Shown here piece after piece: positions 1-64,000 of a DNA stretch of 64,000 nt (positions within the stretch are counted from its first letter, which is position 1; every line of letters starts with the position of its first letter). Location of the stretch: positions 92,963 to 156,962 of the forward strand of contig JANQNB010000010.1 of assembly GCA_028279755.1 (NCBI GenBank), in the 5' to 3' direction. This DNA is from Candidatus Nanoarchaeia archaeon (GTDB lineage Archaea > Nanobdellota > Nanobdellia > Woesearchaeales > UBA525). The notes under the pieces were generated by a model. The model saw only the letters and a program-made list of their open reading frames with translations. It was not told where the DNA came from and did not search any database. The position numbers and the translations under genes were made by a program.

Positions 1-812
1 TTCGTTGCGCCTTTGATGTAGCGCTTCATGATGCCTTCGTCGATGTCGTCCATCGTGGCAGCGAAGATCGTGTGCTTGCAATGCTCGCTCCACGTTTGTG
101 CAATACTTTCGAGCTCGATGTCTGTCGGTTTTCTCCCTTCTTTTGCGAAGTAGGCTTTGATCGCGGTGAGATAGTCAAGGTCAAGCGCCAAGGGGCCACG
201 ACGTTCTCCTGTTTCCGGGTCCTTGATGCCCTGCTTGCCGAGCGCGAGCAGCTCTGCTTCAGGCACGTCCAGGTCGATTTCGATGGCTTCCGGCTCTTTC
301 GTGAGCTTCACGAGCGGGGCGACCTTGTCGAGACCCTCCTCCTGCTTGTATTCAGTGTTGCTCTTGATATGATAGCGCTCGATCAGGATGTTGATGAGCT
401 CTCTTGCCATGTTCTCGACTTCTTCCCTGCTGAGCGCGCCGGTGAGGAAGAGCACTTTCGAGCTGAACACCCTGTTGCGGCCGAGTCGCATGCTGAGCAG
501 GTCGTCGATGATCTCTGTCGCGGTGTTCGCCACGTTGTCAGTCACGCCTGGGAGAAAACCGAGCTCCAGGGCCCAATCGAATGCGAGCGTGCTCGGCTCG
601 TTGATTCTCGCAGTCTCCGCTACAGGATTGTGCAGTGCCGCAGCGACCTTCTCCAGTTGTTCTGCTGTGAAATCCTGCCTGAGTGTGTATGCCTTGCTGA
701 TCCGTGCTTTGACCTGGTGACCTAACGCTGCCAGTTTCTTCTCGAGCACTTGCGCTTCTGAGCCTTGCTCCTTGGTATCGATCTCTATTCTATGGATTGT
801 CTCACTCGGCAT
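1..812 (-). CDS. purL: Phosphoribosylformylglycinamidine synthase PurL, 5' part (partial; C-terminus lies beyond the window start). N-terminal PurS-like domain(s) fused upstream of the FGAM-synthetase N-domain.
   Basis: Hand translation of the minus strand from the ATG at ~812 gives MPSETIHRIEIDTKEQG...PTDIELESIAQTWSEHCKHTIF. The 'SEHC(K/S)H/Y' motif is the PurL N-domain signature, and the first ~160 aa resemble PurS. The frame stays open to position 1. This gene is not in the ORF track because it is truncated; the plus-strand ORFs 72..725 and 388..720 are antisense to it. Confidence 0.7.
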   Translation of the reverse strand, partial: MPSETIHRIEIDTKEQGSEAQVLEKKLAALGHQVKARISKAYTLRQDFTAEQLEKVAAALHNPVAETARINEPSTLAFDWALELGFLPGVTDNVANTATEIIDDLLSMRLGRNRVFSSKVLFLTGALSREEVENMARELINILIERYHIKSNTEYKQEEGLDKVAPLVKLTKEPEAIEIDLDVPEAELLALGKQGIKDPETGERRGPLALDLDYLTAIKAYFAKEGRKPTDIELESIAQTWSEHCKHTIFAATMDDIDEGIMKRYIKGAT

Positions 813-984
813 CAGCGGCACCCTCGGCCTTTTAAAGCGCTCTCGTCAGAACCATGTGTCCAAGAAAAAGTATAGGGTATTACGAATCTCAACGCCACCC
901 CCCAAAAATGGCGAAAGCTCGGCAGCTTATAAAGATTCCTGTGCGAGAAGCTCTATATCCTGCCGCTAGCCGGTTTGTGGATAC

Positions 985-2148
985 TTAGCCGAAAATGCCG
1001 CGGAACCAGCCCAGGAGCTTCTGGAGCATGCCTTTGCTCTCTTCGATGTCCTTGTCCAGGCTCTTGCACTCGGCGTTGTAGCACTGATTACTGGCGCATT
1101 CGTAATCGTTCTGGCACGAGCTGGCGTCGCTCTTCTGCCCTGTGAAGCTGCCGTCGATCGAGCAATAGCTGCCATCAATCCTTGTGCCGTAGGGCAGGCA
1201 GCGCTCTCCTTGTTCGCAGCCGTCGCATTCCTGCACTGGTGGTTCGACTACAGGACAAGCCTCAAACTCGCAGCTCGGCCAGATCCTGGCGACAAAGCTG
1301 CCGTCAGGGCATTGCTTCATCTCCTCTGTGCATCCGGGCACGTCTGGGCATGGCCGGAACGCGCAGTTGTTGTCTGGATCCCGCCCGACGCTCGTGCCGT
1401 CAGGGCAGAGCTTTGCGTCAGCATCGCAGGCAACAGGCTCTGGACACGGCGCCCAGTCGCAATCAGGACCGACACGGCCGACAAAGCTGCCGTCCGGGCA
1501 CATCTTCGCGTCAGCAGTGCAGGCGACTGGGGGAGGATTCACAGGTTCATTTGAGTCTGTGAGCCATTGCAGCGAGATCTCAACCCTGCCTGGATCGCCA
1601 GGCATGATGTCAAAGATGGTGAGCATGATGTCGTCAGGGCTGACCCACTGTTCGCGTTCTTCGAGTGTGGGTGAGGCATGGCCGTTCAGGAGGAACTTAG
1701 CCTCTTTTCGCGTATCGTGGATGTAGGCCGGATTCGCTTCGACTTCGATGCCGTCAAGCCAGAAGACCTTGAGTTCGCCTTCTTCGAATTCAGAGCTTAT
1801 ATAGTGCGGGGCTGGTTGAACTGGAAGGCCGTCCACGCATTCTGTGCCGAAGAATTCGAAGGTGACCTTTCCTTCACGGGATGAGGGGTCGATATCAAGG
1901 ATGACGATTTTCGCACAATGGAGCATATCATACTGGCCTTCGCTTAATGAGCGGGTGACCTCGCCGTTGACCGTGAACTTGCATTCAGGATCCTCGACAG
2001 CAGGATCGCTTACGAAAATCAGGGTCAGCTCGAATTCCATCCCGTTCGAGGTATAGACGTTCGTCTCGCCTTCGCTCATCGTATCTTCGATCGCGAGGCT
2101 TGTTTGTGCGAGTATGACGCAGAGAAATATGATCATCAGTTTCTTCAT
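985..2148 (-). CDS. Secreted cysteine-rich repeat protein. Signal peptide, 3x 'DAKxCPDGSxVGR..PCP' repeats, C-terminal module shared with the 2307..5108 product.
   Basis: N-terminus MKKLMIIFLCVILAQTSLA is a signal peptide. Three tandem ~28-aa Cys repeats (…DAKMCPDGSFVGRVGPDCDWAPCPEP / DAKLCPDGTSVGRDPDNNCAFRPCPD / MKQCPDGSFVARIWPSCEFEACP). The C-terminal tail …CQNDYECASNQCYNAECKSLDKDIEESKGMLQKLLGWFRGIFG is paralogous to the C-terminus of the next gene. Confidence 0.6.
   Translation of the reverse strand: MKKLMIIFLCVILAQTSLAIEDTMSEGETNVYTSNGMEFELTLIFVSDPAVEDPECKFTVNGEVTRSLSEGQYDMLHCAKIVILDIDPSSREGKVTFEFFGTECVDGLPVQPAPHYISSEFEEGELKVFWLDGIEVEANPAYIHDTRKEAKFLLNGHASPTLEEREQWVSPDDIMLTIFDIMPGDPGRVEISLQWLTDSNEPVNPPPVACTADAKMCPDGSFVGRVGPDCDWAPCPEPVACDADAKLCPDGTSVGRDPDNNCAFRPCPDVPGCTEEMKQCPDGSFVARIWPSCEFEACPVVEPPVQECDGCEQGERCLPYGTRIDGSYCSIDGSFTGQKSDASSCQNDYECASNQCYNAECKSLDKDIEESKGMLQKLLGWFRGIFG
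1279..1554 (-). repeat. Coding tandem repeat (3 copies, ~28 aa each) of the CPDGS-type cysteine motif inside the 985..2148 CDS
   Basis: Repeated protein motif visible in the translation; repeated GC-rich DNA segments ('ctgccgtcagggca...', 'gcagagctttgcgtc') at ~1290-1330, ~1390-1430 and ~1480-1520. Confidence 0.5.
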
Positions 2149-2306
2149 GCTTTCACCCGTGACTCTTTTTTGCTTTACCTGTTAAAAAACTTGTCAAAAG
2201 AGTCGTACTCTTCCAGCTCGAGCATGACGAATTCGTACCAGTCCGTTGTTTCCATTTTCCTCTCCAAAAAATGTTGGGAAAAAGGTTTAGGGGTTTTCGG
2301 GGGAGT

Positions 2307-5108
2307 TCAGCCGAATATGTTCCTGATCCAGCTCGCGATGCGCTGGAGCAGGTTGGTGTTCTCTGCGATGTCCAGGTCGAGGCTCTTACAGACTGCGTTG
2401 TAGCATTGGTTGCTGACGCACTCGTAGTCGTTCTGGCATGCGCTGCCGTCCCGTTGCTGGTTCACGAACTCGCCGAAGATGCTGCAATAGGTCGCAACTC
2501 CATTCGCCAGCCGGGTTCCGTATGGGAGGCATCTGCCGTTTGATGCGCAGCCGTCCATGCATTCGGTGGTCGGCTCCTCGTCGTCAGGAGGTGGCATGTC
2601 ATTGTCGTAGCACACGCAGTTCTCGTAGCCCTGGCCGTAGCAGACGAGCTGTCCGTCACACTCAGGGGTTTGCTCCTCGTCGTAGTAGCAGTCGCAATGG
2701 CCCTGGCTGTCGCAATACAGAGTGCCGCCATCCTCGCATTCAGGCTCTGGAACAGCCGGGCAGGGGTAGAATGCGCAGTTGTTGTTCGGATCGCGTCCGA
2801 CAGAGCTGCCGTCAGGGCAGAGCTTTGCGTCGCTGGTGCAATAGGTCGGGTTTGGTGTGGTCCGGTGGCCAGTGATCCAGAACACGACAACGCGGTTGTC
2901 GATGTCCTTGACTGACAAGGCACCGCGGAAGTTGCCGCTGGTGAACCTGCTCGTGCCGCCTTCAGCCACTTGCACTCGTTGCCCGTTCACGCTGAACACG
3001 ACCTGATTGGGAGAAGGCAAGCACTTGCCTGCGCCGGTGCCTGGCTCGCAGTTCGCGACAAAGCCGTAGAACACGCCGTCCACGCACACCTTGAGCTCGT
3101 AGTCGTACAGCTCATAGGTCTCGCATTCGCCTTGCTTCAGCTTACCCTCGACGCCTTCATCAGTGGGCTCGTCGAACAGGGTGATCATGTTCTCAACGAG
3201 CAGGTACTTCCTGCTTGTGCCTGGATAGCCCCTTGAGATTGTCTCGAATCCGTCTCCACGGAGGTGGTGCCAGCCGACATTCGCGAGCTGGTGTTCCTCG
3301 CCGGACATCTTCTTGCCCTTGAGCAGCATGGCGTGCTTCTTGTACAGGACGAAGACCAATCCCGCGGTCAGCTCGCTGTCGTCAAGCTGCTCATACGCGT
3401 CGATGTCAAGCATTGCCATGCCGACCGCGATGGGGTTGACGACTTCCTCATCAGCATGGATAATATCCACTTCAGGTCCTGCTTCCTGGAGTGCTCGCGC
3501 AAGATCGATCGCGTCCAGGATGTCGCTGGTGGGCGCCTGGTGGCCGACAACGATGGTGACATCAGGTTCGTCATTCGGCACGATGTCTGGACACGCTTTT
3601 GGCCAGAGCTCGAAATGCGCAACGCCGACCTGCTCGTCAGCGCTCGGGCTGATGCCGTGGTCGATGCGTGTCACCTTGATGGTGCCGCACCGCAATTCCT
3701 GCTTCTCGCCGACGTGCAATGCGCGGGAGACTTGGCCTTCGAGCATGAACTTCGCGCTTGGCCTGTTATCAAGGCTTGGCGCGTCCTCTGCTGCGCCAGC
3801 ATACTTGTCTTCCCAGTACAGCGGGTTGCTCACCCAGGTGAGAGTGAGCTCGTAGTTGCGGTTGTTGTGCCAGTAGTTCTCAGTGTCGCCTTCTCTGAGG
3901 CTGTCTTCGATTGGCGCAGGCGTGCTGGTCGCGCTGAATTTGCCGATGACTGCCCAGCCAGTGACGTAGTCAGTGTCCAGGAGGTGGAATTTCATACCTT
4001 CTGCTTGACCGTACTGGCCGACACGTACAGTGACTTCCTGGCCCTCGTACTCGCTCGCCCAGACGCTGAACGTGGCGTGGTTCTGCTCTGCGTCTTCGAG
4101 CATGATCTGGTAGCGCTTCCCGTCCAAGTACACAGCGTGCACATCGCCTTCATAGAGTTTGACATAGCCGTGAGGCACAGTGCTGCAGCTGCGTGGCCAG
4201 AAGGTGAATTCTGCCTGTCCCTGGTCGCCGCTCGCTGTCACGCTGTTGCCGATGCTCTCGACCTTGATCGTGCCGCACTCTGTGCTGTCTCGCTCGCCAG
4301 GATGGAGCGCTGCTGTCAGCTCGTCGTTGATCACGAACTTCGCGCTCGGCTGGTTGTCGAGTGGTTGTGCATCAGCAGCCTGTCCGCTTTCATGTTCTTC
4401 ACCGTCTTCCCAGTAGAGGGCGTTGCTCACCCATGCGAGGGTGATCTCGTATTCTTCGCCGCCCCAGTGGTAGGTCTTGGTCTCGCCCTCGCGGAGCGTG
4501 TCCCGGAACGCGTCGTCCATTGGTGGCTCGTCATCGTCCAGCAAGGCTTCGATCTTCTCCTCGAAGGTGCTGTACGGGTGTGCGCCGCTGACAAGCTCGC
4601 CGTTGATGAAGAATGCCGGTGTTCCTCGTACGCCGCGGCCTTCGCCTTCTTCGATGTCATCCTCGACGTCTTCGGCAGTGGAATCCTTGTCCAGGCAATG
4701 GGCCATGCTGCTCTCGTCCATGCCGACCCAGCCAGCCCAGCGGAGATAGTAGTCATAGTCGAGCTGATCCTGGTTATTGTAGACATATTCGATGTATTCG
4801 TACATCACGTCCTTGTCTGCTGCGCATTCGATGGCTTTGGAAGCGTCGAACGCGTTCTGGTGGAAGCTCAGCGGGAAGTGTCGATAGACGATCTTCACGT
4901 CGCCGTCTTCTACGTAGTTCTCATAGATCTCTGGGAATGTGTCGCGGTACCATCTGCCGCAGAACGGGCATTCGGGATCGCTGTACCATTCGATCGTGAC
5001 CGGCGCGTCTTCGTCGCCGAGTGTCTTGTATTTCTCCTGGTATGCGAGCGCTGCTGGCGCGACCATGAGCGCCACTGCGATGAGTGCTATCCATTGTGTC
5101 CATTTCAT
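2307..5108 (-). CDS. Large secreted protein: signal peptide + DsbA/thioredoxin-like domain (CPFC) + two internal ~90-aa repeats + CPDGS cysteine repeat + shared C-terminal module
   Basis: MKWTQWIALIAVALMVAPAALA is a signal peptide. 'WYSDPECPFCGRWY…RHFPLSFHQNAFDA…GTPAFFINGELV' is a DsbA-family thioredoxin fold with a CxxC. Duplicated block (…LREGETKTYHWGGEEYEITLAWVSNALYWEDG…QPLDNQPSAKFVIN…ECGTIKVESIG vs …LREGDTENYWHNNRNYELTLTWVSNPLYWEDK…PSLDNRPSAKFMLE…RCGTIKVTRID). The C-terminus …SDAKLCPDGSSVGRDPNNNCAFYPCP…CQNDYECVSNQCYNAVCKSLDLDIAEN…WIRNIFG matches the 985..2148 product. Confidence 0.65.
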   Translation of the reverse strand: MKWTQWIALIAVALMVAPAALAYQEKYKTLGDEDAPVTIEWYSDPECPFCGRWYRDTFPEIYENYVEDGDVKIVYRHFPLSFHQNAFDASKAIECAADKDVMYEYIEYVYNNQDQLDYDYYLRWAGWVGMDESSMAHCLDKDSTAEDVEDDIEEGEGRGVRGTPAFFINGELVSGAHPYSTFEEKIEALLDDDEPPMDDAFRDTLREGETKTYHWGGEEYEITLAWVSNALYWEDGEEHESGQAADAQPLDNQPSAKFVINDELTAALHPGERDSTECGTIKVESIGNSVTASGDQGQAEFTFWPRSCSTVPHGYVKLYEGDVHAVYLDGKRYQIMLEDAEQNHATFSVWASEYEGQEVTVRVGQYGQAEGMKFHLLDTDYVTGWAVIGKFSATSTPAPIEDSLREGDTENYWHNNRNYELTLTWVSNPLYWEDKYAGAAEDAPSLDNRPSAKFMLEGQVSRALHVGEKQELRCGTIKVTRIDHGISPSADEQVGVAHFELWPKACPDIVPNDEPDVTIVVGHQAPTSDILDAIDLARALQEAGPEVDIIHADEEVVNPIAVGMAMLDIDAYEQLDDSELTAGLVFVLYKKHAMLLKGKKMSGEEHQLANVGWHHLRGDGFETISRGYPGTSRKYLLVENMITLFDEPTDEGVEGKLKQGECETYELYDYELKVCVDGVFYGFVANCEPGTGAGKCLPSPNQVVFSVNGQRVQVAEGGTSRFTSGNFRGALSVKDIDNRVVVFWITGHRTTPNPTYCTSDAKLCPDGSSVGRDPNNNCAFYPCPAVPEPECEDGGTLYCDSQGHCDCYYDEEQTPECDGQLVCYGQGYENCVCYDNDMPPPDDEEPTTECMDGCASNGRCLPYGTRLANGVATYCSIFGEFVNQQRDGSACQNDYECVSNQCYNAVCKSLDLDIAENTNLLQRIASWIRNIFG

Positions 5109-5267
5109 GCTTTCAACCTCGTATCCGTTGTACTGCTGATCTGTGCTGTACAGGGTGTTGGTGACCGCGTACTTAAACTCTCGCCGGTCACAGAGGTAGA
5201 AAAAAGGATAAAATAGTCCCCAAATAATAAAAATAGATAAAAATAATACCCAAAAGAAAGAAGAAGC

Positions 5268-6157
5268 TTATTTCTTTATCAATTCGACGCTTTTCTTCCC
5301 GTTATCGTCGATTTTCAGCAATAATCCGCGTTGCTCCAATCCTTCGAGCGTGCGCAACAGGCTGGTGCGTGGAATCCGGGTGGCGCTCTTGAGCGAGGCG
5401 ATCGTCGCCTTGCCGTCCTGGACGATGAGCTGGTCAGCGATCATGCGCTCTTTCGGCCGGAGCGCGTCGAGGTGGTGCTCAATGGCAAAGCGCTTCTTCG
5501 CCGGCTTCGGGACCTCATCGCCTGGCAGGTCGCTCCGCTTTGTCGTGAAATAGGCCGCTACAGCGAGCACCATGAGCAGCGCGAACACGTAGAAGCTCCA
5601 GTGCAGGCTTTCTTCCGGCGCTGGCGGTGCGCTCACGCTCTGGTTGATGGTCATCGTCGTCTGCAGCACCACGCCTTGTTCGATCACGATGTCGAGGCTG
5701 CCTGCCTTGCCCTGCGCTGCGCTGGTGATCACGCAGCTCTCAGCCGGCAGGAAGGTGCGGAAACGGCCGGTGCCGTCGGTCTCGACAGCGACCTGGCGCG
5801 AGGGGCAGTCGACGACCAAGGGCGTGTGGATGATGAGGTTGTCAGTCGCGTCCCGGAGCTCTCCGAGGAGCAGGCCTGCTGGATGCAAGATCAGCGCGGG
5901 CGGCACCTCGCCAGGAGGAATACGGGCGTAGTACTCGTACGTCTCGGACGCGTTCTCCCGGACGAGCACGAGGAGTTCGTGCGCAGTCTGGTTCGGTAGC
6001 ACTGCCGGTTGTCCAGGCTCGATAAGGTATTCAGTCGCAGTCGCACCCTCAATCCTGACGAAACCGGCAGTGATCTCGCTGCCAGTCTGCGCGTCGATCA
6101 AGACAGTGGCTTCAGCCAGTGGTGCTAAGAGTATGACAAACAGCAATGCGTAGCGCA
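5268..6157 (-). CDS. Membrane-anchored putative transcriptional regulator (signal/TM – extracytoplasmic domain – TM helix – cytoplasmic winged-helix)
   Basis: I start the gene at the internal Met (MRYALLFVILLAPLAEA…) because the longer track ORF (to 6575) runs through the ferritin gene. TM helix WSFYVFALLMVLAVAAYF, then …RMIADQLIVQDGKATIASLKSATRIPRTSLLRTLEGLEQRGLLLKIDDNGKKSVELIKK, a TrmB/MarR-like wHTH. Confidence 0.55.
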
Positions 6158-6202
6158 TTACAATCAAAGAAAGAAGTCGGAATAAAAAAGTTTCGTAGAA
6201 TG

Positions 6203-6706
6203 CTACTCCTTTCCACGCTTTCCGAGCTTGTGGTCGAACATCAGCAAGGAGCCGGCGCTGCCCTTGACCATCTTGAGCTTCTGCACGATCTCGTCCACGC
6301 TCGCCTCTTCCTCGACCTGCTCGTCGATAAACCACTGGAGCAGGCTTTGGCTCGCGTAGTCCTTGGCTTTGACTGCCATGTCCATGAGCTTGTTGATCCT
6401 GCCGGAGATGTACTGTTCGTGCTTGTAGCTGGCTTGGAACGCCGCTAAGGGGCTTTGCCAGCTCTTCGGCGGCGCCTTGATCGCAGTAAGCGTTGGCGTG
6501 CCGCCGCGCTCGACGATGTGTTCGAAGAACTTCATCGCGTGCTCGGTCTCCTCCTGCGCCTGTGCCCGCATCCATTGCGCAAATCCTGGGAAGTTCGCGC
6601 TCTCGAGCCAGGCAGCCATGCCGAGGTAGAGATAGGCTGATTCGAACTCTGCGTTGATCTGGTCATTCATCGCTTTTTCCATTGAAGTACTGAGTGCCAT
6701 GAGCAT
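6203..6706 (-). CDS. Ferritin (ferritin-like di-iron protein)
   Basis: …MNDQINAEFESAYLYLGMAAWLES…FAQWMRAQAQEETEHAMKFFEHIVERGG…ISGRINKLMDMA…LLQWFIDEQVEEE carries the ferritin ferroxidase-centre motifs (E…ExxH…E…QxxEE). The ATG is 3 nt inside the GTG-initiated track ORF. Confidence 0.8.
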   Translation of the reverse strand: MLMALSTSMEKAMNDQINAEFESAYLYLGMAAWLESANFPGFAQWMRAQAQEETEHAMKFFEHIVERGGTPTLTAIKAPPKSWQSPLAAFQASYKHEQYISGRINKLMDMAVKAKDYASQSLLQWFIDEQVEEEASVDEIVQKLKMVKGSAGSLLMFDHKLGKRGKE

Positions 6707-6882
6707 CACCTCTGTTGTACGGAAGGGTGTTGTATTTAAGAATATTTAGTTGAAGTGCGGAAATCGTCGGAGAATCTTCACGCGCGCGGACGCTCTCCGG
6801 ATTCCTGCCTGGCAAGCGAATCTGATCCGATCACGTGCAAGAATCTTCCGTTTTTCCCGTCGAAAGCGAGTTATAAGCTGGA

Positions 6883-8070
6883 ATGCATACGACAGGCATG
6901 GCAACGATCCTCCTGAACGGCATACCCGGCATGCGGAAAGGCGAGCTCGTGCGGCGAGTACAGGCAAACGCAACCCTGTTCGGCGTCGATCGCACGATCC
7001 ATTCGATCTCCCTCGGCGACATCGTCGGCAAGCGGGCGCAGCAGCTTTTCGGAACCCGTCCGGAAGACGTTTGCCGTGCAGACTATTCATATCAGCAAGC
7101 CCTTCGGCGCCTGGCGCAAAGAGAAGCCCTCGAACAATTGGCACGCCTGCCAAGCGATGATCACGTCCTCTTTGATCTGCCGTTCACGCTCTCGACAGAG
7201 CATGGCTCTGTCCCTGACCTTGTCTTCCACCAGGCAGAGATCCAGGAATGGCACGACGCGCGATCGATCGATCATGTCATCTCGCTGCTGGACATTCCTG
7301 AACGTGTCGCTGACCGCCTTGTCGGCACGATCTATCCGAATGATGCGACGAGCAATGCGGATGTCAACAAGATCCTCGATTGGATGGTGTACGACGGGCT
7401 CATGGCCCGCTCCTTGGCACCGTATGATCACACGACATACAATAGCGCGGTTCCAACGCTCGCGATCCCGCGCGACGAAGCAGAGATCACCTTGCTCAAG
7501 ATACTGCACGAAGACGAGCGCGGACAACGCATGCACCAGGATTATCCTGTTGTTTATCTCGCCGGTCCGATCTCGAAGCTGAAAGAGGACCAGAAGGACA
7601 GGCCAAAGGTTCGTGATGAGAAAGCCATGCTTCGCGCCCGTCTTGATCGTTTCCAGGCGAAGATGCAACGCTACGCCATCACGATCGTGCCGATGAAGAT
7701 CGCGGATGCGCGAGCCCACGACGCGACCCAGATCGCGAACACAGTCTATCGCGACAAGCACTTCTTCGTGACTGGCGCAACCTTCACGGTCGCGTACTAT
7801 CCGAGCGCGAACAAGAGCTATCAGAGCGCGGGAACCATGGAGGAGTTGCGCCACGGCCTCCGCCTGGGCAAGCCGGCTGTGCTGATCCATCCAGGCATCA
7901 AGGACGGCGTGACTGCAGACGGTGAGGTCTTCGGCGTCAGGCCGCGCTTATGCTTCCGTAACCAGACACGGTTCTTCGACGCGCTGGAAGAGCACGGGCT
8001 CTTGCAGTCAATGAAGTCAGAAGGGGCTCCGCGCTATGATTGCATGCGCGACGCGATGAGGGTTATATGA
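6883..8070 (+). CDS. Hypothetical protein. N-terminal P-loop-like segment; C-terminal half has a nucleoside 2-deoxyribosyltransferase-like 'VVYLAGPI' Rossmann motif.
   Basis: Long ORF with typical codon usage. 'ILLNGIPGMRKGELV' is a degenerate P-loop; 'YPVVYLAGPISKLKED' resembles the NDT/LOG-fold motif. The function call is an inference only. Confidence 0.5.
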   Translation: MHTTGMATILLNGIPGMRKGELVRRVQANATLFGVDRTIHSISLGDIVGKRAQQLFGTRPEDVCRADYSYQQALRRLAQREALEQLARLPSDDHVLFDLPFTLSTEHGSVPDLVFHQAEIQEWHDARSIDHVISLLDIPERVADRLVGTIYPNDATSNADVNKILDWMVYDGLMARSLAPYDHTTYNSAVPTLAIPRDEAEITLLKILHEDERGQRMHQDYPVVYLAGPISKLKEDQKDRPKVRDEKAMLRARLDRFQAKMQRYAITIVPMKIADARAHDATQIANTVYRDKHFFVTGATFTVAYYPSANKSYQSAGTMEELRHGLRLGKPAVLIHPGIKDGVTADGEVFGVRPRLCFRNQTRFFDALEEHGLLQSMKSEGAPRYDCMRDAMRVI

Positions 8071-9121
8071 TCTTCGAGATGATCCCTTTGTCAGCGTCAA
8101 CCGCGACCTTGTCGCCAGTCTTGAAGTTCCTGGTGGCGTTGAATGCCTGGATGATGCACGGCACGCCGAGCTCGCGCGAGACGACTGCGGCGTGGCTCAA
8201 GAACCCGCCTTGCTCAGCGACGATGGCGCTCGCTTTCTTGCAGAGCAGAATAATGTCAGGGCTGGTGGATTCTGCGATGAGGATGTCGCCTTCGTGCATG
8301 GTCTTGTTGGCTGCAGCGATAGCCTCCTCGTTGTTCAGCATCGGGACCACGACAGCACGGCCCTTCGCCACGCCCGGGTTCGCCGGCACACCCGTGATCT
8401 TGGATGCTGGCTCGTATTTCGTGAAGTCGTCGAACAGCTGCTGCGCTTCCGCTGAGGAGAAGTGGGTTATCTTCCCGTCGATGACTGTGGCTGCATAGCA
8501 TTCCTTGCGTTCCAGAATCAGCTGTTCTGGTGGTAGTTCGCCGCTGAAAAGCGCGAGCAGCTCTTCTCGGTAGAGGTAGCGCGCCCAGTCTTCCTTGAGA
8601 AAGGTCTTTGACAGGTATGCGAGGAGATTGTCGATCACCCCGTCCTTGAAGAAATACGCGTTCATGATTTCGCGCGCAGTGAACTTGAACGTGCTCATGC
8701 GCTCCAAGCGCTCCTTTATTCCCTCGTCTGCTACGCTATAGGCTTCATCAAGGTATGGGAACTCGGCAAAGCCGTAGTAGTACCAAAGCCTGCCGAGAAA
8801 TTCGGAGACAGAGGAGAATTCCTCGAGGGTCATTGTCTCAGGAACCGTGTTGTAGTGCGCGATGACCTCTTTGGCTTCTTCGACATAGTCTTGGAATTCC
8901 TGAAAGAGCGCTTCGAAGCGTTGGGGAGTTCCGTACAGCGCTATCCCTGCCTTGCCAAGCGCTGGCAATTGTTCGCTCTGAAAGAATATGTGATAGTCCT
9001 GGCCCTTGCTCACGAGCAGCAAGTGTGCCTTGGCGAGGCTGCTGTGCAGCAGGAAGTCGTTGTGCAGACAGCTCACTTGTGCTGCAATGCTGAAGAACTT
9101 GGTGTAGTCCGCAGGATCCAT
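8063..9121 (-). CDS. PEP-utilizer 'swivel' phospho-His domain protein, paralog 0 (unknown N-terminal helical domain + C-terminal PEP-utilizers mobile domain)
   Basis: C-terminus …GDILIAESTSPDIILLCKKASAIVAEQGGFLSHAAVVSRELGVPCIIQ matches the His-domain of PpsA/PPDK (E. coli PpsA: GDVLVT.MTDPDW…[29 protein letters not shown]). There is no ATP-grasp domain and no PEP-binding domain. The start overlaps the PCNA stop (ATGA). Confidence 0.7.
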   Translation of the reverse strand: MDPADYTKFFSIAAQVSCLHNDFLLHSSLAKAHLLLVSKGQDYHIFFQSEQLPALGKAGIALYGTPQRFEALFQEFQDYVEEAKEVIAHYNTVPETMTLEEFSSVSEFLGRLWYYYGFAEFPYLDEAYSVADEGIKERLERMSTFKFTAREIMNAYFFKDGVIDNLLAYLSKTFLKEDWARYLYREELLALFSGELPPEQLILERKECYAATVIDGKITHFSSAEAQQLFDDFTKYEPASKITGVPANPGVAKGRAVVVPMLNNEEAIAAANKTMHEGDILIAESTSPDIILLCKKASAIVAEQGGFLSHAAVVSRELGVPCIIQAFNATRNFKTGDKVAVDADKGIISKII

Positions 9122-9858
9122 CAGTCGTTGTCGACTCGTGGCGCCAGGATGAACATGAGCTGCATCTTGTCCTTGACCGTGTAGTCGAGCTTGAGCGGGT
9201 AGTCCTTGCTGAACTGGAGCGAGGCCGTATCTGCGAGCTTGGCACCTTGGATCATCTTCTTGAGATACTCGATCGAGTACTTGCTCTTGGTCTCTTCCTT
9301 GGCCTCGATAGAGGTGCTCTCGTCCGGCAGGATCTCGACTTCCGCCTTGCTCAGGTCAGAAGAGCTGCTGATCCGGAAAGCCTTGCTGTCAGCCATGAAC
9401 GCGACGCTCTCGCCAATGATGTCCACGTCTTCGACCGCGTCGTTGATCACAGCCGCGTCGGTCGAGACTTTTGCTGCGAACTCCAGCGAGGGCACTTTCT
9501 GCTCCTTCTCCTCGACGTCGATGAGCGGCAGCAGGAATTCTCGCTTGCTCTTGCCTTTCAGCGTGACTTTCAGCTTCGCCTCGGGATTCTCGAGCGTGAT
9601 CGTATCGCTCGGCTTCACTCTGCGCAGGACCTGCTTGAGATCGTTGAGATTGATCGCCAAGGTGCGCTCGGTCTTTGCGTCGTATTCGACGAAGCAGCTG
9701 CTCAGGAGCTTGTACACGACCATCGCGACATTCGCCGGGTCCATGGCGATGAGCTCCATGCCGTTCTTGGTCACCTGGAACCGTACTTCTGTGACAAGGT
9801 CTGCGATGATGCTGACGCTCTCCTTGAGAAATTTCGTATCTGCAAGCGTGAGTTTCAT
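9121..9858 (-). CDS. pcn: DNA polymerase sliding clamp PCNA
   Basis: 245 aa. MKLTLADTKFLKESVSIIADLVTEVRF…MELIAMDPANVAMVVYKL…KVSTDAAVINDAVE… has the archaeal PCNA fold signature and length. Confidence 0.85.
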   Translation of the reverse strand: MKLTLADTKFLKESVSIIADLVTEVRFQVTKNGMELIAMDPANVAMVVYKLLSSCFVEYDAKTERTLAINLNDLKQVLRRVKPSDTITLENPEAKLKVTLKGKSKREFLLPLIDVEEKEQKVPSLEFAAKVSTDAAVINDAVEDVDIIGESVAFMADSKAFRISSSSDLSKAEVEILPDESTSIEAKEETKSKYSIEYLKKMIQGAKLADTASLQFSKDYPLKLDYTVKDKMQLMFILAPRVDND

Positions 9859-9946
9859 TATTTCCCCCTCAGTTACCCTTAGAAGAGCGGAGCGCGCGAC
9901 GCTATTTAAAGGTTTTTACAGAATATAAAGCCACAAACGCGTCATC

Positions 9947-10333
9947 TCACTGGAAGAGCTGATCTAGTTCGTCTACGAGGTCACCTTTCTCTATCATGGT
10001 TTTGGGATTCAGGTTGTATTCCTGCGCGACTGCATTGTCGTTCTCAGAGATGTGATTGGACATGAGGATGATCCGCTCTTTGCCAACACCCTGCTCTATC
10101 AGGAATTTCCGCATCTCAGGACCGGCGCGGTAGCTTGGTCCATCTACCCGATCCAAATAGCCGCACATGTCAAGCAAATACAGATCGTACACGTCGCCCA
10201 TTTGCATGAAGAGGTCCTTGCCGGCGGCGACATCCGAGACGCCCGCGACGCTGGTATCAGTCCACCTCATCAACTCGCCAATAATGAAGATCCAATCAGG
10301 ATCATCATCTAGGACAAAAACGTCGATACTCAT
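9947..10333 (-). CDS. Stand-alone CheY-like response-regulator receiver domain protein
   Basis: Started at the internal Met MSIDVFVLDDDPD…, whose ATG overlaps the stop of 10330..11736 (ATGA). Receiver hallmarks present: DD pair (LDDD), phospho-acceptor Asp in 'LYLLDMCGY', S/T in 'ILMSNH', Lys in 'NLNPKT'. No output domain. Confidence 0.6.
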   Translation of the reverse strand: MSIDVFVLDDDPDWIFIIGELMRWTDTSVAGVSDVAAGKDLFMQMGDVYDLYLLDMCGYLDRVDGPSYRAGPEMRKFLIEQGVGKERIILMSNHISENDNAVAQEYNLNPKTMIEKGDLVDELDQLFQ

Positions 10334-11736
10334 ACGATCGCCACCGTACCGTTTTCCGCATCCACGCGGATCCTGTCGCCGTCCTTGATCAGCGTTGTCG
10401 CGTGTCTCGTGCCGATCACACACGGTTTCTTCAGCTCGCGCGCGACGATTGCTGCGTGGCAGGTGATCCCGCCTTCGTCAGTCACGAATGCTGCAGCGCG
10501 TTCCATGGCTGGCAGGTAATCAGGCGTGGTCATTGCGGTCACGAGAATCTCGCCTTTCTGCAAGCGCGCGTTCTCTTTCGGCTCCTGTATCAAGCGGGCG
10601 ACACCTTCAACTGTGCCTGGGAACGCGGTCTGGCCCTTGATCGCCTTGCCTTGCTGGACTTCTTCTCGCAAGGGCTTTGCCGGTGCGTAGATTTGGCGCT
10701 TTTGGATCGTGTTTGTGCCGCCAAAGCTCTGCTTGCGAGCTTCCTTCTTCTGCTCAAGAAGCGCGAGGTCTTGTTTATGGATCGTACAAAGCTCGTCGAA
10801 TGTCAGCCAGTGTATCTCCTGTGCTGGCCAGCCGATCTTCTTGCCGATGAGTTCCAACAATGGCAGGAGCTTGTACGCTGCGAGGTTGATGTTGTCCTTG
10901 ATGAACGTCGGGAAGAAGATCCATTCGCGATATTCCTTGATCAGCTGCTGCTCGTCCTCAGATAATGAGAGTTTTGCGATTGCTGCATTGATTTTTTCTT
11001 CAGTTTTTCTTGACCCTTCTTTGAATTCCTGCAGTTCTTTTTTCGGGTTTTGTATTCCTTTAGCTCTTTTTTTCAGTTCAGCCTGTGTCAACGGCGATCC
11101 CCTGAACCAGTGATAGTTGAGCCAATCAAAATCCCTGATGAACTGTGCATATCCTTCCTCGCTTGGCGCTATTGCGAGTCGCAGCAAGGCTTCTTTCTGC
11201 GCTGTCACGACGGTTTTCTTCAATGGCTCTTGGAACAAGCGCATTGTCGCGTCGAATTCTTCAAGGCGCTCTTGTTCTGCGAGACGTGTGGCGACGATCG
11301 CGCGCACTTGTTCGCCGAGCACTGCGCTCATCTGGACAGAGCCGCGATAGCTGATATAGCCGGTCATCCAGAGGAAGGCTTCGATTTCTTGCTTGAACAA
11401 TGCTGCGAGCTCCTTGAGCGTCTTGTCCTTATGCTGTGCTGGATCGAATGCATACCCCTCAATTGCTTTCACGCGCGCGTAGACTTTCGCAGCCATCTTT
11501 TTTGCATATGTTGTATCTTTCAGCATCAGACGCAGCTCGTCTTCGATCATCCTGATCTCTTCTGCGTCAAAGTAGATGTCGCCGTTCTCATACCTCGTTG
11601 CAGTCAGCCCTTGCGGGATCTCGAACTCCAGAGCACTACGACGCACGCTCTCGTTGTAGATCGACACTGAGAGCACGCTGTTTGTCTTGTTCATGGTCCA
11701 GTGCCATTGGAGCTCGTTTCCTAACGCATTCATCAT
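10330..11736 (-). CDS. PEP-utilizer 'swivel' phospho-His domain protein, paralog 1
   Basis: C-terminus …GEILVTAMTTPDYLPAMERAAAFVTDEGGITCHAAIVARELKKPCVIGTRHATTLIKDGDRIRVDAENGTVAIV. The ~330-aa N-terminus is helical with a W/Y-rich block (…NYHWFRGSPLT…) shared with the paralogs. Confidence 0.75.
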   Translation of the reverse strand: MMNALGNELQWHWTMNKTNSVLSVSIYNESVRRSALEFEIPQGLTATRYENGDIYFDAEEIRMIEDELRLMLKDTTYAKKMAAKVYARVKAIEGYAFDPAQHKDKTLKELAALFKQEIEAFLWMTGYISYRGSVQMSAVLGEQVRAIVATRLAEQERLEEFDATMRLFQEPLKKTVVTAQKEALLRLAIAPSEEGYAQFIRDFDWLNYHWFRGSPLTQAELKKRAKGIQNPKKELQEFKEGSRKTEEKINAAIAKLSLSEDEQQLIKEYREWIFFPTFIKDNINLAAYKLLPLLELIGKKIGWPAQEIHWLTFDELCTIHKQDLALLEQKKEARKQSFGGTNTIQKRQIYAPAKPLREEVQQGKAIKGQTAFPGTVEGVARLIQEPKENARLQKGEILVTAMTTPDYLPAMERAAAFVTDEGGITCHAAIVARELKKPCVIGTRHATTLIKDGDRIRVDAENGTVAIV

Positions 11737-11791
11737 GAAGAAGGAGTGGCATCCGAAACATTTATGTATTCGCTCTCCATTTTTAGAGAGT

Positions 11792-12535
11792 ATGGAGCCT
11801 TCTTTCCTCGAGGAACTCGGCCTGACGCCTGGCGAAGCAAGGATCTACCTCGCATTGCTCGAGCTTGGCGAGAGCAAGGTCGGCAAGGTGATCGAGAAGA
11901 CCGGCATGGCGAGCAGCGCTGTGCACAACGCGCTGAACACAATCGCGGAGAAAGGCCTTGTCACCCATATCCTGCGCGGCAAGATCAAGAATTACCGTGC
12001 AGTCCCGCCGAAACAGCTCCTCGACTATATCGACGACAAGCGGCGGCGCGTCAAGCAGCAGCTGCCTGCATTGCAGAGCCTGCACGCTGCCGCTGATCAG
12101 AAGACTGAAGCTGAGGTATATGAAGGCACGAAAGGCCTCATCACCATGCTCCACGACCTGATCAGCGAGATGACCAAGAAGGACACCTATCGCTTCTTCG
12201 CGCTCGAGCAGGCTGGTCGCAATGAAGAGATCCAGCGCTTCTTCCGGCGCTATGATGTGCTCCGCGCAGAGCGGTGCAAGGCAGTGAAGGGCATCGCGCC
12301 GAGAAAGATCAAGCGCGTTTTCGAAAAGCGGCCACACCTCACAATGCGCTATACAGAGGAAGCCTTGCCGAACAACATGATCATCTGCCGCGACAAGATG
12401 GCCTTCATCAACTGGGATGACAAGCCCAGCGGCGTGCTGATCAGGTCAGCGCAGCTCGCTGCGAAGTACACGCGCTTCTTCGACGCGATGTGGACTAGGC
12501 GATCTTCACGCGCTCGCCGTTCTTCACGATCCTGA
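11792..12535 (+). CDS. TrmB-family transcriptional regulator, divergently transcribed from the PEP-utilizer gene at 11736
   Basis: Started at MEPSFLEELGLTPGEARIYLALLELGESKVGKVIEKTGMASSAVHNALNTIAEKGLV…, the TrmB N-terminal wHTH. The upstream part of the track ORF (from 11687) is a likely over-extension. The 55-bp divergent intergenic region has AT-rich TATA-like sequence. Confidence 0.7.
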   Translation: MEPSFLEELGLTPGEARIYLALLELGESKVGKVIEKTGMASSAVHNALNTIAEKGLVTHILRGKIKNYRAVPPKQLLDYIDDKRRRVKQQLPALQSLHAAADQKTEAEVYEGTKGLITMLHDLISEMTKKDTYRFFALEQAGRNEEIQRFFRRYDVLRAERCKAVKGIAPRKIKRVFEKRPHLTMRYTEEALPNNMIICRDKMAFINWDDKPSGVLIRSAQLAAKYTRFFDAMWTRRSSRARRSSRS

Positions 12536-13922
12536 TCTGGTTGGGCTTGTAGCCGACCTCTTTCGCGAGTTCCTTGAACGCCACGAGTTGTTTCATCTCG
12601 CCGTGCGTCGGGATGATGTTCTTCGGCTTGAGCATGTTCAGGAAGTCGCGGCCGTCCTCGCGCGCGCCGTGCCCGCTGACGTGGATATTGTCGAAGATGC
12701 GCACGTGACGCGATTGCAGCTTCGCGTCCAATCGCTTCCTGTTCTCCAGGCTCACCGGCACCGGAATCGTCTTTGAGGAGAACACGACCATGTCGTTGTC
12801 AGTCAAGCGCAGCAGGTTCTCGTTCACGATGCGTGACAAGACCGCTTTCGGCTCGCCCTGGTGCCCGGTCGCGACGAAGAGGAATTTGCCCGGATCGGTG
12901 ATCTTCTTCAGGTAGCTCTTCACCTTGCTGCCGTAGCGCACCTTCTCCACATCTGAGAAGTCTGCGAGGTCGACTGCTTCGGCTGCGTCGGTGTACTTCG
13001 AGAGCGAGCGTCCCAAGAACACTGTCTGTCGTTTCATCATCTTCGCCACGTTCACGATCGCGCGCAAGCGTGCGATATGGCTCGAAAATGTCGAGACGAT
13101 GATCGTCGCGTCACGCGATTGCGTCCCCAGAAGCACGTCTTTCAGCATCTCCTCAGCGATCTTTTCAGAAGGCGTCTTGATTGGCTGGTCTGCGTACAAG
13201 GTGTCGAGGATCAAATAGTCCACTTGCCCTTCGAGCTCGCGCAGGCGTGCATAGTTCGGCTTTGGTCCTAAGGTGGGATTGTTGTCGAACTTGAAGTCGT
13301 TCGCGTACAGCACCTTACCATAGGGTGTGTGCACCAAGGCCATCACGGTGTGCGGTGCGCTGTGCGTGATGTAGATGAACTCGATCTCGAATTTCGTTCC
13401 GACGCGGAAGCGGTCGTTCACGTCGTGCTCGACCAGCGTGCCCCGTGGCATGCGCTTCTCGTCGTCGTACATGCGGTCGACGAGCTCGATCGTGAATGGC
13501 GCTGCGTGGATGTCGCAGTCGAACTTGTTCGCGATGTATGGCACTGAGCCGATGTGGTCCAGGTGCGCGTGCGTGAGCACGATGCCGACCACATTCTTCT
13601 TCAGCTTTCCCAGGATGTCGACGTTCGGCGCCGCCCCGATCTCGATCAGTTTCCTTCCTGAGATCTCAACGAACTCGTCAGTGTCGGTGTATTCGATGTA
13701 CTTGTCCATCATGAGCCCGAGATCGAGCACCACGACTTCGTCGTCTGCGCGGATCGCGACGCTGTTGCGGCCGATCTCTGAGAAGCCTCCTAATGGGATG
13801 ATCTCCATCTTGGCCTTGCTGTTCTCGATCGCTTTTGTTGTCAGTTCTTTGATCCGTTTCTTGAACGGACGTCTTTTAGTCTTCTTTCTATGTGGTTTCT
13901 GTCTATTTCTTTGTCTATTCAT
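12495..13922 (-). CDS. rnj: Ribonuclease J (archaeal beta-CASP metallo-beta-lactamase RNase) with an unusual ~38-aa Lys/Arg-rich N-terminal extension
   Basis: …MEIIPLGGFSEIGRNSVAIRADDEVVVLDLG…VLTHAHLDHIGSVPY…YITHSAPH…ATGHQGEP…HVSGHGARED… carries MBL motifs 1-4 and the beta-CASP A/B/C motifs. N-terminal MNRQRNRQKPHRKKTKRRPFKKRIKELTTKAIENSKAK precedes the canonical MEIIPLGG start. Confidence 0.8.
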   Translation of the reverse strand: MNRQRNRQKPHRKKTKRRPFKKRIKELTTKAIENSKAKMEIIPLGGFSEIGRNSVAIRADDEVVVLDLGLMMDKYIEYTDTDEFVEISGRKLIEIGAAPNVDILGKLKKNVVGIVLTHAHLDHIGSVPYIANKFDCDIHAAPFTIELVDRMYDDEKRMPRGTLVEHDVNDRFRVGTKFEIEFIYITHSAPHTVMALVHTPYGKVLYANDFKFDNNPTLGPKPNYARLRELEGQVDYLILDTLYADQPIKTPSEKIAEEMLKDVLLGTQSRDATIIVSTFSSHIARLRAIVNVAKMMKRQTVFLGRSLSKYTDAAEAVDLADFSDVEKVRYGSKVKSYLKKITDPGKFLFVATGHQGEPKAVLSRIVNENLLRLTDNDMVVFSSKTIPVPVSLENRKRLDAKLQSRHVRIFDNIHVSGHGAREDGRDFLNMLKPKNIIPTHGEMKQLVAFKELAKEVGYKPNQIRIVKNGERVKIA

Positions 13923-14100
13923 TTTCTAACTCCGAGAGAATCCGAATGGTTTAGGTGCTTCAAAAGCCGCCCAGGCCTCCCGGGCTTTACCCCTATGGGT
14001 TCTCTCTCACAGCGATGCTGTGTATTGCGCTGGAAAAACTGCCAGTCCTTTATAAACCTATGCTTTTTATCGCTTGGAACCTATGTTTTGAAGAATAATT

Positions 14101-14110
14101 TTCTATATAG
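14101..14110. promoter_or_regulatory. Perfect palindrome TCTATATAGA embedded in an extended AT-rich near-palindrome (GAATAATTTTCTATATAGAAATTTATTTC); candidate TATA/operator element between PEP-utilizer paralog 2 and rnj
   Basis: Seen directly. The same 10-mer, in a ~25-bp similar context, recurs at 45955..45964. Confidence 0.35.
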
Positions 14111-14114
14111 AAAT

Positions 14115-15359
14115 TTATTTCAGCTTACGCACAATGCCCTTCTCAGCGTCGACTTCGATCATCTCGCCGTCTTTGAAGGCCCGTGTCGCTAGCTCTGTAC
14201 CGATAATGCAAGGCTTCTGCATCTCCCGTGCAACGATCGCAGCGTGACAGAGAATGCCTCCCTCGTCAGTCACGAACGCAGCAGCGCGATGCATAGCCCC
14301 GATCAGCTCCGGTGTGGTATTGCCTGTGACGAGGATTTCGCCTTCTCGCAACGCGTTCGCATCAGCCTGCGATAACACGATCCTGGCCTTTCCCTGCACC
14401 TTGCCGGCAAAAGCAGGCTCTCCACGCACTTCATCAACAGCCACTGGATCATATTCGGTAAGCTGTTCGTCAGCGATCAACTGCTCCACAGCATCCTTGC
14501 CTTCACAGGTGGAATAGGTATCATCACGCAAGAGGATTCCGTAGTGCTCGCTACGAATCTTATTCTGCGGAAGCCCGCCGCCATCAAGCCACGCGAAGAA
14601 TTCGTCCTCGAAGCAATTCATCACTGCTTCCTCATCCAGGTTCATCGCTTCCAAGGTCTTGCGCATCGCCCAGCTCGCGCGCACCACAGCGGCCTTTCCC
14701 TGATCAAGCACGTACAATGATTTCTGTGCGCACTGCACAAGCCACGAATCCTCTTTGCCATCTTCTTCATGCACGTGTTTCTTGACACTTTGCAGAGCTG
14801 CCGTGTACTCTTCGATACCCCATTCCTGTGCCATATATTCGGAGTGCAACCAGCCAAAACGGGAAGCCAAGGATGCGACATCATCTTTGTCCGCATCAAT
14901 GATTGCCTGGTGTTCCTGTTGCACCATGGTTGACTTGAACGGACGAGCCAAACGAAGATTAATATCGCTTGGACACCCAGGTTCTTGTTTGACCAAAGCA
15001 ACAAAATCCTTACCAATCCAATGGCCCATTGCCATGACTGCCATGACCCGACCAAATGTTTCGTAACAGACACGAATATGTTCTTTGTCCTTTCCTGGTT
15101 TGAGCTTGAGCACTTCTTCGATGAATTTCATGTGGTGATCGAAAAACGCGTCAACATCTTCTTGAGAAGAGGTTGTGATATTTGACACAGTATTTCTCTC
15201 AGGATAGAACATAATGCTCGCGCTCTGGTTCTTCACCACAAGCCCGTGCTTGATTTGCCAGAAGACAGGGTCATGCTTGTTTCCCTTGCGGGATTCGATA
15301 AGAAACTTATGCCATTGCAGCGGATAGATATTCCGTTGCACCACCTTAATCCATTTCAC
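14115..15359 (-). CDS. PEP-utilizer 'swivel' phospho-His domain protein, paralog 2
   Basis: C-terminus …GEILVTGNTTPELIGAMHRAAAFVTDEGGILCHAAIVAREMQKPCIIGTELATRAFKDGEMIEVDAEKGIVRKLK. The 5' end overlaps the stop of paralog 3 by 4 nt. Confidence 0.75.
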   Translation of the reverse strand: MKWIKVVQRNIYPLQWHKFLIESRKGNKHDPVFWQIKHGLVVKNQSASIMFYPERNTVSNITTSSQEDVDAFFDHHMKFIEEVLKLKPGKDKEHIRVCYETFGRVMAVMAMGHWIGKDFVALVKQEPGCPSDINLRLARPFKSTMVQQEHQAIIDADKDDVASLASRFGWLHSEYMAQEWGIEEYTAALQSVKKHVHEEDGKEDSWLVQCAQKSLYVLDQGKAAVVRASWAMRKTLEAMNLDEEAVMNCFEDEFFAWLDGGGLPQNKIRSEHYGILLRDDTYSTCEGKDAVEQLIADEQLTEYDPVAVDEVRGEPAFAGKVQGKARIVLSQADANALREGEILVTGNTTPELIGAMHRAAAFVTDEGGILCHAAIVAREMQKPCIIGTELATRAFKDGEMIEVDAEKGIVRKLK

Positions 15360-16654
15360 AGCTTCTTCACCACTCCCTTACTTGCATCGAGTAGGAGTGT
15401 ATCGCCATTCTTGAAGATTCCGGTCGCATCTTTCGTGCCGATCACGCACGGTTTGCGCATCTCGCGGGAAACAATCGCTGCGTGGCAGGTGATTCCGCCT
15501 TCGTCTGTGACGAACGCAGCTGCCTTGTGCATCGCCGGCATCATGTCAGGGGTTGTCATGCTTGTCACGAGGATCTCGCCGTCCTGGACCTGTGCCAAGT
15601 CCTTGTGCGAAAAGATGAGCCGTGCTGTACCGCGGATCGTGCCAGGGTAGGTGCCCCGTCCCTCAACCTTGTTGCCCGTGGCGCTGCTCTTGAACAAGAC
15701 TTTAATCTCCTTGTTCTCTTTCCCGGTGAGGATGGTCATCTGGTGCTCTTCGCCGATGAACGCGAATTCCTCCTGGCGTTCCTTGAGGTCTTTCGGCGGG
15801 GTTTCGAGCTCGTCCACCATGCAATGCAAGAGCTCGTCATAGGTCAGGTCTTTCTCTTTCGCGATCACTTTGAGCTTGTCTGCGTACTCATAAGCGACGC
15901 GGTTCATCACGTCGGTGCGTTGCGTCCGGTAATAGATGAAGAACTGCATCAGGTCGACAAGGAAGGCCTTGTCGCCCATCACGCTTTTCGCTTTCGCGAT
16001 CGCAGCGGTGATCGCCGCTTTTTCCTTCTCCTGCGTTTCGAGATAGTTCGAGGCTTTGAGATCCTTCAGCAGGATCTCTGCATCGTTCTCAGTGAGTTCG
16101 ACGATGCGGCCGTAGCGTGAGTGGAGAAACGGAAATTGCTCCATGAATGCTTGCTTGTCCTTGAGAATGAGCTGGTTCGCGAGCTTGTGATAGTTATCAA
16201 GAAGCGGCGTTGACAGCAATGTCATGAGCTCTGCAATCGTTTCCTCATCGAAATGCGGGCTGAGCAGGCTTTTCACCTTATTCTCGATCTGGCTGTCGCA
16301 GATGAAATAGACGCCTAAGCAGGGGATATACTCCCGATATGCCTGGCAGAAGGTCTGCAGATCCTCCTTCACCGCTGCGAGCAACGCGGCTTCTTTCTTG
16401 AGCGTGACTTTTTTCAGCATCTGCCAGAACTCTTCGTTCTTGAACAGCCTGACCTTCAGCTTCTTGGGAAATTCTTGCATGTAATAGCGCGTGTAGTACC
16501 AGACCCGGTCGATATTGATCAGATCGTTCACGACTTCATCGATGTCGAACGCTTGCCAGATTTCCCTGCTCTGATACGCTTGGAAGATGAGCGAGATATA
16601 GAACGGCGGATACGGGCGCCTGACCGTCTTCTGGAACTTCGCAGGATCAACCAA
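15356..16654 (-). CDS. PEP-utilizer 'swivel' phospho-His domain protein, paralog 3
   Basis: C-terminus …GEILVTSMTTPDMMPAMHKAAAFVTDEGGITCHAAIVSREMRKPCVIGTKDATGIFKNGDTLLLDASKGVVKKL. The 5' end overlaps paralog 4 by 8 nt. Confidence 0.75.
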   Translation of the reverse strand: MVDPAKFQKTVRRPYPPFYISLIFQAYQSREIWQAFDIDEVVNDLINIDRVWYYTRYYMQEFPKKLKVRLFKNEEFWQMLKKVTLKKEAALLAAVKEDLQTFCQAYREYIPCLGVYFICDSQIENKVKSLLSPHFDEETIAELMTLLSTPLLDNYHKLANQLILKDKQAFMEQFPFLHSRYGRIVELTENDAEILLKDLKASNYLETQEKEKAAITAAIAKAKSVMGDKAFLVDLMQFFIYYRTQRTDVMNRVAYEYADKLKVIAKEKDLTYDELLHCMVDELETPPKDLKERQEEFAFIGEEHQMTILTGKENKEIKVLFKSSATGNKVEGRGTYPGTIRGTARLIFSHKDLAQVQDGEILVTSMTTPDMMPAMHKAAAFVTDEGGITCHAAIVSREMRKPCVIGTKDATGIFKNGDTLLLDASKGVVKKL

Positions 16655-18068
16655 TGCGCCTCACCACACCTTTCTCTGCATCGACCTCGACAAGATCGCC
16701 GTCTTTGAAGACTTCTGTCGCGATCCTTGTCGCGATCACGCAGGGCTTCTTCAGTTCGCGCGCGACGATGGCTGCGTGGCACGTGATGCCGCCTTCGTCT
16801 GTGACGATGGCTGCCGCTCTTTTCATCGCTGGCACGTATTCCGGCAAGGTCATGCCGCAAATCAAGATGTCGCCATCTTCGACCTTCGCGAGCGCTTCTC
16901 TGGCGCCAGCGCAGACTTTTGCTGTTCCTCGAGCCGCGCCAGGGCTTGCACTCTCTCCTTTCACTTCTGTGATCGTATCATCGACTGAGGGCACGACCTC
17001 TTCTTTCTTGCGAAGCGCTTCTTCGCCACTCCATCGCTCGATAGCGCCTTTTGACGCGATCCCACCAACAGCCTTTTTGCGAATCTCGATTTCATTCGTG
17101 TCAGTCTTCCCGGTTCTCATGAGTTCCAAGAGTTCATCATGCCACAACCATTCAAGGTCATCATGTTCGAAGCCATGACGGCGCGCAGTTTCAGTCACGA
17201 ACAAATCAGTTGCGTGCACAGTCTTGCATTGCATCTCTTTGCGCATGTCGTGCCAGTAGGTATACTCTTCAAACAAGTCTATTTGGTATTGTGTTTCTTC
17301 AGAAAGCTTGTATTGCTCAAACAGTGTTCGCTTTTCTTTCTTGATCCGCTCGACGTATCCTTGAATCTCCTCAAGTTCTGTTGTGCCAGTCTTCTCAATT
17401 TCTTTGATCTGCGCAAGATAGCTTCCTTTGGTGTTCAGCGCAAGCGTTTCCCATCCGAGCACTGTCCACCAGTATTTCTCGACGATCTCATTGATCTTTT
17501 TGTAGTCTTTGCTCTGCGCGACTTCGAGCAGCATCTTTTTTTCCGCTTGCAGATAACTTTCATATGCTGGCGAGCTCAAGACACGCCAGAGTTTGACAAA
17601 CTCTTCCTCGCTCACGCCCAATTCTCGTTTGACGCGCGCTTTCAATCGCTCTGCTGGCAAGATGTCAACAGCGTCAACGTCACTGTTGAGGAATCCGTGC
17701 GGTGGCCAGACCGCTTCAAGGAATGCTTCATATGCACTGGCGAGTTCTTCATCACTGAGACTTGTCAAGTCCATTGCGCGGATCTTCTCAACAGCTGCAA
17801 CTGCCTGGTCAAAGGCTTGCTGCATCTTGGCAAAGTGTCGCTTTCGCTTCTCTGGCGTGCTCGTCTGCGCAAGAATGTGTTTTCCTGTCGCTTCGAGCTC
17901 GTCACGGTCCCAGGCAAACCACATCTTCGGCCCAAGGTTGCAATAGAACGTGCTTCCTGCTTCACCACCATTATACTCTGCGCCGTACTTGGCCGCGCCA
18001 AACAACACCATGCTCAGCTTGATCGGATGGATGGTTCCACGGGTGTACATCTCCCAGTTATGTTTCAT
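16647..18068 (-). CDS. PEP-utilizer 'swivel' phospho-His domain protein, paralog 4
   Basis: C-terminus …GDILICGMTLPEYVPAMKRAAAIVTDEGGITCHAAIVARELKKPCVIATRIATEVFKDGDLVEVDAEKGVVRRIG. The N-domain shares the 'LSDEELA..' and 'KYWWTVLGW' blocks with paralog 5. Confidence 0.75.
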   Translation of the reverse strand: MKHNWEMYTRGTIHPIKLSMVLFGAAKYGAEYNGGEAGSTFYCNLGPKMWFAWDRDELEATGKHILAQTSTPEKRKRHFAKMQQAFDQAVAAVEKIRAMDLTSLSDEELASAYEAFLEAVWPPHGFLNSDVDAVDILPAERLKARVKRELGVSEEEFVKLWRVLSSPAYESYLQAEKKMLLEVAQSKDYKKINEIVEKYWWTVLGWETLALNTKGSYLAQIKEIEKTGTTELEEIQGYVERIKKEKRTLFEQYKLSEETQYQIDLFEEYTYWHDMRKEMQCKTVHATDLFVTETARRHGFEHDDLEWLWHDELLELMRTGKTDTNEIEIRKKAVGGIASKGAIERWSGEEALRKKEEVVPSVDDTITEVKGESASPGAARGTAKVCAGAREALAKVEDGDILICGMTLPEYVPAMKRAAAIVTDEGGITCHAAIVARELKKPCVIATRIATEVFKDGDLVEVDAEKGVVRRIG

Positions 18069-19471
18069 ACGCGCCTCACCACGCCTTTTGTCGTATCTAC
18101 TTCAATAGTGTCGCCGTCCTTGAAGATCTTCGTCGCGACGCGCGTGCCGACGATGCAGGGCAAGCCGAGTTCGCGGGAAACGATCGCAGCGTGCGACGTC
18201 ATTCCGCCTTCGTCTGTCACGATCGCACTTGCTTTCCGCATCGCGACCACGTAGTCAGGCGAAGTCATCGGCGCGAGCAAGATCTCGCCGTCTTTCATCT
18301 TTTCCACATTGCGCGGCGTGAGCAGAATCCGCGCCTTTCCCTGCACGATCCCTGTGCCCTGACTCACCACGATGCCGGAAGCTTCGTCTTCGTTTTCGAT
18401 CTCGACTTCCTGGTATGGCTCGATCATCCGTCGCGCTTCGTTACCCACATGATAGGTGAGGGTATCACCTTCGTCGTAATGGCAGAGATAGCCACGATAG
18501 CGTTCTTGCGCATTCTCCACTGTTTCTCCCTTGTTGGCGAGCGCTGAAATCTCTGGCACGTTGTAATAGCAGAGCTCCTTGAACGGAATGCCTTTACGTT
18601 TGCCCAGTTCTTCGAGAATCTTCGAAACGACGTGGTTGCTGATGAAGATGAACTGCTTGCGATAGTCCTGCCACCAGATGCTGTAGCTCAAGCGGCGCGC
18701 GACCTCATAGACCTCGTCAGCGATATTGTACTTCTCCCTGACTCTCTCTTTTTCCTCAAGAACCTTGACTTTATATTCTTCGATCGCTGCGACTTTCTTT
18801 TTCGCTTCGTTCAGGGAGATATTGTTAAGCTCTTCCTGGAATTCCTCTTTTGTCTTCTCAAACGTGAATCCATAGCTGTTCCTGATCCAGTAGTATTTCT
18901 TCTGGTGCTCTTCAAGCGTCGTCTCGCCGAGCTTCACCTTGAGCAAGTCCAGCTCTTCTGTCTGGTAAAAACTCAAATCCTCAGGTGTTGACAGTTTCTC
19001 GAATAGTTCGATAAAGGCCTCATGCCCTTCCAACAATCGTTTCAGTTTTTGTTCCCCGCCCCAGTTGGAGAATTCAGGCAATAAGCCGGTGATCCAGAAG
19101 TCCATGTCCCAGTCGCAGAGATTGTTCCACACGCCAGCGAGCTCTTCGTCAGACAGTCTTGTCAGGTCTGCATTGACTTGCTCTTCAAGTTCACGGAGAC
19201 GAACCAAAGTTGCTTCCCACTTCTTGAAATGCTGCTCTGCACTTTCCTTGTCCATGAGATGCGCGTTGAACAGTTTCTCACCGTAGTCGCGCAGCTTCCA
19301 GTATTCGACCACGAAGAGCACCTTGTCATCTTCGAAATACGCGAAGGATTCAGGCCAGGGGACTTCCCATACTTTGCCGTACTTGGGAAAGCTGTGGTTG
19401 AAGAAGTCTGGATAGATCGGCCGGCCGTCGATAGGCCCCCATTTGAAGAGTTCCTTGTTTAGGTCGATCAT
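18065..19471 (-). CDS. PEP-utilizer 'swivel' phospho-His domain protein, paralog 5
   Basis: C-terminus …[74 protein letters not shown]. The N-domain has …[13 protein letters not shown]… and …[12 protein letters not shown]…. Confidence 0.75.
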   Translation of the reverse strand: [468 protein letters not shown]

Positions 19472-19504
19472 GCGTCGGAGGAGAAAAAAGACTGTTTTAA
19501 ATCT

Positions 19505-20001
19505 TTAGTCTTTGGGCAAGTGTTCTGCAAACAACCCTGTATACTCGCTGAGATGACTGAGCTGCCATCCGGGAAGCGTCAGCATGCTGCGGGACATGGG
19601 GACGAGCAGTCCGGGCAGTCCCCTGACCAGTTCTGCAATGCCCCATTCGTCAGCGATCAGGCGCGCGCACTCGTTCGTCTTGGCAAGCGCTTGTGAGAAT
19701 ACCTGTTCGTGCAGGCTGCCGTCTTTGCTGACGAGCAGATGGGCAGTTCCCCGCAGATTCACCTCGCTGATTCTCTCTCCAGAAAAGCTGAGGAGTGTCG
19801 GTTGCCAGCTATAGTAATGGTCCACTCCTCTCGCTGTAATGGTTTTGTGAAGGTAAGGCATCAGGACCTGGTTTGTCACTGTCTGCAGCCGGGCGAAGAG
19901 CTGCGGAGCATTTGCCGGCGGTCTCCTTTCCAGTGAGTCGGCGAGCCCCTGACTATATATTGTGCTCGCGAAGGAATACGTTAAATCCCGTGGATTAATG
20001 T
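19505..20001 (-). CDS. Hypothetical protein (~165 aa)
   Basis: Started at MSEDINPRDLTYSF…, because the longer track ORF (to 20188) would run through the tRNA gene at 20093..20194. No recognisable motif. Confidence 0.4.
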
Positions 20002-20092
20002 CTTCTGACATGCTATGCCTCCTCCAGAACTCGCTGGAGTGATTGCTCACCCCCTCTTTTTGGTCAGGAATCTGTTTGGAGTATTTAATACA

Positions 20093-20194
20093 TGAGGGGA
20101 CTGGGATTCGAACCCAGGTAGGCACTAAGCCGACGGCTTGCACATCAATAACCGACTTTGAGGCCGTTCCGTTTGACCGCTCCGGCATCCCCTC
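20093..20194 (-). tRNA. tRNA, type II (long variable arm), predicted anticodon CAA (Leu), with a predicted ~18-nt intron 3' of position 37; CCA not encoded
   Basis: Minus-strand read: GAGGGGA-UG-CCG(GAGCGGUCAAA)CGG-A-ACGGC-CUCAAA[GUCGGUUAUUGAUGUGCA]A-GCCGU-(15-nt variable)-CUGGG-UUCGAAU-CCCAG-UCCCCUC-A. The 7-bp acceptor stem is perfect (GAGGGGA/UCCCCUC), the T-loop UUCGAAU is canonical, the D-stem has 3 bp with GG in the loop, and the discriminator is A73. The anticodon stem ACGGC/GCCGU only forms if 18 nt are removed; the intron contains UUG, complementary to the anticodon CAA as expected for a bulge-helix-bulge. Confidence 0.6.
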
Positions 20195-20259
20195 ATGGTT
20201 TTGACCACTTCGCTACCCCCACGAAGTTCTATGGAGAATCAGAAGGTGTTTTATAAATA

Positions 20260-20644
20260 TTACAGCTTGCTCAACCGTTCGTTGATGTTCGCGAGCGCGC
20301 GTTCGAGTCGTTCCGCTTCTGTGGCTGAGTCGACCGGTGCAGGCGCTTCCTCAGCAGCCTTCTCCAACGAGCTCTTCTTCGCTTTCTTGGCCTTTTTCGG
20401 CGCTTTTGGCAGGAACTCTTCGACTTCCTTCAGCGATTTCTCAGGCATGAGCTTCTCCAGCTGCGCGCACAGGCGCGCGAGCTCGCCCATGGTGTCGCTC
20501 AGCGCTTCTGCTGTCTCTTTCTTCTGGTCGCGGATCTCGAGCAGCTCGTGATAGCTCTTCAGGCTGTGCAGCAGGTCCTTGCTGCTTTCCAGCACGCGCT
20601 TGCGCATCGCGACTGGCTCGTTGATCCGGACGAAGTATGTCATT
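20260..20644 (-). CDS. Hypothetical coiled-coil, Lys-rich protein (~127 aa), third gene of a 3-gene minus-strand operon
   Basis: Started at MTYFVRINEPVAMRKRVLESSKDLLHSLKSYHELLEIRDQKK…KAPKKAKKAKK…; its ATG overlaps the stop of the 71-aa ORF (ATGA). Confidence 0.45.
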
Positions 20645-20855
20645 TGAACAGGCTTGCGTGCAGTTCGCCGCTGCGGGCTTTCACGTCCTCGAGCGAGGCT
20701 TCCCACGCTGCTATCTGTGCATCCTCTTGCTGCTTCAGTTTCTGGAGCTGCTCGAGCTGCTTGCTCGCTTCCTTGATCTTCTCGTCCACTTGCGAGAGGA
20801 CTTCGGTGAGCTCCTTGTACTTGTCGATCTTGACGAAGAGTGGCGCTTCTTCCAT
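20640..20855 (-). CDS. Small coiled-coil protein (71 aa)
   Basis: MEEAPLFVKIDKYKELTEVLSQVDEKIKEASKQLEQLQKLKQQEDAQIAAWEASLEDVKARSGELHASLFK. Spacing is tight: 4 nt after the 297-aa gene, ATGA into the next. Confidence 0.4.
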   Translation of the reverse strand: MEEAPLFVKIDKYKELTEVLSQVDEKIKEASKQLEQLQKLKQQEDAQIAAWEASLEDVKARSGELHASLFK

Positions 20856-20859
20856 GCGT

Positions 20860-21753
20860 TCACCTCGTGGCTAGGGTGTTGTCCAACTGGACAAGCTGTT
20901 CTTGTATTGTGTTGAGCGTATCTGCATACTTGCCGAACTTCTCCTTGTGCTGCGCGATGCTCTGGTTGAGCTTGTCCATCGCGGCATCGCCTTTCTGTGC
21001 TGCTTTCTTCAGATCACGGACTGTCGTGAGCGCTTCCCGATAGCCGATGGCAGGAACATACAGGGATTCCATGGTGAGCTTGGGCGGCAAGGTCATGTCG
21101 TCCAGGCTGGGAAGCTCTTCCTGCCTGTGCACTGGCTCGACTGGCTGGCTCATCTTCTCTGCAGCTTCGATCTCTGCCTCGCTGAAGTCCGGGAGTTCGA
21201 CTGGCGCGGGTTTCTTCTCTTCCACGACTGGCTCTGGCTTGTCGTCGCCGATCGGCAAAGCGCTGTCGTCGCTTTCCATAATCCCTGGCGCGTCCCAACG
21301 ATCAGGCAAATCTGTTGCGGCGCTCACCGGAGCGGCAGGAGGTTTCTCAGGCGCTGGGCTAGTTTCAGGGAGTGGAGCATCGCTTGTGTCCGCAGGCGCA
21401 GCCAGTTGGTCCGGCGCTGTTGGCGCATCTGTTGGAGGTGATTCTGGTGCAGGCGGCTTGAACTCTGAGAGATCGTCGTCGTTGTGCACGTCGTCGTGAA
21501 CCGGGAGCTCGTCCGGCGCTATGGGGTGATCAGGCGTTTTCGGCGTGTCAGCTCCGAGCTCGCCGAAGCTGTCATCAGGGATTTCCGGAGTTTGTGAGAC
21601 TTCAGGGCTGGCCGGGGGAGTATCTGGCACGCTGGGCGCTGGTTGCGGATCGCCAGGTGGTGGAGGAATCGACGGTTGCAGATTTTCCGGAGGCTTTGCT
21701 GGGGCGATTATGTCATCCTCCGGCTTCTTGTTCAAGAATCCAAAAAATCCCAT
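20860..21753 (-). CDS. Pro/Asp/Glu-rich low-complexity protein with N-terminal amphipathic segment (MGFFGFLNKK) and C-terminal helical domain
   Basis: 297 aa. Central region is PxxP-rich (PPPGDPQPAPSVPDTPPASPE…); the C-terminal ~90 aa are predicted helical (…YREALTTVRDLKKAAQKGDAAMDKLNQSIAQHKEKFGKYADTLNTIQEQLVQLDNTLATR). A TATA-like 'AAATATATAAAAAAG' lies ~35-45 bp upstream. Confidence 0.5.
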   Translation of the reverse strand: MGFFGFLNKKPEDDIIAPAKPPENLQPSIPPPPGDPQPAPSVPDTPPASPEVSQTPEIPDDSFGELGADTPKTPDHPIAPDELPVHDDVHNDDDLSEFKPPAPESPPTDAPTAPDQLAAPADTSDAPLPETSPAPEKPPAAPVSAATDLPDRWDAPGIMESDDSALPIGDDKPEPVVEEKKPAPVELPDFSEAEIEAAEKMSQPVEPVHRQEELPSLDDMTLPPKLTMESLYVPAIGYREALTTVRDLKKAAQKGDAAMDKLNQSIAQHKEKFGKYADTLNTIQEQLVQLDNTLATR

Positions 21754-21784
21754 GACTCACCCCCTCGGCGTGAAGGCTTCGTTG

Positions 21785-21799
21785 AAATATATAAAAAAG
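21785..21799 (-). promoter_or_regulatory. TATA-box-like element upstream of the 20860..21753 operon
   Basis: 'aaatatataaaaaag' sits 30-45 bp upstream of the ATG at 21753, between two minus-strand operons. Confidence 0.3.
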
Positions 21800-21830
21800 T
21801 TTCTCACTATTTTGGAATGGTTACTCTGAA

Positions 21831-22691
21831 TTATCGTCGAGAAGCGAGTTCGCGTCCGAGTGTTCTGGGGTCGCGAATTCCCTGCTCGGTGATGACCGCT
21901 GTGACAAAGCTCGGATTGAGGAATTCGAACGCGTTGTTCAGCACGGTCACGTTCTTCGGCGCTTTGTCCCAGACCTCATCGCTGCTCCTGATCTCAAGGT
22001 GCTTCTTGTAGTGCGCTGCGTCTGCGTGCGCATATTTCCACGAGGAAGCGAGCACGTACACCGGGATGTCGCGTTCGTGGGCGAGCTCTGCGATGACTTC
22101 GCTGCCGATCTTGTTGACGATCTTGCCGTCGCTCAGGAGCGCGTCTGCGCCGATGAGCACTGCCTTGCAGTTCTTGACCGCTACCCGTGCAGCGCTGTCG
22201 ACCATGTGCACGACAGGGATGCCGGCTTTTGCAAGGTCCTTTGCTGTTTGCCGTCCCTGGAAACGCGGCCGAGTCTCGGTGTTGTGCACCTCAAAGCGCT
22301 TCCCTTGCTTTTTTGCAGTGAGAAAGGCGTGCACGACCGTGCTGCTGTGGCAGTGTGTGAAGTATGTGCCCTTGTTCTTGATCAGATGGCTGGCGAAATC
22401 AGCGATGCGTTTGTCAGCGCGATCGAATTGTGTCAGCAAGTGCGCCAGGATTTTGTCCGCGTTCTTCGGTTCCGCGTGCTTCAAGAAGTACTCGATCGCG
22501 TTCTGCATCATCGGCTCTGTGCTGCGCGTCTTGAGCAATTGGTTCACGAATTTTTTCGGCACTGCTTTCTTCGTTTCTTTCAGGTATCGTGCGAGCCCCT
22601 TGACAGCGGCGCGCGCGATGTTCTCAGCGCCTTGGATCTTGAGCGACTTGATGTCTGCGACGAGCTGGTCAAACCATTTCACATGCATCAC
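21831..22691 (-). CDS. Ribose-1,5-bisphosphate isomerase (eIF-2B alpha/beta/delta-like; AMP-salvage pathway)
   Basis: …HCHSSTVVHAFL…GIPVVHMVDSAARVAVKNCKAVLIGADALLSDGKIVNKIGS…IPVYVLASSWKY… is the e2b2/MtnA-family fold. It lies directly downstream of AMP phosphorylase and RuBisCO; the start overlaps the deoA stop. Confidence 0.8.
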   Translation of the reverse strand: MMHVKWFDQLVADIKSLKIQGAENIARAAVKGLARYLKETKKAVPKKFVNQLLKTRSTEPMMQNAIEYFLKHAEPKNADKILAHLLTQFDRADKRIADFASHLIKNKGTYFTHCHSSTVVHAFLTAKKQGKRFEVHNTETRPRFQGRQTAKDLAKAGIPVVHMVDSAARVAVKNCKAVLIGADALLSDGKIVNKIGSEVIAELAHERDIPVYVLASSWKYAHADAAHYKKHLEIRSSDEVWDKAPKNVTVLNNAFEFLNPSFVTAVITEQGIRDPRTLGRELASRR

Positions 22692-24178
22692 CGAATCGTG
22701 TAGGGTTCCAGTTCCTTATCGTATTTCTTCACGTGCCGGATCTTCTCGGCGCTGTCAGCGTAGGCGGTGTATATCGGCTCGCCCTTCCTGACCTTGTCGC
22801 CGACGATCTTGTGCAAATACAATCCCGCGCCTTTCGTGATCGGCGCGCCAGCCATGCGCGCGAGCTTTGAGATCGCCTTGTTGTGGATGGCGATGACTGT
22901 CCCTTTTTTCGCCGCTTTCAGCACGAGCCGTTTGCGTCCGAGCCGAAACTGCTCTTTCGGCGGCCCCTGCGCGTCGATGATCTCCTGCATCTTCTTCCAC
23001 GCGCTGCCGCTCTCGAGGATATCCTTCGCAACCTCGTAGCTCGCCTTCTTCGACAGCCTGCCAGCGAATTCCAGGAGCTCTGCCGCGAGCAGTAAGGCTT
23101 TCTCTTTCAGGCGCTGCGGCGCATTCTCCTTGTTCTGCAGCACGGCAAGGACGTCCTTGGCCTCGAGCACCGGACCGATGCCGCGCCCGATCGGCTGGTT
23201 GCCATCGGTGATCATCACGTTGACCTTCATGCCAAGCAGGGTCCCGAGGGACAAGAAGTGCTGCTTGAGCTCCTCTGCTTCGAAGCGCTTCTCTGCCTTG
23301 GCGTGCCTGCCATACGGGATGTCGATGAGCACGTGCGTCGCGCCAACGCTGAACTTCTTAGCCATCACGCTGGAAAGCATCAGGCCCATTGCGTCGATGC
23401 TCATCGGCTTCTCGATCCTGATGATTTTGTCGTCAGCAGGCGCAAGTCCTAATGAGCCGCCCCAGGTCATGCACGCGCCGGTCTTCGCGACAACGTGCTC
23501 CATCTCCTCGAGAGTGAGCTCGACGTTCGTCAATGTTTCCATCGTGTCCGCAGTCCCTGCAGGCGAGGTGATGGCGCGACTGCTTGTCTTCGGCACCGTC
23601 AGTCCGAAGGCTGCGAGTATTGGGATGACGATCATGGTCGTCCGGTTCCCGGGCACGCCGCCGATGCTGTGCTTGTCCACGACTGGCCGTTTCCGCGTCT
23701 TGAAACGCGAGCCGTGGCGCGCGACCGCTTTAGTCAGGCCGGTGATCTCTTCAAGATTGAGTTCCTGCATCGCCACTGCCGCGACAAAATACGTGAGCTC
23801 GATCTCTGTGAGCATGTCGTCCACGATATCCTTGACGATCTTGCTCAGCTCGTTGCTCGTCAGCGTCTTGCCTTCCATCTTCTTCTTGATGAAACGCAGG
23901 CTGTCGGGCTTCGGCGCGGGGTGGAGGTCGACGATATCGTTGTTGTGCGCGCCGAGCGCGTTCGCAGCCTCGAAGAGCACGCCGACCTCGCCGGGCTTGA
24001 CGTTCTCGTCGGTCTTGATCACGTCCACGACCGCGATGATCTTTTTCTTCTTCCCGATTGTCTCGACCATGACACGGTCGCGTGGGTGCAGGTCGTACTT
24101 GATCGCGTCGCGATGGTTGATGATCACGACTTCAGTGAAGCCTGTCTCGATCCTGACATTCCGAACCTTGAGTTTCAT
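22688..24178 (-). CDS. deoA: AMP phosphorylase (thymidine phosphorylase family, DeoA-like)
   Basis: 496 aa. …DKHSIGGVPGNRTTMIVIPILAAFGLTVPKTSSRAITSPAGTADTMETL… is the phosphate-binding/glycosyltransferase family-3 core, with an N-terminal extension typical of archaeal AMPpase. Confidence 0.85.
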   Translation of the reverse strand: MKLKVRNVRIETGFTEVVIINHRDAIKYDLHPRDRVMVETIGKKKKIIAVVDVIKTDENVKPGEVGVLFEAANALGAHNNDIVDLHPAPKPDSLRFIKKKMEGKTLTSNELSKIVKDIVDDMLTEIELTYFVAAVAMQELNLEEITGLTKAVARHGSRFKTRKRPVVDKHSIGGVPGNRTTMIVIPILAAFGLTVPKTSSRAITSPAGTADTMETLTNVELTLEEMEHVVAKTGACMTWGGSLGLAPADDKIIRIEKPMSIDAMGLMLSSVMAKKFSVGATHVLIDIPYGRHAKAEKRFEAEELKQHFLSLGTLLGMKVNVMITDGNQPIGRGIGPVLEAKDVLAVLQNKENAPQRLKEKALLLAAELLEFAGRLSKKASYEVAKDILESGSAWKKMQEIIDAQGPPKEQFRLGRKRLVLKAAKKGTVIAIHNKAISKLARMAGAPITKGAGLYLHKIVGDKVRKGEPIYTAYADSAEKIRHVKKYDKELEPYTIR

Positions 24179-24182
24179 GCCG

Positions 24183-25568
24183 TCATCTCCGCTTCTTCTT
24201 CACCTTCTTTTTGACTTTCTTGGCCTTTTTCTTGATTTTTTTCTTGGGTTGTTCAACGCGCCGCTTGGCTTTGCCCCATTTCATCAATGCGCGTGCCAGT
24301 TCCTGGTGGTCTTTCGCGTACTGGCTCAGGGAGATGCCTTTCTCTGTCGCTTCCCAGGCCTGCCTGATCGCTTTCGCGCCTGCGAACGTGCCGTCCGGGT
24401 GCCCGTGGCAGCCCCCGCCGAACTGCATGACGATGTCAGTGCCCATAAGCCTGACGATCTTGGGAATGCTGAGCGGGCTCAAGCCCCCTGAGGCGACTGC
24501 AAGCACTGGCTTGATCTTGCCCCATTTCTGGTGCAGCACGTGGTGGAACTCGTCAGCGAACACTTCCTGCTTCTCGACCATGCGTTCGATAGCCAAGACT
24601 TCGTCGGGCGCGCCTTCCATCTTGCCGATGTTCGCCGTGCCGATGTGCAATTGGTCGACGCCGATGAGCCGTGAGATCTTCGCGATGGCGAACATGTCGA
24701 TGCCATGGCGCTTGTCGCGCGTGAGCGCGCCGTGCATCGCCCGGTGCGCGTGGATCGCCATCTTGTGCTTCTGGCACCAGTCACGCATGGTCTGCACTGC
24801 AGCCCAGCCCACTGTCAAGATGTCGATCATGATGTACTCGCCGCCGAGCTTCTTCACGAGCTTTGCGCGTCGTTTCATTTCCTCGGTTTCGGCAGTGACG
24901 TTGCACAGGTAGATTTTGATCTCGTTCGTCACCCGTTCTGCTCTGTCTCGTGCCGCGAACGTGAGCTTTGCGCGTTTCTTGAACCGGTTGAAGGACATGC
25001 TCGTGAGGTTCTCGTCGTCCTTCACCACGTCGAGGCCGCCGGTCCATGCTTGCCACGCGACGTCTGCGTGCTGCTCGCTCGTGAGCCCGACTTTTGGCTT
25101 GACGATCGTGCCGAGCAATGGCCGATTCTTCACTTTCGTGATTTTCCTGATGCCTTCGATGCCGAACTGCGGCCCTTTGAAGCTCTTCAGGATCGTGTCG
25201 GTGAACCTGATGTCTTCCAATCGGAGTTTCGCGAGCTCTTTCATGCCGTAGATGTTGCCGGCGATGCTGCTCAGTATACCGGGCATGTTGCCGGGCTCGA
25301 ACAAGTGCTCTGGATACGCGATCTTGACTTCGCCGTTCTTCTTGATCGAGTAGACGTGCGGTTTGAGCGTTTTTGCGATGGTCGGGTTCATGGTCTGGAT
25401 CTTGGTCCACGTGCCGATCGAGCTTTCGCCGGCGATGTATTCTGCCGCGCGCTCTATCGTCGTTCCTTTGATTGGCGTGACGATGTAATTGAGCAGCACG
25501 TCGGTCTTTTTCGGTTTGTATTGTTTGTCCACGAAATCCAGATTGCCGTAGATGGTCATGATTCTCAC
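24183..25568 (-). CDS. rbcL: Ribulose-1,5-bisphosphate carboxylase large subunit, form III (archaeal type), with a 25-residue poly-Lys C-terminal tail
   Basis: …GTIVKPKVGLTSEQHADVAWQAWTGGLDVVKDDENLTS… (active-site Lys in KDDE), …MAIHAHRAMHGALTR…, …VASGGLSPLSIPKIVRLMGTDIVMQFGGGCHGHPDG…; the C-terminus is …QPKKKIKKKAKKVKKKVKKKRR. Confidence 0.9.
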   Translation of the reverse strand: MRIMTIYGNLDFVDKQYKPKKTDVLLNYIVTPIKGTTIERAAEYIAGESSIGTWTKIQTMNPTIAKTLKPHVYSIKKNGEVKIAYPEHLFEPGNMPGILSSIAGNIYGMKELAKLRLEDIRFTDTILKSFKGPQFGIEGIRKITKVKNRPLLGTIVKPKVGLTSEQHADVAWQAWTGGLDVVKDDENLTSMSFNRFKKRAKLTFAARDRAERVTNEIKIYLCNVTAETEEMKRRAKLVKKLGGEYIMIDILTVGWAAVQTMRDWCQKHKMAIHAHRAMHGALTRDKRHGIDMFAIAKISRLIGVDQLHIGTANIGKMEGAPDEVLAIERMVEKQEVFADEFHHVLHQKWGKIKPVLAVASGGLSPLSIPKIVRLMGTDIVMQFGGGCHGHPDGTFAGAKAIRQAWEATEKGISLSQYAKDHQELARALMKWGKAKRRVEQPKKKIKKKAKKVKKKVKKKRR

Positions 25569-25569
25569 C

Positions 25570-26874
25570 TCATAGTTCTATTTCATCTCCGAGTTCCGGG
25601 CCGTACACCTTGAAGGGTGTCTCTTTCTTCGCCCATGCAAGCATGTTGGTGACGCTTTCCTCATCCCCGTGCTGGATGATGAGTGTTTCCGGCTCGATCT
25701 GCCAGATGGTCTTCTTGATGTCTTCGATGTCTGCGTGTCCTGAAAAATCGAACTTCTTCACCTCGCATTTCACCGGGGTCTTCCAGCCGTCGATGTGCAC
25801 ATAGCCTTCGTCGATCAGGTGCCGGCCGTTCGTGCCCTCTACTTGATACCCTGTCAGGAAGACCGCGTTCTTCGGGTCGTGCCACATGTGCTTTATGTAG
25901 CCCACGGCTGGCCCGCCCTGCATCATGCCGCTGGTGGTGACGAAGATGGCTGGCTGCTGCTGCGCGATTTGCATCCGCCGTTCCTGGCTGGAGATGAGCT
26001 CGACGCGTTCGAACAGCATCTTGTGCAATTTGTCCTTATTGATGACGTAGTCGCTCCTGTTCGCGAGGATCTTTCTCGTGATCTCCTTGCACATCCCGTC
26101 GAAGTAGATCGGGCAGCCGAAATCCTCGTCGGCAAGCATGATGAGTATCTCCTGCGATCGCCCGAGCGCGAACACGGGGACGAGGACCGAGCCGCCGCGT
26201 TGCAGGACTTTCTTGATCTCCTGGACAAAGGTCTGCTCCAAGCCTTTGCGTGGCGGCAGCTTCCTATGGCCGTACGTGCTTTCGGTGATGAAGATGTCGA
26301 TTGGCCCATGCTCGTTCTTGATTTGCTCGCCGTTCGCCGGTTCCATCAGTCTCGTTGTGCGGGTGTTGAAGTCGCCAGTATACAGGATGCGCTTTCCTTC
26401 TGCTTCGCAGAGGATCATCGCGCTTCCCGGGATGTGGCCTGCGTTGAGGAACATGAATTTCAAGTGCCGGTGCTTGTACCAGCGGTTGTAGCTGACCCGG
26501 TGCGCGTCTTTCTGGACTTCTTTCAGGTCGCGCTTGCCCCATGCTGGGTGGAGATGTTTGACATGCGCGATCTTATAGCTGTCCTTGAGCAGGATCTTGG
26601 TGATCGCCAAGGTCTCGTGCGTGAGGAAGATCGGGCAGACGAGGTTGTAGTGCTCCATGAAGGGCAGCGCGCCGGTGTGGTCAAGGTGCGCGTGGCTGAT
26701 GAGCACGCCGTCGATCTTGGGCACGTCGAAGACCTTGTCCGGGTATTTGTAGCCGTGGGTGCAGAACTTGACCCCGCAGTCGAGCAGGTAGCGGTCGCCG
26801 TGCGTCTGTATCTCGATGCAGCTTCTGCCGACTTCTCGCGCTGCGCCATGGAAAATGAGCTTCACACCCTGCAC
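25570..26874 (-). CDS. Metallo-beta-lactamase / beta-CASP family nuclease (aCPSF2-like), first gene of the rbcL operon
   Basis: …LISHAHLDHTGALPF… (HxHxDH), …GHIPGSAMI…, …ILYTGDF…, …FSGHADIEDI…HGDE… are beta-CASP motifs A-C. It ends 1 nt before the rbcL start. Confidence 0.75.
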   Translation of the reverse strand: MQGVKLIFHGAAREVGRSCIEIQTHGDRYLLDCGVKFCTHGYKYPDKVFDVPKIDGVLISHAHLDHTGALPFMEHYNLVCPIFLTHETLAITKILLKDSYKIAHVKHLHPAWGKRDLKEVQKDAHRVSYNRWYKHRHLKFMFLNAGHIPGSAMILCEAEGKRILYTGDFNTRTTRLMEPANGEQIKNEHGPIDIFITESTYGHRKLPPRKGLEQTFVQEIKKVLQRGGSVLVPVFALGRSQEILIMLADEDFGCPIYFDGMCKEITRKILANRSDYVINKDKLHKMLFERVELISSQERRMQIAQQQPAIFVTTSGMMQGGPAVGYIKHMWHDPKNAVFLTGYQVEGTNGRHLIDEGYVHIDGWKTPVKCEVKKFDFSGHADIEDIKKTIWQIEPETLIIQHGDEESVTNMLAWAKKETPFKVYGPELGDEIEL

Positions 26875-26963
26875 CTCTCACGTGCATCCACGAGGAAGAG
26901 GGTATTTAAAGCTTCCGTAGGTAGAAGGGTAAAAAGTGTTTAGTGAGGCAATTCCATGGCAAA

Positions 26964-27109
26964 AGGCTTAGACTGCGTATTGGCTGTTGAACACGACGCC
27001 GCTGTAGTTCGCGATCTGGTCCGGATCCTCGCTGTACTTCTCAGCGTTGATGCGCGCCCGGTCTTCCATCAGGTCGTACGGGCTCTGGCGTGGTTCGCGT
27101 CGTGTCATC
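26964..27109 (-). CDS. Candidate small ORF (48 aa) with upstream TATA-like box (not in ORF track)
   Basis: Hand translation: MTRREPRQSPYDLMEDRARINAEKYSEDPDQIANYSGVVFNSQYAV*. 'AAAAATATAAAG' lies ~35 nt upstream. Speculative. Confidence 0.2.
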
Positions 27110-27148
27110 GTCAGCTCTGTGTTCGCTTGTTTTCTTTATATTTTTCGC

Positions 27149-27424
27149 TTATACGTTCGGTCCTGGGACTGGTCGTGGCAATTCATAATTGCCAGAACCG
27201 AATGCGGGATCTGTAGGCGAGCGTGGCGCTGCCGTGCGTGCGCGAAGCGACTGGAAGACTGCGGCTCGTGCTCGATGGTCTCGCCGCGTGAGCACTTCTC
27301 CGAAGGCAGGTTCCATCGAGCCTCCGATGATCTCATCGTCGAGCGTTAATCCGCCGCCTGATCCTGCGCCACTGTCTGCTGCGTAAAACACTGTTGGGCG
27401 ATATCCAAGGTTGTGTCCGATCAT
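27149..27424 (-). CDS. Candidate small ORF (91 aa), Gly/Ser-rich, preceded by GGAGGA Shine-Dalgarno-like sequence
   Basis: MIGHNLGYRPTVFYAADSGAGSGGGLTLDDEIIGGSMEPAFGE…; 'ggaggaatacATG' context. It is low complexity with no known motif, in an otherwise ~670-bp gene-poor gap. Confidence 0.25.
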   Translation of the reverse strand: MIGHNLGYRPTVFYAADSGAGSGGGLTLDDEIIGGSMEPAFGEVLTRRDHRARAAVFQSLRARTAAPRSPTDPAFGSGNYELPRPVPGPNV

Positions 27425-27542
27425 GAGTATTCCTCCAGCTCAGCTTGAGCTAGGTATGAGAGTTTCTCCACAGACATATTAACTTAATGTTATTATATTT
27501 ACAGAAAAGCTTATAAAGTGTTAGTATTCTCTTCATACTGAT

Positions 27543-28196
27543 ATGGCCAGTATTGCGCAGATTGTCGAGGAACTCGTGCTCCAGCAGCCCTTCCTGGCCG
27601 ACGCGCTCCAGCGCGGCATCGTGAACTACGGCGCAGTCGCTGAGGAATTGCTCCCCCGAGTCCAGCGCGAGACCAAGCGCCTGGTGAAGCACGCTGCTGT
27701 CATGATGGCCTTGCGCCGCTTCAGCGAGAAGCTCGAACAGCAGGAGCTGAAGGCTCCAAGGTTCGACCGCAGCGACATCACGATCAAGAGCAACCTGTTC
27801 GAGCTCACGGTCGCGAACACTAAGACAGCGTTCGACGCAGTGCACAGCTTCCGCGACAAGATCAGGCATGAGCAAGGCGAGTTCCTTACTGTGACGCACG
27901 GGCTCTACGAGCTCACGATCATCAGCAATAAGAGCCATTACGAGGACCTGCAACACTTGCTCAAGAACGAGACTGTGAAGAACACCATTGCCGATCTCAG
28001 CTTGCTCACTGTGCACATTCCTGAAGATGCCATCGGCACGCCCGGCTATTTCTACGCGCTGACAAAGGCGCTCGCATGGGAGAACATCACTGTGCTCGAG
28101 ATCGTCAGCACGTTCACAGAATTGACGTTCGCGCTCCACGACAAGGACGTGCCCAGAGCCTACCGCATCGTGAAAGACGTCGTGGCTGGCGAGTAA
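27543..28196 (+). CDS. Hypothetical protein (217 aa), possible ACT-like C-terminal fold
   Basis: Clean ORF with an AT-rich promoter-like region upstream ('gcttataaagtg' ~45 bp 5'). No confident motif; the C-terminal half has alternating beta-alpha pattern (…ITVLEIVSTFTELTFAL…). Confidence 0.5.
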   Translation: MASIAQIVEELVLQQPFLADALQRGIVNYGAVAEELLPRVQRETKRLVKHAAVMMALRRFSEKLEQQELKAPRFDRSDITIKSNLFELTVANTKTAFDAVHSFRDKIRHEQGEFLTVTHGLYELTIISNKSHYEDLQHLLKNETVKNTIADLSLLTVHIPEDAIGTPGYFYALTKALAWENITVLEIVSTFTELTFALHDKDVPRAYRIVKDVVAGE

Positions 28197-28229
28197 TTTT
28201 ATAAACATGGTTTTCTTCCACAACGCGGG

Positions 28230-30491
28230 GTGATGCGGATGCGTCGTGTAATCATTGCATTGTTCATACTTCTCTCATTGCTTGTTTCCTGCTCCTGTGG
28301 TGGACCTGACGCAGGCGGCGGCGTATGGGCTGGTGGTGACGACGAAGAATGGTTGTTCGACGACGAAGCGGAGTATGACGAGCCTGACGATGGCAAGTCC
28401 CGCATTGTCGAAGCCCTGGAGAACGAGGAGATCACTGAAGACGAATATCTGCTCCTCCGTTTCCAGGAGGCATACGAACCGGAAAGCCTTCCTGAAGAGT
28501 ACCAAAGCGAGGACGAGACGACAGCGGTGGACGAGACCTTCCTCTTCTACATGCTGAATCATCGTTGGGATGAACTCGATAGCGCGACCCAGGCTGCGCT
28601 GGAGCAGTATCACCTTCCGGGCTGGGATCCTGGCAGCTATTGGTATGACCCTGAGATGGAAAACGACGAAACCCTGATGGGGACATTTGGCGAAGAAAGC
28701 GAACTCGCTGGCACTGTCGAGAAAACCATCGACTGGCTCACCATCGTGCCGGCAGTGGAAGCGGTGCAGAACAAGCATCCGAGCGGCACGGATTATATGA
28801 TCCGTTTTCAGACAGGCTACAACGCACAAGCACTGATCGTCAAGGCGGCGATGGACAAGGCTTATGCCAAGTTTAAGGCGGCAGGCTTCAAGGAACCGAA
28901 GGATTGGATCTGGGTCCGTCTCCAGGATATCAGCGACGGCAGCCTCGGCGTGGAAGAGCTGGACAACATCATGAATGACGGCGTGCAGCGCTGCACGATC
29001 CGCATCGAGCGAGACTTGTCGAAGAAGCGCATGGAGTCAGTCACTGCGCATGAACTGTTCCATTGCTTCCAGGAATACATGGACCTCATGCCGTATAGCA
29101 GTGAGGAATGGATCTGGGAAAGCACTGCCGTGTGGAGCGAGGAGTTTGTCTATCCTGAGAACAACCGGGAGCATGAATACGATTCCGACATTTTCCCGAA
29201 GCTGAACGCGTGGTTCTTCGACCGGCAAGGCGTTCGGCATTACGGCGCCTATATCTGGTGGTACTATCTCTACCAGGAGGCAGGCAAGAGCCATGTGCCG
29301 ATCAAGAGCATGCTCGAAGCAGCGAAAAAGCCGAACGGCCAGCTGAAAGCGCACAAGGCACGCCCGAAATTCTACGAAGAGCACAAGGAATGGGCCCTCT
29401 GGAATTTGAACATGGAGGCGTTCTACAAGTTCTACAAGGACCATGCGAACATGCCGACGTATATTCCGCAACCTCCCTCTTTGGATAAATCGCGGTTGTA
29501 CAACGACATCACCATGCCGCAGGATCTTGCTGTCGACGCTGGCGGTATGCACTACTACACGTATCGCGTGAACAACGACGTGGACAAGGTGAAGATCAAG
29601 CTCGAAGGCGCGAACAAGAAAGTACACGAGCAGCTCGGCGTCCAATTATTGTACAAGATCGACGACAACTGGCTGTACCTCGACGTCTCTGAGGAAGATG
29701 AGGTAGTATTCTGCAGGAAGCGCGCGAGCGAGCGGGTCAAGTTCCTGATCCTGATCTTCAACAACGCAGACCTTGACGACATGTTCTTCAGCCAGTTCGA
29801 AGTGGATGGGACTGACAAATGTGCGCCAGAATGGAGCGGCTACACCCGCGTGACCTGGACAGACGCAGGATCGGCGAACGACCTGCCGACGCTGTCCGGC
29901 GATCCGACCTCCGGCAATTGGCACGAGCGGGGCTCGTTGACGATCAGGGACACGCTCGTGTACGACAGCGAGAACGACGAGTTCCTCATCAAGAAGACGC
30001 ACTACAGCTATTCGCACAGCGAAAAGCAGACCATCACGTATTCGCGCGATTGCGGCCTGCAGCACGAGATCGATTACGACTCCTACCAGGGCGCTGGCTC
30101 GAAAGAATGGGAGATCGACCCTGGCAAGCTCTGGCAGAGCAATGCACCGACACGTCTGGAGAATTCTGGCGAGGGCCCTGGGGTCTACGAACTGGACCTG
30201 GATCCTGCTGTCGGAACATTCACCAGCTATAGCTTCAAGATCGACCAGCAGAAGACCTGCCCGTTCTGGGGCATCGCGACGCCGGTCGGCGCTGAATTGC
30301 AGCGTCAGGAATGGCACGACACCCACAACTCTGAAGAGGAAACTGTGTTCGGCCCTGATCCGAACATGTACGAATACCGGGTGCAATTGAGCGAGGACCG
30401 GAAGCGGCTCACTGGTCGCGGCGAAGCGAACTTTGTTTACGACGGCAGAGAAGTGCCGGTGTACATCGATGTGGATTACAGCTATGGTTAA
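28230..30491 (+). CDS. Secreted putative zinc metalloprotease (HExxH) / lipoprotein-like large protein
   Basis: N-terminus MRRVIIALFILLSLLVSCSCGG is a signal peptide with a Cys near the cleavage site. 'VTAHELFHCFQEY' is an HExxH zinc-binding motif. An acidic region follows the signal peptide. Confidence 0.6.
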   Translation: MMRMRRVIIALFILLSLLVSCSCGGPDAGGGVWAGGDDEEWLFDDEAEYDEPDDGKSRIVEALENEEITEDEYLLLRFQEAYEPESLPEEYQSEDETTAVDETFLFYMLNHRWDELDSATQAALEQYHLPGWDPGSYWYDPEMENDETLMGTFGEESELAGTVEKTIDWLTIVPAVEAVQNKHPSGTDYMIRFQTGYNAQALIVKAAMDKAYAKFKAAGFKEPKDWIWVRLQDISDGSLGVEELDNIMNDGVQRCTIRIERDLSKKRMESVTAHELFHCFQEYMDLMPYSSEEWIWESTAVWSEEFVYPENNREHEYDSDIFPKLNAWFFDRQGVRHYGAYIWWYYLYQEAGKSHVPIKSMLEAAKKPNGQLKAHKARPKFYEEHKEWALWNLNMEAFYKFYKDHANMPTYIPQPPSLDKSRLYNDITMPQDLAVDAGGMHYYTYRVNNDVDKVKIKLEGANKKVHEQLGVQLLYKIDDNWLYLDVSEEDEVVFCRKRASERVKFLILIFNNADLDDMFFSQFEVDGTDKCAPEWSGYTRVTWTDAGSANDLPTLSGDPTSGNWHERGSLTIRDTLVYDSENDEFLIKKTHYSYSHSEKQTITYSRDCGLQHEIDYDSYQGAGSKEWEIDPGKLWQSNAPTRLENSGEGPGVYELDLDPAVGTFTSYSFKIDQQKTCPFWGIATPVGAELQRQEWHDTHNSEEETVFGPDPNMYEYRVQLSEDRKRLTGRGEANFVYDGREVPVYIDVDYSYG

Positions 30492-30493
30492 GA

Positions 30494-30921
30494 TGAGAGT
30501 ATGTTTGGGACTCCTGGCGATCGCACTACTTGCAGGATGTGTCGATCCCTGTGCTGACGAGCGGCAGGTATTCGATGATTTTGTGAGCGATCCGAACAGC
30601 TTCACCACCTTCAGTGCTGTCGTGACAGTGCATGGTTATTCTCGCGGCTGCCTGTTCGGCGGGTCTGGGGTTGGTGAATGCACGCATGCGCTTGACGTGC
30701 AAGGCCTGAAGGAAAACGCGGGGATATCTCTCACGTCCACAGCATGCAAGTCTTTCGGTCCGTGCACAGACTACAATACGCACATCAACGAGTCGATCGT
30801 CGGCAAGACAGCGAGAATCACGTGCGATACTGAGAACGCTTTGAAGTATTTCAGGCAGCCAATGTCTGACAAGAATCTCATCGCGCGATCGTGCGACACC
30901 CTCGAGATCATTGAGTGCTAA
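30494..30921 (+). CDS. Small secreted cysteine-rich lipoprotein-like protein (~143 aa)
   Basis: Started at MRVCLGLLAIALLAGCVDPC (LAGC lipobox-like), immediately after the stop of the metalloprotease gene. It has 12 Cys. The overlapping minus ORF 30526..31020 is rejected. Confidence 0.5.
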
Positions 30922-30963
30922 CCTCTCGTAAAACATAAATATGTCGGAGTATTCCTGAGCTGC

Positions 30964-31245
30964 ATGGTAGTCACTTCCATACCTCTGGTTTTTCGGGAGA
31001 ATCGTCGCGTGCTTTCTCATCTAACCCGCACGATGGCAGCACGGCCTGAAGGCGTGACACGGGAAGAATTGACTTACCGACTCGAAGAGCAAACAGGATC
31101 CACTCACATTGATGGCACTGCAACAGTCGGAGATCATTTGAAAGGTCTGGAACACGCAGGAGTGTTATATTGCCGTGCAGGAGTGTATCGCCTGAACGAT
31201 CCGGTCCCGACACCACGGCGACGCGTGTTAAGAATTCCACAATAG
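30964..31245 (+). CDS. Small putative winged-helix DNA-binding protein
   Basis: …VLSHLTRTMAARPEGVTREELTYRLEEQTGSTHIDGTATVGDHLKGLEHAGVLYCRAGVYRLND is a MarR/PadR-like wing pattern. Start uncertain (M1 or M24). Confidence 0.4.
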   Translation: MVVTSIPLVFRENRRVLSHLTRTMAARPEGVTREELTYRLEEQTGSTHIDGTATVGDHLKGLEHAGVLYCRAGVYRLNDPVPTPRRRVLRIPQ

Positions 31246-31941
31246 GTTGAAATAGTTCAGATGACTCTTGGTTATTTCTTTGTTCTCTATCTTTATCGCT
31301 AAAGGCTCTTTTGACCATTGAATCAAAAGTGTTGTGTCGCCGTAGATGATCGTTGTTGTGGGATTCGTGAACGCGTCGTCGACGAACTTGTACGAGAGTA
31401 GTTTGCGTTCCTTCACTTTTTCCTTCATGCTTCTGGGAAATATCGAGCATTGCTTGATACCTTTCTCTGCCCGTTCCTTATGCCATAATTCGAAATATGG
31501 CCCGAAGAGCTTCTTGAACTGTAGTTCTGCAGCCATAATGGAGATTGGTTTCTTCTTTTGCAGGATTTCCTCAAAGAGCATCCTCAGTCCTTTCTTGCCG
31601 ACGAATATATTCGCTTCGAGTGGAGGACTGTGTGAAGGTTTCAAGGCTTTGATTTCCTTTTGCAGATTTTTCTTACTCCTTTCCAACTCATCCTTCTGGT
31701 TGTCAAGCAGAGTCAGAAGAGATTCCGGCGCCTTCGCTTCAAACCATTTGACTTTGTTTCTCGTGACAAAGGAAACAACTCCCTTGCGTATCAGCCTATC
31801 AAGCGCCTCATAGACATTTGTCCGGTTCAGCTTTGTCTCAGTGCTCAACTTGTTGGCATAGCTCTTGCCGTTGCTGAGCAGGTGCAGGTAGAGCTCGCGT
31901 TCCGATGGTGAGAAACCGAGATGCGCAAGGCTGTTTTGCAT
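31228..31941 (-). CDS. TrmB-family transcriptional regulator (second copy in the window)
   Basis: Started at MQNSLAHLGFSPSERELYLHLLSNGKSYANKLSTETKLNRTNVYEALDRLIRKGVV… (TrmB wHTH), with a C-terminal TrmB-like effector domain. Lower-GC DNA. Confidence 0.65.
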   Translation of the reverse strand: MQNSLAHLGFSPSERELYLHLLSNGKSYANKLSTETKLNRTNVYEALDRLIRKGVVSFVTRNKVKWFEAKAPESLLTLLDNQKDELERSKKNLQKEIKALKPSHSPPLEANIFVGKKGLRMLFEEILQKKKPISIMAAELQFKKLFGPYFELWHKERAEKGIKQCSIFPRSMKEKVKERKLLSYKFVDDAFTNPTTTIIYGDTTLLIQWSKEPLAIKIENKEITKSHLNYFNLLWNS

Positions 31942-32026
31942 GAGATCGGGATCCTGGGAGAAATTAAAAGTGTTGTGGTGTAGAACCACATCTACTCTTT
32001 AAGAACTTGGAAGCATCCTCCTCCGC

Positions 32027-32992
32027 ATGAACAAAAAAATTGCGATAGGGGCTATCGCTGTTGTGCTTATTATAGCACTATATCTCTTCTACCAGCCAGC
32101 CGATACTGAACCTGCCATGACAGTGGGCTACCTTCCTGTACTCGTCAACCTTCCACTCTTTGTCGCGTTGGAGCAAGGGTACTTTTCACAGCAAGGCATC
32201 GTTGTTGAGGCAGTAGAGGCGCAGTCACCGAACCACGTGGTAGAAGGTATCATCTCTGGCCACCTGGATGGCGCAGGTATACTCGCGTATCCCATACTGT
32301 TCGCTGCGGAAGAAAAGTATCCGGGCGAGCTCAAACTGTTCGCTTCAACTGATGAAACCAACAATGAGTATGTGGCGGCGATCATCGTCCGGAACGACTC
32401 GGGGATAAAAGATATCGCTGATCTGGAAGGAAAGCGCGTGGGAGTATACACAGGATTGGTGCAGGTTCTCTTCCTGAAAGGAATCCTTGCCGGGATGGGC
32501 TTTGATCCTGAATATGTGGAAATCGTCCAGATATCTCCTCGTCTGCAACTCCAAGGCCTTGAAGCCGGACAATATGATGCATTATCGACTGTCGAACCCT
32601 TTGTGACCATTGCGAGAAACAAGAACATCGGACGAGTCCTGGTGAGCAACCCAAGAGTCGTGTATATCCAGGAACCCTTCCCCTCAGTCGCCACTCCATT
32701 ATCAGCAGAGTTCATTGAAGAACACCCGGACATCGCAAAAGCCTATCTCCTGGCGTACCGTGATGCGGTAGAGTATATTCGACAGTATCCTGTTGAGGCC
32801 AAGGGAGTTCTCGCGAAATACACGCCAATCGAAGAAGCTGTTGCCCAGGACGTGCGGCTGCCGAGATTCAATCAGTACGGGGAAGAAGACCGGGAAAATG
32901 TCCAGAAGTATGCGGATTGGATGCTTGAGAATGGCTTATTGGAAAAGAGAATCAACGTCACTTCTCTGTTCGGCACTATGATTCTGGACTGA
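32027..32992 (+). CDS. ABC transporter substrate-binding protein, NMT1/THI5 – SsuA/TauA-like (nitrate/sulfonate/taurine class)
   Basis: N-terminal TM/signal MNKKIAIGAIAVVLIIALYL; …TVGYLPVLVNLPLFVALEQGYF…VEAVEAQSPNHVVEGIISGHLDGA… is the SsuA-type periplasmic binding fold. Confidence 0.75.
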   Translation: MNKKIAIGAIAVVLIIALYLFYQPADTEPAMTVGYLPVLVNLPLFVALEQGYFSQQGIVVEAVEAQSPNHVVEGIISGHLDGAGILAYPILFAAEEKYPGELKLFASTDETNNEYVAAIIVRNDSGIKDIADLEGKRVGVYTGLVQVLFLKGILAGMGFDPEYVEIVQISPRLQLQGLEAGQYDALSTVEPFVTIARNKNIGRVLVSNPRVVYIQEPFPSVATPLSAEFIEEHPDIAKAYLLAYRDAVEYIRQYPVEAKGVLAKYTPIEEAVAQDVRLPRFNQYGEEDRENVQKYADWMLENGLLEKRINVTSLFGTMILD

Positions 32993-32999
32993 GGCGCAC

Positions 33000-33737
33000 A
33001 TGTCATTGCTGGCTGTTTCCAAAGTATGGAAGAGTTTCCCGAAGAAACCAGTCTTGAGGAACATAGATATTGAGATCAAGAAAGGAGAATTTGCCACCTT
33101 GTTCGGTCCAAATGGCTGCGGCAAGACAACTTTATTGAATCTCATTGCCGGAATACTTGAACCGGACAAAGGAGATATTGCAATAGATAACAAGTTGCCA
33201 CAAGAGCAAGTTGTTGGCTATGTCTTCCAGAATTACCGTGATTCTCTGCTTCCCTGGAGGACAAACCTGGAGAACATCGCGTTCCCGCTGGAATTGCAAG
33301 GGGTCGCTCAGGAGGAACGAGCCAGAAAAGTGAAGAAATTAGTGAGAAGCCTGGAGTTAAAAATCCCCTTGCACAACTACCCGTATCAGAGCAGTGGAGG
33401 CGAGCAACAGCTTGTCGCGTTCTTGAGAGAGATCATCACCCAGCCGAAACTCATTCTCATGGACGAGCCATTCTCCTCTTTGGATGCTGAAAGCAGGGCA
33501 TATCTGCGGGTGAAGATACAGGAGATAAGCGAAAAAATGGATCTTACCATTCTCTTTGTCTCTCACGACATCGATGAAACGATCCAATTGGGCGACACTA
33601 TCCTCCTCTTCGACGCCAAGAAGAGAACCATTGCCAAGAAGCTGAGCGTCACTCTTGGCAGACCGAGAACTGAAGAGATCATCTACACAGAACCTTTTCA
33701 CAGGATGAAGAAGATACTGCAACGGTATGAAGAATGA
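33000..33737 (+). CDS. ABC transporter ATP-binding protein (SsuB/TauB-like)
   Basis: Walker A 'GPNGCGKTTLLN', signature 'LSGGEQQ', Walker B 'LILMDEPFSSLD', H-loop 'VSHD'. Confidence 0.85.
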   Translation: MSLLAVSKVWKSFPKKPVLRNIDIEIKKGEFATLFGPNGCGKTTLLNLIAGILEPDKGDIAIDNKLPQEQVVGYVFQNYRDSLLPWRTNLENIAFPLELQGVAQEERARKVKKLVRSLELKIPLHNYPYQSSGGEQQLVAFLREIITQPKLILMDEPFSSLDAESRAYLRVKIQEISEKMDLTILFVSHDIDETIQLGDTILLFDAKKRTIAKKLSVTLGRPRTEEIIYTEPFHRMKKILQRYEE

Positions 33738-34480
33738 AAAAATTCGCTGGTTTGGTAGCGATTCTAATCATATGGTTGATTGCCGTCCAGCTTGAGCTCG
33801 TGAAACCCATTTTTCTTCCACCCTTATCTGACGTTGCACTCTCAGTCAAAGAGTCTGTACTGACACTTAATGGTGTGATAACGATTTTCCAGACACTGAA
33901 GAGAACTATTATCGGTTTCTTCTTCGGGCTCTTGTTCGGAATATCCTTTGGTATGTTTCTCGGGCTGAACAAGAAGCTATACGAAACGTGCGAGTGGTTT
34001 GTCGATTTCTTCAGATCAGTCCCAGTAACAGCAATGTTTCCCTTGTTCTTGATTTTCTTCGGTTTCGGAGACCTGTCAAAAATCGCGATGGGTGCGTGGG
34101 CAAGCGGTTTTGTCATCCTGGTAAACACGATCCATGGCGTCTGGAACGTCAAAAAGAATAGGAAACTAATGGCAATGACCAAAGGCGCGTCCAGGACTCA
34201 GATTCTGACAAAGATAACACTCTTTGAAACCTTACCCTACACGTTCGCAGGAGCGAGAATCGGCATTTCCTGGAATCTCATTGTTGTCATTGTGGCAGAG
34301 ATGTTCATAGGGACGGAACAAGGTATAGGCAAGCAGATCTATGATGCAAGCGTGATATTCGATACTGCAACAGTGCTGGGAATGATATTTGTTATTGGGA
34401 TGATAGGCTATGGTCTTAACCAGATGATGCTCTCGCTGGAAAAGAGAGTCGTGCACTGGGAAGGAAATCCTGCTGCTTGA
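33734..34480 (+). CDS. ABC transporter permease (binding-protein-dependent inner-membrane component)
   Basis: 6 predicted TM segments; the start overlaps the ATPase stop (ATGA). Confidence 0.8.
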   Translation: MKKFAGLVAILIIWLIAVQLELVKPIFLPPLSDVALSVKESVLTLNGVITIFQTLKRTIIGFFFGLLFGISFGMFLGLNKKLYETCEWFVDFFRSVPVTAMFPLFLIFFGFGDLSKIAMGAWASGFVILVNTIHGVWNVKKNRKLMAMTKGASRTQILTKITLFETLPYTFAGARIGISWNLIVVIVAEMFIGTEQGIGKQIYDASVIFDTATVLGMIFVIGMIGYGLNQMMLSLEKRVVHWEGNPAA

Positions 34481-34520
34481 AGAGCGCAAACTATTAGAAT
34501 CCTGACGTCTTCACACGCTC

Positions 34521-35534
34521 ATGCACGAAGCGCTCCATTGGAAAGCGGATGGTGAGACAATCACCTGCGAGCTCTGTCCGCGTTTGTGCGTCTTGAAGGA
34601 TGAGCAGATCGGTGCGTGCGGCGTGCGCCAGGTTCGCGATGGGAAACTGTACGCGATGACGTATGCGAAGCCGTGCGCGATCCACGTCGATCCAGTGGAG
34701 AAGAAACCCTTGTATCATTTCTATCCTGGCGAGCCGATACTTTCCCTTGCAACAATTGGCTGCAATTTGTTCTGCGATTTCTGCCAGAACTGGCAGATTA
34801 GTAAAGAAAGATATGATGATATGTTCGACCAGGAAGAAGTTTCGCCAGAAAAGATCATTCAAATGACAAAAGACGCGGGCTGTCGCCTGATCGCGTTCAC
34901 GTACACTGAACCGACTGTCTATTACGAATACATGCTTGACATCGCGAAATTGGCAAAGAAAGAAGGTATGGAGTGTGTGATAGTCAGTAATGGGTATATT
35001 AGTGAAAAACCCCTCAAGGAATTGATCCCATACATTTCTGCAGCCAACATTGACATGAAAGGCACGAAGGAATTCTACAAGAAACGCTGCAAGGTTCCGG
35101 ATTATGAATTCATCAGGAAAACGATTTTGACATTGAAAGGAGCGGGCGTGCATGTCGAGATGACCAACCTGATCATTCCAGAAGAGAACGACAGCGATGA
35201 AGAAATCGAAAAGATGGCACAATGGGTCGCTGAAAATGTCGGGAAAGACACGCCTTTGCATTTCAGCGCGTTCCATCCCGACTACAAGATGATGGACACG
35301 CCGCACACGCCACCTGCAACTTTGATGAAAGCGCGGAAGATTGCTGCAAAACATGTCGATTACATCTATCTCGGCAACATCACTGGTGCTGACAACGATA
35401 CGATCTGCCCGAAATGCGGCGAACTCTGCATCGAACGCCCAGTCTATGGCGGCACAAGCCATCTGAAAAACGGCGAATGTCCGAAATGCGGGCTTGAGAT
35501 TAACGGACGTTTTTCCGGCAAAGGGAAAAAGTGA
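34521..35534 (+). CDS. AmmeMemoRadiSam-system-type radical SAM enzyme (PflA-like activase family)
   Basis: N-terminal Cys cluster 'CELCPRLCVLKDEQIGACGVRQVRDGKLY' and radical-SAM 'CNLFCDFCQNW' (CxxxCxxC). Length and layout match the TIGR04337-type family. No AMMECR1/MEMO1 partner genes are adjacent. Confidence 0.75.
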   Translation: MHEALHWKADGETITCELCPRLCVLKDEQIGACGVRQVRDGKLYAMTYAKPCAIHVDPVEKKPLYHFYPGEPILSLATIGCNLFCDFCQNWQISKERYDDMFDQEEVSPEKIIQMTKDAGCRLIAFTYTEPTVYYEYMLDIAKLAKKEGMECVIVSNGYISEKPLKELIPYISAANIDMKGTKEFYKKRCKVPDYEFIRKTILTLKGAGVHVEMTNLIIPEENDSDEEIEKMAQWVAENVGKDTPLHFSAFHPDYKMMDTPHTPPATLMKARKIAAKHVDYIYLGNITGADNDTICPKCGELCIERPVYGGTSHLKNGECPKCGLEINGRFSGKGKK

Positions 35535-35592
35535 TTCTGTAGCGCGCAGCGCTTTCGTTTTTTCTTCACAAAGCCATTTCTAAGCTTTCGCA

Positions 35593-37614
35593 ATGCAACT
35601 CCGCATGCGTGCCAGCATACTCTTCGGACTGCTCATCCTGACCGAGCCAATAAGCGCGATGCAGTTCACTGAAGTCATGTACGATCCGCCAGGCAGCGAC
35701 AACAATAAGGAATTCATAGAAATCCACGGCGAGAGCAATCTTTCCGGCTGGATCATCGGCGATCTCGCGAGCAACGACACGCTTGTTCCACTGTTCATCA
35801 ACGCCTCCAGCAACTACTCGATTATTGTTGAAGAAGGCTTTGAGTATGAGAATTTATCCTGTAACGTGTATTCGGCTGGCGCAACGATCGGCAACAACCT
35901 GAACAACGCTGGCGACGCGATCAGGCTCTACGCGCCGAATGGTTCGCTCGCGCTGGAATTCTGGTTCGATGACAGCCTGGCGAAGAACAATGGTATGGCG
36001 CTTGCGCTGCTGAATGGCACGTGGCAGGAAGCGCTGCCAACACCCTGTGTTTTAAATATTTACTATATGGAAAATAATTCAAATATCACAGATTCCAGCG
36101 CGTATGACCTCAGTTTGACCCCCGCATTACCCACGACCATATACGCCGGTGTCTCGTACGACAGCTTGTTTCGCATCAGGAACGAGCTGTACGAGACCGG
36201 CGTTTCGGGCTATGTGAACGCTTCTGCGGTCTACAATCTCTCCCAGAACGGCTCAGTGCTGGTGAATGGCAGCTTCTCTGTAGTCCTCAAGAGCTACAAG
36301 ACAGCAGGCACAGGCAGGCTTCAGATCAATGCCACGGGAAATTACACGCTCTGCGCGAGGATCGCTTGGACCAATGTCACTGATGAGAACCCTGAGAACG
36401 ACGCGATCTGCCAGGAAATCACTGTGCTGGATCCTTTTGCTCAACCCTGCAACGTTTCCCTAGAACTCCAAATCAAAGAACCACAGCTATACTATGAATC
36501 AGGAAATAAAATAAAATTCTGGAACAAGTTATTGCGACATGACAACAATACAGAACTCCCACCCTATATTATCCGCTACGAGATCCAGGACTTGCAAGGC
36601 AAAACAGTGCGAGTCACAACGACAGAAAACCAGAACCTGAAGACCTGGACACCGAAGTTGAAAGATGCATTAGGAGTATTCATACTCACAAACCAATTCG
36701 ACATGCTTGCGTGCAACAATAGTAACAATGACACTCAAAACAAACAACTCATAGTGGTTCAGGGAGAAAAAGTAATTCCTGAGAATGAATCTTCAATTGA
36801 AATCACCAATCTGCACATTCCGAAAAAAGGGTATCGGTTCGGCGACATCGTGAAAGTGAGTATGCATGCCTACAAAGGCAATACTTCAAAGTATAGTATC
36901 AAACTCTACGTCGAGGATGTGAAAGGCCGCAAGGTTTCAAGCACGACATCGTTCCATGCCAAGCAGAAATTCCAAGATTATCAAGTAACTATGCCGATTG
37001 TACTCAAAGATTCGACAAAAAGCGGCCAGCACAAGGTCGTGATTGAAGGTTTAGGCAAACAACGCAGCAAGAATCTATGGATAAAGACGAAGGAAATCAA
37101 AATTGTACAAAATGTAACTGCTCACAAACCCAAGAAACAATTTTCAATCGCGTCTTTCTACACAAGGAGTAAAAAGGCGAACAAGAAAATCAACGTGTAT
37201 GCGAGAATCAAGGGAAAAGGCAACGCAACGCTTGAATTGGTCGGACTTGAAGATCACGATAGCGTTCCAATCAGTATCAACAAGTCATTTTCGTACAAAA
37301 AAGAGGTCGCAATGCAAAACGGTCCAAATGTTTTCCTCCTCAAAATACTCGAAAAAGAAAAAATCCTCGATCAAAGAACTCTCTTGCTCGAAATGGACAC
37401 AGAGATACAAGAAGTCCAGTTCTTTTCAGGAAAAAGAAAAACACTGACTCGCCCCAATTCCCCGAGCCAAGCAACAAACTCCACACCGAACAAGACCTCT
37501 CTCCTCACAGGCGCCGCCACCTACACGACAAAGAGCACGACACGCACCGTGCCAATCCTGCTCGGCATCATCGGCACGCTCCTGCTCGGCATCATCCTTC
37601 AACACAAGCGTTAA
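35593..37614 (+). CDS. Cell-surface protein: signal peptide + lamin-tail-domain (LTD)-like N-terminus + long Asn-x-Ser/Thr-rich region + C-terminal TM anchor
   Basis: MQLRMRASILFGLLILTEPISA is a signal peptide. 'FTEVMYDPPGSDNNKEFIEIHG' is the LTD consensus (…NP.G.D…EFIEL.N). There are more than 30 N-glycosylation sequons. The C-terminal TVPILLGIIGTLLLGIILQHKR is a TM anchor plus basic tail. Confidence 0.6.
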   Translation: MQLRMRASILFGLLILTEPISAMQFTEVMYDPPGSDNNKEFIEIHGESNLSGWIIGDLASNDTLVPLFINASSNYSIIVEEGFEYENLSCNVYSAGATIGNNLNNAGDAIRLYAPNGSLALEFWFDDSLAKNNGMALALLNGTWQEALPTPCVLNIYYMENNSNITDSSAYDLSLTPALPTTIYAGVSYDSLFRIRNELYETGVSGYVNASAVYNLSQNGSVLVNGSFSVVLKSYKTAGTGRLQINATGNYTLCARIAWTNVTDENPENDAICQEITVLDPFAQPCNVSLELQIKEPQLYYESGNKIKFWNKLLRHDNNTELPPYIIRYEIQDLQGKTVRVTTTENQNLKTWTPKLKDALGVFILTNQFDMLACNNSNNDTQNKQLIVVQGEKVIPENESSIEITNLHIPKKGYRFGDIVKVSMHAYKGNTSKYSIKLYVEDVKGRKVSSTTSFHAKQKFQDYQVTMPIVLKDSTKSGQHKVVIEGLGKQRSKNLWIKTKEIKIVQNVTAHKPKKQFSIASFYTRSKKANKKINVYARIKGKGNATLELVGLEDHDSVPISINKSFSYKKEVAMQNGPNVFLLKILEKEKILDQRTLLLEMDTEIQEVQFFSGKRKTLTRPNSPSQATNSTPNKTSLLTGAATYTTKSTTRTVPILLGIIGTLLLGIILQHKR

Positions 37615-37639
37615 AAACACCACGTTCTTCGCACTTGTC

Positions 37640-38395
37640 ATGAAGGACTTCGCAGTCGAAGTGGCCAAGAAAGCCGGGAAGTACCTGCTCGACAACTTCC
37701 GGAACGACGAGACCCTGCTGAAAGAGCGCGGCAGCTCGAAGGAAGTCGTGACGAAATACGACAAGGAAGCGGATAAGATCATCGTTGATGCAATCAAGGA
37801 AAAATACCCTGAACATAATCTCCTCACCGAGGAAAGTGGCAGTATCAAGAACGACAGCGAGTATATCTGGATCGTCGATTCCCTGGACGGCTCTGGCAAT
37901 TTCAGCGCCGGTAACCCATACTTCAGCGTCTCGATCGCACTCATGAAGGATAACGAGCTCGTCCTCGGCGTCATCTACGCTCCCTACCTCAACGAACTCT
38001 ATGTCGCGGAGAAAGGCAAGGGCGCGACCATGAACGGAACATCAATCACTGTTTCTGACATCGCTGACTTGGCGCACGCGTACGTCGTCACGTGCGAAGG
38101 CAATAACAACAAACATGATCGCATGGCCGATGCCTACGCAAAACTCGTGCCGAAAACAAAGGATTACCGCAAGATCGGCTCTGCAGCGCTGGAATGCTGC
38201 ATGGTCGCGTGCGGACGCGCGGACGCGTACGTCACCTTTGAGATTGACCCCTGGGATGTCGCTGCTGGACTGCTCATCGCGCAAGAAGCTGGTGCCAAAG
38301 CTTCGGATTTCAGCGGCAATCCCTGGAAGCCAGAGCGGCAAGACTTGGTTGTCACGAACGGCAACGTGCATGAAGAATTCTTAGCAGGGCTGTAA
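37640..38395 (+). CDS. suhB: Inositol monophosphatase family protein (archaeal IMPase/FBPase-type)
   Basis: …LLTEESG… / …IWIVDSLDGSGNF… / …GSAALE…WDVAAG… are the IMPase metal-binding motifs. Confidence 0.8.
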   Translation: MKDFAVEVAKKAGKYLLDNFRNDETLLKERGSSKEVVTKYDKEADKIIVDAIKEKYPEHNLLTEESGSIKNDSEYIWIVDSLDGSGNFSAGNPYFSVSIALMKDNELVLGVIYAPYLNELYVAEKGKGATMNGTSITVSDIADLAHAYVVTCEGNNNKHDRMADAYAKLVPKTKDYRKIGSAALECCMVACGRADAYVTFEIDPWDVAAGLLIAQEAGAKASDFSGNPWKPERQDLVVTNGNVHEEFLAGL

Positions 38396-38396
38396 C

Positions 38397-38861
38397 ATGG
38401 ACGTTTTCGCGCATGCGCTGTGGACCTATCTCTTCTTCAACAATCAGGAATGGGTCTGGATCGGCGTGCTTGTCAGCTTCCTCATCGATGCGATCACTTT
38501 CGTGCCGATCATGATCGCGATGTGGATCCGCGGCGACAAGATGCGCGGGCCGCCGACACTGAAAGGCACCTTCGCAAAGCGATGGGCAAAACTCTACAAC
38601 GCCACGCACAGCCTGATCGTCTTGGCTGCTGTCGGGCTCATCATCTACGTCATCACTGGCTCGCTCTGGGGACCGCTCCTGGCATGGCTGGTGCACATCA
38701 TCATGGACATCCCCACGCATTCCAAGGAATTCTTCCCCACGCCGATCTTCTGGCCGATCAGCTCGTGGACCTTTCCTGGCTTCAGCTGGGCGCAACCGTG
38801 GTTCATGGCGCTCAACTACGGCGCGCTCATCCTCGGCTTTGTCTGGTTGCTCCTAGCGTAA
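38397..38861 (+). CDS. Integral membrane protein (4 TM), hypothetical
   Basis: Hydrophobic segments WVWIGVLVSFLIDAITFVPIMIAMWI, LIVLAAVGLIIYVITG, LLAWLVHIIMDI, ALNYGALILGFVWLLLA. Confidence 0.55.
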   Translation: MDVFAHALWTYLFFNNQEWVWIGVLVSFLIDAITFVPIMIAMWIRGDKMRGPPTLKGTFAKRWAKLYNATHSLIVLAAVGLIIYVITGSLWGPLLAWLVHIIMDIPTHSKEFFPTPIFWPISSWTFPGFSWAQPWFMALNYGALILGFVWLLLA

Positions 38862-38894
38862 CCTTTTTAAGCGCTGCCACGTGACGTTCTCAGC

Positions 38895-39569
38895 ATGTTC
38901 TTCAAGAAGAAGAAAGAGGAAGAGCCTGAGGTGGACCCTGTCGACGCTCCTGAGGAGCAGAAGGGCCCTGAGACCCTGACTGAGTCGAAAGTCAAGGAGA
39001 AGCTCGCAGACGGCTGGATACGCGCTTTGGTGACGTTCGAGCTGGTGGGCAAGCCCCGCGAGCATATTGAAAACACGTTGAAATCCTATCTCGCGAACAT
39101 CAAGAACGACTCGCGCATCATGACGATCAGGGAGGAATTCGCAGACGCGATCGAGCAGGACGACGGCTTCTTCAGCGCGTTCTGCGAATACGAATGCGTT
39201 GTCGAAACAATGGAAGTCATGACCTGGCTCGCGATCAACTTCATGCCAGCAAGCATCGAGATCCTCGATCCTGAGCACATCAAGCTCGAAGGCCGGATCA
39301 TTGGCAATTGGTTCAACGACCTCTTAGCAAAATTGCACGAGGTCTCGAACGTGCTGCGCGAAGAGCGTGGCGTGAATGCGCACATCACCCAGGGCATGAA
39401 CGCCCTGATCAAGAACGCGATCGTCCTCGCGCTCAAAGGCGGCGAGAAGACCTCGAAGCAACTCGAGAAAGTGCTTGGCATCCCTGCGAAGCAGCTTGAG
39501 CCATTCCTCACCCATCTTGTGGACAAAGGCGGTATCATCCAGAAAAACAATAAGTATGCGCTCCCATGA
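38895..39569 (+). CDS. Hypothetical protein with C-terminal winged-helix; possible ScpA-like kleisin partner of the downstream ScpB
   Basis: Overlaps the scpB start by 4 nt. The C-terminal 'TSKQLEKVLGIPAKQLEPFLTHLVDKGGIIQKN' is a wH. I see no canonical ScpA N-motif, so assignment rests on synteny only. Confidence 0.35.
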   Translation: MFFKKKKEEEPEVDPVDAPEEQKGPETLTESKVKEKLADGWIRALVTFELVGKPREHIENTLKSYLANIKNDSRIMTIREEFADAIEQDDGFFSAFCEYECVVETMEVMTWLAINFMPASIEILDPEHIKLEGRIIGNWFNDLLAKLHEVSNVLREERGVNAHITQGMNALIKNAIVLALKGGEKTSKQLEKVLGIPAKQLEPFLTHLVDKGGIIQKNNKYALP

Positions 39570-40555
39570 CACTCAAGAATCAAGTCGAAGCGCTCCTCTT
39601 TTCCAGCGGCAAAGCCATGGAGGAGGAGCAGCTCGCCTCGCTCACTGAGAATGAGAAACGCGACGTGCGCAACGCGCTCAAGACTCTGCAGAAGGAGTAT
39701 GCAGCGCACGAAGGCGCGCTGAAGGTCTTCAATGAAGGCTCGCTGTGGAAATTATTGGTGAAAGACGACTACATCTCGCTTGTGCGACGCATTATTGCCG
39801 ATACAGAACTGACAAAGGCGACGTTGGAGACGCTCGCTGTTGTCGCGTACAACCAGCCGAAGGTCTTGCAGTCGAAAGTCGTGGAGATGCGCGGCGGGAA
39901 CGCGTACGAGCATGTCAAGGAATTGCTCGAGCTCGGCTTCATCACCAAGCAGAAAGAAGGACGAAGCTTTGCGATCAGGCTCACTGAGAAGTTCTATGAA
40001 TACTTCGATGTCGAAGGCCAGGATTCCATCAGGCGCGTGTTCAAGGACGCGAAGCACCCGGTGCCGAAGGAATTGCAGCAGCAATTGGGTAAATTGCAGG
40101 TTGTTGACGAGCTGCCGGTCAAGCCGAACGGCAAGATCACCCGGCCTGGCGAAGACAAGCTGGCTGGCTTGGAAGTGATCGACGAGCCGGAACAGGAAGA
40201 AGCGCCTGAGGAAGAGACCCAGCCGCGCCGCCTGGAAGTCACTGAGGAAGAAGTGAAGGAGAACAACGACTTCCTGTCGAAGATCGAGAACCAGATCGAA
40301 CAGCTTGCGGGCAAGAACGACGAGCGCGACAGCGACGACGACTTCAAGCCAGCGAGCAGGGATGAAGAAGAGACTGCAGAAGGAAGTGAAGAAGGCGCAC
40401 GTGAGGAGTCTACCGAAGAGACAGCGGAAGAAACAGGAACAGAAACTCCTGAAACCCAAGACTCTGAACCGGAAGAACTAACTGACGATCAAGAAAGCGA
40501 AGAACCATCTGAAGATCAAGAAACTCCAGAACTTGAAGAACCTAAAACCGCTTGA
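39566..40555 (+). CDS. scpB: Segregation and condensation protein B (ScpB) with a ~150-aa acidic C-terminal extension
   Basis: N-terminus MTLKNQVEALLFSSGKAMEEEQLASL… and …ETLAVVAYNQPKVLQSKVVEMRGGNAYEHVKELLELGFI…GRSFAIRLTEKFYEYFDV align with ScpB (cf. B. subtilis …VEALLYAAGDEGLSL… / …[23 protein letters not shown]…). The tail is E/D/T-rich (…EETAEGSEEGAREESTEETAEETGTETPETQDSEPEELTDDQESEEPSEDQETPELEEPKTA). Confidence 0.8.
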   Translation: MTLKNQVEALLFSSGKAMEEEQLASLTENEKRDVRNALKTLQKEYAAHEGALKVFNEGSLWKLLVKDDYISLVRRIIADTELTKATLETLAVVAYNQPKVLQSKVVEMRGGNAYEHVKELLELGFITKQKEGRSFAIRLTEKFYEYFDVEGQDSIRRVFKDAKHPVPKELQQQLGKLQVVDELPVKPNGKITRPGEDKLAGLEVIDEPEQEEAPEEETQPRRLEVTEEEVKENNDFLSKIENQIEQLAGKNDERDSDDDFKPASRDEEETAEGSEEGAREESTEETAEETGTETPETQDSEPEELTDDQESEEPSEDQETPELEEPKTA

Positions 40556-40558
40556 GGG

Positions 40559-41347
40559 GTGAGACTCATGGAACGCGTCGAATACGACAACGGCAACGGC
40601 GGCAAGCTCGTCGGCGTCTTGGACATGCCGAGCAATCATTCTCCGATCGTCATTCTCTGCCACGGCCTGGGCAGCTCGAAGGATTCAGCGACCTATCGCG
40701 GCATCCAGCACGGGCTCGAGCTCCACGGTATCGGCACGATCCGCTTCGACTTCTACGCCCACGGCGAAAGCGACGGGCATTTCGATCATCTCACCCTGAC
40801 AGAAGGCATCCGGAACATCAAAGCCACGTATGATTATCTCAAATCTCGCTATCCGCACAGCCACATCGGCATCCAAGGCTCGAGCTACGGCGGCGCAGCA
40901 GCATTCTTCGCTGCTCCTGACCTGAAACTCGAAGGCGTGGCGCTCTGCTGTCCAGCCTTGTATTACCAGAAAGGCAAGAAGAAGCGCATGGGCCCTGCGA
41001 AGATGAAGGAATGGGAGAAAAAAGGCTTTGTGTACTACACCAACTTCGCTGGCCGCAAACTGAAGCTTGGTTATGGCTTCTACGAAGACCTTGCAGACTA
41101 TGATCCTGAAAAGGTCACATTCGACGCGCCCTTCATGATTGTGCACGGCGACAAGGACCAGAACTGGCCAGTCACGGATTCGAAGAAGATCGCCAAGCTG
41201 CGAAAAGCCAAGATGCATGTGATCAAAGGAGCAGACCACAACTACACCGGCAAAGGCCAGAAGGACAAGATGATCGACCACGTCGTGCACTTCTTCATGG
41301 ACATCTTCGCCATGGATCCCGAACATACGCACGGGCATAAGTTGTGA
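40559..41347 (+). CDS. Alpha/beta-hydrolase fold protein (dienelactone hydrolase/esterase-like)
   Basis: Nucleophile elbow 'GIQGSSYGG' (GxSxG); …IVILCHGLGSS…; …MIVHGDKDQ…; …GADHNY… is a Ser-Asp-His arrangement. Confidence 0.7.
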   Translation: MRLMERVEYDNGNGGKLVGVLDMPSNHSPIVILCHGLGSSKDSATYRGIQHGLELHGIGTIRFDFYAHGESDGHFDHLTLTEGIRNIKATYDYLKSRYPHSHIGIQGSSYGGAAAFFAAPDLKLEGVALCCPALYYQKGKKKRMGPAKMKEWEKKGFVYYTNFAGRKLKLGYGFYEDLADYDPEKVTFDAPFMIVHGDKDQNWPVTDSKKIAKLRKAKMHVIKGADHNYTGKGQKDKMIDHVVHFFMDIFAMDPEHTHGHKL

Positions 41348-42073
41348 TTATTTCACGATCACCATCCCAAGATTCGTTCTCGGTTGATCATAGTCTCCCG
41401 CGATGAACTTGTCCATAATCCATTTCTGGTAATACTGATATGCAAGACGATCTGCGTTGAACATTTCAGGCGCTGCAGTCACAAAGGCGAACTCTTCAAG
41501 GGTGTAAGGGGTGCCGATCTCGATGCGTTTGGGAAGCGTGAGGAGTTTCCCCGCTTGTCGAGCGATGTATCCTGGTCCGAAACGACGCAGCCGGTCCAGT
41601 GTGAGTCGTTGCCTGAACTGTCCCATCAAGACATGCTGTGTTTCGCTCTGAACTGCGCGCCTGAATGCAGCATTTGACTGGTACAGTGCATGATGATATG
41701 CCAGCTGTTTCTGATATTCTGGGTGTTGCTCAATTTCTGGCCAGCGATGCACGGTGAACTTCTTTGGGAGTTCTCCGCTATAGAGTTTCTTTGCCATGTT
41801 GATGAGCCGGTTTCCTTCTAAACGCGCTTTTGCTGCGATGGGTTTGCTGATGCCAATCGCGCGATAGGTATGCTCTGTTGGTGTGTCAGGGATAAAGAGT
41901 TCTATACGATCAAACAAGCAATCAGCTATGTCCAAGAAGGCTGCAACCCTATCTCGCTTGAAGTAACCGTTGCCAGGGCACAAGGGAACAAGCCCAACGC
42001 CCTTGTTATTGATGATGTCATAGCCTGTCTCGTAAGCTGGCCCTCGCAATCCGCACATAACATCTATAGTCAT
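41348..42073 (-). CDS. tRNA-dependent cyclodipeptide synthase (CDPS, AlbC-like) homolog; Cys at the position of the catalytic Ser
   Basis: Started at the ATG (MTIDVMCGLRG…) inside the GTG-initiated track ORF. '…GVGLVPLCPGNGYFKRDRVAAFLDIADCLFDRIELFIPDT…' parallels AlbC '…ALIGISAGNSYFSQKNTVMLLQWAGQRFERTDVVYVDT…'. '…EEFAFVTAAPEMFNAD…' parallels AlbC '…YVLAEAPLFADS…'. Size (~240 aa) fits the family. AT-rich gene next to an Lrp regulator. Confidence 0.5.
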   Translation of the reverse strand: MTIDVMCGLRGPAYETGYDIINNKGVGLVPLCPGNGYFKRDRVAAFLDIADCLFDRIELFIPDTPTEHTYRAIGISKPIAAKARLEGNRLINMAKKLYSGELPKKFTVHRWPEIEQHPEYQKQLAYHHALYQSNAAFRRAVQSETQHVLMGQFRQRLTLDRLRRFGPGYIARQAGKLLTLPKRIEIGTPYTLEEFAFVTAAPEMFNADRLAYQYYQKWIMDKFIAGDYDQPRTNLGMVIVK

Positions 42074-42137
42074 TACTGAATAGTAGATATTCGACACTAT
42101 AATAAATATTTCATTCGAAAATACGACAAATGAGGAA

Positions 42138-42150
42138 TTTTTATATAATA
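42138..42150 (+). promoter_or_regulatory. TATA-box-like element (TTTTTATATAATA) ~25 bp upstream of the Lrp-family gene start; the intergenic region is shared divergently with the CDPS-like gene
   Basis: Seen directly; matches the archaeal TATA consensus. Confidence 0.4.
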
Positions 42151-42170
42151 AATGCTATATTAATCGTAAA

Positions 42171-43184
42171 ATGGACAAGCGAGACCTCCAATTGATGGAA
42201 ATCCTCGCGCAAAACTGCCGGATTTCCCACACCACACTAGCACAAGCGCTCAGAGTCTCGAAAGACACAGTCGCATACAAGATCAAGAAGCTGGAGGAAA
42301 CTGATTACCTTACCCAATACGTCCTGTTCATTGATGCGCGCGTCCTCGGACTAACAAGATATCACTTGCTGATCCAGTTCGACGCAGGTATAGACAAGCA
42401 AGCAACGTACGACAAGATCATCAACCATAAAAATGTCATGTGGGTGAACACCTTCATCGGTCGCTTCGACATCCAGATCATAGTCGATGCTCATGACGGC
42501 TTTCATCTCAACAAGATACGGGAAGAGCTCTTCGAACTCTGCGAACATAAGGTGAAGGAATACATTGTGTTGACCTGTCTCTACGATCTCGAATTCACGC
42601 AGCTCAACCCAGTGCTTGATCTGAAAACACCTTTCCAAAAAAAACTTGATCATTCTTTCAGCGAACTCCTCACGACAAGGAATTTTCCTGTCAAACCCAC
42701 GTTTGTCAAATACACACCAACAAAGACTGAAACTGAAATCCTGAAAATCCTAGCAGATAATCCTCGTGAATCATTGACAAACATCAGCAGACAACTGAAA
42801 ATCGACAGGAACACAGTAAAACAGCGTATCATCAATCTGATCAAGAATAAAGTCATCATCAACTTTGGCGCAATTCCAAACTTGTCAAAGCTGGGTTTCG
42901 TAACATATTACATGCTGGTGAGAATTGCGCAAGATACTCCTTATGAGGTCTTCAAGAAGCCCTTTACCAAGCTGCAGAACATCTTCTACGCTGGCAGGAT
43001 GATTGGTGATTATGACATGATCCTCTATCTCAACGCACGAACTCCTGAAGAGCTCAACTCCAGCATCGAATTGTTCAAAGCAGAGATAGAACAGCACATT
43101 GTCCACTACGACCTCCTTGTCCAAGACAAAGTGCATTACTGGCGCCAGTTCACGCCCGGAATCTATGAAGGATTGCAACATTAA
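42171..43184 (+). CDS. Tandem Lrp/AsnC-family transcriptional regulator (two HTH+RAM modules fused)
   Basis: Module 1: MDKRDLQLMEILAQNCRISHTTLAQALRVSKDTVAYKIKKLEETDYL… + RAM-like. Module 2: …TETEILKILADNPRESLTNISRQLKIDRNTVKQRIINLIKNKVI… + RAM-like. Both are AsnC-type HTH signatures. Confidence 0.75.
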   Translation: MDKRDLQLMEILAQNCRISHTTLAQALRVSKDTVAYKIKKLEETDYLTQYVLFIDARVLGLTRYHLLIQFDAGIDKQATYDKIINHKNVMWVNTFIGRFDIQIIVDAHDGFHLNKIREELFELCEHKVKEYIVLTCLYDLEFTQLNPVLDLKTPFQKKLDHSFSELLTTRNFPVKPTFVKYTPTKTETEILKILADNPRESLTNISRQLKIDRNTVKQRIINLIKNKVIINFGAIPNLSKLGFVTYYMLVRIAQDTPYEVFKKPFTKLQNIFYAGRMIGDYDMILYLNARTPEELNSSIELFKAEIEQHIVHYDLLVQDKVHYWRQFTPGIYEGLQH

Positions 43185-43237
43185 GCACTGGTCATCCACG
43201 CGGAGCACATATAAACATCCATGCTTTTGTTCTCGTC

Positions 43238-43393
43238 ATGTTCCTCGTGAAGTGTCCGCGCTGCGGCAAGAACCAGAAGTGCCAGCCAAAGCCAGGCCTC
43301 GTCACAACGAAAAGCAAGCGCTGCGTCTACTGCGGACGAACATTCAAGATCCATTCTAACTTAGAAAAGAGCAGGATTGTGAGAAAGCTCTAA
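43238..43393 (+). CDS. Candidate small zinc-ribbon protein (51 aa; not in ORF track)
   Basis: Hand translation: [51 protein letters not shown] has two CxxC pairs (CPRC…CVYC). TATA-like 'catataaaca' ~20 bp upstream. The 3' end overlaps the gyrA stop convergently. Confidence 0.35.
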
Positions 43394-45876
43394 GCCTCTG
43401 TTTCCTGTATCTCTTCGCCTTCTTCTTTGGCGATCTTGGCGCACGCGACGACCTGGTCGCCGCTGTTGAGGTTCATGACTCGGACTCCTTGGGTGTTGCG
43501 TCCGATCACGCGAATATCCTTTGTATCGGTTCGTATCACGATGCCGTTCTTGGTGCTGAGCATGATGCCGTCGCCGCCGTTCGTGCTCCGGATCGCGACG
43601 ACGTCGCCGTTCCTGCTGGAGCAGATGATGTTGCGCACGCCAAGCCCACCACGATTGATCAGTCGGTAATCAGCGATCGGCGATCGCTTGCCATAACCGT
43701 TCGCAGTCACGGTCAAGACGCTCATCTCGTCAGCTGCCTTGATCGCGCCGACGACGTGGTCGCCAGGCCGTAATTTGATGCCGCGCACGCCGGTCGCGGC
43801 GCGTCCCATGGCCCTGACATCGGTCTCGTGGAACTTGACTGCCTGCCCTTTCGCGCTGCCAAGCAATATCTGGTCGCCGCCGCTGGTCTTGAGCACAGTA
43901 ACGAGCGAATCGCCCTGCGCGAGATTGATCGCGATGATCCCGCCCTCGCGTGGCCGGGAATAATCAGACAATGGCGTCTTCTTCACTGTGCCCTTCCTGG
44001 TCGCGAACAAGAGATACTCTGTTGCGCTGAACTGCTTGATCGGGATCACGGCATTGACAAGCTCGCCAGGCTGCAGCTTCACGAGATTGATGATAGCTTT
44101 GCCTTTGCTCTGCCTGCTCGCTTCTGGCAGGAAGTAGACTTTTTTCCAGTAGACCTTGCCTTTGTCAGTGAAGATCATGAGGTAATCGTGCGTGTTCGCG
44201 ACAAAGAGGTGCTCGATGAAGTCGTCTTCGCGCGTTGTCGCGCCGATCACGCCTTTCCCGCCGCGTCGCTGTTCGCGATAGAGTGAGATTGGCATGCGCT
44301 TGGCATAGCCAGCATGAGAAATTGTAACGACCTGCTCCTGCGGATCGATCAGGTCCTCGAGGTCAAGCTCTTCGTCTTCGACGTCGACGATCTGGGTCTT
44401 GCGCTCGTCGCCGTATTTCTCGACCAGTTCCTGCAGTTCTTTCTTGATGATGGTCAGGATCTTGGCTTCGTCAGCCAGGATCGCGTTGAGTTGCGCGATG
44501 CGCGCTTTCAGTTCCTCGAGCTCTTGCTTGATCTTCTCGCGCTCAAGCGCTGCGAGCTTCTGCAGCTTCATGTCGAGGATGGCGTTCGCCTGGATCTCAG
44601 TCAATTGGTAGCCTGACATCAGGCCGGCGCGTGCTGCCGCAACGTCTTTCGCTTTCTTGATCAGTGCGACGACCGCGTCGATGTTCTGCAGCGCGATCGT
44701 CAAGCCTTCGAGGATGTGCGCCCGCTCTTTGGCTTTCTTGAGCTCATATTCTGTTCGTCGACGAACGACCTTGCGCCGGTGCAGGACATACTGCTCCAGT
44801 ATCGGCTTCAGACCAAGCGTCTTCGGCTTGCCGTCCACGAGCGCGACCATGTTGATGCCGAAGGTCACCTGCAAGCGCGTGTGCATGAACAATTGGTTCT
44901 CAACGATCTCAGGATTCGCGTCTTTCTTCAGTTCGACGACAATGCGCATGCCTTTGCGATCGCTCTCGTCGCGCAGGTCAGAAATCCCGTCAACGCGTTT
45001 TTCACGGACACAGTCTGCGATCTGTTCGACCAGGTGCGATTTGTTCACAAGATAGGGGATTTCACTGACAACAAGGCGCTTCTTCCCGGCTTTCTCTTCC
45101 AGCTCGACAACGCTCTTCACCCGGATCCTGCCGCGACCTGAGCCGTACGCTTGCGCGATCCCTGCCTTGCCAGCAATGATGCCGCCTGTGGGGAAGTCTG
45201 GGCCGTGGACATGCTCGAGCAGTTCTGTCGCTTCGAGCTGCGGATTCTCGATGAGCGCGATGACTGCCTTGCTCACTTCTTGGAGATTATGCGGTGGAAT
45301 GTTGGTTGCCATGCCGACTGCGATGCCTGCTGAGCCGTTGATGAGCAGGTTTGGCAGTTTCGCTGGCAGCACGCTTGGCTCTTGGAGCGAGCCGTCGAAG
45401 TTCTCCTGGAAGTCCACCGTGTCCTTGTCGATGTCCTGGAGCAGCTCTTCGCTGATCTTCGCCAGTCGCGCTTCGGTATATCGCATTGCTGCTGCAGAAT
45501 CGCCGTCCACGCTGCCGAAGTTGCCCTGGCCATGGATCAGCGGGTATCGCAATGAGAAGTCCTGTGCCATGCGGACGAGGGTGTCGTACACTGCTGAATC
45601 GCCGTGTGGGTGGTACTTACCAAGGACCTCACCCACGATACGGGCGCATTTCTTGAACGGCGCGCTGTGCTTCATGCCCAGCTCGTTCATCGCGTAGAGG
45701 ATGCGGCGGTGCACTGGCTTGAGGCCGTCGCGCACGTCTGGCAATGCGCGGCCGACGATGACGCTCATGGCATAGTCCATATAGGAGCGTTTCATCTCGT
45801 CTTCGATGACTTGCGGGACGACTTTTTCGTCCGGTTCGCTGGCTGCTTCGTATTCCTTGTCTGCCATGGTGCGCAC
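43390..45876 (-). CDS. gyrA: DNA gyrase subunit A
   Basis: …[29 protein letters not shown]… (active-site Tyr region); 828 aa with C-terminal beta-pinwheel repeats. gyrB is not in the window. Confidence 0.9.
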
Positions 45877-45954
45877 AGGAGAATTTTTCTCTGTTTCTCG
45901 ACGATAAAGAGGGTCGTAAATTTGTTTATAATGCTTTGGATTTGTGAATAATTA

Positions 45955-45964
45955 TCTATATAGA
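45955..45964. promoter_or_regulatory. Second copy of the palindrome TCTATATAGA in an AT-rich context (AATTATCTATATAGAAAATAATAAC), in the divergent gyrA / membrane-protein intergenic region; separate TATA-like 'TTTATAAT' (45925-45932) and 'AATTTAAAAA' (~45990) flank it
   Basis: Seen directly; compare 14101..14110. Confidence 0.35.
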
Positions 45965-46055
45965 AAATAATAACTTTCTTCACACCAAAATTTAAAAACA
46001 CCGCCAGGATGAACCCTTGTAGAAACCTGGTTATTCCAGGGAGTGGGGTGATTGC

Positions 46056-46601
46056 GTGACATTTGGAAAGATATTCAGTAACTTCTTCGGCATGGTCAAG
46101 CTGGAAGACGCAGCCTATGACGAGACCACGAAGGCGAACTTTGGCATGGCAGCATTGAACCTTGTTATGGTGGCAGTGGCCATGGCCCTGGGCACCTTCT
46201 GGGTGATGGGAGGAGCTTTAAGCTTGATCACCAACCTGGTCGGCACCTTTATCGGGTTGCTCCTGGGATACTTTATCCTGACCCTGGTGTTCTGGGTCTT
46301 TGCCAAGATCTTCGGCGGCACTGGCGGCTACATGCCACACTACATCGGCCTGACTTTCGTGGGCCTCTGGGGTCTCCTGTACATCATTCCCTGGGTTGGC
46401 ACCTATCTGGCAAGCCTTGGCGGCCTGTGGGGCATCGTCATGAACATCCTGTATGTCAGGAAGCTCCACCAGATCTCGACAGGCAAGGCGGTTGCAGCTG
46501 TGCTGATCCCGTACGCGCTGATCATCATCCTCGTGGTGATCATCATGGTCGCGGTGCTGGCAACGATGTTCGCAGGCTTGGGTATGGCTGGCGGCTTCTA
46601 G
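46056..46601 (+). CDS. Integral membrane protein, Yip1-like (5 TM)
   Basis: Hydrophobic profile; Gly-rich TM helices (…GGALSLITNLVGTFIGLLLGYFILTLVFWVFAKIFGG…). Confidence 0.5.
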   Translation: MTFGKIFSNFFGMVKLEDAAYDETTKANFGMAALNLVMVAVAMALGTFWVMGGALSLITNLVGTFIGLLLGYFILTLVFWVFAKIFGGTGGYMPHYIGLTFVGLWGLLYIIPWVGTYLASLGGLWGIVMNILYVRKLHQISTGKAVAAVLIPYALIIILVVIIMVAVLATMFAGLGMAGGF

Positions 46602-46636
46602 CAAGATTTTTAAACCCCTTTTCTCAGATTCTTTCA

Positions 46637-47113
46637 ATGCAAGTCAACGACAAGCTCAAGACGAAAGGCTGGTCTGCCAAGGAGATCAAGCACGCACACC
46701 GTGTGTTAAAACGGGCTGACAAGAAGAAGCACCCGGCCTACAAGTTCTTGGAAGTGGCGGTCTTCTGGGCCCTGCTCTTCATCACCGTGCTCGGCATGTT
46801 CCTGATCAGCCTGGTCATCATGCCCCTGCTTCTCGTGCTGCCGCTCGGCCTGCTCATCCTCATCCTTGCCATCTTCGGATTGTGCCTCGGCTCCTTGTTC
46901 GCCATCCTCATTCCTGATATCGAATGGCTCGAGAAGAAGCATCACGCGTTTAACATCATCATCCTGGCGGCGCTTGCCGTGCTGAACGTCTGGCTGATCG
47001 TCACGAAAGTGGACGCGATCGCCGGCAGCGAGCATCCCGGCCTGCTCCTGGGCGCGATCTTCGCCCTGGCTCTCTTGCTCCCCTACATATTCCATCTCTG
47101 CACGCGAAAATGA
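46637..47113 (+). CDS. Small membrane protein (3-4 TM), hypothetical
   Basis: Started at the internal Met MQVNDKLKTKGWSAKEIKHAH…; the upstream part of the track ORF overlaps the previous gene and is Arg/His-rich junk. Confidence 0.45.
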   Translation: MQVNDKLKTKGWSAKEIKHAHRVLKRADKKKHPAYKFLEVAVFWALLFITVLGMFLISLVIMPLLLVLPLGLLILILAIFGLCLGSLFAILIPDIEWLEKKHHAFNIIILAALAVLNVWLIVTKVDAIAGSEHPGLLLGAIFALALLLPYIFHLCTRK

Positions 47114-47502
47114 CACTCACTGACTGGGCGACCGCCTATATCAAGCACCGCGACCTGTTCGAGCGGAAAATCGCACGCATCGAGCAAAAGGAACAGGAAC
47201 TCCTCATAACGCACAAAGACGACTCTGTCCATCCCTGTTTTGTCCTCGACACCCTCGACGAACCCATACTGGAGAAACTCGGCAGAATCCACATCGTCAC
47301 CAAGAACCTGAAAGACAACGTCGCGTTCGTCGCGAAGCACTGGAAGGAATTCTCGCAGCACGAAGGACTCAAGCTCATCTTCGCGAACGAAGCGCGCAAT
47401 GAGAAATGGGTTCTGATCCCGCACGGCCATGCCAAGATTGCCGATCCGGCAAGCCTGAAAACTGGTCTCTTAGCGATGCACGACGCAGTGCCAGAAGGCT
47501 AA
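47110..47502 (+). CDS. Hypothetical cytoplasmic protein (130 aa)
   Basis: ATGA overlap with the preceding gene; no recognisable motif. Confidence 0.45.
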   Translation: MTLTDWATAYIKHRDLFERKIARIEQKEQELLITHKDDSVHPCFVLDTLDEPILEKLGRIHIVTKNLKDNVAFVAKHWKEFSQHEGLKLIFANEARNEKWVLIPHGHAKIADPASLKTGLLAMHDAVPEG

Positions 47503-48404
47503 TTCTCCAGGCTGGAGTCATGCACTGGGAGTTCTGGCTGTGGTGGCTCTCGTGGCGGCGCCTGCCTCTTCTTCTCGAAGATGAAGGCGAGCACAGCCAC
47601 GATGATGAAAGCCGCGATGAGTCCCATCCAGAGAATCATGCGCAGCTGGCTTTTCTCAGGTGCTTCAACAGGGGTTTCGATCTCGTCAACAACGCTTCCG
47701 GTCGACGCTTCCGGCGCAGTCTCCTCTGGCGGCGCCACGATGATCGTCTCGTTCGGCTCTGGCTCAGTCTCGTTCGTTGGCCATTCGAACTGCTCTTCCA
47801 GCTCTTCCATCTCGAAGTCAGCGCCAGCCTGATCGACCTTGATGACCCTGATGAGGATATCGTTGACTGTGTCAGCGTCGAGATCGACCTCCTTCTCCTC
47901 ACCTTCAGCAACCTCAACCTCAAGCGGCTCTGATTCGAACAGGAACGTAACGACCTTGTTCACGATGCGCTTGATCGTCACCCGATGGCTGTGCGTGCCG
48001 ACAGTGAAATCCCTGCTGGTCTGCAACGAGAGCCGCACCGGCGCAGGCGTCTCGCTCAGCACGAGATCTGCGAATTCAGCGCCGCCTCCACCCCCACCAC
48101 CCCCGCTGGGGATGTCGACAGTCTGGTTGGAGTCATTCGTGGGGCTCGCAGTCGCGAGCGCGGTGAGGAAACCGACTGTGCCTTCATACCCGCCACCGCT
48201 GCCGATCGCGACAGGGCTTGTCGTGAAACTGTAGCGCCCGGTGTAATTGCTGCTGTTCAGCTCGCCGCCAGACAAGGAAGTGGTGAACAAAGGGACTGTG
48301 TAATTGCCCCCGCTCGCGTTGATCGCAGTCGCGACAGGAAGCGCAAGAAGGAAGAGAAGCACAATGATTACACGCATGTTCCGTTGCCCCCGATCACCTC
48401 CCAC
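47499..48404 (-). CDS. Secreted, C-terminally membrane-anchored protein with poly-Gly stretch and acidic region
   Basis: Signal-like MRVIIVLLFLLALPVATA (internal to M1). N-glyc sequons, 'GGGGGGGG', and a C-terminal TM LRMILWMGLIAAFIIVAVLAFIF + KKRQ. Immediately downstream of the giant surface-protein gene. Confidence 0.5.
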   Translation of the reverse strand: MGGDRGQRNMRVIIVLLFLLALPVATAINASGGNYTVPLFTTSLSGGELNSSNYTGRYSFTTSPVAIGSGGGYEGTVGFLTALATASPTNDSNQTVDIPSGGGGGGGGAEFADLVLSETPAPVRLSLQTSRDFTVGTHSHRVTIKRIVNKVVTFLFESEPLEVEVAEGEEKEVDLDADTVNDILIRVIKVDQAGADFEMEELEEQFEWPTNETEPEPNETIIVAPPEETAPEASTGSVVDEIETPVEAPEKSQLRMILWMGLIAAFIIVAVLAFIFEKKRQAPPREPPQPELPVHDSSLEN

Positions 48405-51400
48405 GCGGTGCTGTTGTAGAAGCAGAGGGCGTTGGAACTGTCGACATAAAGATCGCCCAGACCACCGGCTCCTGGAGCGCTAGCACGTGGCGTCAGGGAA
48501 AGCACATCGTTGATTGTCACATTATTTGTTGAATTGATCATTCCCGTCGAATTGGTCCAGCCGGCAGCGCTGCTCTGATACGGCACGCTCGTCAGGTAGG
48601 TCGCGTTGCCGAGTGTTTCGTTCCATGCGAGCACGCCGCTGTTGTTGTAGAGCCATTCGCTTCCTGTGATGCTCCATTTGCTGCCGCTGCCACCGACGGT
48701 GCTGAGGCAAGTCGTGCTGTTGATGCAGATGTCACTTGTCGCGTTGATGACGCCCACGACATGCAATGCAGTCTGCGGGGAAAAGGTGCCGATGCCGACA
48801 TTCCCGCCAAGCACAGTCAGGTTACCAGTGCTGATGTTCACGTCAAGATTTGTCCAGATCTGCGTCGTCGTGTTCGACCAGCCAGCTGCACTGTTCTGGT
48901 ATGGCACGCTCGTGAGATAGGTGCTGTTCGCGAGCGTTTCGTTCCATTCGAGTATTCCTGAGTTGTTGATGAGCCATTCGCTTGTGCTGATGTCCCAGAC
49001 AGTGTCTGTGCTGCCGCTTTGGTTGCAGAGTCCGTTAGTTGGTGTGCATACTTGGCTGCCGTTGACTGTCAGGTTCTGTGTGAATGCCCAGGTTCCAGTG
49101 ATGTTCTCGTTCTGTGCGAGGAATGGCACGAGGCTGAGATTTGCTGCCCATAATGGGTCGCTTTCTGTGTAGCTGGTGAGGTATCCTGCTGCGCTGTGGT
49201 TGCCCCACGCGTATGCCGTGTCCCAGCTTGTCTTGTTGTAGCCGGAATAGTTCGCTGCCCAGAGCGGGTCGCTTTCTGTGTAGCTCGTCAAGTAGGTTGC
49301 GTTTCCTCGTGTGTAGTTCCAGTCGAGGACACCGCTGTTGTTGATGAGCCAGCCGCTTGTGGTGATGTTCCATTTGCTGCCGCTGCCACCGACGGTGCTC
49401 AGACAGGTCGTGCTGTTGATGCAGATGTCGCCTGTCGCGTTGATCGTGCCGATGACATGCAACGTACTGTTTGGGTCCGACGTACCGACTCCGATGAAAT
49501 TACTGCCGTTCTCGAAACTGAGCACGTCGTAATTGGAAGCATTCTTCACGAGTAGGTCGCCGTTGATCGTCTGGAACTCCCATTCCTGGTTCCCACCTGA
49601 CATGAAGGTGAGACCGTGGCCATTGTTGGCGCTGTTCGCATCGATGAGGACATAGACGCTGCCAGCCGAGCTGAAGAAGCGATGATTGAGACCCTGCACA
49701 TCGAGTTCGTAGCTTGGCGTGTTGGTGTTGATTCCCACCCTGCCGTTTTTGTTGTCGACGAACAGATTTGGTTCCAGCAAGCTACCATCAAAGCCGATGC
49801 TGACATTGGTCGAGTTGCTGACAAGCGAAATCAATGAGCTCGTGTTCTGCCAACCGCCGGTGCCGTCTGCGCTTCCTCCGCTTGCGTTAATCTCGATGGT
49901 GCTGCCGCTTCTCGTGACTGTCACGCCAGAGCCGCCGGTAAGGTTGACGGTCGTACCGTTGGTGATGCTTGTGCTGCCACTCGTGCCGCTAGCTGCGAGG
50001 AGCCAGCCTGTGTAGTTGCCGCCTCCGCCGCTTCCGTTGCACAGGCCGTTGTTCTGCGTGCACACTTGGCTGTCGTTGACGTAGAGCGTTCCGGTGATGT
50101 TTGTTGTGCTTGCGTTGAGGTAGATGTCGCCGCCTGCTGAATAGATCGCCCAGTTGTTGTCTGCGCCTGCGACGTTGTCGAGGTAGATGCCGTAGAGGTT
50201 GTGCGTGCCAGCGCCGGCGTTGTCGATGTGACCGATGTTGAGGTGCAGCCCGTAAGTGTTGATCGTTCCGCCGGTCGCGCCGGTGCGGTTCGTAACGCTA
50301 GCGCGAAGTGCGTAGGTGTTATCAGTCCCTGAAGAGATTGGCGCCCTATTGACGACGTAGAAGTGTCCGGCTGATGTATTGCCATTCCCAATCGTGGAGC
50401 TGCCCCTGTCGGCCCACGCCTGAATGCCTGTTGTTGTATCATTCGCGTCCCAAGCTGCAGCTCTGATACCGTAGATATCGTCGACAGAACCGCTGCCTGT
50501 ATTTGCGGCAAAGCTGTCCATGGCATACATGATGGTGACATTGCCAGAGCCTTGGTGCCGGATGTCGTTGTAGATGCCCGCGATCTCGCCGATGTTCTGC
50601 GAGTTTGCGCTGTGTGTGAAGATCTCATTGTCGATGCCGAAGAAGCTCTGCGCCGTAGCGTCAGCTTGTGGACTGAGCAGGTGGTAATTGATGATGCCTT
50701 CTGTGTACCCGGCAGTGAGGTTTGTGTGGTTCTCACCAATATTCAGCGTGACATCCACAACGCCAGGCCAGAGGACCAAGATTTGATCGATCGATGCGTC
50801 GCTACCGAGCGCCATGTGCTCGGCCACGTCGAGCGTGCCGTTGATGCTGACGTTCAGACTCGTATTGGTCTGTGTCGAGCCGTTTGTCCAGCCGCCGGTG
50901 CCGTTTGCGGAGCCGCCGCTGCACAAGCCATTGCTTGCGGTGCAGACGCGGTTGCCTGATTCCACAAAGAGCGAGCCTGAAGCGTTGACATACGCCACGG
51001 TGGTGTTCGTGCCGTTCTTCCACTCAGTCAGATTGGCGGCTTGAGAAGCAACACCCCTGATGGCAAGAGGTACGACAGTAGTATTCATCGTCTCGATCTC
51101 TACTTGCGCGGTAGGAGCGGTTTCGACCACGCCCAGCTTACCATCACTGAGCACGGTGAGATACCTATCAGTTCCGACGTATGGTCGTATCTGGAAAAGC
51201 TCTGCTGTTTGTCCATTCGCTCCGCGAATAACAAAGGTTTTCTTTGACACATTCGTCGAGCCTGCAGTTGTTCTCGCATCGCTGACTGGAGTCGTGCTTC
51301 CCAAGCCAATTCTGTTATTGATGGGATCTACGAAGAGTAAATCGAAGTCATCGTGGCTGCTGAACACCAGCCCTCCAGTGTTTTGTTGGTGGAGCGCGAC

Positions 51401-52453
51401 GAAATCATCGCTGCCGGATTGTGCGTTCTTGAACACTACTGACCAATACGACTGGCTGGGCACCTCAAAGGCTGCGACGGTACCGATGCCGCCCCAACTT
51501 CCATTTGTTCGGTTAACATGCAAGCCTCCCTGAGGATTAGACGTGCCGATACCGACATTCAAGGTTGTTGATGTGTTCTGGCTGCTGTTGGTCCATCCGC
51601 CGGTGCCGTCTGCGCTGCCACCTGATTGGTTGCACAAGCCGTTTGCTGGCGTGCAGACTTGCGAGCCGTTCACCCAGAGCCGTGAGTTGTTGCCTGAGAA
51701 GTTGCCAGAACCGACCACGTGGAGTGCTTGAGTCGGACTGCTCGTGTTGATGCCTACTCTACCTGTTCCTGATTCGAGGAAGAGCACTGTGCCAGCGCTG
51801 CCGAAGATGTCTTGAAATGTCAGATGCCGGTTTCCAGCATAGATTCTCCATTCCTCTGCCGCTGCCCCGTAGAGTCTGAACCCGTGCCCGTTGTTTGCGC
51901 TGCCTGATTCAATCGAAATGTACGCGCTGCCAGTCGGCGATAAAACCTGGATCTGATTGAACGTGTCGCCCTGGAATGTTAGGAGATTGCTACCTCCCCC
52001 GTTCACTGTGACTTCTCCAGTGATGTTCACGTCCTGCGTTGTTGTCGTCATGGTCCCGTTCGTGCTCCAGCCTGTGACTGTGCTCTCGTTCACCAGACTC
52101 TGATTGTTGATCAAGCCAAGGGAGGAATACCAGGTGAGCCGTTCGCTGCCGTCGAAGTCAAGATCGGTGCCGTCGATCGCGTAATCCTTCCAGTACTGCT
52201 TGCCGAACTCAGCATTAGTCAAATTTACCTGTACGTTCCACGAGCCATTCACGATCGCGCCAGTATAGGTGTTATTGAAGAGCGCAGTCCCGCCAGTGGC
52301 CGCATCCCAGAGTGTGATGGTCAAATCTGCGCTCGCCACTGTCGTGCCGTTGAGCGTCACGCCGCTGCCTTGGTCAGTGAAGAAGACATCGAGCGCCATG
52401 ACAGGCGTCACGAGCATGAGAAACATGAAGAGTATCCAGAGCTGTCTCACCAT
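48368..52453 (-). CDS. Giant (1361 aa) secreted repeat-rich cell-surface protein (possible S-layer/adhesin-like)
   Basis: Signal peptide MVRQLWILFMFLMLVTPVMA. Dispersed repeats '…V(N/E)GSQVCTP(A/T)NGLCNQSGG(S/T)(A)DGTGGWTN(S/G)S…' and '…LHV(V/I)G.(I/G)N(A/F)…' occur at least 4 times, with abundant NxS/T sequons and very high Thr/Asn/Gly/Ser content. Confidence 0.65.
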   Translation of the reverse strand: MVRQLWILFMFLMLVTPVMALDVFFTDQGSGVTLNGTTVASADLTITLWDAATGGTALFNNTYTGAIVNGSWNVQVNLTNAEFGKQYWKDYAIDGTDLDFDGSERLTWYSSLGLINNQSLVNESTVTGWSTNGTMTTTTQDVNITGEVTVNGGGSNLLTFQGDTFNQIQVLSPTGSAYISIESGSANNGHGFRLYGAAAEEWRIYAGNRHLTFQDIFGSAGTVLFLESGTGRVGINTSSPTQALHVVGSGNFSGNNSRLWVNGSQVCTPANGLCNQSGGSADGTGGWTNSSQNTSTTLNVGIGTSNPQGGLHVNRTNGSWGGIGTVAAFEVPSQSYWSVVFKNAQSGSDDFVALHQQNTGGLVFSSHDDFDLLFVDPINNRIGLGSTTPVSDARTTAGSTNVSKKTFVIRGANGQTAELFQIRPYVGTDRYLTVLSDGKLGVVETAPTAQVEIETMNTTVVPLAIRGVASQAANLTEWKNGTNTTVAYVNASGSLFVESGNRVCTASNGLCSGGSANGTGGWTNGSTQTNTSLNVSINGTLDVAEHMALGSDASIDQILVLWPGVVDVTLNIGENHTNLTAGYTEGIINYHLLSPQADATAQSFFGIDNEIFTHSANSQNIGEIAGIYNDIRHQGSGNVTIMYAMDSFAANTGSGSVDDIYGIRAAAWDANDTTTGIQAWADRGSSTIGNGNTSAGHFYVVNRAPISSGTDNTYALRASVTNRTGATGGTINTYGLHLNIGHIDNAGAGTHNLYGIYLDNVAGADNNWAIYSAGGDIYLNASTTNITGTLYVNDSQVCTQNNGLCNGSGGGGNYTGWLLAASGTSGSTSITNGTTVNLTGGSGVTVTRSGSTIEINASGGSADGTGGWQNTSSLISLVSNSTNVSIGFDGSLLEPNLFVDNKNGRVGINTNTPSYELDVQGLNHRFFSSAGSVYVLIDANSANNGHGLTFMSGGNQEWEFQTINGDLLVKNASNYDVLSFENGSNFIGVGTSDPNSTLHVIGTINATGDICINSTTCLSTVGGSGSKWNITTSGWLINNSGVLDWNYTRGNATYLTSYTESDPLWAANYSGYNKTSWDTAYAWGNHSAAGYLTSYTESDPLWAANLSLVPFLAQNENITGTWAFTQNLTVNGSQVCTPTNGLCNQSGSTDTVWDISTSEWLINNSGILEWNETLANSTYLTSVPYQNSAAGWSNTTTQIWTNLDVNISTGNLTVLGGNVGIGTFSPQTALHVVGVINATSDICINSTTCLSTVGGSGSKWSITGSEWLYNNSGVLAWNETLGNATYLTSVPYQSSAAGWTNSTGMINSTNNVTINDVLSLTPRASAPGAGGLGDLYVDSSNALCFYNSTAWEVIGGNGTCV

Positions 52454-52539
52454 ACCAACCCATGCGTTTTCCGCATCACGCCTTTATATAGTTATCCACC
52501 CTGACAAACTATTTAAACGCCCTGGTGTAGGGGTGCTGC

Positions 52540-53862
52540 ATGGCCTATGACATCGTTGTCGGGCGCAACAAGCGCGACACGAAGAAATACGGGACTGAAG
52601 GCACGATCTATCTCGGCAAGCACTACGTGAAGATGGGCCGAACTACGAGCTTGAGCAATAAGGTCTATCTCGACATGATACGCAGCCACGTCGTGTTCGT
52701 CTGCGGCAAGCGCGGCGGCGGCAAGAGCTACACGATGGGTGTCATCGCCGAAGGCATGGCTGACCTGCCAGAGCACATCAGGCAGAACATCAGTATCATC
52801 ATGCTGGACACGATGGGCATCTACTGGACCATGAAGTACCAGAACATGAAAGACAAAGAACTGCTTGGTGAGTGGGATCTCAAGCCGCACCAGCTCGATC
52901 CGATGATCTTCACGCCGAAAGGCTTCTACAACAAGTACAAGGAGGAAGGCATTCCGACAGACAAGCCCTTCAGCATCAAGCCAAGCGAGCTCCAAGGCAC
53001 TGACTGGACAACGACGTTCGACGTCAACCCGAACGATCCCATCGGCGTGCTGATCCAGCGGACGATCCACGCGTTCCGGGACGCGGACGATAACGATTAC
53101 GACATCGACGACCTCATCGCTGCTATTGAGAAAGATCCTGACGCGTCCAAGGACGTGAAGAACGCCGCGAAAACGCACTTCGAGGCAGCGAAAGGCTGGG
53201 GCGTGTTCGACCGGCAAGGCACAACGCTGAAAGAGCTGGCAGCGCCAGGCCAGATCACAGTCCTTGATGTGAGCTGCTACGCGACTGAAGAGAACGGCTG
53301 GGCGATCAAGGCCTTGGTGATCGGGCTCGTCGCGCAAAAATTGTTCAATCAGCGCATGCTCGCGCGAAAAGACGAGGAATTCCAGGATGTGGAAGAGCAG
53401 ACCAGCTATTTCTCAGAGGAGAAAGGCGACAAGCAGGACTTTCCCATGGTCTGGCTTGTTGTGGATGAAGCGCATGAGTTCATGCCGAACAAAGGAAAGA
53501 CTCTCGCGACCGATCCGCTCGTCACGATCCTGCGCGAAGGCCGGCAGCCAGGCATCTCCTTGATCCTCGCGACCCAGCAGCCGGGCAAGATCCACACCGA
53601 TGTCATGACGCAATCTGATACGATTATCGCCCATAGAATTACTGCGAAGCTCGACACTGACGCCTTGGGCATGCTGATGCAGAGCTACATGCGCTCGGGT
53701 TTGGACGTCGAGCTTGATAATCTCCCAAGAACCAAGGGCGCTGCTCTCATTCTCGACGACAATAACGAGAAGATGTACCCGATACAGATCCGGCCGAGAT
53801 TCACCTGGCACGGCGGCGAAGCCCCGACCGCGCTGAAGAAGAAAAAAGAACTGTTTGATTAA
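52540..53862 (+). CDS. HerA/FtsK-superfamily P-loop ATPase (DUF87-type)
   Basis: Walker A 'VFVCGKRGGGKSYTMG' at ~aa 55; Walker B 'VWLVVDEAHEF' at ~aa 300 (the long A-B spacing is typical of HerA/VirB4-like ATPases); 'ILATQQP' is sensor-like. Confidence 0.7.
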   Translation: MAYDIVVGRNKRDTKKYGTEGTIYLGKHYVKMGRTTSLSNKVYLDMIRSHVVFVCGKRGGGKSYTMGVIAEGMADLPEHIRQNISIIMLDTMGIYWTMKYQNMKDKELLGEWDLKPHQLDPMIFTPKGFYNKYKEEGIPTDKPFSIKPSELQGTDWTTTFDVNPNDPIGVLIQRTIHAFRDADDNDYDIDDLIAAIEKDPDASKDVKNAAKTHFEAAKGWGVFDRQGTTLKELAAPGQITVLDVSCYATEENGWAIKALVIGLVAQKLFNQRMLARKDEEFQDVEEQTSYFSEEKGDKQDFPMVWLVVDEAHEFMPNKGKTLATDPLVTILREGRQPGISLILATQQPGKIHTDVMTQSDTIIAHRITAKLDTDALGMLMQSYMRSGLDVELDNLPRTKGAALILDDNNEKMYPIQIRPRFTWHGGEAPTALKKKKELFD

Positions 53863-54152
53863 CGAACTGCACGCTTTGGCGGATACGCAGTCGCGGGTGA
53901 TGGTCTGTCCCGTATTAGCTGCCTTTCGCGGTCCAGTCGTCCTTTCGCTGCCTGCCACGCTTCCCGTAATTCTGGACTATAGGGCCGATCCCAGAAGGCT
54001 CGTTCTGCGTGATGTGCTGTAACTACTGCTGTTCGATATGCATCCATGTTTTCCCCCCGTGTTACTGTGGCTGCGCGGACTTGCTGGTCATTTATATATT
54101 TGTCTAACAATTGACTTGGCGAAGCGTCCACAGCGCTCAAGGAATTGTTTGA

Positions 54153-54986
54153 CTAGGCGAGCTCGACGAGCCTGACCAGGTCATCGAGCGGAACGCGTGC
54201 TACCAATTCACCAAAGAACTGGAGGCTTCTGGCGTGGTCGAGTGTCTGCAACTGCTGTGAATCGACCACCACTGAGGTGATGAGATTTCTGAGATTGGTG
54301 ACTTCTGAGATGATGCGTTCCGGGCTCATGAGATTAAGGCTGCAGACGATGATGCTATGTGCGGCGCGTGCGTCTTTTGGCAGGTCAGCGTGTTCACTGC
54401 CGAGCCTGTCTTCTACGTATCCTGCTGTCTGTTCGAGCAGCCTGTCCATGTCGAGAAAGTCGCTGAGGGGAAACAGTCCGAGCCTGCCATTCATGGCGCC
54501 GGTTCTCATGTACTCGGCGATGTTGCCAGCCCATCGTTGCGCTTTGTAGGGAAGCGTCAATGCGCTGATCCTCGGCCCGAGCTCTTGCGGCAGTGTCGTG
54601 GTGAAATAGTATGTGAAGGTGCGGAGCGATTCCTGCGCCAGTATGGTATCGCGACCGGCTCCGTGGAGAAGACGCCATGCGCTTCGTTTCAGCTCTCGCA
54701 AAGCCGTGATGTTTGTTGGCATCCCGTACTCTTCGTGAACAGTTCGTGTCACTTGGTATGCAGCCCATGCTTGATCATTTTCACGGTCCAAGGTGTCCTG
54801 TTTGATTGCCCTTGCCACACCTTGCGCATCTATGAACATGTTCCGCAATTCCAAGATATCGAACGCGCGTATATCATAGGGCCTGTTCATTTCAGCGTTC
54901 GCGAACAAGCCGTTCAGCCTGCTTGCCGCGACTTTCATGTCCAAGGCATACCGCCCTGCATCGACCCCCATGACCGTAGGAGCCAC
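54153..54986 (-). CDS. Hypothetical protein (277 aa)
   Basis: Clean ORF, no recognised motif. Confidence 0.45.
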   Translation of the reverse strand: MAPTVMGVDAGRYALDMKVAASRLNGLFANAEMNRPYDIRAFDILELRNMFIDAQGVARAIKQDTLDRENDQAWAAYQVTRTVHEEYGMPTNITALRELKRSAWRLLHGAGRDTILAQESLRTFTYYFTTTLPQELGPRISALTLPYKAQRWAGNIAEYMRTGAMNGRLGLFPLSDFLDMDRLLEQTAGYVEDRLGSEHADLPKDARAAHSIIVCSLNLMSPERIISEVTNLRNLITSVVVDSQQLQTLDHARSLQFFGELVARVPLDDLVRLVELA

Positions 54987-55072
54987 CTTGGTGTTTTAAT
55001 GCTTTACCATTCCGGAGGGTTGACAATATAAACGGCCAAAGCTTTATTAAAAATCCCAATATCCCCCAGGCT

Positions 55073-55372
55073 ATGGCATTCAGCAGACGCTTTCCGCGCG
55101 ATGTCAAGGGCTCACCCTATCCGGTCTGGGAAGAAGTCTATCTTTCAGCAGAGGAAGAGCGAAAGCTGGAGGAAGACGCTCGAAAAGAGAACCTGAAGAT
55201 CATGCAGGAATGCCTGGCCGACGCGAAGACGATCGCCTCGGAAAAGCATGACGAAGAGGACATCGTCGCGCTCGCCATCGCCTTGTTCGAGAAGCGAGCG
55301 AGCCACGCCGTCTACTGGAAGGAAGAGGCGGTCAAGGAGAAGTTCGATAAGGCCTATCGTCCTAGTTCTTGA
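55073..55372 (+). CDS. Small hypothetical protein (99 aa), charged/helical
   Basis: ORF in an otherwise non-coding gap; weak. Confidence 0.3.
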   Translation: MAFSRRFPRDVKGSPYPVWEEVYLSAEEERKLEEDARKENLKIMQECLADAKTIASEKHDEEDIVALAIALFEKRASHAVYWKEEAVKEKFDKAYRPSS

Positions 55373-56378
55373 GCTTGAACGCGCGTAAGTGCTCGCTGGC
55401 GTATTCGCTGATGATCGCGTTCTTCGCGTGCATCGCAACCAGGTCCTGTTCCTTGATGATGCTGCGATGCTCTTTCAGGTATTTCTTCAGCTTGTCGATA
55501 TATTCGAAGCAGGAATGGACGAGGTCTGTCTGCGTGAGGAAGCCGACGACCTTCTTGTCGTCGACGACAAGCAGGCGACGCACCTTCTCGAAGAGCATGA
55601 TCATGTTCGCGTCGAAGATGTTGATGTCTGACGGGATGACTTTCACTGGTGATTTCATGACTTCCGGCAGTGTCTGGATGTCGATCTTGCCGCCAGTGTC
55701 GTAGAACTGCGCCACGACATCGTATTCTGTGAAGATCCCGACGACCTCGCCTTTGTCCGTCACCGGCAGGCTGCTCATGTTCTTCTTGGTCAGCAAGGCT
55801 TTTGCCGTGGTGAACCCCTTGCCCTTGTCGATCGTTTGGAACTTGGGGTTCATCACGTCCTTGACCAGGAAGGGCACTTTATCCATGCGCGCAACCGCGT
55901 GCACACGCTCGTAGATGGCTTTGCTCAGGTCGGTCTGCGTCACGATGCCCGCGATTCTGCCATCCTTATCCACGATCACGAGCTTCCTGATGTGCTTGTC
56001 CTTGAGGATGGCCTTGGCTTCGAGCAGGCTCGCTTCCGGCGGCATGGCCTCGACTGCGCAGTCCTTGCGGACCTTCTCGCCGCCGCGATACATGCAACTC
56101 ATGATATCCTTGACTTTCAGCTTGAAGACCGCGCTGCTCAAGGGCACTTTGGTGATGAAATCGCGCTCGGTGAGGATGCCGATCGGTTTGCCCTCAGCCT
56201 CGACCACCAGACCAGAAACAGCTTCGCCGATCATCACAGACGCGGCGTCGATCACGCTCTTGTCAGCGCCGATCGTGACGACATAATCGGTCATGATCTC
56301 GCCGGCAGGCGTGGTGAGCAGGTTCTCCACGCCTTTGTGTGCCTTGCGCAGGAGTTTTCGTCGGCGGATACCAAACAT
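55362..56378 (-). CDS. CBS-domain protein (four CBS motifs)
   Basis: Repeated '…IMT..V.T…GLVV…G..G.G(I/F).T..D…' CBS pairs across 338 aa. Confidence 0.75.
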   Translation of the reverse strand: MFGIRRRKLLRKAHKGVENLLTTPAGEIMTDYVVTIGADKSVIDAASVMIGEAVSGLVVEAEGKPIGILTERDFITKVPLSSAVFKLKVKDIMSCMYRGGEKVRKDCAVEAMPPEASLLEAKAILKDKHIRKLVIVDKDGRIAGIVTQTDLSKAIYERVHAVARMDKVPFLVKDVMNPKFQTIDKGKGFTTAKALLTKKNMSSLPVTDKGEVVGIFTEYDVVAQFYDTGGKIDIQTLPEVMKSPVKVIPSDINIFDANMIMLFEKVRRLLVVDDKKVVGFLTQTDLVHSCFEYIDKLKKYLKEHRSIIKEQDLVAMHAKNAIISEYASEHLRAFKLKN

Positions 56379-56424
56379 AGTCCTGTCTGCGGATCAGTGG
56401 TATTTAAGAATATTGAAAAATGGT

Positions 56425-57252
56425 TTACGGAGCAGTCACGTCCGCGTCCTTCACGAAGTTGTACGCGATGTCGTGGTACTCGACGCCACCCTCGAGGTCA
56501 GTGCGCGCCTCGTCAGCGTAGTATGCGACGTGCATCGGGACACCCATGAAGGGATCGAGGTACACCTCGTAGTACGAGCCGTCCATCTCGAATTGCACTA
56601 CTTTGACTTCGCGGCTCTCGTGCTGGCGTGTCTCCTTGATGAAGGCGCTGTTCGGGATCCTATCGACCCAGTCAAGGGGGTACTCGATGTCGTAGTCGCT
56701 GAACTTGGCGGTGCGTTCTTCCCCAGGCGTGGAGCAGATGCTTGACCGGTCGCTGAGACAGTAGGCCTTGACTGTCTTGGTCGCCAGGTTCAGGTAGATG
56801 GTGTCGACATGCGTCTCCCTGTCGTATTTCGGCGGCAGGATGGTCTCGACCTTGACCAGGTCTCCCCTGACTGAATACGTGTCGCGGGCGAGCGTCACGA
56901 TCCCGGTTGAGGTCACCTCGATCGGCGCGTGGACGAACTGCATGCTCTGCACTGTCCCGGCCTTGTCGAGCAGGTCGCCGATCACCGGATCCATGGAGCT
57001 GGGAGCGGCGTCCTGATCACCCGTCGAGTCATCTGAATCGTCAGTGCCAGCGTCATCGCTCGGCAGGTCGCTGAAGTCTGTCGGCAGGTTCTCCATCTGC
57101 CGCTCGAGCTCGTCAAGCTGTTCCTGCGCCTGCTGCACCATCGGGCAGTCCTCAGCCTTCTTCACGAATGAGCCGTCCGGGCATCTCGTCGGTTTGACAA
57201 CGCAGGCTGTCACGAAGAGCGCAATAACCAGTAATGCTATGATCGCTTTCAT
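56425..57252 (-). CDS. Secreted lipoprotein-like protein carrying one 'CPDGSFV' cysteine motif
   Basis: Started at MKAIIALLVIALFVTAC (lipobox-like) inside the GTG track ORF. '…KPTRCPDGSFVKKAEDCPM…' shares the CPDGS motif with the 985..2148 and 2307..5108 products; an acidic Asp/Ser-rich linker follows. Confidence 0.55.
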   Translation of the reverse strand: MKAIIALLVIALFVTACVVKPTRCPDGSFVKKAEDCPMVQQAQEQLDELERQMENLPTDFSDLPSDDAGTDDSDDSTGDQDAAPSSMDPVIGDLLDKAGTVQSMQFVHAPIEVTSTGIVTLARDTYSVRGDLVKVETILPPKYDRETHVDTIYLNLATKTVKAYCLSDRSSICSTPGEERTAKFSDYDIEYPLDWVDRIPNSAFIKETRQHESREVKVVQFEMDGSYYEVYLDPFMGVPMHVAYYADEARTDLEGGVEYHDIAYNFVKDADVTAP

Positions 57253-57297
57253 ACAATCCACCCCCTGAGAAGACTATAGAATGCGGAGCCCTTTATA

Positions 57298-57543
57298 TTA
57301 CTTTTTGCGATGCTCAGCGCGCCGCACTTTGGGATGGTGCACCGCGAGCTCGACCAACTCTTCCTCGCTCGTGCCCGCGCCTGACATGCTGACAAGGCTT
57401 GCGATGAAGAGGATGATGAAGAAGATGAGCAGCGTGACGCCCCAGGTCTTGTTCCAGCCGTAGACCTGGAACACGGTGACGAAGAAGCCGATGATGCTGA
57501 TCAACATCCACTCGTGCGGGAGCGGAGCCATCTTCAAAGCCAT
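57298..57543 (-). CDS. Small membrane protein (~81 aa, 2 TM)
   Basis: Started at the internal Met MALKMAPLPHEWMLISIIGFFVTVFQVYGW…LLIFFIILFIASLVSM…; the longer track ORF overlaps the convergent + gene. Confidence 0.4.
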   Translation of the reverse strand: MALKMAPLPHEWMLISIIGFFVTVFQVYGWNKTWGVTLLIFFIILFIASLVSMSGAGTSEEELVELAVHHPKVRRAEHRKK

Positions 57544-57645
57544 GGTGCACCTCTCTCTATGATGGATAAGGATTTGGAGGGTTTTAATGATTTTCGGTTT
57601 CCACAACGCACTGTGCATAAGAAGCCAGGAGTCCTTTTTCAGGGC

Positions 57646-58137
57646 ATGGCGACCCTGATAAACATCCACGGACCTGTCGCTGTCGGCAAGAGCACGACAG
57701 TCGAGAAACTGCTTCCTCAGCTGAAAAACTATGTGTTCATCGACCGCGCCTACATCAAGCATCACCTCAGCGCACTTGGGAGAGAGGAACGCAAAGTCGT
57801 GTCGAAGAAAGCGGTGTACCTCCTACTTGAGCAATGTATTTACCGTGATGCAAATATTCTCACTCAAGAACTGAATCCTGAGAGCCTTTACAGACATGTT
57901 GGCTTGCTGCTCGAAAAGCACAAATATCGCTTCCTCAGCTTTCGCCTTGCAGCCCGGTGGGAAACAACCATCGCGAGAAGCAGGGCCAGGCAGAAGAACG
58001 CTCACGAGGGACGGATGCGCAAGATCTGGGACAGTTATCCGCAGCCCTCAAAGTTTGACATCATCATCGACACTGAACAGCTTTCCGAGGAGGAAGTGGT
58101 CGAGCGGATCCTCGCTCACACCTTGTACACAGTGTAG
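57646..58137 (+). CDS. P-loop NTPase / small-molecule kinase-like protein (AAA_33/zeta-toxin-like fold)
   Basis: Started at MATLINIHGPVAVGKSTTVEKL (Walker A GPVAVGKST); …FIDRAY… is Walker-B-like; 164 aa. Confidence 0.5.
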   Translation: MATLINIHGPVAVGKSTTVEKLLPQLKNYVFIDRAYIKHHLSALGREERKVVSKKAVYLLLEQCIYRDANILTQELNPESLYRHVGLLLEKHKYRFLSFRLAARWETTIARSRARQKNAHEGRMRKIWDSYPQPSKFDIIIDTEQLSEEEVVERILAHTLYTV

Positions 58138-59297
58138 CTCCAGATTGCGTAGACGCCCATGATCGCGCCGATAATGATGAAGAGCGTGTTCATCGGCAGG
58201 AAGAACAGGACCAGGCCGCCGATGAGCTTGCCGAGCATGGAGAACACCTGCGTGTGGGTCATGAACGGCCCGTAAAAGCGATTCTCCTCTTCCTGGCTCA
58301 CCGTCCGGAAGAAGTAGGTCTCGCGCGTTCCCTCGATGAAGGCAGCGCCGATGCTGGCGATGATGAAGAAAGTGATGACCATGAAAACAGAGGAAGCGAT
58401 GCCGGCGAGATAGGCGAAAACGGCGATGATGCCATAGCCTGCGATGAACATCCAGCGGATGGTGTGCTTGTTCGTGACGCGACCGATCGGATATTCCAGC
58501 AGCACGAGGGGCACGACCACGCCGAAGAGCGTGTACCCAACCCATTCCCCGCCAAGGCCGTTCCGGATGATGACAAGCGGCAGGTAGATGTAAACGATCG
58601 CCCAGTAGATGTTGATGCCGCCGGCGATCGCGTAGGCGTTGAGCCGCTCTTTTTTCCTGAAGAACTCGACGAGGTGGCCGAGGCATCGCTTCAATGTCGA
58701 GTAGTCGCCCTTGTGATGGTGGAAGTCCCTGATCTTCAATGCCCTGTACATCAGCACGGTGAGCAATGCGAAGAGCGCCGAAAACAGGAAGGTGGCATTC
58801 GTGCTGTAGCGGGCGATGACAAAGCCGCCGAGCAAGGGGCCGACGAGCCAGCCCACGTTGCTCATGACGTATCTGATGCCTTCAGCGCTTCCCAGCTCGT
58901 CGCTCGACGAGCTGTCCCGCACGAGCACGCCGAGCGTTGCTGAATAGATCGTCTGGCAGAAGACTGTGAAGACCGCGACGATGAGCAGGACGATGATGTT
59001 GTGGGTGAAGGCGAACGCGACATAGCCCAGCACCAAACCGAGGAGACTTGTGCCGATGATCCTTGTTTGCGCATTCCGTTCGAGGAGCGGCGCTGCGAAG
59101 ATGTAGTAGAGCAAGGCCAGGAGGTTCAGGGAGCCGCTGACCAGGCCGACGAGCGAAGCGTTGTGCAGGAAGGAATCGAGATGCACTGCCCAGACCGCGT
59201 CGAAGATGGCGAAGCCGATGCAGACGAACAAATGTGCCACTGACACCCTGAAGAACTGGCTCTGCAAGACGCGTCGTTTGTGCAGATTTGGGATCAT
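58116..59297 (-). CDS. MFS transporter
   Basis: 12 predicted TM segments; …GPLLGGFVIARYS… resembles MFS signature motif A. Confidence 0.8.
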   Translation of the reverse strand: MIPNLHKRRVLQSQFFRVSVAHLFVCIGFAIFDAVWAVHLDSFLHNASLVGLVSGSLNLLALLYYIFAAPLLERNAQTRIIGTSLLGLVLGYVAFAFTHNIIVLLIVAVFTVFCQTIYSATLGVLVRDSSSSDELGSAEGIRYVMSNVGWLVGPLLGGFVIARYSTNATFLFSALFALLTVLMYRALKIRDFHHHKGDYSTLKRCLGHLVEFFRKKERLNAYAIAGGINIYWAIVYIYLPLVIIRNGLGGEWVGYTLFGVVVPLVLLEYPIGRVTNKHTIRWMFIAGYGIIAVFAYLAGIASSVFMVITFFIIASIGAAFIEGTRETYFFRTVSQEEENRFYGPFMTHTQVFSMLGKLIGGLVLFFLPMNTLFIIIGAIMGVYAIWSYTVYKV

Positions 59298-59401
59298 CCG
59301 CGCAGTCCTTGTTCTTGCTCCTTATAAGGTTTATTCAATTCGTTCAAGCACATTTCCTTTGTCTTATGTCTAGCGAAAATAATTAATACACAAGCTGACG
59401 A

Positions 59402-59815
59402 TTGCTCATTATGAAAAACAAACTCATCATTGAAAAGGCGTCTGCGGAAGACCTCGGATGGGTTCGGACGAAGCTCCGGGAGAATGAGTGGGGATATGAC
59501 AGCTTGGATCACGTGTTTGTTGCGAAAACAGACGGGAAACTGATAGGTATGGCCCGGGTGGAATTCTTCCGGAACAAAGCGTTAGCGACAATTGCAGGGG
59601 TGTATGTCGAGCCGGAAGCGAGAGGAAATGATATTGGCTTTCAGCTTATACATGCAATTCTTGAAGCGTTTCCGGAAGTGATTGAATGGTATTTGGCAGG
59701 TCACTCCTGGATCGAGGCCTATTACTCAAAAATGGGATTTGTAAAGATCCAAGCAGTGATTCCTGAGCTGAAAAGAAGCTTCGATAATCAGGTTTTCATG
59801 GTTTTAAGGAGATGA
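59402..59815 (+). CDS. GNAT-family N-acetyltransferase
   Basis: …KLIGMARVEF…IAGVYVEPEARGNDIGFQLIHAILE… is the acetyl-CoA-binding motif A (Q/RxxGxG/A pattern). Confidence 0.7.
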   Translation: MLIMKNKLIIEKASAEDLGWVRTKLRENEWGYDSLDHVFVAKTDGKLIGMARVEFFRNKALATIAGVYVEPEARGNDIGFQLIHAILEAFPEVIEWYLAGHSWIEAYYSKMGFVKIQAVIPELKRSFDNQVFMVLRR

Positions 59816-59833
59816 GAGTGTCCTTAGCTATTC

Positions 59834-60970
59834 TCAACTGAACTCTTCAGGAGTCGCCAGGTATTTCTTCAGGTTCTTCCGCGCTGCTTCGCGCTTCTTC
59901 TGGTGGTTCGACAGGCAGACGTTGAGCTTGTCGATGAGGATGGTTTTCAGCTCGCCGGAGAGGAGCTTTCCTGCCTTGTAGTCCTTGTAGTATTGTTCGA
60001 GTTTCTTGTCATCTTCTTCGAAGAATGTGAGGTATTGATACGCGACGTCGATGTCAGGGTTGCCGCCTTTCTTCCGGTGTTCCTCGACTGTGTCCTTGCC
60101 GCCGGAGAACGCGTACTTGTTGATCTTCTTCTTCACTGTCTTCGGATCATCCGTCGTCCAGATCACCTGGGTGTCAGGATCGCCGTCAGTCGTGCTCATC
60201 TTGCCCTCGGCGCTTTGCAGTCCAGGCAGGAAGCGCGCGTGCAATATTGCCGGCTTGGGATAGCCGACTTTCTGGATGATGTCCCGTGTCACTCTGAAAT
60301 GCGGATCCTGGTCGATCGCGAGCGGGATCAGGCAGGGTAATTTCTTTTTTGCCGCAATGCTCGGCAGAAAGGCGGGTACCGCTTGCATGCACGTGTAGAA
60401 GATGCTGCCCACGTTGGTGCTGTTGTCGAAGCCGAACACCGCTTTGGTCGTGGAAAACGTCAAGCGCTTCGCGATCTTGATCGCTTCCGGGTACATGACG
60501 CCGCTCATCTTGGTGTCGATGATGATGCGCAACTGCTCTGGCGTAAACCCGAGCGCGATGATGTCGAGCGCGTTCTCAAGCGCGTAATTCGTCGCTTCCT
60601 CAAGGGACAGGCCTTCCTTGAACAGGAACTTCTCGTCGTCAGTCATCTGGAAGTACAGCTTCAGTTTCAGCTTTTCAGCCAGCCACTTGGTGAGGATCCA
60701 GGGGATCATATGCCCCAGGTGGGTCTTGCCGCTCGGGCCGCGCCCGGTATAGAGGAATCCCTTGTTGCCTTTCTCGTATTCCTTCAGGAACCAGTCCAGA
60801 TCACGATGAGAAAAGAAGACCTTGCGGCGAATGAGGTGGTGCAGCTCGCCGGTGTGCTTCTCCAGGCGTTTGAGCAGCTTGGCATCGAGTTCTTGCGTGC
60901 CGAATTCCTTCACCAGCCGCTTATAATCGATCTCGCCTGAGACCTCCCACGGCGTTACAACAAAGGCCAT
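59834..60970 (-). CDS. trpS: Tryptophanyl-tRNA synthetase (archaeal/eukaryotic type)
   Basis: 'GRGPSGKTHLGHMIPWILTKWLAEKLKLKLYFQMTDDEKFLFK' carries the HIGH-class motif plus the QMTDDEK block characteristic of euk/archaeal TrpRS (human: …[36 protein letters not shown]). KMSKS-like 'KMSTT'. Confidence 0.85.
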   Translation of the reverse strand: MAFVVTPWEVSGEIDYKRLVKEFGTQELDAKLLKRLEKHTGELHHLIRRKVFFSHRDLDWFLKEYEKGNKGFLYTGRGPSGKTHLGHMIPWILTKWLAEKLKLKLYFQMTDDEKFLFKEGLSLEEATNYALENALDIIALGFTPEQLRIIIDTKMSGVMYPEAIKIAKRLTFSTTKAVFGFDNSTNVGSIFYTCMQAVPAFLPSIAAKKKLPCLIPLAIDQDPHFRVTRDIIQKVGYPKPAILHARFLPGLQSAEGKMSTTDGDPDTQVIWTTDDPKTVKKKINKYAFSGGKDTVEEHRKKGGNPDIDVAYQYLTFFEEDDKKLEQYYKDYKAGKLLSGELKTILIDKLNVCLSNHQKKREAARKNLKKYLATPEEFS

Positions 60971-61000
60971 AGTTCTCGAGTCGTGTGGGAGAATAAAAAG

Positions 61001-61747
61001 TTATTCCTTCTTGAACAGCGTGCTCTCAGTAACTGGCGGCGGCGCTTCCTTCGCCAGCTTCTCACGCTCTTTCTTGCTGCCTTTGTACTTGGGCTCGAGC
61101 AGGTGGATGATGCCGAAGCAGAAGCGCAGCACGACAAAGAGGACGATGGCCGCGAGCAGGGTATACCAGTCGACCGGGACAGGATCCGCGCCGGCGTTAT
61201 GGCTGTACACGATGGCGATGCCGACATAGGCGAGGAGATGGATCTGCAGGTTGCCGCTGATGAAGAACGCGAACCTCTTGGGCAGCCAGTGCAGGAAGTC
61301 GAGGAAGAGCAACAATAAGCCGTAGATGCCGATCGCGGCTGCGATCAGGGTGCTGACAGCGCCGCCAGTCTCTGCGCTGAAATGCGTGATGTTGAACCAG
61401 ATATCGCTGAGCATCGTGCTCGGCGCCACGCCGGGATAGATCGTCTTGAGCAAGTCAACGCTAACGAAAATAAGCACGAGCGCGTGGCCCACTGCTGAGT
61501 TCCAGCCAAGCTCTTCCTTCGTGTACCGGCCTTCGTAGAGCTCCAGAACGACGAGCGTGATGATCATGGGCAGGATGATGTAGAACATCTGCGGGTGGAG
61601 GAATGGCGCGAAGAGGAGGTCGACGATCCGCTCGCCGAGGATAGCGAAGAAGCCGCTCACTGTGCCGGTCGAGACGACGGGTGCTGTTGCATTGATTGTC
61701 GCATTCAAGGTTTCGTTCAGTGCCATTTTGTTCTCGGATTTCACCAC
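61001..61747 (-). CDS. Integral membrane protein, hypothetical (6 TM)
   Basis: Hydrophobicity pattern; N-terminal NxT-rich segment. Confidence 0.5.
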   Translation of the reverse strand: MVKSENKMALNETLNATINATAPVVSTGTVSGFFAILGERIVDLLFAPFLHPQMFYIILPMIITLVVLELYEGRYTKEELGWNSAVGHALVLIFVSVDLLKTIYPGVAPSTMLSDIWFNITHFSAETGGAVSTLIAAAIGIYGLLLLFLDFLHWLPKRFAFFISGNLQIHLLAYVGIAIVYSHNAGADPVPVDWYTLLAAIVLFVVLRFCFGIIHLLEPKYKGSKKEREKLAKEAPPPVTESTLFKKE

Positions 61748-61791
61748 CTTGGCGCGGCATACGAAGTGAGAGCGCCGTGGTGAAATCCGTC

Positions 61792-62307
61792 CTATTCATC
61801 ACCCAGTATCTCGCGCGCGACCGCGACGCAGCTGTCCCAGTTCTTCGGATATGCTGCCAGGTTGATGCGCGCCATAACCTTCTCCGCAGTGCCACCTAAT
61901 AAGAGTTTTCCTTCTGCTAATGCTTTCTTGTCAAATTTCAGTTTCAGTTTTCCTTCACTGTCGAGATTGTTCTCGATATTATTCAAGAGGCCCTGGCGCG
62001 CATCCTTTGGAAGCTCTTGTACCTTATCAACAAAAGCCTTGACATCCCGTTGCTTGTCGAAGCGATACGTGTGCACTGTCAACGCGCCGTCCTCGCCTGG
62101 CGTCTCGCTCTCGACGTAAAGTATGCCTTTCTTCTGCAGATCGTAGACTTTCGTGTGCTTTTTCTCCGGATGCCACTTCCACTGCGTTTCGAGCACAATT
62201 TTCATCGGCACTGGCGCGAAGAAATCGAGACAGCGATACGCGCTTGCGACAGAATCATGCGCTTTGGTGAAGACTTCGAGTGTGACATGATGCGCCAGTT
62301 TTGGCAT
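61792..62307 (-). CDS. 2H-phosphoesterase superfamily protein (LigT/ThpR-like 2'-5' RNA ligase / cyclic phosphodiesterase)
   Basis: Two H-x-T-x motifs ('LAHHVTLE' and 'LTVHTYRF') at the expected ~80-aa spacing; 171 aa. Confidence 0.6.
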   Translation of the reverse strand: MPKLAHHVTLEVFTKAHDSVASAYRCLDFFAPVPMKIVLETQWKWHPEKKHTKVYDLQKKGILYVESETPGEDGALTVHTYRFDKQRDVKAFVDKVQELPKDARQGLLNNIENNLDSEGKLKLKFDKKALAEGKLLLGGTAEKVMARINLAAYPKNWDSCVAVAREILGDE

Positions 62308-62381
62308 GGATTTGTCCAGGTTGGCGGGTTAATAAATATTTGGACAGAAGTATTATAAACGCTGGCCTGGCTTGAACACGC

Positions 62382-63437
62382 ATGAAACACCCGGTCAAGA
62401 TCACGCTCGTGCTTCTCGGATTGTTCGTGGTTTCGCAGCTCGTCGGCCTCGCGCTCATCAGCAGCTCAGTCACCGGCGTCGTCGTCGAGGACGACAGGGC
62501 GCGCTTGTCGCACAAAGTGACTGCGTTGGGTGAGACCCCTGATTTCATCGGCCAGCACACTGTGCCAGTCACTGTAGAAAACGGCACGGTCAGTGTCGAG
62601 AACCGGACCACGATCGAGATCGTGGTCGAGGAATACGACGATCCCTGGCCGATCCTCTACCTGATCATCGGCGTCACGATCGGCACGCTCTTATTGCTCG
62701 TGCTCATCAAGTTCCGCCAGATACAGTTGTGGAAGCTCTGGTTCTTCCTCGCCGTCTTCCTCGCGCAGGCGGTCGCGTTCGGCGTGGTCCTCTCGCAGCT
62801 TGTCGCGTTGATACTGGCGTTTGTCCTTGGCTTGCTGAAGGTGTACAAGCCCAACCCCTGGGTGCATAACATCACTGAAGTCTTCATGTATGCGGGCATC
62901 GCGGTCCTGCTCGTGCCGAACTTCACACCGTTCTGGGTGATCTCCCTGCTGCTCGTTGTGAGCCTCTACGACGCCTGGGCGGTGTGGCGCTCGCGGCACA
63001 TGATCAAGCTCGCCGAGTTCCAGAAGAGCAGCGATGTTTTTGCCGGCTTGCTCGTCCCCAAAAAAACCAAAATCCCCAAACCAATCAAGAAATCAGCGAG
63101 TAAGACAGCGAAGAAAGTCAAGATACCACCGCAGCACGTGCCTCCGCCAAAGATGGGTGGCCACGCCATCCTCGGCGGCGGCGACATCGCCTTCCCGCTC
63201 ATCTTCGCTGGCGTGTTCGTCGAGGACATGCTCTTGAAAGGCGCGGTCGCTTCGGGATTGACGATCACGAGCAGCGTGCGCAATCTTGCGCTTGTGCACG
63301 GCGCAGTCATCCTGCTCGGCGCGCTTGTCGCGCTCGCTCTCCTGTTCTTCTACGCCAAGAAAGACCGATACTATCCAGCCATGCCCTACATCACCGCGGG
63401 TTGCCTTGCTGGCTGGCTGGTGACGTTCTTACTGTAA
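62382..63437 (+). CDS. Presenilin/signal-peptide-peptidase-family intramembrane aspartyl protease (A22-like)
   Basis: Multi-TM protein with 'SLYDAWAV' (YD), 'AILGGGDIAFP' (GxGD) and a C-terminal 'YPAMPY' (PAL-like). The Lys/Pro-rich loop sits between the YD and GxGD helices, as in presenilin homologs. Confidence 0.6.
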   Translation: MKHPVKITLVLLGLFVVSQLVGLALISSSVTGVVVEDDRARLSHKVTALGETPDFIGQHTVPVTVENGTVSVENRTTIEIVVEEYDDPWPILYLIIGVTIGTLLLLVLIKFRQIQLWKLWFFLAVFLAQAVAFGVVLSQLVALILAFVLGLLKVYKPNPWVHNITEVFMYAGIAVLLVPNFTPFWVISLLLVVSLYDAWAVWRSRHMIKLAEFQKSSDVFAGLLVPKKTKIPKPIKKSASKTAKKVKIPPQHVPPPKMGGHAILGGGDIAFPLIFAGVFVEDMLLKGAVASGLTITSSVRNLALVHGAVILLGALVALALLFFYAKKDRYYPAMPYITAGCLAGWLVTFLL

Positions 63438-64000
63438 TGCCGTGCGGTACACTTCGACACGGCGCTCGCTGATGTGCGGGACTGCGACTGCAGTGCCGTC
63501 CTGGCTCACTGCCGGACTGCGGAGATAGACAGGCACGTGCGGATCAGGCCGCATCGAGATGCGGACAGCCCGGCAATTCTCCTTGGTATCAGTGCGCCAC
63601 GCGCTCACTTCATCGCCTCGTCCGTCGAGTGCAGGCGCGACAGTCCAGAGCAACTTGCCGTCTTCATCGAGCGCGAACCGGGTGGGCATATTTTTGAGCT
63701 TTCTCTCCGAGACGACAACTCGGGGTGATGGCGTGCCGAGTTGGTGACGGACAATGCCGCCATTGTGCTTGTAGTAGATGTTCGGCTGCTCTGGCGACGT
63801 GAATTGCCGCTCAAGTCCTCTGTCTACCTGGACTGATTGCCCGCCGAGGGCGTCGCGTATCATCTGTTGCCCGATGTCAACAGTGCTGTAATAGCCGTCC
63901 TCGACTGCGAGGACAAGCCATTTCGGTGTATGGTCTTCTCTGAAGTCAGCGAACTCAAAATCGTCAAAATCATCATTTTTCCAGCGTCGCAGCACCAGGT
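63429..64000 (-). CDS. Hypothetical protein, partial (N-terminus probably beyond window end)
   Basis: Open frame to the window edge; the track start is a GTG. Confidence 0.4.
   Translation of the reverse strand, partial: LVLRRWKNDDFDDFEFADFREDHTPKWLVLAVEDGYYSTVDIGQQMIRDALGGQSVQVDRGLERQFTSPEQPNIYYKHNGGIVRHQLGTPSPRVVVSERKLKNMPTRFALDEDGKLLWTVAPALDGRGDEVSAWRTDTKENCRAVRISMRPDPHVPVYLRSPAVSQDGTAVAVPHISERRVEVYRTALQ

What the first reader, a model, noticed from the sequence alone, without database searches (positions are those of the whole stretch)
985..5108. Paralogous secreted cysteine-rich proteins sharing a novel 'DAKxCPDGSxVGR…PCP' repeat and a common C-terminal module; one fused to DsbA
Two adjacent minus-strand genes encode signal-peptide proteins whose last ~110 aa are clearly homologous (…CLPYGTR(I/L)(D/A)G…YCSI(D/F)G(S/E)F…GS(S/A)CQNDYEC(A/V)SNQCYNA(E/V)CKSLD(K/L)DI(E/A)E…W(F/I)R(G/N)IFG).

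Both contain a ~28-aa Cys repeat, 3 copies in one protein and 1 in the other. A third secreted protein elsewhere (56425-57252) carries 'TRCPDGSFVKKAEDCPM'.

The larger protein additionally has an N-terminal DsbA-type thioredoxin domain (CPFC) and two internal ~90-aa repeats. That would be an extracytoplasmic oxidoreductase physically fused to a disulfide-rich module.

The invariant extreme C-terminus (…W.R.IFG) could be a sorting/anchoring signal.
Basis: seen in the sequence. Interest (0 to 1): 0.6.

Follow-up and report, generated by a model that had tools for sequence, protein, structure and literature searches.

The report
DPANN surface proteins sharing a C-terminal module
Two neighbouring genes of a tiny symbiotic-type (DPANN) archaeon encode exported, cysteine-rich envelope proteins, one carrying a disulfide-forming enzyme; both end in an uncatalogued tail found on thousands of DPANN surface proteins, which probably holds them at the cell surface.

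Summary
Genes A (985-2148, minus strand) and B (2307-5108, minus strand) are paralogues with signal peptides, CPDG cysteine repeats and a shared C-terminal module of about 85 residues. B carries an intact DsbA domain.

- The CPDG repeat is not novel. It occurs in bacteria, archaea and protists, and relatives carry a recent Pfam tag.
- The DsbA fusion is not a one-off. DsbA joined to this same tail recurs across DPANN lineages.

The real interest is the tail. It is an 8-cysteine mini-domain followed by an amphipathic, basic and aromatic helix ending in W..x.FG.
- It defines a family of at least 2,400 cluster representatives.
- It sits almost always at the extreme C-terminus, behind diverse passenger domains (S-layer-like, DsbA, CARDB, Kazal, PKD).
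- It matches no Pfam or NCBIfam model.
- The named genomes that carry it are DPANN archaea.

A gene for a membrane-spanning protein with an outside CarboxypepD_reg-like domain and an inside TrmB-like DNA-binding domain lies directly upstream in 35 of 79 genomes. The window has it too (5268-6158).

My best reading is a surface-retention module. It would tether DsbA and S-layer-like proteins to the envelope, either through the helix lying in the membrane or by docking to a partner. This is inferred, not shown.

The parts
5268..6158 (-). Conserved upstream gene (296 aa). Layout: signal peptide (6108-6158), extracellular beta region with a CarboxypepD_reg-like domain and two invariant Cys (5601-6107), transmembrane helix (5541-5600), cytoplasmic TrmB-like winged helix (5271-5456).
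   Evidence: It belongs to a family found in 37 of 79 genome loci, and in 35 of them it lies directly upstream of the module-bearing gene on the same strand. phmmer E = 1.6e-74 to L004. The profile of alignment A8 hits the window ORF at 1.3e-76. Pfam on A8: CarboxypepD_reg in 25 of 30 members, TrmB in 24 of 30, DUF7343 in 16 of 30; the window member itself reaches only TrmB E = 0.007. The ATG at 6158-6156 was read from the sequence.
2307..5108 (-). Gene B, 933 aa: exported multi-domain envelope protein carrying DsbA.
   Evidence: ORF. The identical protein is on record from an NCBI/Logan contig of 191 kb.
5043..5108 (-). B signal peptide (residues 1-22, ...APAALA|YQ).
   Evidence: Sequence; N-terminal hydrophobic segment.
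4539..5024 (-). B DsbA-type thioredoxin domain (29-190) with active site C47-P-F-C50 and a GTP cis-Pro-type loop.
   Evidence: Pfam Thioredoxin_4 7e-29, DSBA 1e-14. PDB sequence matches: 4pwp 'DsbA' 2e-18, BdbD 3eu3 5e-14, with ECPFC and GTPAF aligned.
4194..4517 (-). B 'EGET' beta domain, copy 1 (198-305).
   Evidence: 48% identical to copy 2, E = 6e-34. Profile search.
3924..4175 (-). B divergent beta domain (312-395), weakly EGET-like.
   Evidence: Weak BLASTP match to the A N-terminus, E = 6e-4.
3600..3920 (-). B 'EGET' beta domain, copy 2 (397-503).
3159..3590 (-). B S-layer-like region (507-650; 'DVTIVVGHQAPTSDILDAIDLARAL...').
   Evidence: Sub-threshold Pfam S_layer_C hit (E = 0.0025, 17.9 bits against a cut-off of 23.9). 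phmmer links to family members that do hit S_layer_C.
2868..3149 (-). B 'EGET' beta domain, copy 3 (654-747), with extra cysteines.
   Evidence: Profile search.
2754..2846 (-). B single CPDG 4-Cys repeat (755-785).
2607..2741 (-). B two small 4-Cys units 'EC..G...C....C.CY' (790-834). Also present in relatives P0003 and P0006.
   Evidence: Read from the sequences. phmmer hit to P0129.
2388..2567 (-). B C-terminal 8-Cys mini-domain (848-907).
   Evidence: Alignments A1 and A2; family search.
2310..2387 (-). B terminal amphipathic helix (908-933, ...LLQRIASWIRNIFG).
   Evidence: AF2 helix in the paralogue model; hydrophobic moment 0.75.
985..2148 (-). Gene A, 387 aa: paralogue without DsbA.
2092..2148 (-). 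A signal peptide (1-19, ...TSLA|IE).
1828..2091 (-). A 'EGET' beta domain, copy 1 (20-107).
   Evidence: AF2 model with pLDDT 95.4, seven strands. Homology to the B repeats, E about 1e-12.
1549..1812 (-). A 'EGET' beta domain, copy 2 (113-200), divergent.
   Evidence: phmmer reciprocal hits within A; profile search.
1249..1527 (-). A three tandem CPDG 4-Cys repeats (208-300).
1066..1236 (-). A C-terminal 8-Cys mini-domain (305-361).
   Evidence: AF2 model with pLDDT 89, small beta structure; conserved columns.
988..1065 (-). A terminal amphipathic helix (362-387, ...MLQKLLGWFRGIFG).
57136..57210 (-). Degenerate single CPDG unit (3 of 4 Cys) directly after a lipobox-like VTAC in a third exported protein (gene 56425-57261). 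That protein has no C-terminal module.
   Evidence: No module hit elsewhere in the window.

Best explanation
Genes A and B are Sec-exported envelope proteins of a DPANN (Woesearchaeota-like) archaeon. Together with the gene upstream (5268-6158) they form a cassette that is conserved across DPANN genomes.

Each protein is a string of extracellular modules:
- 'EGET' beta domains and an S-layer-like region, acting as a stalk or lattice part;
- disulfide-stapled CPDG repeats, acting as rigid spacers;
- a family-defining C-terminal module: an 8-cysteine mini-domain followed by a helix of about 25 residues.

The last 14 residues of that helix are amphipathic, basic and aromatic, and end in W..x.FG.

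I propose that this module keeps the protein at the cell surface after the signal peptide is removed. The terminal helix would lie in the plane of the outer leaflet of the cytoplasmic membrane. The conserved mini-domain would act as a pedestal or docking surface. B would then be the cell's surface-tethered DsbA oxidase, which an organism with no outer membrane must tether. A would be a structural paralogue.

**Shown:** paralogy, domain content, an intact DsbA motif set, the size of the family, the terminal position, the diversity of cargo domains, restriction of the listed genomes to DPANN-labelled archaea, and the conserved upstream neighbour.

**Inferred:** export, disulfide formation, and above all the anchoring role and its mechanism.
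For: - **Position.** The module lies within 7 residues of the C-terminus in 146 of 153 proteins.
- **Family size.** 2,403 cluster representatives at E <= 1e-3 and 658 at E <= 1e-10.
- **Varied cargo.** Among 89 representatives: S_layer_C in 18, DsbA in 11, CARDB in 8, Kazal in 8, plus PKD, dockerin and Ig-like domains. Most have a hydrophobic N-terminus.
- **DsbA link.** 8 of the 9 DsbA ORFs in the fetched loci carry the module.
- **Structure.** The AF2 model has pLDDT 89: a small beta mini-domain and one helix spanning residues 60-82.
- **Tail properties.**
  - Mean hydrophobic moment 0.66 against 0.43 in shuffles.
  - Net charge about +1.5 and about 2.7 aromatic residues in the last 16.
  - Hydrophobic columns at profile positions 71, 72, 75, 76, 78, 79, 82 and 83; K/R at 74 (83%) and at 80/81.
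  - Short variants drop the acidic first half of the helix but keep the tail 'GLIQRIIKWFLSLFG'.
- **No other anchor.** A and B have no transmembrane segment other than the signal peptide.
- **Composition.** A, B and the third exported protein are acidic (D+E 18%, K+R 7-9%), while the other proteins of the window are balanced, as expected for an exposed surface.
- **Taxonomy.** The listed genome hits are labelled Woesearchaeota, Pacearchaeota, Nanoarchaeota, Diapherotrites or Nanohaloarchaea, apart from generically labelled and 'uncultured Methanosarcinales' genomes assembled from metagenomes (MAGs).
- **Precedents (from my own knowledge).** DsbA homologues of monoderm bacteria (BdbD, MdbA, Mt-DsbA) are membrane-tethered; PMC3853704 calls Mt-DsbA membrane-tethered. 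A C-terminal in-plane amphipathic helix anchors pestivirus Erns (PMC4536213).
Against: - There is no experimental evidence of location.
- The hydrophobic stripe of the helix also fits a heptad pattern (profile positions 61, 65, 68, 71/72, 75, 78/79, 82), so a coiled-coil or bundle role cannot be separated from membrane binding by sequence alone.
- The strong conservation of polar surface residues in the mini-domain (G-T-R, Q-N-N-Y-E, S-N) suggests a specific binding partner rather than a passive pedestal.
- The z-score of the hydrophobic moment is only about 2.
- No DsbB or VKOR partner was found in the 64-kb window, although most of the genome was not seen.
- The signal peptide of B could be an uncleaved anchor, which would make a second anchor unnecessary.
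Confidence: 0.5

Rival explanations
1. **Docking module.** The 8-Cys mini-domain binds the extracellular CarboxypepD_reg-like domain of the membrane-spanning protein encoded directly upstream. That protein would be the true membrane anchor. Through its cytoplasmic winged helix it could also report surface-protein occupancy to transcription.
For: - The upstream family is next to the module gene in 35 of 79 loci, on the same strand, usually 4-200 nt away.
- The passenger domains of the downstream gene vary (S_layer_C 9, DsbA 6, CARDB 6, Kazal 5 of 35), so the module is the only constant partner.
- Polar surface residues of the mini-domain are conserved.
- The upstream protein has a signal peptide, two invariant ectodomain Cys, one transmembrane helix and a TrmB-like domain.
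Against: - Adjacency is equally explained by ordinary transcriptional control of the neighbouring gene.
- Only about half of the loci show the neighbour.
- Several module genes can occur per locus with a single upstream gene, so the stoichiometry is unclear.
- No interaction was computed or measured.
Confidence: 0.2
2. **Assembly module.** The terminal helix forms a coiled coil or helical bundle and the mini-domain forms lattice contacts. The module would then oligomerise envelope proteins into an S-layer or stalk rather than bind lipid.
For: - The helix shows heptad-like spacing of hydrophobic columns.
- S_layer_C is the commonest passenger domain (18 of 89).
- 37 of 153 proteins have 2-4 copies of the mini-domain part.
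- SlaB-type stalks use coiled coils (review PMC5744192).
Against: - The helix is short (about 25 residues).
- Short variants retain only the 14-residue basic and aromatic tail.
- The strict requirement for the extreme C-terminus and the invariant terminal F-G are not typical of coiled coils.
- An enzyme such as DsbA has no obvious need to sit in a lattice.
Confidence: 0.15
3. **The first reader's reading.** DsbA is fused to a disulfide-rich module because the enzyme acts on, or works together with, the Cys-rich part of the same polypeptide, as a self-contained oxidative-folding unit.
For: - B combines CPFC-type DsbA with 28 further cysteines.
- The organism exports many Cys-rich proteins, so an extracellular oxidase is needed.
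Against: - The same tail sits behind many non-redox passenger domains.
- Paralogue A has the same Cys-rich parts without DsbA.
- Family members with 2-3 tandem DsbA domains have only the tail as their Cys-rich part.
Confidence: 0.08
4. **Processed sorting signal.** The conserved W..x.FG end is recognised and cleaved or modified by a dedicated enzyme (analogous to archaeosortase or sortase), and the protein is then attached covalently to lipid or to the S-layer.
For: Strict C-terminal position and a near-invariant terminal F-G.
Against: - There is no transmembrane helix and no terminal basic cluster, which define the exosortase, archaeosortase and sortase signals.
- No NCBIfam sorting-signal model matches.
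- No conserved enzyme-like neighbour emerged from the neighbourhood clustering; the only recurrent neighbour is the winged-helix membrane protein.
Confidence: 0.04
5. **Host-contact or fusion proteins.** The EGET beta domains resemble domain I of class II membrane-fusion proteins, so these proteins might mediate attachment or membrane fusion between the DPANN cell and its host.
For: - From my own knowledge, DPANN archaea depend on cell contact with hosts.
Against: - Foldseek finds no match better than E = 0.29.
- Only a single small beta domain is matched. There is no domain II with a fusion loop, no domain III and no transmembrane anchor.
Confidence: 0.03

Closest known systems
Membrane-tethered DsbA homologues of bacteria without an outer membrane (B. 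subtilis BdbD, actinobacterial MdbA / Mt-DsbA)
   Same: The DsbA domain of B is closest in sequence to exactly these proteins: 4pwp 2e-18, BdbD 3eu3 5e-14, with ECPFC and GTPAF aligned. Both are exported and must stay at the cell surface.
   Different: From my own knowledge those enzymes are tethered by an N-terminal transmembrane helix or a lipid. B has a cleavable-looking signal peptide, about 650 residues of beta domains, and the C-terminal Cys mini-domain plus amphipathic helix. No DsbB or VKOR partner was seen in the window.
C-terminal in-plane amphipathic-helix membrane anchors (E. coli PBP5/DacA; pestivirus Erns, PMC4536213)
   Same: Extreme C-terminal position, amphipathic helix, basic and aromatic residues, no transmembrane segment. 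The hydrophobic moment is comparable to the FtsA and PBP5 tails as I recalled those sequences.
   Different: Here the helix always follows a conserved 8-Cys domain and ends in a near-invariant F-G. Membrane binding has not been tested. There is no sequence relationship.
Archaeosortase/exosortase C-terminal sorting signals (PGF-CTERM, PEF-CTERM, PEP-CTERM and others)
   Same: A short conserved element at the very C-terminus of many otherwise unrelated exported proteins within one lineage.
   Different: Those signals are a motif, then a transmembrane helix, then a basic tail, and they are processed by a dedicated enzyme. This module has no transmembrane helix, no model match and no enzyme neighbour.
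Archaeal S-layer families (Pfam S_layer_C PF05124 / TIGR01564; Methanosarcina DUF1608)
   Different: A has no S-layer match at all, and B's hit is below threshold. The C-terminal module is not part of the described S-layer families.
CPDG 4-Cys repeat, probably Pfam PF27023 (not held in the local Pfam copy)
   Same: Same C-x6-C-P-D-G-S-x-V-x-R-x3-5-C-x-F-x2-C-P unit in tandem arrays, often just after a signal peptide, lipobox or membrane anchor.
   Different: Nothing separates the window's copies from the widespread ones. The equation with PF27023 is my inference from the fact that the repeat is the only element shared by the tagged proteins. I could not read the family's name or definition.
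Dickkopf N-terminal / colipase-prokineticin / IGFBP-N small disulfide-rich folds
   Different: The scores are too low to claim a shared fold. Those are eukaryotic signalling domains.

Membership tests
DsbA family (Pfam Thioredoxin_4 / DSBA) | Profile match above the curated threshold over the whole domain | tested here: met
   Thioredoxin_4 101.6 bits (cut-off 23.2), profile positions 7-164 of 165. DSBA 54.9 bits (cut-off 25.6).
DsbA family (Pfam Thioredoxin_4 / DSBA) | CxxC active site and cis-Pro loop at the homologous positions | tested here: met
   ECPFC aligns with ECPFC, and GTPAF with GTPAF, of the solved chain 4pwp.
DsbA family (Pfam Thioredoxin_4 / DSBA) | Export to the extracytoplasmic side | tested here: met
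   N-terminal hydrophobic segment followed by ALA|YQ. Judged from the sequence only; no predictor was run.
DsbA family (Pfam Thioredoxin_4 / DSBA) | A re-oxidising partner (DsbB or VKOR) in the genome | tested here: inconclusive
   None was seen among the window's ORFs: the top 25 Pfam families of 60 ORFs, polytopic ORFs with cysteines. Only 64 kb of the genome was available.
DsbA family (Pfam Thioredoxin_4 / DSBA) | Thiol-oxidase activity | not testable with these tools
   Needs a biochemical assay.
Archaeosortase/exosortase-type C-terminal sorting signals (e.g. PGF-CTERM) | Signature motif followed by a transmembrane helix and a basic cluster at the C-terminus | tested here: not met
   Neither A nor B has a hydrophobic 19-residue window apart from the signal peptide. 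The tail is amphipathic and ends in F-G.
Archaeosortase/exosortase-type C-terminal sorting signals (e.g. PGF-CTERM) | Match to a curated sorting-signal model | tested here: not met
   NCBIfam gives no hit at E <= 1 for A, and only thioredoxin or S-layer models for B.
S-layer protein family (Pfam S_layer_C PF05124 / TIGR01564) | Profile match above the curated threshold | tested here: not met
   B 507-539: 17.9 bits against a cut-off of 23.9; TIGR01564 10 bits against 25. A has no hit. Other family members do pass.
CPDG repeat family (Pfam PF27023, presumed) | Profile match to PF27023 | not testable with these tools
   The model is absent from the local Pfam copy. Relatives found with A carry the precomputed tag and share only this repeat. 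A itself carries no tag.
CPDG repeat family (Pfam PF27023, presumed) | 4-Cys unit C-x6-CPDGS-x-V-x-R-...-C-x-F-x2-CP in tandem | tested here: met
   Four full copies in A and B align with 8 invariant columns and at 45-67% identity to repeats in bacterial and eukaryotic proteins.
Class II membrane-fusion proteins / fusexins | Three-domain ectodomain (I, II with a fusion loop, III) plus a transmembrane anchor | tested here: not met
In-plane amphipathic-helix membrane anchors (functional class, not a homologous family) | Terminal helix with a high hydrophobic moment, basic and aromatic residues | tested here: met
   Helix in the AF2 model. Hydrophobic moment 0.66 against 0.43 in shuffles, net charge +1.5, 2.7 aromatic residues. 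Column profile.
In-plane amphipathic-helix membrane anchors (functional class, not a homologous family) | Demonstrated lipid binding | not testable with these tools
   Needs liposome or fractionation experiments.
DPANN C-terminal 'Cys mini-domain + W..x.FG helix' family (defined here) | Eight conserved Cys, G-T-R, Q-N-N-Y-E-C-x-S-N-x-C, terminal helix ending in W..x.FG, at the protein's C-terminus | tested here: met
   A and B score 1e-36 and 1e-40 against the profile and 3e-34 and 4e-35 against A2. All invariant columns are present.

The most novel reading that the evidence does not exclude
The C-terminal mini-domain and the gene upstream form a surface-protein docking and signalling system specific to DPANN archaea. 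Diverse exported proteins (S-layer-like proteins, DsbA, protease inhibitors, adhesin-like domains) would all plug, through the same 8-Cys domain and helix, into the ectodomain of a single-pass membrane protein. The cytoplasmic winged helix of that protein would then adjust transcription according to what is docked outside. This would be a new way to build and monitor an archaeal cell envelope, in organisms whose surface governs their dependence on hosts.
Probability: 0.15. Interest if true: 0.8.

Novelty: new variant of a known kind. Interest (0 to 1): 0.58.

Why it matters
DPANN archaea make up a large share of archaeal diversity. From my own knowledge, they live by surface contact with other cells, and almost nothing is known about how their envelopes are built.

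This finding offers several concrete handles:
- One uncatalogued C-terminal module marks thousands of their exported proteins, including S-layer-like proteins and the disulfide oxidase DsbA. That gives a way to list the surface proteome of any Woesearchaeota, Pacearchaeota or Nanoarchaeota genome.
- It gives a testable anchoring mechanism. The peptide and mini-domain are small enough for liposome, NMR or crystallography work.
- It identifies a candidate partner or regulator gene.
- It suggests that extracellular disulfide chemistry is central to these organisms.

If the module is only a structural domain of unknown role, the result is still a useful new domain family and a correction of the claim that the repeat is novel.

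Tried and rejected
- **Pfam and NCBIfam on A, B and the third protein.** Nothing matched except DsbA and a weak S-layer hit. The local Pfam copy lacks PF27023 and PF27300, so the repeat's catalogue entry could not be read.
- **Word-indexed profile searches of the module.** They returned only 3 and 11 short proteins. The exhaustive search was needed to see the family.
- **Exact look-up of A on contigs.** Not on record. Cluster look-up gave no names, so the organism is inferred from context and relatives.
- **PDB sequence search of A.** No meaningful hit.
- **Fold searches.**
  - The afdb50 library was unavailable.
- **Structure prediction.**
  - A composite alignment for a full-length model of A was abandoned because MAFFT split the fragments across domains.
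- **Search for DsbB or VKOR in the window.** None found.
- **Viral contigs.** No relative of the module.
- **Literature searches.** Searches on DPANN or Woesearchaeota with cysteine-rich, S-layer, DsbA or amphipathic helix, and on DUF7343, found no description of the module or the cassette.
- **Halophily as the cause of the acidity.** Rejected: only the exported proteins are acidic.

Full report
**1. What is in the sequence**

Region 985-5108 holds two minus-strand ORFs.
- A (985-2148) is 387 aa with 24 cysteines.
- B (2307-5108) is 933 aa with 32 cysteines.

Both start with a hydrophobic segment followed by an A-x-A site. Both are acidic (D+E 18%, K+R 7%). The non-exported proteins of the window are charge-balanced, so the acidity belongs to the exported proteins and is not a sign of a halophile.

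BLASTP aligns the last 185 residues of A and B at 48% identity (E = 8e-46). It also aligns the N-terminus of A with two internal stretches of B (E about 1e-12). The last bases before the two start codons are nearly the same (…TGAAAGCATGAA). The genes are therefore paralogues.

**2. Organism and context**

The window is archaeal and of DPANN type.
- It encodes PCNA, archaeal RNase J and beta-CASP proteins.
- It encodes a form-III-like RuBisCO next to an AMP-phosphorylase-like gene and an IF-2B-family gene.

The closest relatives of A and B lie on contigs labelled Candidatus Woesearchaeota (L004) or on an archaeal metagenome contig that carries PCNA. The exact proteins are on record from an NCBI/Logan contig of 191 kb, without a name.

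**3. Domain anatomy**

*B*
- Signal peptide: 1-22.
- DsbA domain: 29-190.
  - Thioredoxin_4 7e-29, DSBA 1e-14.
  - Best solved relatives are 4pwp 'DsbA' and BdbD.
  - ECPFC and GTPAF align residue for residue with 4pwp.
- 'EGET' beta domain: three clear copies (198-305, 397-503, 654-747) and one weak copy (312-395).
- S-layer-like stretch: 507-650, with S_layer_C at E = 0.0025, below threshold.
- One CPDG repeat: 755-785.
- Two small 'C..C.CY' units: 790-834.
- C-terminal module: 848-933.

*A*
- Signal peptide: 1-19.
- Two EGET domains: 20-107 and 113-200.
- Three CPDG repeats: 208-300.
- C-terminal module: 305-387.

*The EGET domain*
- An iterated profile finds 154 copies in 63 proteins of my local set of relatives, up to five in tandem.
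- It has no Pfam match.
- Its AF2 model is confident (pLDDT 95.4) and all-beta with seven strands.
- Foldseek finds nothing better than E = 0.29.
- I read it as an S-layer-type beta module and treat the fusion-protein likeness as a weak lead.

**4. The CPDG repeat is not novel**

A search with A returned 125 proteins. Most of them match only the repeat region. They include Patescibacteria and Daviesbacteria proteins, a Labilithrix protein, a diatom (Pseudictyota) protein and another eukaryotic transcript.

The unit is the same throughout: C-x6-CPDGS-x-V-x-R-x3-5-C-x-F-x2-CP. It is often in tandem and often sits directly after a signal peptide, lipobox or membrane anchor.

Many of these proteins carry the precomputed tag PF27023.1. 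The repeat is the only element the tagged proteins share, so that tag probably models it. I could not read the entry because the local Pfam copy lacks it.

It has no C-terminal module.

Four cysteines in about 28 residues with conserved prolines suggest a rigid spacer stapled by two disulfides. That is an inference.

**5. The C-terminal module is the notable part**

*Size and position*
- A profile of five sequences, searched exhaustively against 1.84 billion cluster representatives, found 2,403 proteins at E <= 1e-3 and 658 at E <= 1e-10.
- In the best 153 proteins, the module ends within 7 residues of the C-terminus in 146.
- The proteins are 78-1,526 aa long, and most have a hydrophobic N-terminus.
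- 37 of them repeat the cysteine part two to four times, but the helix occurs only at the end.

*Conserved columns*
- Eight cysteines.
- G-x-C, L-P-Y-G-T-R, Y-C and Q.
- C-Q-N-N-Y-E-C-x-S-N-x-C-x-x-G-x-C.
- Then L…L-x-E-T-x-G-L-L-x-K-I-x-x-W-L-x-x-x-F-G.

*Catalogue status*
- Neither Pfam nor NCBIfam matches it.
- None of the relatives carries a precomputed Pfam tag over it.

*Structure*
- The AF2 model (pLDDT 89) is a small beta mini-domain followed by a single helix over residues 60-82.

*Taxonomy*
- A scan of one genome per GTDB species confirmed 428 stretches.
- Among the 80 listed, the informative labels are Woesearchaeota, Pacearchaeota, Nanoarchaeota, Diapherotrites and Nanohaloarchaea.
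- The rest are generic 'archaeon' labels or 'uncultured Methanosarcinales' genomes assembled from metagenomes (MAGs), whose label I could not verify.
- Viral contigs hold no relative.

**6. What rides on the module**

Among 89 representatives, Pfam finds:
- S_layer_C in 18;
- DsbA-type domains in 11;
- CARDB in 8;
- Kazal in 8;
- PKD, dockerin, Ig-like and other domains in a few each.

In the wider set, 17 proteins carry DsbA, some with two or three tandem copies. P0126 and locus L033 repeat B's own 'DsbA + EGET + module' design. Eight of the nine DsbA ORFs in the fetched loci carry the module.

The DsbA fusion is therefore a conserved design, and DsbA is one cargo among many. This argues against a special DsbA-substrate coupling and in favour of a general retention or assembly function.

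**7. A conserved neighbour**

I clustered all ORFs in the 79 genome loci. One family that lacks the module is present in 37 loci. In 35 of them it lies directly upstream of the module gene on the same strand, mostly 4-200 nt away.

The window's ORF directly upstream of B is a member: 5268-6158, with the start read, 159 nt from B. It scores E = 1.6e-74 to L004 and 1.3e-76 to the family profile.

The family has this layout:
- a signal peptide;
- a CarboxypepD_reg-like ectodomain with two invariant cysteines;
- one transmembrane helix;
- a cytoplasmic TrmB-like winged helix.

Pfam on 30 members gives CarboxypepD_reg in 25, TrmB in 24 and DUF7343 in 16. NCBIfam has no model for it.

The downstream passenger domains vary in these 35 loci (S_layer_C 9, DsbA 6, CARDB 6, Kazal 5). 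The association is therefore with the module, not with a particular cargo. Module genes also occur in tandem elsewhere, as A and B do here.

**8. How it most likely works**

*Export and disulfide formation.* These are inferred from the signal peptides, the cysteine patterns and the presence of DsbA.

*Retention.* After signal-peptide cleavage neither A nor B has a transmembrane segment, yet an extracellular DsbA must stay with the cell. The last 14 residues of the module have these properties:
- a high hydrophobic moment: mean 0.66 against 0.43 for shuffles, z about 2;
- net positive charge and about 2.7 aromatic residues in the last 16;
- a hydrophobic face formed by profile columns 71, 72, 75, 76, 78, 79, 82 and 83.

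Short variants keep this tail and drop the acidic first half of the helix. This is the signature of an in-plane membrane anchor. Known examples are the Erns C-terminus (PMC4536213) and, from my own knowledge, the PBP5, FtsA and MinD tails.

I therefore favour surface retention through the module (confidence about 0.5). Docking to the upstream membrane protein (0.2) and oligomerisation (0.15) are live alternatives, and they could coexist with lipid binding.

A processed sorting signal is unlikely:
- there is no transmembrane helix;
- no sorting-signal model matches;
- no enzyme-like gene recurs nearby.

**9. Comparison, novelty and verdict**

- The DsbA domain is an ordinary family member in an unusual architecture.
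- The CPDG repeat is already widespread and apparently catalogued.
- I found no description of the C-terminal module, the EGET domain or the cassette with the membrane-tethered winged-helix protein in any family library or in the searchable literature. That search does not cover subscription journals.
- In kind, the module resembles known surface-retention devices, so I rate it a new variant of a known kind.
- Interest is moderate to high for archaeal envelope and DPANN biology. It is limited by the absence of any experimental evidence.

Noticed in passing
window 8063-19471 (-): Six mostly tandem paralogous genes (8063-9121, 10330-11736, 14115-15359, 15356-16654, 16647-18068, 18065-19471). Each has only a C-terminal PEP-utilizers mobile domain (PF00391) and an N-terminal part of about 280-400 aa with no Pfam match.
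   Followed up: no
window 20093-20194 (-): Rfam finds a tRNA of 102 nt that covers the whole 71-position model (45.7 bits), while ARAGORN reports no tRNA in the window. This probably reflects an intron-containing archaeal tRNA.
   Followed up: no
window 21831-25568 (-): An IF-2B-family gene, an AMP-phosphorylase-like gene (Glycos_transf_3 + PYNP_C) and RuBisCO large subunit lie in a row. This is the archaeal nucleotide-salvage trio typical of DPANN genomes.
   Followed up: partly
window 48368-52453 (-) and 47499-48404 (-): A 1,361-aa exported ORF with no Pfam match and very low charge (D+E 7%, K+R 3%). It is followed by a 301-aa ORF with a signal peptide and a C-terminal transmembrane helix, also without a Pfam match.
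   Followed up: no
window 35593-37614 (+) and 28230-30491 (+): Other exported proteins in the same window use different retention devices. One is a Lamin-tail-domain protein with a C-terminal transmembrane helix at about residue 649. The other is an acidic DUF6055 protein with a lipobox-like 'LVSCSC' start.
   Followed up: no
window 6203-6709 (-): A ferritin gene ends 45 nt upstream of the cassette's first gene. The long ORF 5268-6575 listed mechanically overlaps it, so the real start of the cassette gene is the ATG at 6158, preceded by a T-rich TATA-like stretch.
   Followed up: yes
window 2149-2165 and 5109-5125: The bases just before the start codons of A and B are nearly identical (GGTGAAAGC-ATG and GGTTGAAAGC-ATG). 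This fits a gene duplication that included the ribosome-binding region.
   Followed up: no
L028:4312-11197; L004:4204-7154; L041:5350-7824: Module-bearing genes lie in tandem in other DPANN genomes too: three in a row in a Nanoarchaeota single-cell genome, and two in the Woesearchaeota contig closest to the window.
   Followed up: partly
L035 and other loci (e.g. L006, L011, L014): Many genomes that carry the module and the upstream gene are labelled 'uncultured Methanosarcinales' (MAGs, i.e. genomes assembled from metagenomes, from the 'binchicken' isolate series). The gene content looks like that of the Woesearchaeota loci, so the label may be a placeholder. I did not check this.
   Followed up: no
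proteins P0004, P0005, P0007, P0009, P0015, P0026, P0035: A group of bacterial-looking lipoproteins combines CPDG repeats with a conserved N-terminal Cys domain ('SDG.PTGDG..CSW.GT...PDGCN.C.C...GI.CT...C'). One of them carries the tag PF27300 and a Kunitz domain.
   Followed up: no

Follow-up and report, generated by a model that had tools for sequence, protein, structure and literature searches.

Split dikinases resembling rifampin phosphotransferase (RPH) have already been described as PpsAB, CreHI and HpeHI (PMC12167813). In HpeHI, HpeH is made up of a RIF-binding-like domain and a swivel domain and HpeI is the ATP-grasp component; HpeHI acts on hydroxyphenylethanones, CreHI acts on 4-methylphenol, and PpsAB is a phenylphosphate synthase (PMC12167813). 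RPH (PDB 5FBS/5FBT/5FBU/5HV1) is a single 867-aa chain combining ATP-grasp, RIF-binding and swivel domains. Here, we analyse six paralogous genes (P0 to P5) in a 64-kb stretch of archaeal DNA (hereafter the window), whose products lack RPH's ATP-grasp domain. We consider it probable that they are the H-type components of a split RPH-like dikinase, each with a substrate-binding domain followed by a phospho-His swivel domain, which would turn the anonymous annotation 'PEP-utilizing enzyme' into a testable biochemical hypothesis, namely substrate-specific halves of split RPH-like dikinases. The initial annotation did not recognise the locus as a described system. This is correct in part: the two-component dikinases above are in the literature, but we did not find the compact subfamily of DPANN archaea and CPR bacteria, or its arrays of many modules to one ATP-grasp protein, in the searchable literature. 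What looks new is hence the organisation, that is, tandem arrays with one ATP-grasp protein to many H modules.

Gene content and swivel domains of the window

The six minus-strand genes that had been claimed are all present as open reading frames (Table 1), with identical calls in an independent Logan assembly, and the overlaps of 4–8 nt claimed for four consecutive genes agree with the coordinates. Protein identity among the paralogs is 24–40% and DNA likeness is confined to a swivel segment of approximately 213 nt (64–73%), so they are neither collapsed nor recent duplicates. An origin as assembly artefacts, which had been raised as a concern, can be dismissed given that the genes are intact in two assemblies and low in DNA identity.

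Table 1 Features of the array and its neighbours in the window. E values in the last column are from jackhmmer with N-terminal domains only (family profile).
Feature	Position	Strand	Length	Apex motif	Swivel motif	Remarks
P0	8063..9121	minus	352 aa	RPH-like A-R150-E151 pair; R150 invariant within P0 subfamily	GGFLSHAAV	Short-form subfamily; N-terminal sheet kept, helical core trimmed; E 5e-17
Receiver-like protein	9947..10333	minus	128 aa			Sub-threshold PF00072 match
P1	10330..11736	minus	468 aa	P-T-F-I-K (degenerate)	GGITCHAA	H-type module; RNase J and TrmB stand between P1 and P2; E 5e-44
TrmB-family regulator	11792..12535	plus				PF01978, E 9e-13; 247-aa gene call in locus L001
P2	14115..15359	minus	414 aa, GTG start	L-D-Q-G-K	GGILCHAA, without Thr at position -2	H-type module; 4-nt overlap with P3; N-domain seen by profile only, E 1e-20
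P3	15356..16654	minus	432 aa, TTG start	R-T-Q-R-T (partly degenerate)	GGITCHAA	H-type module; 8-nt overlap with P4; E 4e-39
P4	16647..18068	minus	473 aa	H-D-M-R-K	GGITCHAA	H-type module; 4-nt overlap with P5; E 4e-76
P5	18065..19471	minus	468 aa	W-W-Q268-D269-Y-R271-K272 (canonical)	GGMTSHAA, His427	Core subfamily, best conserved of all; RPH-type substrate-binding domain aa 1 to ~355, then swivel His domain

A search against Pfam gave PF00391 at the C-terminus of all six proteins (E 5e-23 to 1e-27) as their sole domain, with no match to PF01326 (PPDK_N, ATP-grasp) or PF02896 (TIM barrel) at E ≤ 1 in any of them. Neither the catalytic His nor the GG..[CS]HAA motif varies among the six, and 224 of 225 family members keep the His. 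The shared C-terminal phospho-His module and the absence of both ATP-grasp and TIM barrel are therefore as the initial annotation proposed, and its proviso that alignment might reveal a missing His does not apply. A swivel domain with an invariant His but neither of the other two domains points to the H-type component of a split RPH-like dikinase. The swivel domains are closest to archaeal PEP synthase (PPS; 8a8e, E 4e-28 for P5 by itself, 3e-47 for the family profile), with which they share the motif GG-x-T-[C/S]-H-A-A.

The divergently transcribed TrmB gene that had been reported is supported by its Pfam match and by homologs in 8 array loci, three of which (L020, L039 and L075) have it close and divergent, as in the window. 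It is separated from P1 by a 55-nt intergenic region and probably regulates at least part of the array. The stand-alone CheY-like receiver said to be ATGA-coupled to P1 has a true ATGA junction, but its identity as a receiver is below threshold (PF00072 scores 18.3 bits, where the cutoff is 30.2; E 0.0027). Acidic residues occupy the expected positions, yet the protein has no PDB or NCBIfam match, the other loci searched contain no homolog of it, and it is uncertain whether it belongs to the system. The ATGA coupling reported between PCNA and P0 is in fact TGATG, a 1-nt overlap of the P0 start with the PCNA stop. In a relative with 63% identity, PCNA and RNase J are likewise the neighbours, beside only two paralogs, so the proposed linkage of these two genes to the array is inherited synteny and incidental.

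N-terminal domain and apex motif

Each paralog had been assigned a different N-terminal domain. However, jackhmmer searches with these domains alone join all six into one homologous, diverged family (Table 1), and the profile matches 3443 cluster representatives at 50% identity. The fold is that of the RIF-binding (substrate-binding) domain of RPH, which upholds the suggested likeness to the C-terminal part of rifampin phosphotransferase, with this domain preceding the swivel domain. For P1, an NCBIfam alignment places aa 232–467 on positions 617–867 of an RPH-like model. A diverged PPDK_N ATP-grasp domain, as expected of truncated pps genes, is ruled out by the same fold assignment.

When the family profile is aligned to RPH, the motif W-W-Q-D-x-R-K falls on G-Y-R666-E667-Y-P-K670, the residues of RPH needed for the second phosphotransfer. 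Conservation among 225 members is 79% for R271, 61% for D/E269 and 72% for K/R272. Compared with R666, E667 and K670 of RPH, the apex is canonical in P5 and P4, RPH-like in P0 and partly degenerate in P3, P2 and P1. Hence, four of the six window paralogs depart from the canonical motif (P0 only in part), and some of them may be catalytically altered.

Arrays and ATP-grasp partners in related genomes

The comparison set comprised 86 related loci in genomes of DPANN archaea and CPR bacteria. Tandem co-directional arrays with up to 12 distinct ancient subfamilies each occur in 45 of these; the initial annotation had asked for conservation of the array in related genomes to be checked. In many DPANN and CPR genomes the arrays take up 8–17 kb, about 1–2% of the genome. 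Of 179 array members, 160 have their closest relative in a different genome, which indicates ancient divergence of the subfamilies. Each subfamily has orthologs across genomes: those of P4 are found in CPR and other DPANN arrays (best L009, 314 bits), P4-type and P5-type genes adjoin each other in L003, a CPR array, and, by position and length, in L089, and P3 has an ortholog in L043 (157 bits, N-domain only). The paralogs are thus distinct, anciently diverged subfamilies, each presumably with a different substrate. Genes for HAD, HD, cytidylyltransferase and PTA_PTB proteins show tight coupling with family genes in the loci searched.

The commonest recurrent neighbour in the 86 loci is a stand-alone PF01326 protein of approximately 314 aa (E 7e-101), here called G, which aligns end to end with RPH's ATP-grasp domain (5hv6, 1.5e-65) and in relatives has its best scores with PPS N-terminal models. 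Stand-alone G is present in 18 of the loci, never more than once per locus and always co-directional, and in 11 of the 18 a family gene is no more than 80 nt away from it. G is fused to family genes in 8 further loci, and with L093 and L094 there are two additional loci with G. P0-type orthologs, too, are in operons with G. The fusions range from G-H (677–819 aa) and G-H-H (1154–1313 aa, in which Pfam detects one PPDK_N and two swivel domains) to uninterrupted reading frames for G-H4 (1994 aa) and, in a Woesearchaeota archaeon, G-H8 (3761 aa). There is also an H-H fusion (P0019).

Archaeal loci seldom have G nearby: it is found at only 3 of 32 archaeal-labelled loci (L010, L045 and L064) and, counting loci with full flanks, at 1 of 6 archaeal arrays of at least three members versus 5 of 8 bacterial ones. 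A six-frame search of the 64-kb window yields no PPDK_N (best E 0.014), and the two closest relatives examined have no G within 10 kb. The separately encoded kinase partner that had been postulated is therefore present in relatives, stand-alone or in G-Hn fusions, but not in the window.

Proposed charging mechanism and comparison with known systems

By analogy with RPH, PpsAB and HpeHI, we infer that ATP would be bound by a separately encoded G protein. An H protein would then attack the beta-phosphate through its swivel His, the gamma-phosphate leaving as Pi, and the His~P domain would swing back to its own N-terminal domain, where the apex motif [Q/R/K]-[D/E]-x-R-K would position it to phosphorylate the hydroxyl of a bound small molecule. 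The expected products are AMP, Pi and the phosphorylated small molecule. Many H modules would be served by one ATP-grasp protein, and in the source genome its gene would lie outside the 64-kb window.

DPANN and CPR genomes are about 1 Mb in size, with scant recognisable metabolism. As a tentative proposal, a single ATP-grasp protein might load 6–12 H modules, each acting on its own small molecule. These genome-reduced symbionts would thereby have a compact means of trapping or activating metabolites that they scavenge from the host, which would feed the HAD, HD, cytidylyltransferase and PTA enzymes encoded alongside. The H proteins might also lie behind the near-universal K01007 'PEP synthase' calls in Nanobdellota genomes without glycolysis, and such calls in DPANN and CPR metabolic reconstructions would warrant a check for the TIM barrel.

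Charging could alternatively come not from a dedicated G but in trans from the cell's canonical PEP synthase or PPDK, either through its ATP-grasp domain or with PEP via the enzyme, in this archaeon and most DPANN. The PPS-type swivel domains and the rarity of G beside archaeal loci are consistent with such a source, but neither PPS nor PPDK is encoded in the window, we know of no precedent for a PPS charging a foreign swivel domain, and the three archaeal loci with a dedicated G and the Woesearchaeota G-H8 fusion speak for a partner of the family's own. A 2026 preprint finds K01007 in 90–100% of Nanobdellota genomes, which favours charging by PPS, although these calls may be the H proteins themselves. 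We regard this explanation as rather unlikely. Alternatively, the H proteins could be ATP-independent phosphotransferases, in which the His moves phosphate at its own N-domain (X-P + Y -> X + Y-P) with no kinase partner. HpeH alone moves phosphate from 4-phosphoacetophenone to acetovanillone (PMC12167813), G is missing from the window and from the vicinity of most archaeal arrays, and the gene families coupled to the arrays handle phosphorylated metabolites. However, the recurrent co-directional G and the G-Hn fusions argue for ATP charging as the ancestral and common mode, and the exchange seen with HpeH is a partial reaction within the dikinase cycle and not its physiological role, which makes ATP-independent transfer improbable.

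The initial annotation offered a phosphorelay as an alternative. As a His-to-Asp phosphorelay or phosphocarrier chain for signalling, it would pass phosphate from the swivel His of P1 (or another paralog) to the receiver-like protein. It fares poorly: the translational coupling to P1 and the acidic residues of the weak Response_reg match are offset by a score under the Pfam cutoff, no PDB or NCBIfam support and no recurrence in other loci, and the RPH-like substrate domain and the association with G would be left unexplained. Nor do we know of a precedent in which the swivel His of a PEP-utilizer passes phosphate to a receiver Asp, and we judge such a relay very improbable. That the genes are degenerate remnants without a function of their own, be it truncated pps paralogs, pseudogenes or artefacts, could be read from the fact that their best partial family matches are PEP synthase models, far under the cutoffs. 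This reading is effectively refuted by the intact reading frames, the RPH-type fold in place of PPDK_N, the size of the family with its conserved motifs, the orthologs across genomes and the DNA divergence between copies.

Split RPH-like dikinases thus remain the preferred reading, and membership of single-chain families is not indicated by NCBIfam. All RPH scores of the window proteins are 34–94 bits against cutoffs of 999 and 1700 (NF041857, 56–94 against 999); identity to RPH is 17–20%, the substrate domain is about 80 residues shorter, and shorter still in P0, and we see no evidence for rifamycin as the substrate. PPS models reach 91–126 bits against cutoffs of 598 and 740 and cover the swivel region alone; the second domain here is of the RPH type, unlike in PPS and PPDK. 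The prodigiosin and undecylprodigiosin ligases PigC and RedH and other PRK06241-type RPH-like enzymes share the three-module logic and align over the C-terminal ~110–240 residues, but they are single chains of ~840–930 aa (NCBIfam model lengths) and the scores are far under their cutoffs. Unlike PTS Enzyme I and DhaM, the window proteins have no PEP-binding C-domain, and the scan of window and neighbouring proteins revealed no HPr, EIIA or other PTS component.

With HpeHI, CreHI and PpsAB the family shares an H component with an RPH-type substrate domain and a C-terminal swivel His, a separate PPDK_N component of ~315–390 aa, a catalytic His in a GG...H motif at most about 50 residues from the C-terminus and, by analogy, the expected chemistry ATP + X-OH -> AMP + Pi + X-O-P via His~P. 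It differs in that H is ~350–490 aa, whereas HpeH is 71 kDa (PMC12167813), that the ~600-aa PRK08296-type models of NCBIfam match it in sequence over the swivel domain only, and that the Thr at position -2 of the swivel motif is Met in HpeH and RPH. In place of a 1:1 adjacent pair there are many H per G (6 here, up to 12 elsewhere), with no adjacent G in the window, and the family occurs in DPANN archaea and CPR bacteria, with no aromatic-catabolism context, as opposed to aromatic-degrading free-living bacteria. The recently defined two-component dikinase subfamily would thereby reach beyond aromatic catabolism to a one-to-many architecture in two domains of life.

Six swivel-domain paralogs with a common N-domain

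Six minus-strand ORFs, P0–P5, each ending in a phosphohistidine swivel domain, are present exactly where the initial annotation placed them, and gene prediction on a second, independent assembly (Logan, run SRR20820740) agrees with this in full. The reported overlaps of 4–8 nt hold for P5/P4 (4 nt), P4/P3 (8 nt) and P3/P2 (4 nt), as does the ATGA junction between P1 and the putative receiver, the gene coupled to it, whereas the PCNA/P0 junction, also claimed as ATGA, is actually TGATG with a 1-nt overlap. The sole credible Pfam domain in each protein is PF00391, at the extreme C-terminus (E 5e-23 to 1e-27), and neither PPDK_N (PF01326) nor PEP-utilizers_C (PF02896) was found by Pfam in any of the six. 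P0–P5 all retain the catalytic His and the GG..[C/S]HAA motif, which disposes of the earlier concern that the His might be absent. Protein identity between the copies is 24–40%, and DNA similarity (64–73%) is detectable only over the ~213-nt swivel-coding stretch; given this low identity and the repeated gene calls, they are old paralogs and not assembly artefacts or collapsed duplicates. Current databases label the family, that is, the homologs of P0–P5, as ‘PEP-utilizing enzyme’, ‘phosphohistidine swiveling domain-containing protein’ or hypothetical.

Features of the window and of two relatives' loci
Feature	Location	Strand	Length
395-aa ORF	6883-8070	+	395 aa
P0	8063-9121	-	352 aa
Putative receiver	9947-10333	-	128 aa
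P1	10330-11736	-	468 aa
P2	14115-15359	-	414 aa
P3	15356-16654	-	432 aa
P4	16647-18068	-	473 aa
P5	18065-19471	-	468 aa
R15P isomerase (IF-2B family)	21831-22691	-	
AMP phosphorylase	22688-24178	-	
Form III RuBisCO	24183-25568	-	
beta-CASP nuclease	25570-26874	-	
DNA gyrase subunit A	43390-45876	-	
G + 4 H, uninterrupted ORF	L086:6908-12892	+	1994 aa
G + 8 H, uninterrupted ORF	L049:6182-17467, Ca. Woesearchaeota archaeon JAFGGS010000004.1	+	3761 aa

The N-terminal domains (P0N–P5N), initially described as different in each paralog, all join one jackhmmer family built from the family members of 86 loci with the C-terminal 115 residues cut off (P4N 4e-76, P1N 5e-44, P3N 4e-39, P2N 1e-20, P0N 5e-17), and BLAST already connects P4N with P5N (6e-11) and P1N with P4N (1e-5). 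The AlphaFold2 model of P5 (76 homologs) has a pLDDT of 96.3 and a pTM of 0.93. In the structure search, proposed earlier for comparison with the RIF-binding domain of rifampin phosphotransferase (RPH) and with PPDK_N, six RPH-Lm entries rank top (Foldseek E about 3e-13, query TM 0.55–0.60), and all non-RPH-Lm matches have a TM of ≤0.21. The second phosphotransfer of RPH depends on Arg666 and Glu667, whose hydrogen-bond network also includes Lys670 (PMC4844700). The most conserved N-domain motif of the family, W-W-Q268-D269-x-R271-K272 (P5 numbering), falls exactly on RPH G-Y-R666-E667-Y-P-K670 in a profile-to-sequence alignment. Among 225 family members, this apex has Q, R, K or H at position 268, D or E at 269 in 61%, R at 271 in 79% and K or R at 272 in 72%, and the catalytic His is kept in 224. 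Within the window the apex is canonical in P5 (QDYRK) and P4 (HDMRK), RPH-like in P0 (A-R150-E151, with R150 invariant within the P0 subfamily) and partly degenerate in P3, P2 and P1. Hence, from the fold match and the swivel domain, P0–P5 are ‘RIF-binding-domain-like plus swivel’ proteins. HpeH, CreH and PpsA, which serve as H components in known split dikinases, are built in this way, and their ATP-grasp is a separate protein (HpeI, CreI and PpsB; PMC12167813). Both the swivel His and the RPH-type fold features of such a component are found in the window proteins; the third structural feature, the apex motif, is canonical in P5 and P4 and ambiguous in the other four.

Searching 1.84 billion cluster representatives with the N-domain profile yielded 3443 members at E≤1e-3, of which 1379 reach E≤1e-10, mostly of 450–500 aa, with recurrent multi-module proteins of 0.9–2.3 kaa. 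Three distant relatives of ~578 aa (P0207, P0208 and P0216) carry PF00391 and PF27448, and the latter may be the Pfam model of the HpeH/PpsA-type substrate domain. Two labels on individual proteins were discarded. P0138, an N-domain protein labelled PF08443 (RimK), comes from a 1.3-kb contig and includes no more of a RimK-type ATP-grasp than its final ~65 residues, so it is probably a chimera, and the PF02350 (UDP-GlcNAc 2-epimerase) label on P0019 is spurious, this protein being an H-H fusion of 794 aa.

Arrays and their neighbours

For guilt by association we used 79 relatives' loci from GTDB species representatives, nearly all CPR/Patescibacteria or DPANN; adding seven previously retrieved contexts and the window's first 30 kb gave 86 loci, in which 262 of 1226 ORFs are family members. 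At least two members lie within ±10 kb in 45/86 loci, members of an array almost always share one strand, and the largest array, on a Nealsonbacteria contig, has 12. In arrays of at least three, the nearest N-domain relative is in another genome for 160 of 179 genes (the N-domain median is 161 bits to other genomes versus 49 bits), and stringent ortholog clusters contain one member per locus, which indicates that the arrays are sets of ancient subfamilies and not local duplications. Each array has exactly one P5-type ortholog (350–480 bits; 41–51% identity, even between the host archaeon and CPR bacteria), and the single-copy form is P5-type too. We rejected the idea that all six paralogs have one-to-one orthologs in other arrays: only P5 clearly does, P4 and P0 do in part, and for P3 there is a single ortholog. 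P0 forms a separate subfamily, whose roughly 24 orthologs come from Woesearchaeota and Parcubacteria.

The locus of a 63%-identical relative, L089, runs from beta-CASP, form III RuBisCO, AMP phosphorylase and R15P isomerase to the array, RNase J and PCNA, and its array has two paralogs only, by position and length the counterparts of P5 and P4. PCNA and RNase J recur near arrays nowhere besides L089 among the loci searched and were rejected as functional partners. Since L089 has the same synteny with only two paralogs, they are inherited neighbours among which extra paralogs were inserted, and the co-linearity first noted reduces to synteny. The window genes from R15P isomerase to beta-CASP are those of the archaeal AMP-salvage module and are syntenic with L089.

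TrmB-family regulators occur in eight loci; in L020, L039 and L075 they lie nearby in divergent orientation, which is also the arrangement in the window. Tightly coupled neighbours (same strand, gaps of 0–10 nt, often within arrays) are HAD hydrolases, small cytidylyltransferase-like proteins, HD-domain proteins, PTA_PTB and hexapeptide acyltransferases; most of these families act on phosphorylated small molecules, which would fit a role in small-molecule phosphorylation. On archaeal metagenome contig Ga0180433_10000242 (L005:8161-13525), a single-copy P5-type gene lies between UbiX/UbiD and the genes for the large and small AcnX subunits and also adjoins genes of the GHMP-kinase and AA_kinase types. 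The archaeal mevalonate pathway draws on these families, and the context may be coincidence or a substrate hint (isoprenoid alcohol or phosphate?). A recurrent pair, DUF5674 (~115 aa) and a ~100-aa protein without an assigned family, is seen in five CPR loci, inside the family array in L014 (15370-16028) and L055 and near family genes in L043, L057 and L058.

Three further window ORFs were rejected as parts of the system, with no family match and no recurrence: the putative receiver, the 395-aa ORF and a 168-aa ORF upstream of P5. The first, annotated as CheY-like, scores 18.3 bits against a Pfam Response_reg cutoff of 30.2, matches nothing in the PDB or NCBIfam and has no homolog in the other loci examined. 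The 395-aa ORF and P0 converge and share 8 nt at the 3′ end of P0. The ORF has a degenerate P-loop-like N-terminus (GIPGMRKGE); it has no Pfam or NCBIfam match and no homolog in other loci. The window also contains a DNA gyrase subunit A (PF00521, E 1e-170), although its markers are otherwise archaeal (PCNA, TrmB and archaeal-type RNase J), and several very large ORFs of 673–1361 aa at 2307-5108 (-), 28230-30491 (+), 35593-37614 (+) and 48368-52453 (-), the first three with hydrophobic, signal-peptide-like N-termini. The 933-aa large ORF has an N-terminal C-P-F-C motif and a Cys-rich C-terminus, and those of 753 and 673 aa match DUF6055 and a lamin-tail domain.

ATP-grasp proteins in relatives

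The most recurrent non-family neighbour from ORF clustering is G, a stand-alone PPDK_N protein of ~314 aa (PF01326, E 7e-101). It occurs in 18 of the 86 loci, always co-directional with the array, never more than once per locus and within 80 nt of a family gene in 11/18. Over its full length it aligns with the RPH ATP-grasp domain (5hv6, 1.5e-65), and it also matches PPS, the PEP synthase (7e-73), and 9goj (3e-50), a 387-aa entry deposited as ‘phosphoenolpyruvate synthase’. In eight further loci PPDK_N and family modules share one ORF. G-H proteins of 677–819 aa have the RPH architecture (Pfam-confirmed), G-H-H proteins of 1154–1313 aa in L038, L056 and L085 combine one PPDK_N with two swivel domains (Pfam), and the uninterrupted ORFs of L086 (G + 4 H) and L049 (G + 8 H) go beyond this, with a separate GG..[C/S]HAA motif in each of the eight L049 modules. 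CPR P0-type orthologs lie directly downstream of a 1019-aa G-H fusion (L093) and, in L094, in an operon whose first gene is a 315-aa G. Such Rosetta-stone evidence, from fusions and operons alike, supports the view that a single ATP-grasp would charge many H modules.

The separately encoded kinase partner predicted by the initial annotation is thus recurrent in relatives, both as G and as fusions, but is missing from the 64-kb window, where neither Pfam scans of about 30 of the larger ORFs nor a six-frame search with an HMM of the stand-alone G (best E 0.014) revealed a PPDK_N. The association with G is looser in archaea: G is near 3/32 archaeal-labelled loci versus 15/54 bacterial loci and, for full-flank arrays of at least three members, near 1/6 archaeal versus 5/8 bacterial; the two closest inspectable relatives of the host have no G within 10 kb. 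Other candidate partners were rejected. A RimK gene lying 3 kb ahead of the L007 array does not recur, and C4, a 487-aa gene inside CPR array L003, and the 479-aa gene that precedes the L007 array show no relation to one another or to the family and are not conserved. Pfam finds nothing in the 495-aa gene preceding the L091 array.

Proposed mechanism and known split dikinases

By analogy with RPH, PpsAB and HpeHI (PMC4844700, PMC12167813), we infer that P0–P5 work like the H components of a split RPH-type dikinase. G would bind ATP, the swivel His would attack the beta-phosphate with the gamma-phosphate leaving as Pi, and His~P would swing onto the N-domain and phosphorylate a hydroxyl of the bound small molecule, giving AMP, Pi and product. 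Each subfamily would have its own substrate, with a single G serving all.

Several other readings were weighed. That the genes are degenerate pps remnants, as truncated pps paralogs would be, is refuted by the RPH-type N-domain fold and the lack of PPDK_N in P0–P5. A His-to-Asp relay to the receiver-like protein, the phosphorelay suggested earlier, is a weak alternative, given the poor receiver match and its lack of recurrence in other loci. We also considered whether the H proteins exchange phosphate without ATP, of which HpeH alone is capable, or receive it in trans from a canonical PPS or PPDK. The latter option would suit the PPS-like swivel domains, and a preprint reports K01007 (‘PEP synthase’) in 90–100% of Nanobdellota, including 54/54 Pacearchaeales and about 90% of Woesearchaeales complete genomes without glycolysis, and calls its role in these genomes uncharacterized (bioRxiv 10.64898/2026.05.13.725050). 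G and H proteins have their best, though only partial, scores against PEP-synthase models, so some of these K01007 calls may be this G/H family.

Domain and family searches ruled out PEP synthase, PPDK, single-chain RPH and PTS Enzyme I as identities, and MarK, met in the literature, is an unrelated UPF0261 kinase. The system was initially thought undescribed; split RPH-like dikinases are known (PMC12167813), but full-text literature searches found no paper describing these arrays, and a CPR resistome paper only counted rph-like matches. The split dikinase H component envisaged here shares the RIF-binding-like plus swivel architecture with HpeHI, CreHI and PpsAB. In contrast to these systems, the H proteins of the window family are smaller (350–490 aa), have the PPS-type T-[C/S]-H motif and not Met at position -2, have a one-to-many G:H ratio with arrays and mega-fusions, are without an aromatic-catabolism context and are spread over DPANN and CPR.

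Follow-up and report, generated by a model that had tools for sequence, protein, structure and literature searches.

A divergent stand-alone receiver coupled to a swivel-domain gene in an accessory cassette beside the PCNA gene of a Nanoarchaeia archaeon

The 64-kb stretch of DNA from a DPANN-like archaeon that was analysed as a whole, and that we refer to as the window, contains a small gene for a CheY-like receiver located among genes encoding the sliding clamp PCNA, a transcription regulator and several proteins with a phospho-His swivel domain. The region is organized as follows:

8063..9121, minus strand: swivel paralog 0, 352 residues (PF00391, E 5e-23)
9121..9858, minus strand: PCNA sliding clamp, 245 residues (PF00705, PF02747, TIGR00590)
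9859..9946, minus strand: spacer between receiver and PCNA, 88 bp (sequence and sister-genome comparison)
9947..10333, minus strand: receiver (REC) gene, 128 residues (open reading frame call)
10330..11736, minus strand: swivel paralog 1, 468 residues, without ATP-grasp domain (PF00391, E 1.9e-27)
11737..11791, no strand assigned: intergenic region separating the divergent paralog 1 and TrmB genes, 55 bp (sequence reading)
11792..12535, plus strand: TrmB-family transcription regulator (PF01978, E 9e-13)
12495..13922, minus strand: RNase J (beta-CASP), a backbone gene (Pfam)
14115-15359, 15356-16654, 16647-18068 and 18065-19471, minus strand: four further tandem swivel paralogs (PF00391, E 1e-24 to 1e-27)

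The receiver and PCNA genes, both on the minus strand, have the coordinates given in the original prediction, and the two overlaps that it had described are confirmed: the ATG of the receiver and the stop codon of paralog 1 form an ATGA at 10333-10330, and the TGA of PCNA and the ATG of paralog 0 have base 9121 in common (TGATG). The receiver ATG is preceded, at a distance of 7 nt, by a GGTGG, and a longer version of the protein starting from a GTG at 10423 was dismissed, as its homologues and the public gene calls all begin at the ATG. The TrmB gene is divergent from paralog 1 and shows a convergent overlap with the 3' end of RNase J. In the window, 10 of the 33 pairs of same-strand neighbours overlap at a coding density of about 94%, and the sharing of start and stop codons is therefore nothing special in this genome. 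With respect to non-coding genes, one tRNA was identified in the window by Rfam and none by ARAGORN.

When used as a single sequence, the receiver did not retrieve any relevant match from the PDB in a phmmer search and recovered only itself in a word-indexed search. Its comparison with PF00072 aligns the acceptor aspartate as anticipated, but the score of 18.3 bits (E=0.0027) stays below the gathering score of 30.2. An exhaustive search with the receiver identified only nine relatives, and of 1.8 billion representative proteins only about 11 belong to the family. No related loci were found in JGI metagenomes with a tight receiver alignment. At E <= 0.1, PF00072 matches six of 10 family members with a best value of 4.4e-6. 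A profile built from the 10-11 relatives matches response regulators only, which are also its top hits in the PDB (E 1e-4), with Asp 55 placed on the acceptor aspartate, and a comparison of the family with canonical REC domains in hhalign yields a probability of 97.6% (E 2.9e-12). The AlphaFold model obtained from the alignment of 11 sequences (pLDDT 93.6, pTM 0.88), which supersedes a single-sequence prediction with a pLDDT of 43, displays a (beta-alpha)5 fold with alternating strands and helices, where beta5 is shorter than the length cut of DSSP. In a Foldseek search of the PDB with this model, the best 50 matches were all receivers, led by CheY (1u8t_A) with a TM score of 0.72. As judged from the profiles and the model, the open reading frame encodes a genuine stand-alone single-domain receiver, which, as proposed initially, carries no output domain.

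The predicted phosphorylation site of this protein is reflected in the alignment of the 10-11 family members from which residue conservation was judged. Its acidic pair, Asp 9 and Asp 10, aligns with Asp 12 and Asp 13 of CheY and contains either Asp or Glu at position 9 and Asp at position 10 in all full-length members. Asp 55 in the sequence LLDM is invariant and aligns with the acceptor aspartate of RR468, Spo0F and CheY (Asp 57), and Ser 92 in LMS, which aligns with Thr 87 of CheY, is nearly invariant and replaced by threonine in one member. The conservation in the family thus supports the earlier assignment of the DD pair, of the phospho-acceptor in LYLLDMCGY and of the serine in ILMSNH. 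The lysine, in turn, had been misplaced: Lys 111 in NPKT, the residue selected originally, is not conserved, and the invariant lysine of the family is Lys 116 in MIEKGD, directly following predicted beta5. With all five predicted phosphorylation residues intact, the receiver is apparently phosphorylatable, and its interpretation as pseudo-receiver was dismissed on account of the conservation at each of the five active-site positions.

In its general organization the protein resembles single-domain response regulators such as CheY and Spo0F, with which it shares the fold, a length of about 125 residues, the lack of an output domain and the placement of the acidic pair after beta1, the aspartate after beta3, the Ser/Thr after beta4 and the lysine after beta5. 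Conversely, it is only 13-15% identical to CheY and differs from both proteins by an insertion of eight residues in the beta3-alpha3 loop, by an invariant family-specific VSxND motif (Ser 96, Asp 99) in the beta4-alpha4 region and by the absence of a proline after the conserved lysine. Unlike in CheY and Spo0F systems, the 64 kb of the window contain neither a chemotaxis gene nor one for a histidine kinase or HPt, and searches for HisKA, HATPase_c and HPt among the approximately 59 genes of the window gave no match.

The gene overlapping with the receiver is one of six swivel paralogs, which all contain PF00391 at their C-terminus (E about 1e-23 to 1e-27) and in which the catalytic histidine of the GGxxxH motif is invariant. 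Paralog 0 is the shortest and most divergent of these proteins, with a conserved His 310, and the four tandem paralogs between 14115 and 19471 share about 24% mutual identity. In paralog 1, the C-terminal phospho-His swivel domain is preceded by an uncharacterised body. A profile of the protein aligns to residues 624-866 of the rifampin phosphotransferase chain, which extends beyond the swivel domain. Alignments with NCBIfam PRK06241 models begin at about residue 232, with scores far below every NCBIfam cut-off, while its N-terminal 376 residues alone have no sequence match in the PDB. The succession, in the swivel paralogs, of a body that may correspond to a RIF-binding-like substrate domain and a C-terminal His swivel domain with a GGxxxH motif resembles HpeH, PpsA and CreH, which are components of two-component small-molecule dikinases (PMC12167813), and RPH (PDB 5FBS, 5HV1). 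An HpeH-type component by itself is able to shuttle phosphoryl groups between substrates (PMC12167813). In contrast to the HpeH, PpsA and CreH systems, we did not find a HpeI/PpsB-like ATP-grasp partner in the window, where PF01326 is absent from all of the approximately 59 genes including the paralogs. As candidates for ATP-grasp or kinase partners, a 395-residue open reading frame next to paralog 0 and three open reading frames upstream of paralog 5 were considered and rejected, as none has a match in Pfam or NCBIfam. The swivel genes of the window also differ from HpeH and RPH by their arrangement in tandem arrays, as observed in CPR and DPANN genomes, where such arrays comprise up to 10 diverged units. 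We have identified more than 2393 homologues of paralog 1 in these groups, with a few distant ones carrying PF01326, and found nothing relevant in the literature on swivel or PEP-utilising arrays in CPR/DPANN or on REC-PEP-synthase architectures.

On the other side of the receiver, PCNA is an unremarkable protein. It is a full-length two-domain clamp that passes all cut-offs as expected for an archaeal PCNA (PF00705 56.9 bits, PF02747 49.3 bits, TIGR00590 124.3 bits with a cut-off of 99.1) and that is unusual in its neighbours only, which are not conserved. The 88-bp spacer contains a BRE/TATA-like element, consisting of AAAAACC at 9917-9911 and TTTAAATA at 9910-9903, and a Shine-Dalgarno sequence GAGGGGG at 9870-9864. 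Unlike the remainder of the spacer, both blocks are kept in two sister genomes (L006, L007). TATA-like octamers of the same class as TTTAAATA cluster upstream of gene starts across the window. A scan with sigma-70 and intrinsic-terminator models, which are bacterial and unsuited to an archaeon, remained at background level. The PCNA of the sister genome is 90.6% identical, and RNase J shares 82.7% identity with its L006 counterpart. There, RNase J is located immediately upstream of the PCNA region, in the order RNase J, an 84-residue open reading frame and PCNA, without TrmB, paralog 1, the receiver or paralog 0 and without a swivel gene on either side. PCNA is also found in none of 160 other swivel loci, and its GC3 of 0.82 is within the range that includes RNase J and RuBisCO (0.80-0.82). 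We consider PCNA as a housekeeping gene of the ordinary kind that has a predicted promoter of its own, does not belong to the receiver-swivel unit and merely looks embedded owing to the accessory swivel genes on both sides. Since no oligo-T terminator follows the receiver in the spacer, read-through into PCNA is possible, and the PCNA promoter probably drives transcription of paralog 0 as well. The tight coupling of the three kinds of genes that was emphasized in the original prediction is thus retained for the receiver and its swivel gene, which share the ATGA, but not for PCNA, in light of the spacer promoter, the sister genome and the 160 loci; with a conserved BRE/TATA element between its genes, a predicted internal promoter of the kind that the original prediction had named as a refutation, the region no longer qualifies as a single operon.

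In contrast to PCNA, the receiver and paralog 1 both have a GC3 of 0.64, and they are jointly missing from the sister genome. Their translational coupling, as proposed from the ATGA overlap, is consistent with the sequence. In two other loci (L014, L023), orthologues of TrmB are divergent from orthologues of paralog 1, and about 19 of the 160 loci have a TrmB-like gene in the vicinity of swivel genes. The 55-bp divergent region between both genes holds CATTTATGTA / TACATAAATG and may act as a shared promoter. The combination of TrmB and a swivel gene is a recurrent DPANN/CPR module to which the receiver is a rare add-on, and the receiver is the last gene of an accessory cassette of about 2.6 kb that is flanked by two backbone genes, RNase J and PCNA.

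A second instance of REC and swivel domains in the same locus was detected in two of the 160 swivel loci (L104 and L077), where a REC-like domain is fused N-terminally to a swivel unit. Both domains score below the Pfam cut-off (17 and 26 bits), and the two fusions, being homologous, represent a single evolutionary event. The remaining 158 loci, within about 1.5 Mb of swivel-locus DNA, do not contain any other REC match. In hhalign, the fused domain shows no significant similarity to the receiver family of the window, and it appears to originate from a different REC lineage. As in response regulators combining an N-terminal REC with an enzymatic output, of which L104 and L077 are examples, the locus of the window ties a REC-type domain to a swivel-family enzyme, as would be expected of an enzyme under REC control; it differs in that the two are encoded separately and that the receiver gene follows that of the enzyme. 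The fusions thus keep a regulatory link between REC and swivel proteins plausible.

Based on these properties, we favour, with moderate confidence, a scenario where a genuine but divergent receiver resides in an accessory cassette with TrmB and paralog 1, next to an independent PCNA, and serves as phospho-switch. The receiver would be co-transcribed and co-translated with paralog 1 and would act by protein-protein contact on this HpeH/rifampin-phosphotransferase-like enzyme, or on TrmB, in a manner that parallels the control of enzymatic output domains by an N-terminal REC in fused response regulators. Among these targets, the regulation of the swivel enzyme is the most likely role. The search of the approximately 59 genes of the window for histidine kinases, HPt proteins and ATP-grasp domains did not reveal a phosphodonor for either the receiver or the swivel proteins, and the receiver could be phosphorylated by a kinase encoded outside of the window or by a small molecule. 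The broader proposition that receivers constitute regulatory inputs of CPR/DPANN swivel arrays, in trans as in this locus and fused in L104 and L077, is possible but tentative, and more likely than the phosphotransfer discussed below.

Alternatively, the receiver could be a real response regulator that serves a two-component pathway elsewhere in the genome and that is next to paralog 1 by chance. Such adjacency is possible in a tightly packed region where overlaps are common and where, by our estimate, about one gene position in 5-6 borders a swivel paralog. The comparison with other genomes points in the same direction: the pairing of receiver and swivel gene was not seen to recur, with no swivel gene adjoining a receiver-family member in any of seven other contexts for which flanking DNA or gene calls could be used (of which five are contigs of 1-2.3 kb and one consists of gene calls only) and no member of the receiver family in any of the 160 swivel loci. 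Against coincidence stand the atypical GC3 common to the receiver and paralog 1, their joint absence from the sister genome, and the existence of the REC-like fusions in swivel-locus DNA that otherwise lacks REC, and we regard a chance neighbourhood as possible but less likely.

The target of the phosphorylated receiver could also be TrmB instead of the swivel enzyme, in which case its binding would alter transcription of the cassette. TrmB is the sole neighbour family common to receiver contexts, and the closest homologue of the receiver (P0002) is located directly beside a divergent TrmB gene whose product is 40% identical to the TrmB of the cassette. However, this is the case in only two of seven contexts with DNA, comprising the window and six relatives, the fragment in question (L090) extends over merely 1 kb, its TrmB is also 36% identical to the second TrmB of the window, and regulators of this family are abundant in such genomes. 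An exclusive partnership with TrmB thus appears improbable to us.

We assign a still lower probability to a His-Asp relay, in which the phospho-His of the swivel domain in paralog 1 would donate its phosphoryl group to Asp 55 and thereby replace a histidine kinase or HPt. The translational coupling of both genes, the intact acceptor pocket, the lack of a histidine kinase in the 64-kb window and the ability of HpeH-type components to shuttle phosphoryl groups would be in line with such a mechanism. To our knowledge, though, there is no precedent for a PF00391 domain acting as phosphodonor to a receiver, and no ATP-grasp partner that could load the swivel proteins was identified. The N-terminal location of the REC-like domain in the fusions is the usual place of a regulatory input domain, and the co-occurrence of a receiver with swivel genes as separate proteins is confined to this genome. 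Phosphotransfer from swivel protein to receiver, which had been put forward as speculative, thus finds no comparative support in the seven receiver contexts and 160 swivel loci.

Finally, the notion of a three-way operon, where receiver and swivel proteins would regulate or modify the PCNA clamp, draws on gene order (receiver, 88 bp, PCNA and the 1-bp overlap with paralog 0) and the missing oligo-T terminator, and is largely refuted and hardly credible in view of the conserved predicted promoter of PCNA, the different neighbours of its close homologue in the sister genome, its absence from the 160 swivel loci and its GC3, which is distinct from that of the receiver.

With the failure of this operon, the locus gives no sign of a hidden connection of the replication clamp with two-component signalling. 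It instead points to a very rare and highly divergent receiver family that is invisible to Pfam at threshold and, through a single operon and a single fusion lineage independent of it, offers a first hint at an attachment of REC domains to HpeH/RPH-like swivel arrays. These tandem arrays are widespread and uncharacterised in CPR bacteria and DPANN archaea, and TrmB regulators are among their recurrent partners. If the receiver does regulate the swivel enzyme, it would provide an experimental handle on a large family without known function in these ultra-small symbiotic microbes.

The 128-residue open reading frame predicted to encode a CheY-like receiver lies within an array of swivel-domain genes, whose order is:

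19471 to 14115, minus strand, four swivel paralogs
13922-12495, minus strand, RNase J
11792-12535, plus strand, TrmB regulator
11736-10330, minus strand, swivel paralog 1
10333-9947, minus strand, 128-residue receiver
between receiver and PCNA, minus strand, 88-bp spacer
9858-9121, minus strand, PCNA
9121-8063, minus strand, swivel paralog 0

Both proposed overlaps can be read directly from the sequence, ATGA at 10333-10330 joining the receiver start to the stop of paralog 1 and TGATG at 9123-9119 joining the PCNA stop to the start of paralog 0. Since the coding density of the window is about 94% and 10 of its 33 same-strand neighbour pairs overlap, such an arrangement alone carries little information in this genome. 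A 395-residue frame (6883-8070, plus strand), which has no Pfam or NCBIfam match and is missing from the sister genome, converges on paralog 0 with an overlap of 8 bp.

In an alignment to PF00072, D55 of the receiver coincides with the acceptor aspartate, as had been proposed, although the score of the single sequence (18.3 bits, E=0.0027) stays below the gathering score of 30.2. The same sequence found no match in the PDB and no relatives in a word-indexed search of 5.8 billion proteins, and its AlphaFold model was poor (pLDDT 43). Nine relatives of about 130 residues with 30-40% identity emerged when 1.84 billion representatives were searched exhaustively with HMMER, and a subsequent profile-based search extended the family to eleven members. 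PF00072 matches six of ten members, and the highest-ranking PDB matches to the family profile are response regulators, whose acceptor aspartate aligns with the LLDM segment. In a comparison by hhalign with six canonical receivers, which serves as a supporting test only, the family is related to these proteins with 97.6% probability (E 2.9e-12), pairing D55, S92 and D9/D10 with D57, T87 and D12/D13 of CheY and revealing an 8-residue insertion in the β3-α3 loop. Prediction with the 11-sequence alignment yielded a model with classic alternating β/α order (pLDDT 93.6, pTM 0.88), and a Foldseek search of the PDB with this model returned receivers at each of the first 50 ranks, with CheY first (TM 0.72). 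D55, M56, I88, S96, D99 and K116 are invariant in the family and D10 and S92 nearly so. The lysine originally assigned, K111 in NPKT, occupies a variable column, and the invariant one is K116 following β5. The agreement of profile, hhalign, AlphaFold and Foldseek upholds the assignment as a real stand-alone receiver, which has an intact active site and by sequence criteria appears phosphorylation-competent. The protein, a new and rare addition to the REC superfamily, belongs to a very small and very divergent family.

The grouping of receiver, PCNA and swivel genes into one unit held only in part. In the spacer, AAAAACC-TTTAAATA and GAGGGGG precede the PCNA ATG by 52 and 5 nt, respectively. 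Of the 16 TATA-like octamers of this class in the whole window, 11 or 12 fall in intergenic DNA, which makes up about 6% of the sequence, and nine precede a gene start by 31-134 nt. In two contigs of a sister organism (L006, L007), encoding a PCNA with 90.6% and an RNase J with 82.7% identity to those of the window, conservation upstream of PCNA resides mainly in the BRE/TATA and Shine-Dalgarno blocks, placing a conserved promoter between receiver and PCNA. The order there is RNase J, an unrelated 84-residue frame and PCNA, with an oppositely oriented nucleotidyltransferase gene next, and these contigs are devoid of TrmB, paralog 1, receiver and paralog 0. The GC3 values of PCNA (0.82), RNase J and RuBisCO (both 0.80) are typical of core genes, with receiver and paralog 1 (both 0.64) and paralogs 2 and 4 (0.57-0.58) ranking as accessory. 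None of a further 160 swivel loci (L010-L089 and L092-L171, 80 each from species-representative genomes and metagenomes) contains PCNA. Because of the conserved promoter blocks, sister gene order, GC3 and its absence from these loci, PCNA counts as a backbone gene that is served by a promoter of its own and is thus a bystander, flanked on both sides by accessory genes that were either gained here or lost in the sister organism. The PCNA transcript probably also covers paralog 0 and, as the spacer contains no oligo-T tract, transcripts may read through from the receiver into PCNA. What persists of the proposed unit is the receiver and one swivel gene, paralog 1, to which it would be translationally coupled by the overlapping start and stop.

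The six swivel paralogs share about 24% mutual identity and retain the histidine of the GGxxxH motif. Against PEP synthase their profile aligns in the swivel domain alone, but against rifampin phosphotransferase it spans chain residues 624 to 866, reaching the substrate-binding domain, and the NCBIfam RPH/PRK06241 models align similarly with scores far below cut-offs. This arrangement of a putative substrate domain and a swivel domain resembles that of HpeH, PpsA and CreH, the substrate-plus-swivel components of two-component small-molecule dikinases, in which ATP-grasp resides on a separate partner protein (PMC12167813). The window yielded no ATP-grasp gene (PF01326). Homologues of paralog 1 number more than 2393 and belong mostly to Patescibacteria and DPANN. 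The low GC3 of most paralogs and the receiver (0.57-0.67, well under the 0.80-0.82 of core genes; intermediate at 0.73-0.76 in paralogs 0 and 3 and TrmB) suggests that the array (8063-19471) has another history or is expressed at another level.

The pairing of receiver and swivel protein does not recur in the genomes surveyed. The receiver-family HMM has no match in the 160 swivel loci, and the closest paralog 1 homologues whose neighbourhoods were read (P0013, P0015, L014, L023) have no receiver after them. Conversely, no PF00391 gene lies beside a family member in seven usable contexts (six contigs with DNA, and P0010 with gene calls only), a weak count as five contigs span only 1-2.3 kb. 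Neighbours in these contexts include MazG/UMPH-1, SLH proteins, dCTP deaminase and a HerA-like ATPase; the closest homologue is adjoined by a TrmB-family regulator gene (L090, 3-296). Another homologue, P0005, adjoins a DUF87 gene (L091, 809-2125), and in the window a 1361-residue frame without Pfam match (48368-52453, minus strand) is divergent from a HerA/DUF87-type ATPase (52540-53862, plus strand). About 19 of the 160 loci have a TrmB-like gene close to a swivel gene, in a divergent upstream position in 12 cases, and L014 (4952-5755) and L023 (4586-5377) contain clear orthologues of the window TrmB (E 1e-62 to 1e-64), divergent from paralog 1 orthologues. These occurrences point to TrmB plus one or more swivel genes as the recurrent module, to which the receiver would be an add-on so far seen in the window genome only.

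Receiver, paralog 1 and TrmB are all present in the window and missing from the sister genome. The receiver would most likely act in trans as a phospho-switch on either of the other two. The 64-kb window contains no kinase gene as phosphodonor. Within about 1.5 Mb of swivel-locus DNA, a canonical-REC HMM has exactly two further matches, both inside swivel genes. In a 632-residue protein (L104, 5320-7218), a REC-like domain at the N-terminus (PF00072 E 0.006, 17 bits) is joined to a C-terminal PF00391 domain, and in L077 a REC-like segment (about 9172-9810; E 1.4e-5, 25.7 bits) stands ahead of unit 7 in a 4201-residue frame, both scores being sub-threshold. Together the segments align by hhalign to canonical receivers with 91.6% probability, with the ED pair and acceptor aspartate in place, and they are related to the window family at the superfamily level only. 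Because they are homologous to each other, they would count as one independent event, in which REC sits where a domain providing regulatory input to a swivel enzyme would be expected. This topology favours regulation over relay. Direct His-to-Asp transfer from a swivel domain to the receiver, for which we know of no precedent and which finds no comparative support, is accordingly very improbable. The fusions keep a link between REC and swivel domains alive, and the association of the receiver with swivel enzymes is a lead and not a finding.

Elsewhere, the window contains an operon-like run that constitutes the archaeal AMP salvage pathway, its first gene preceded at 36 nt by a TTTAAATA box:

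21831-26874, minus strand, β-CASP nuclease, form III RuBisCO, AMP phosphorylase and ribose-1,5-bisphosphate (R15P) isomerase-type e2B2 protein

A probably intron-containing tRNA of 102 nt (20093-20194, minus strand) was detected with Rfam (45.7 bits), and ARAGORN reported no tRNA in the window. Together with PCNA, TrmB and the archaeal RNase J, this tRNA and the AMP salvage genes suggest that the window derives from a DPANN-like archaeon. This apparently small archaeal genome also encodes a cyclodipeptide synthase (41348-42097, minus strand; PF16715, E 7e-17).

Two or more swivel units lie within about 13 kb in 87 of the 160 loci, with up to ten in some, counts in which stop-to-stop frames may split certain genes. 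Tandem arrays are thus the rule for swivel genes in CPR bacteria and DPANN archaea. The arrayed units (as in L029, L047, L064 and L065) are highly diverged and consist of an uncharacterised body and a C-terminal PF00391 domain without ATP-grasp. In L077, from a Woesearchaeota MAG, eight units occupy the single stop-free frame of 4201 residues (883-13485) in AT-rich DNA without masked (N) bases, and L030 (4145-12286), L021 (2-5347) and L073 (2563-6333) show similar continuous frames, which could encode giant multi-unit proteins or reflect unusual decoding or processing. The swivel arrays of CPR and DPANN organisms, including these giant frames, present more intriguing biology than the receiver itself.
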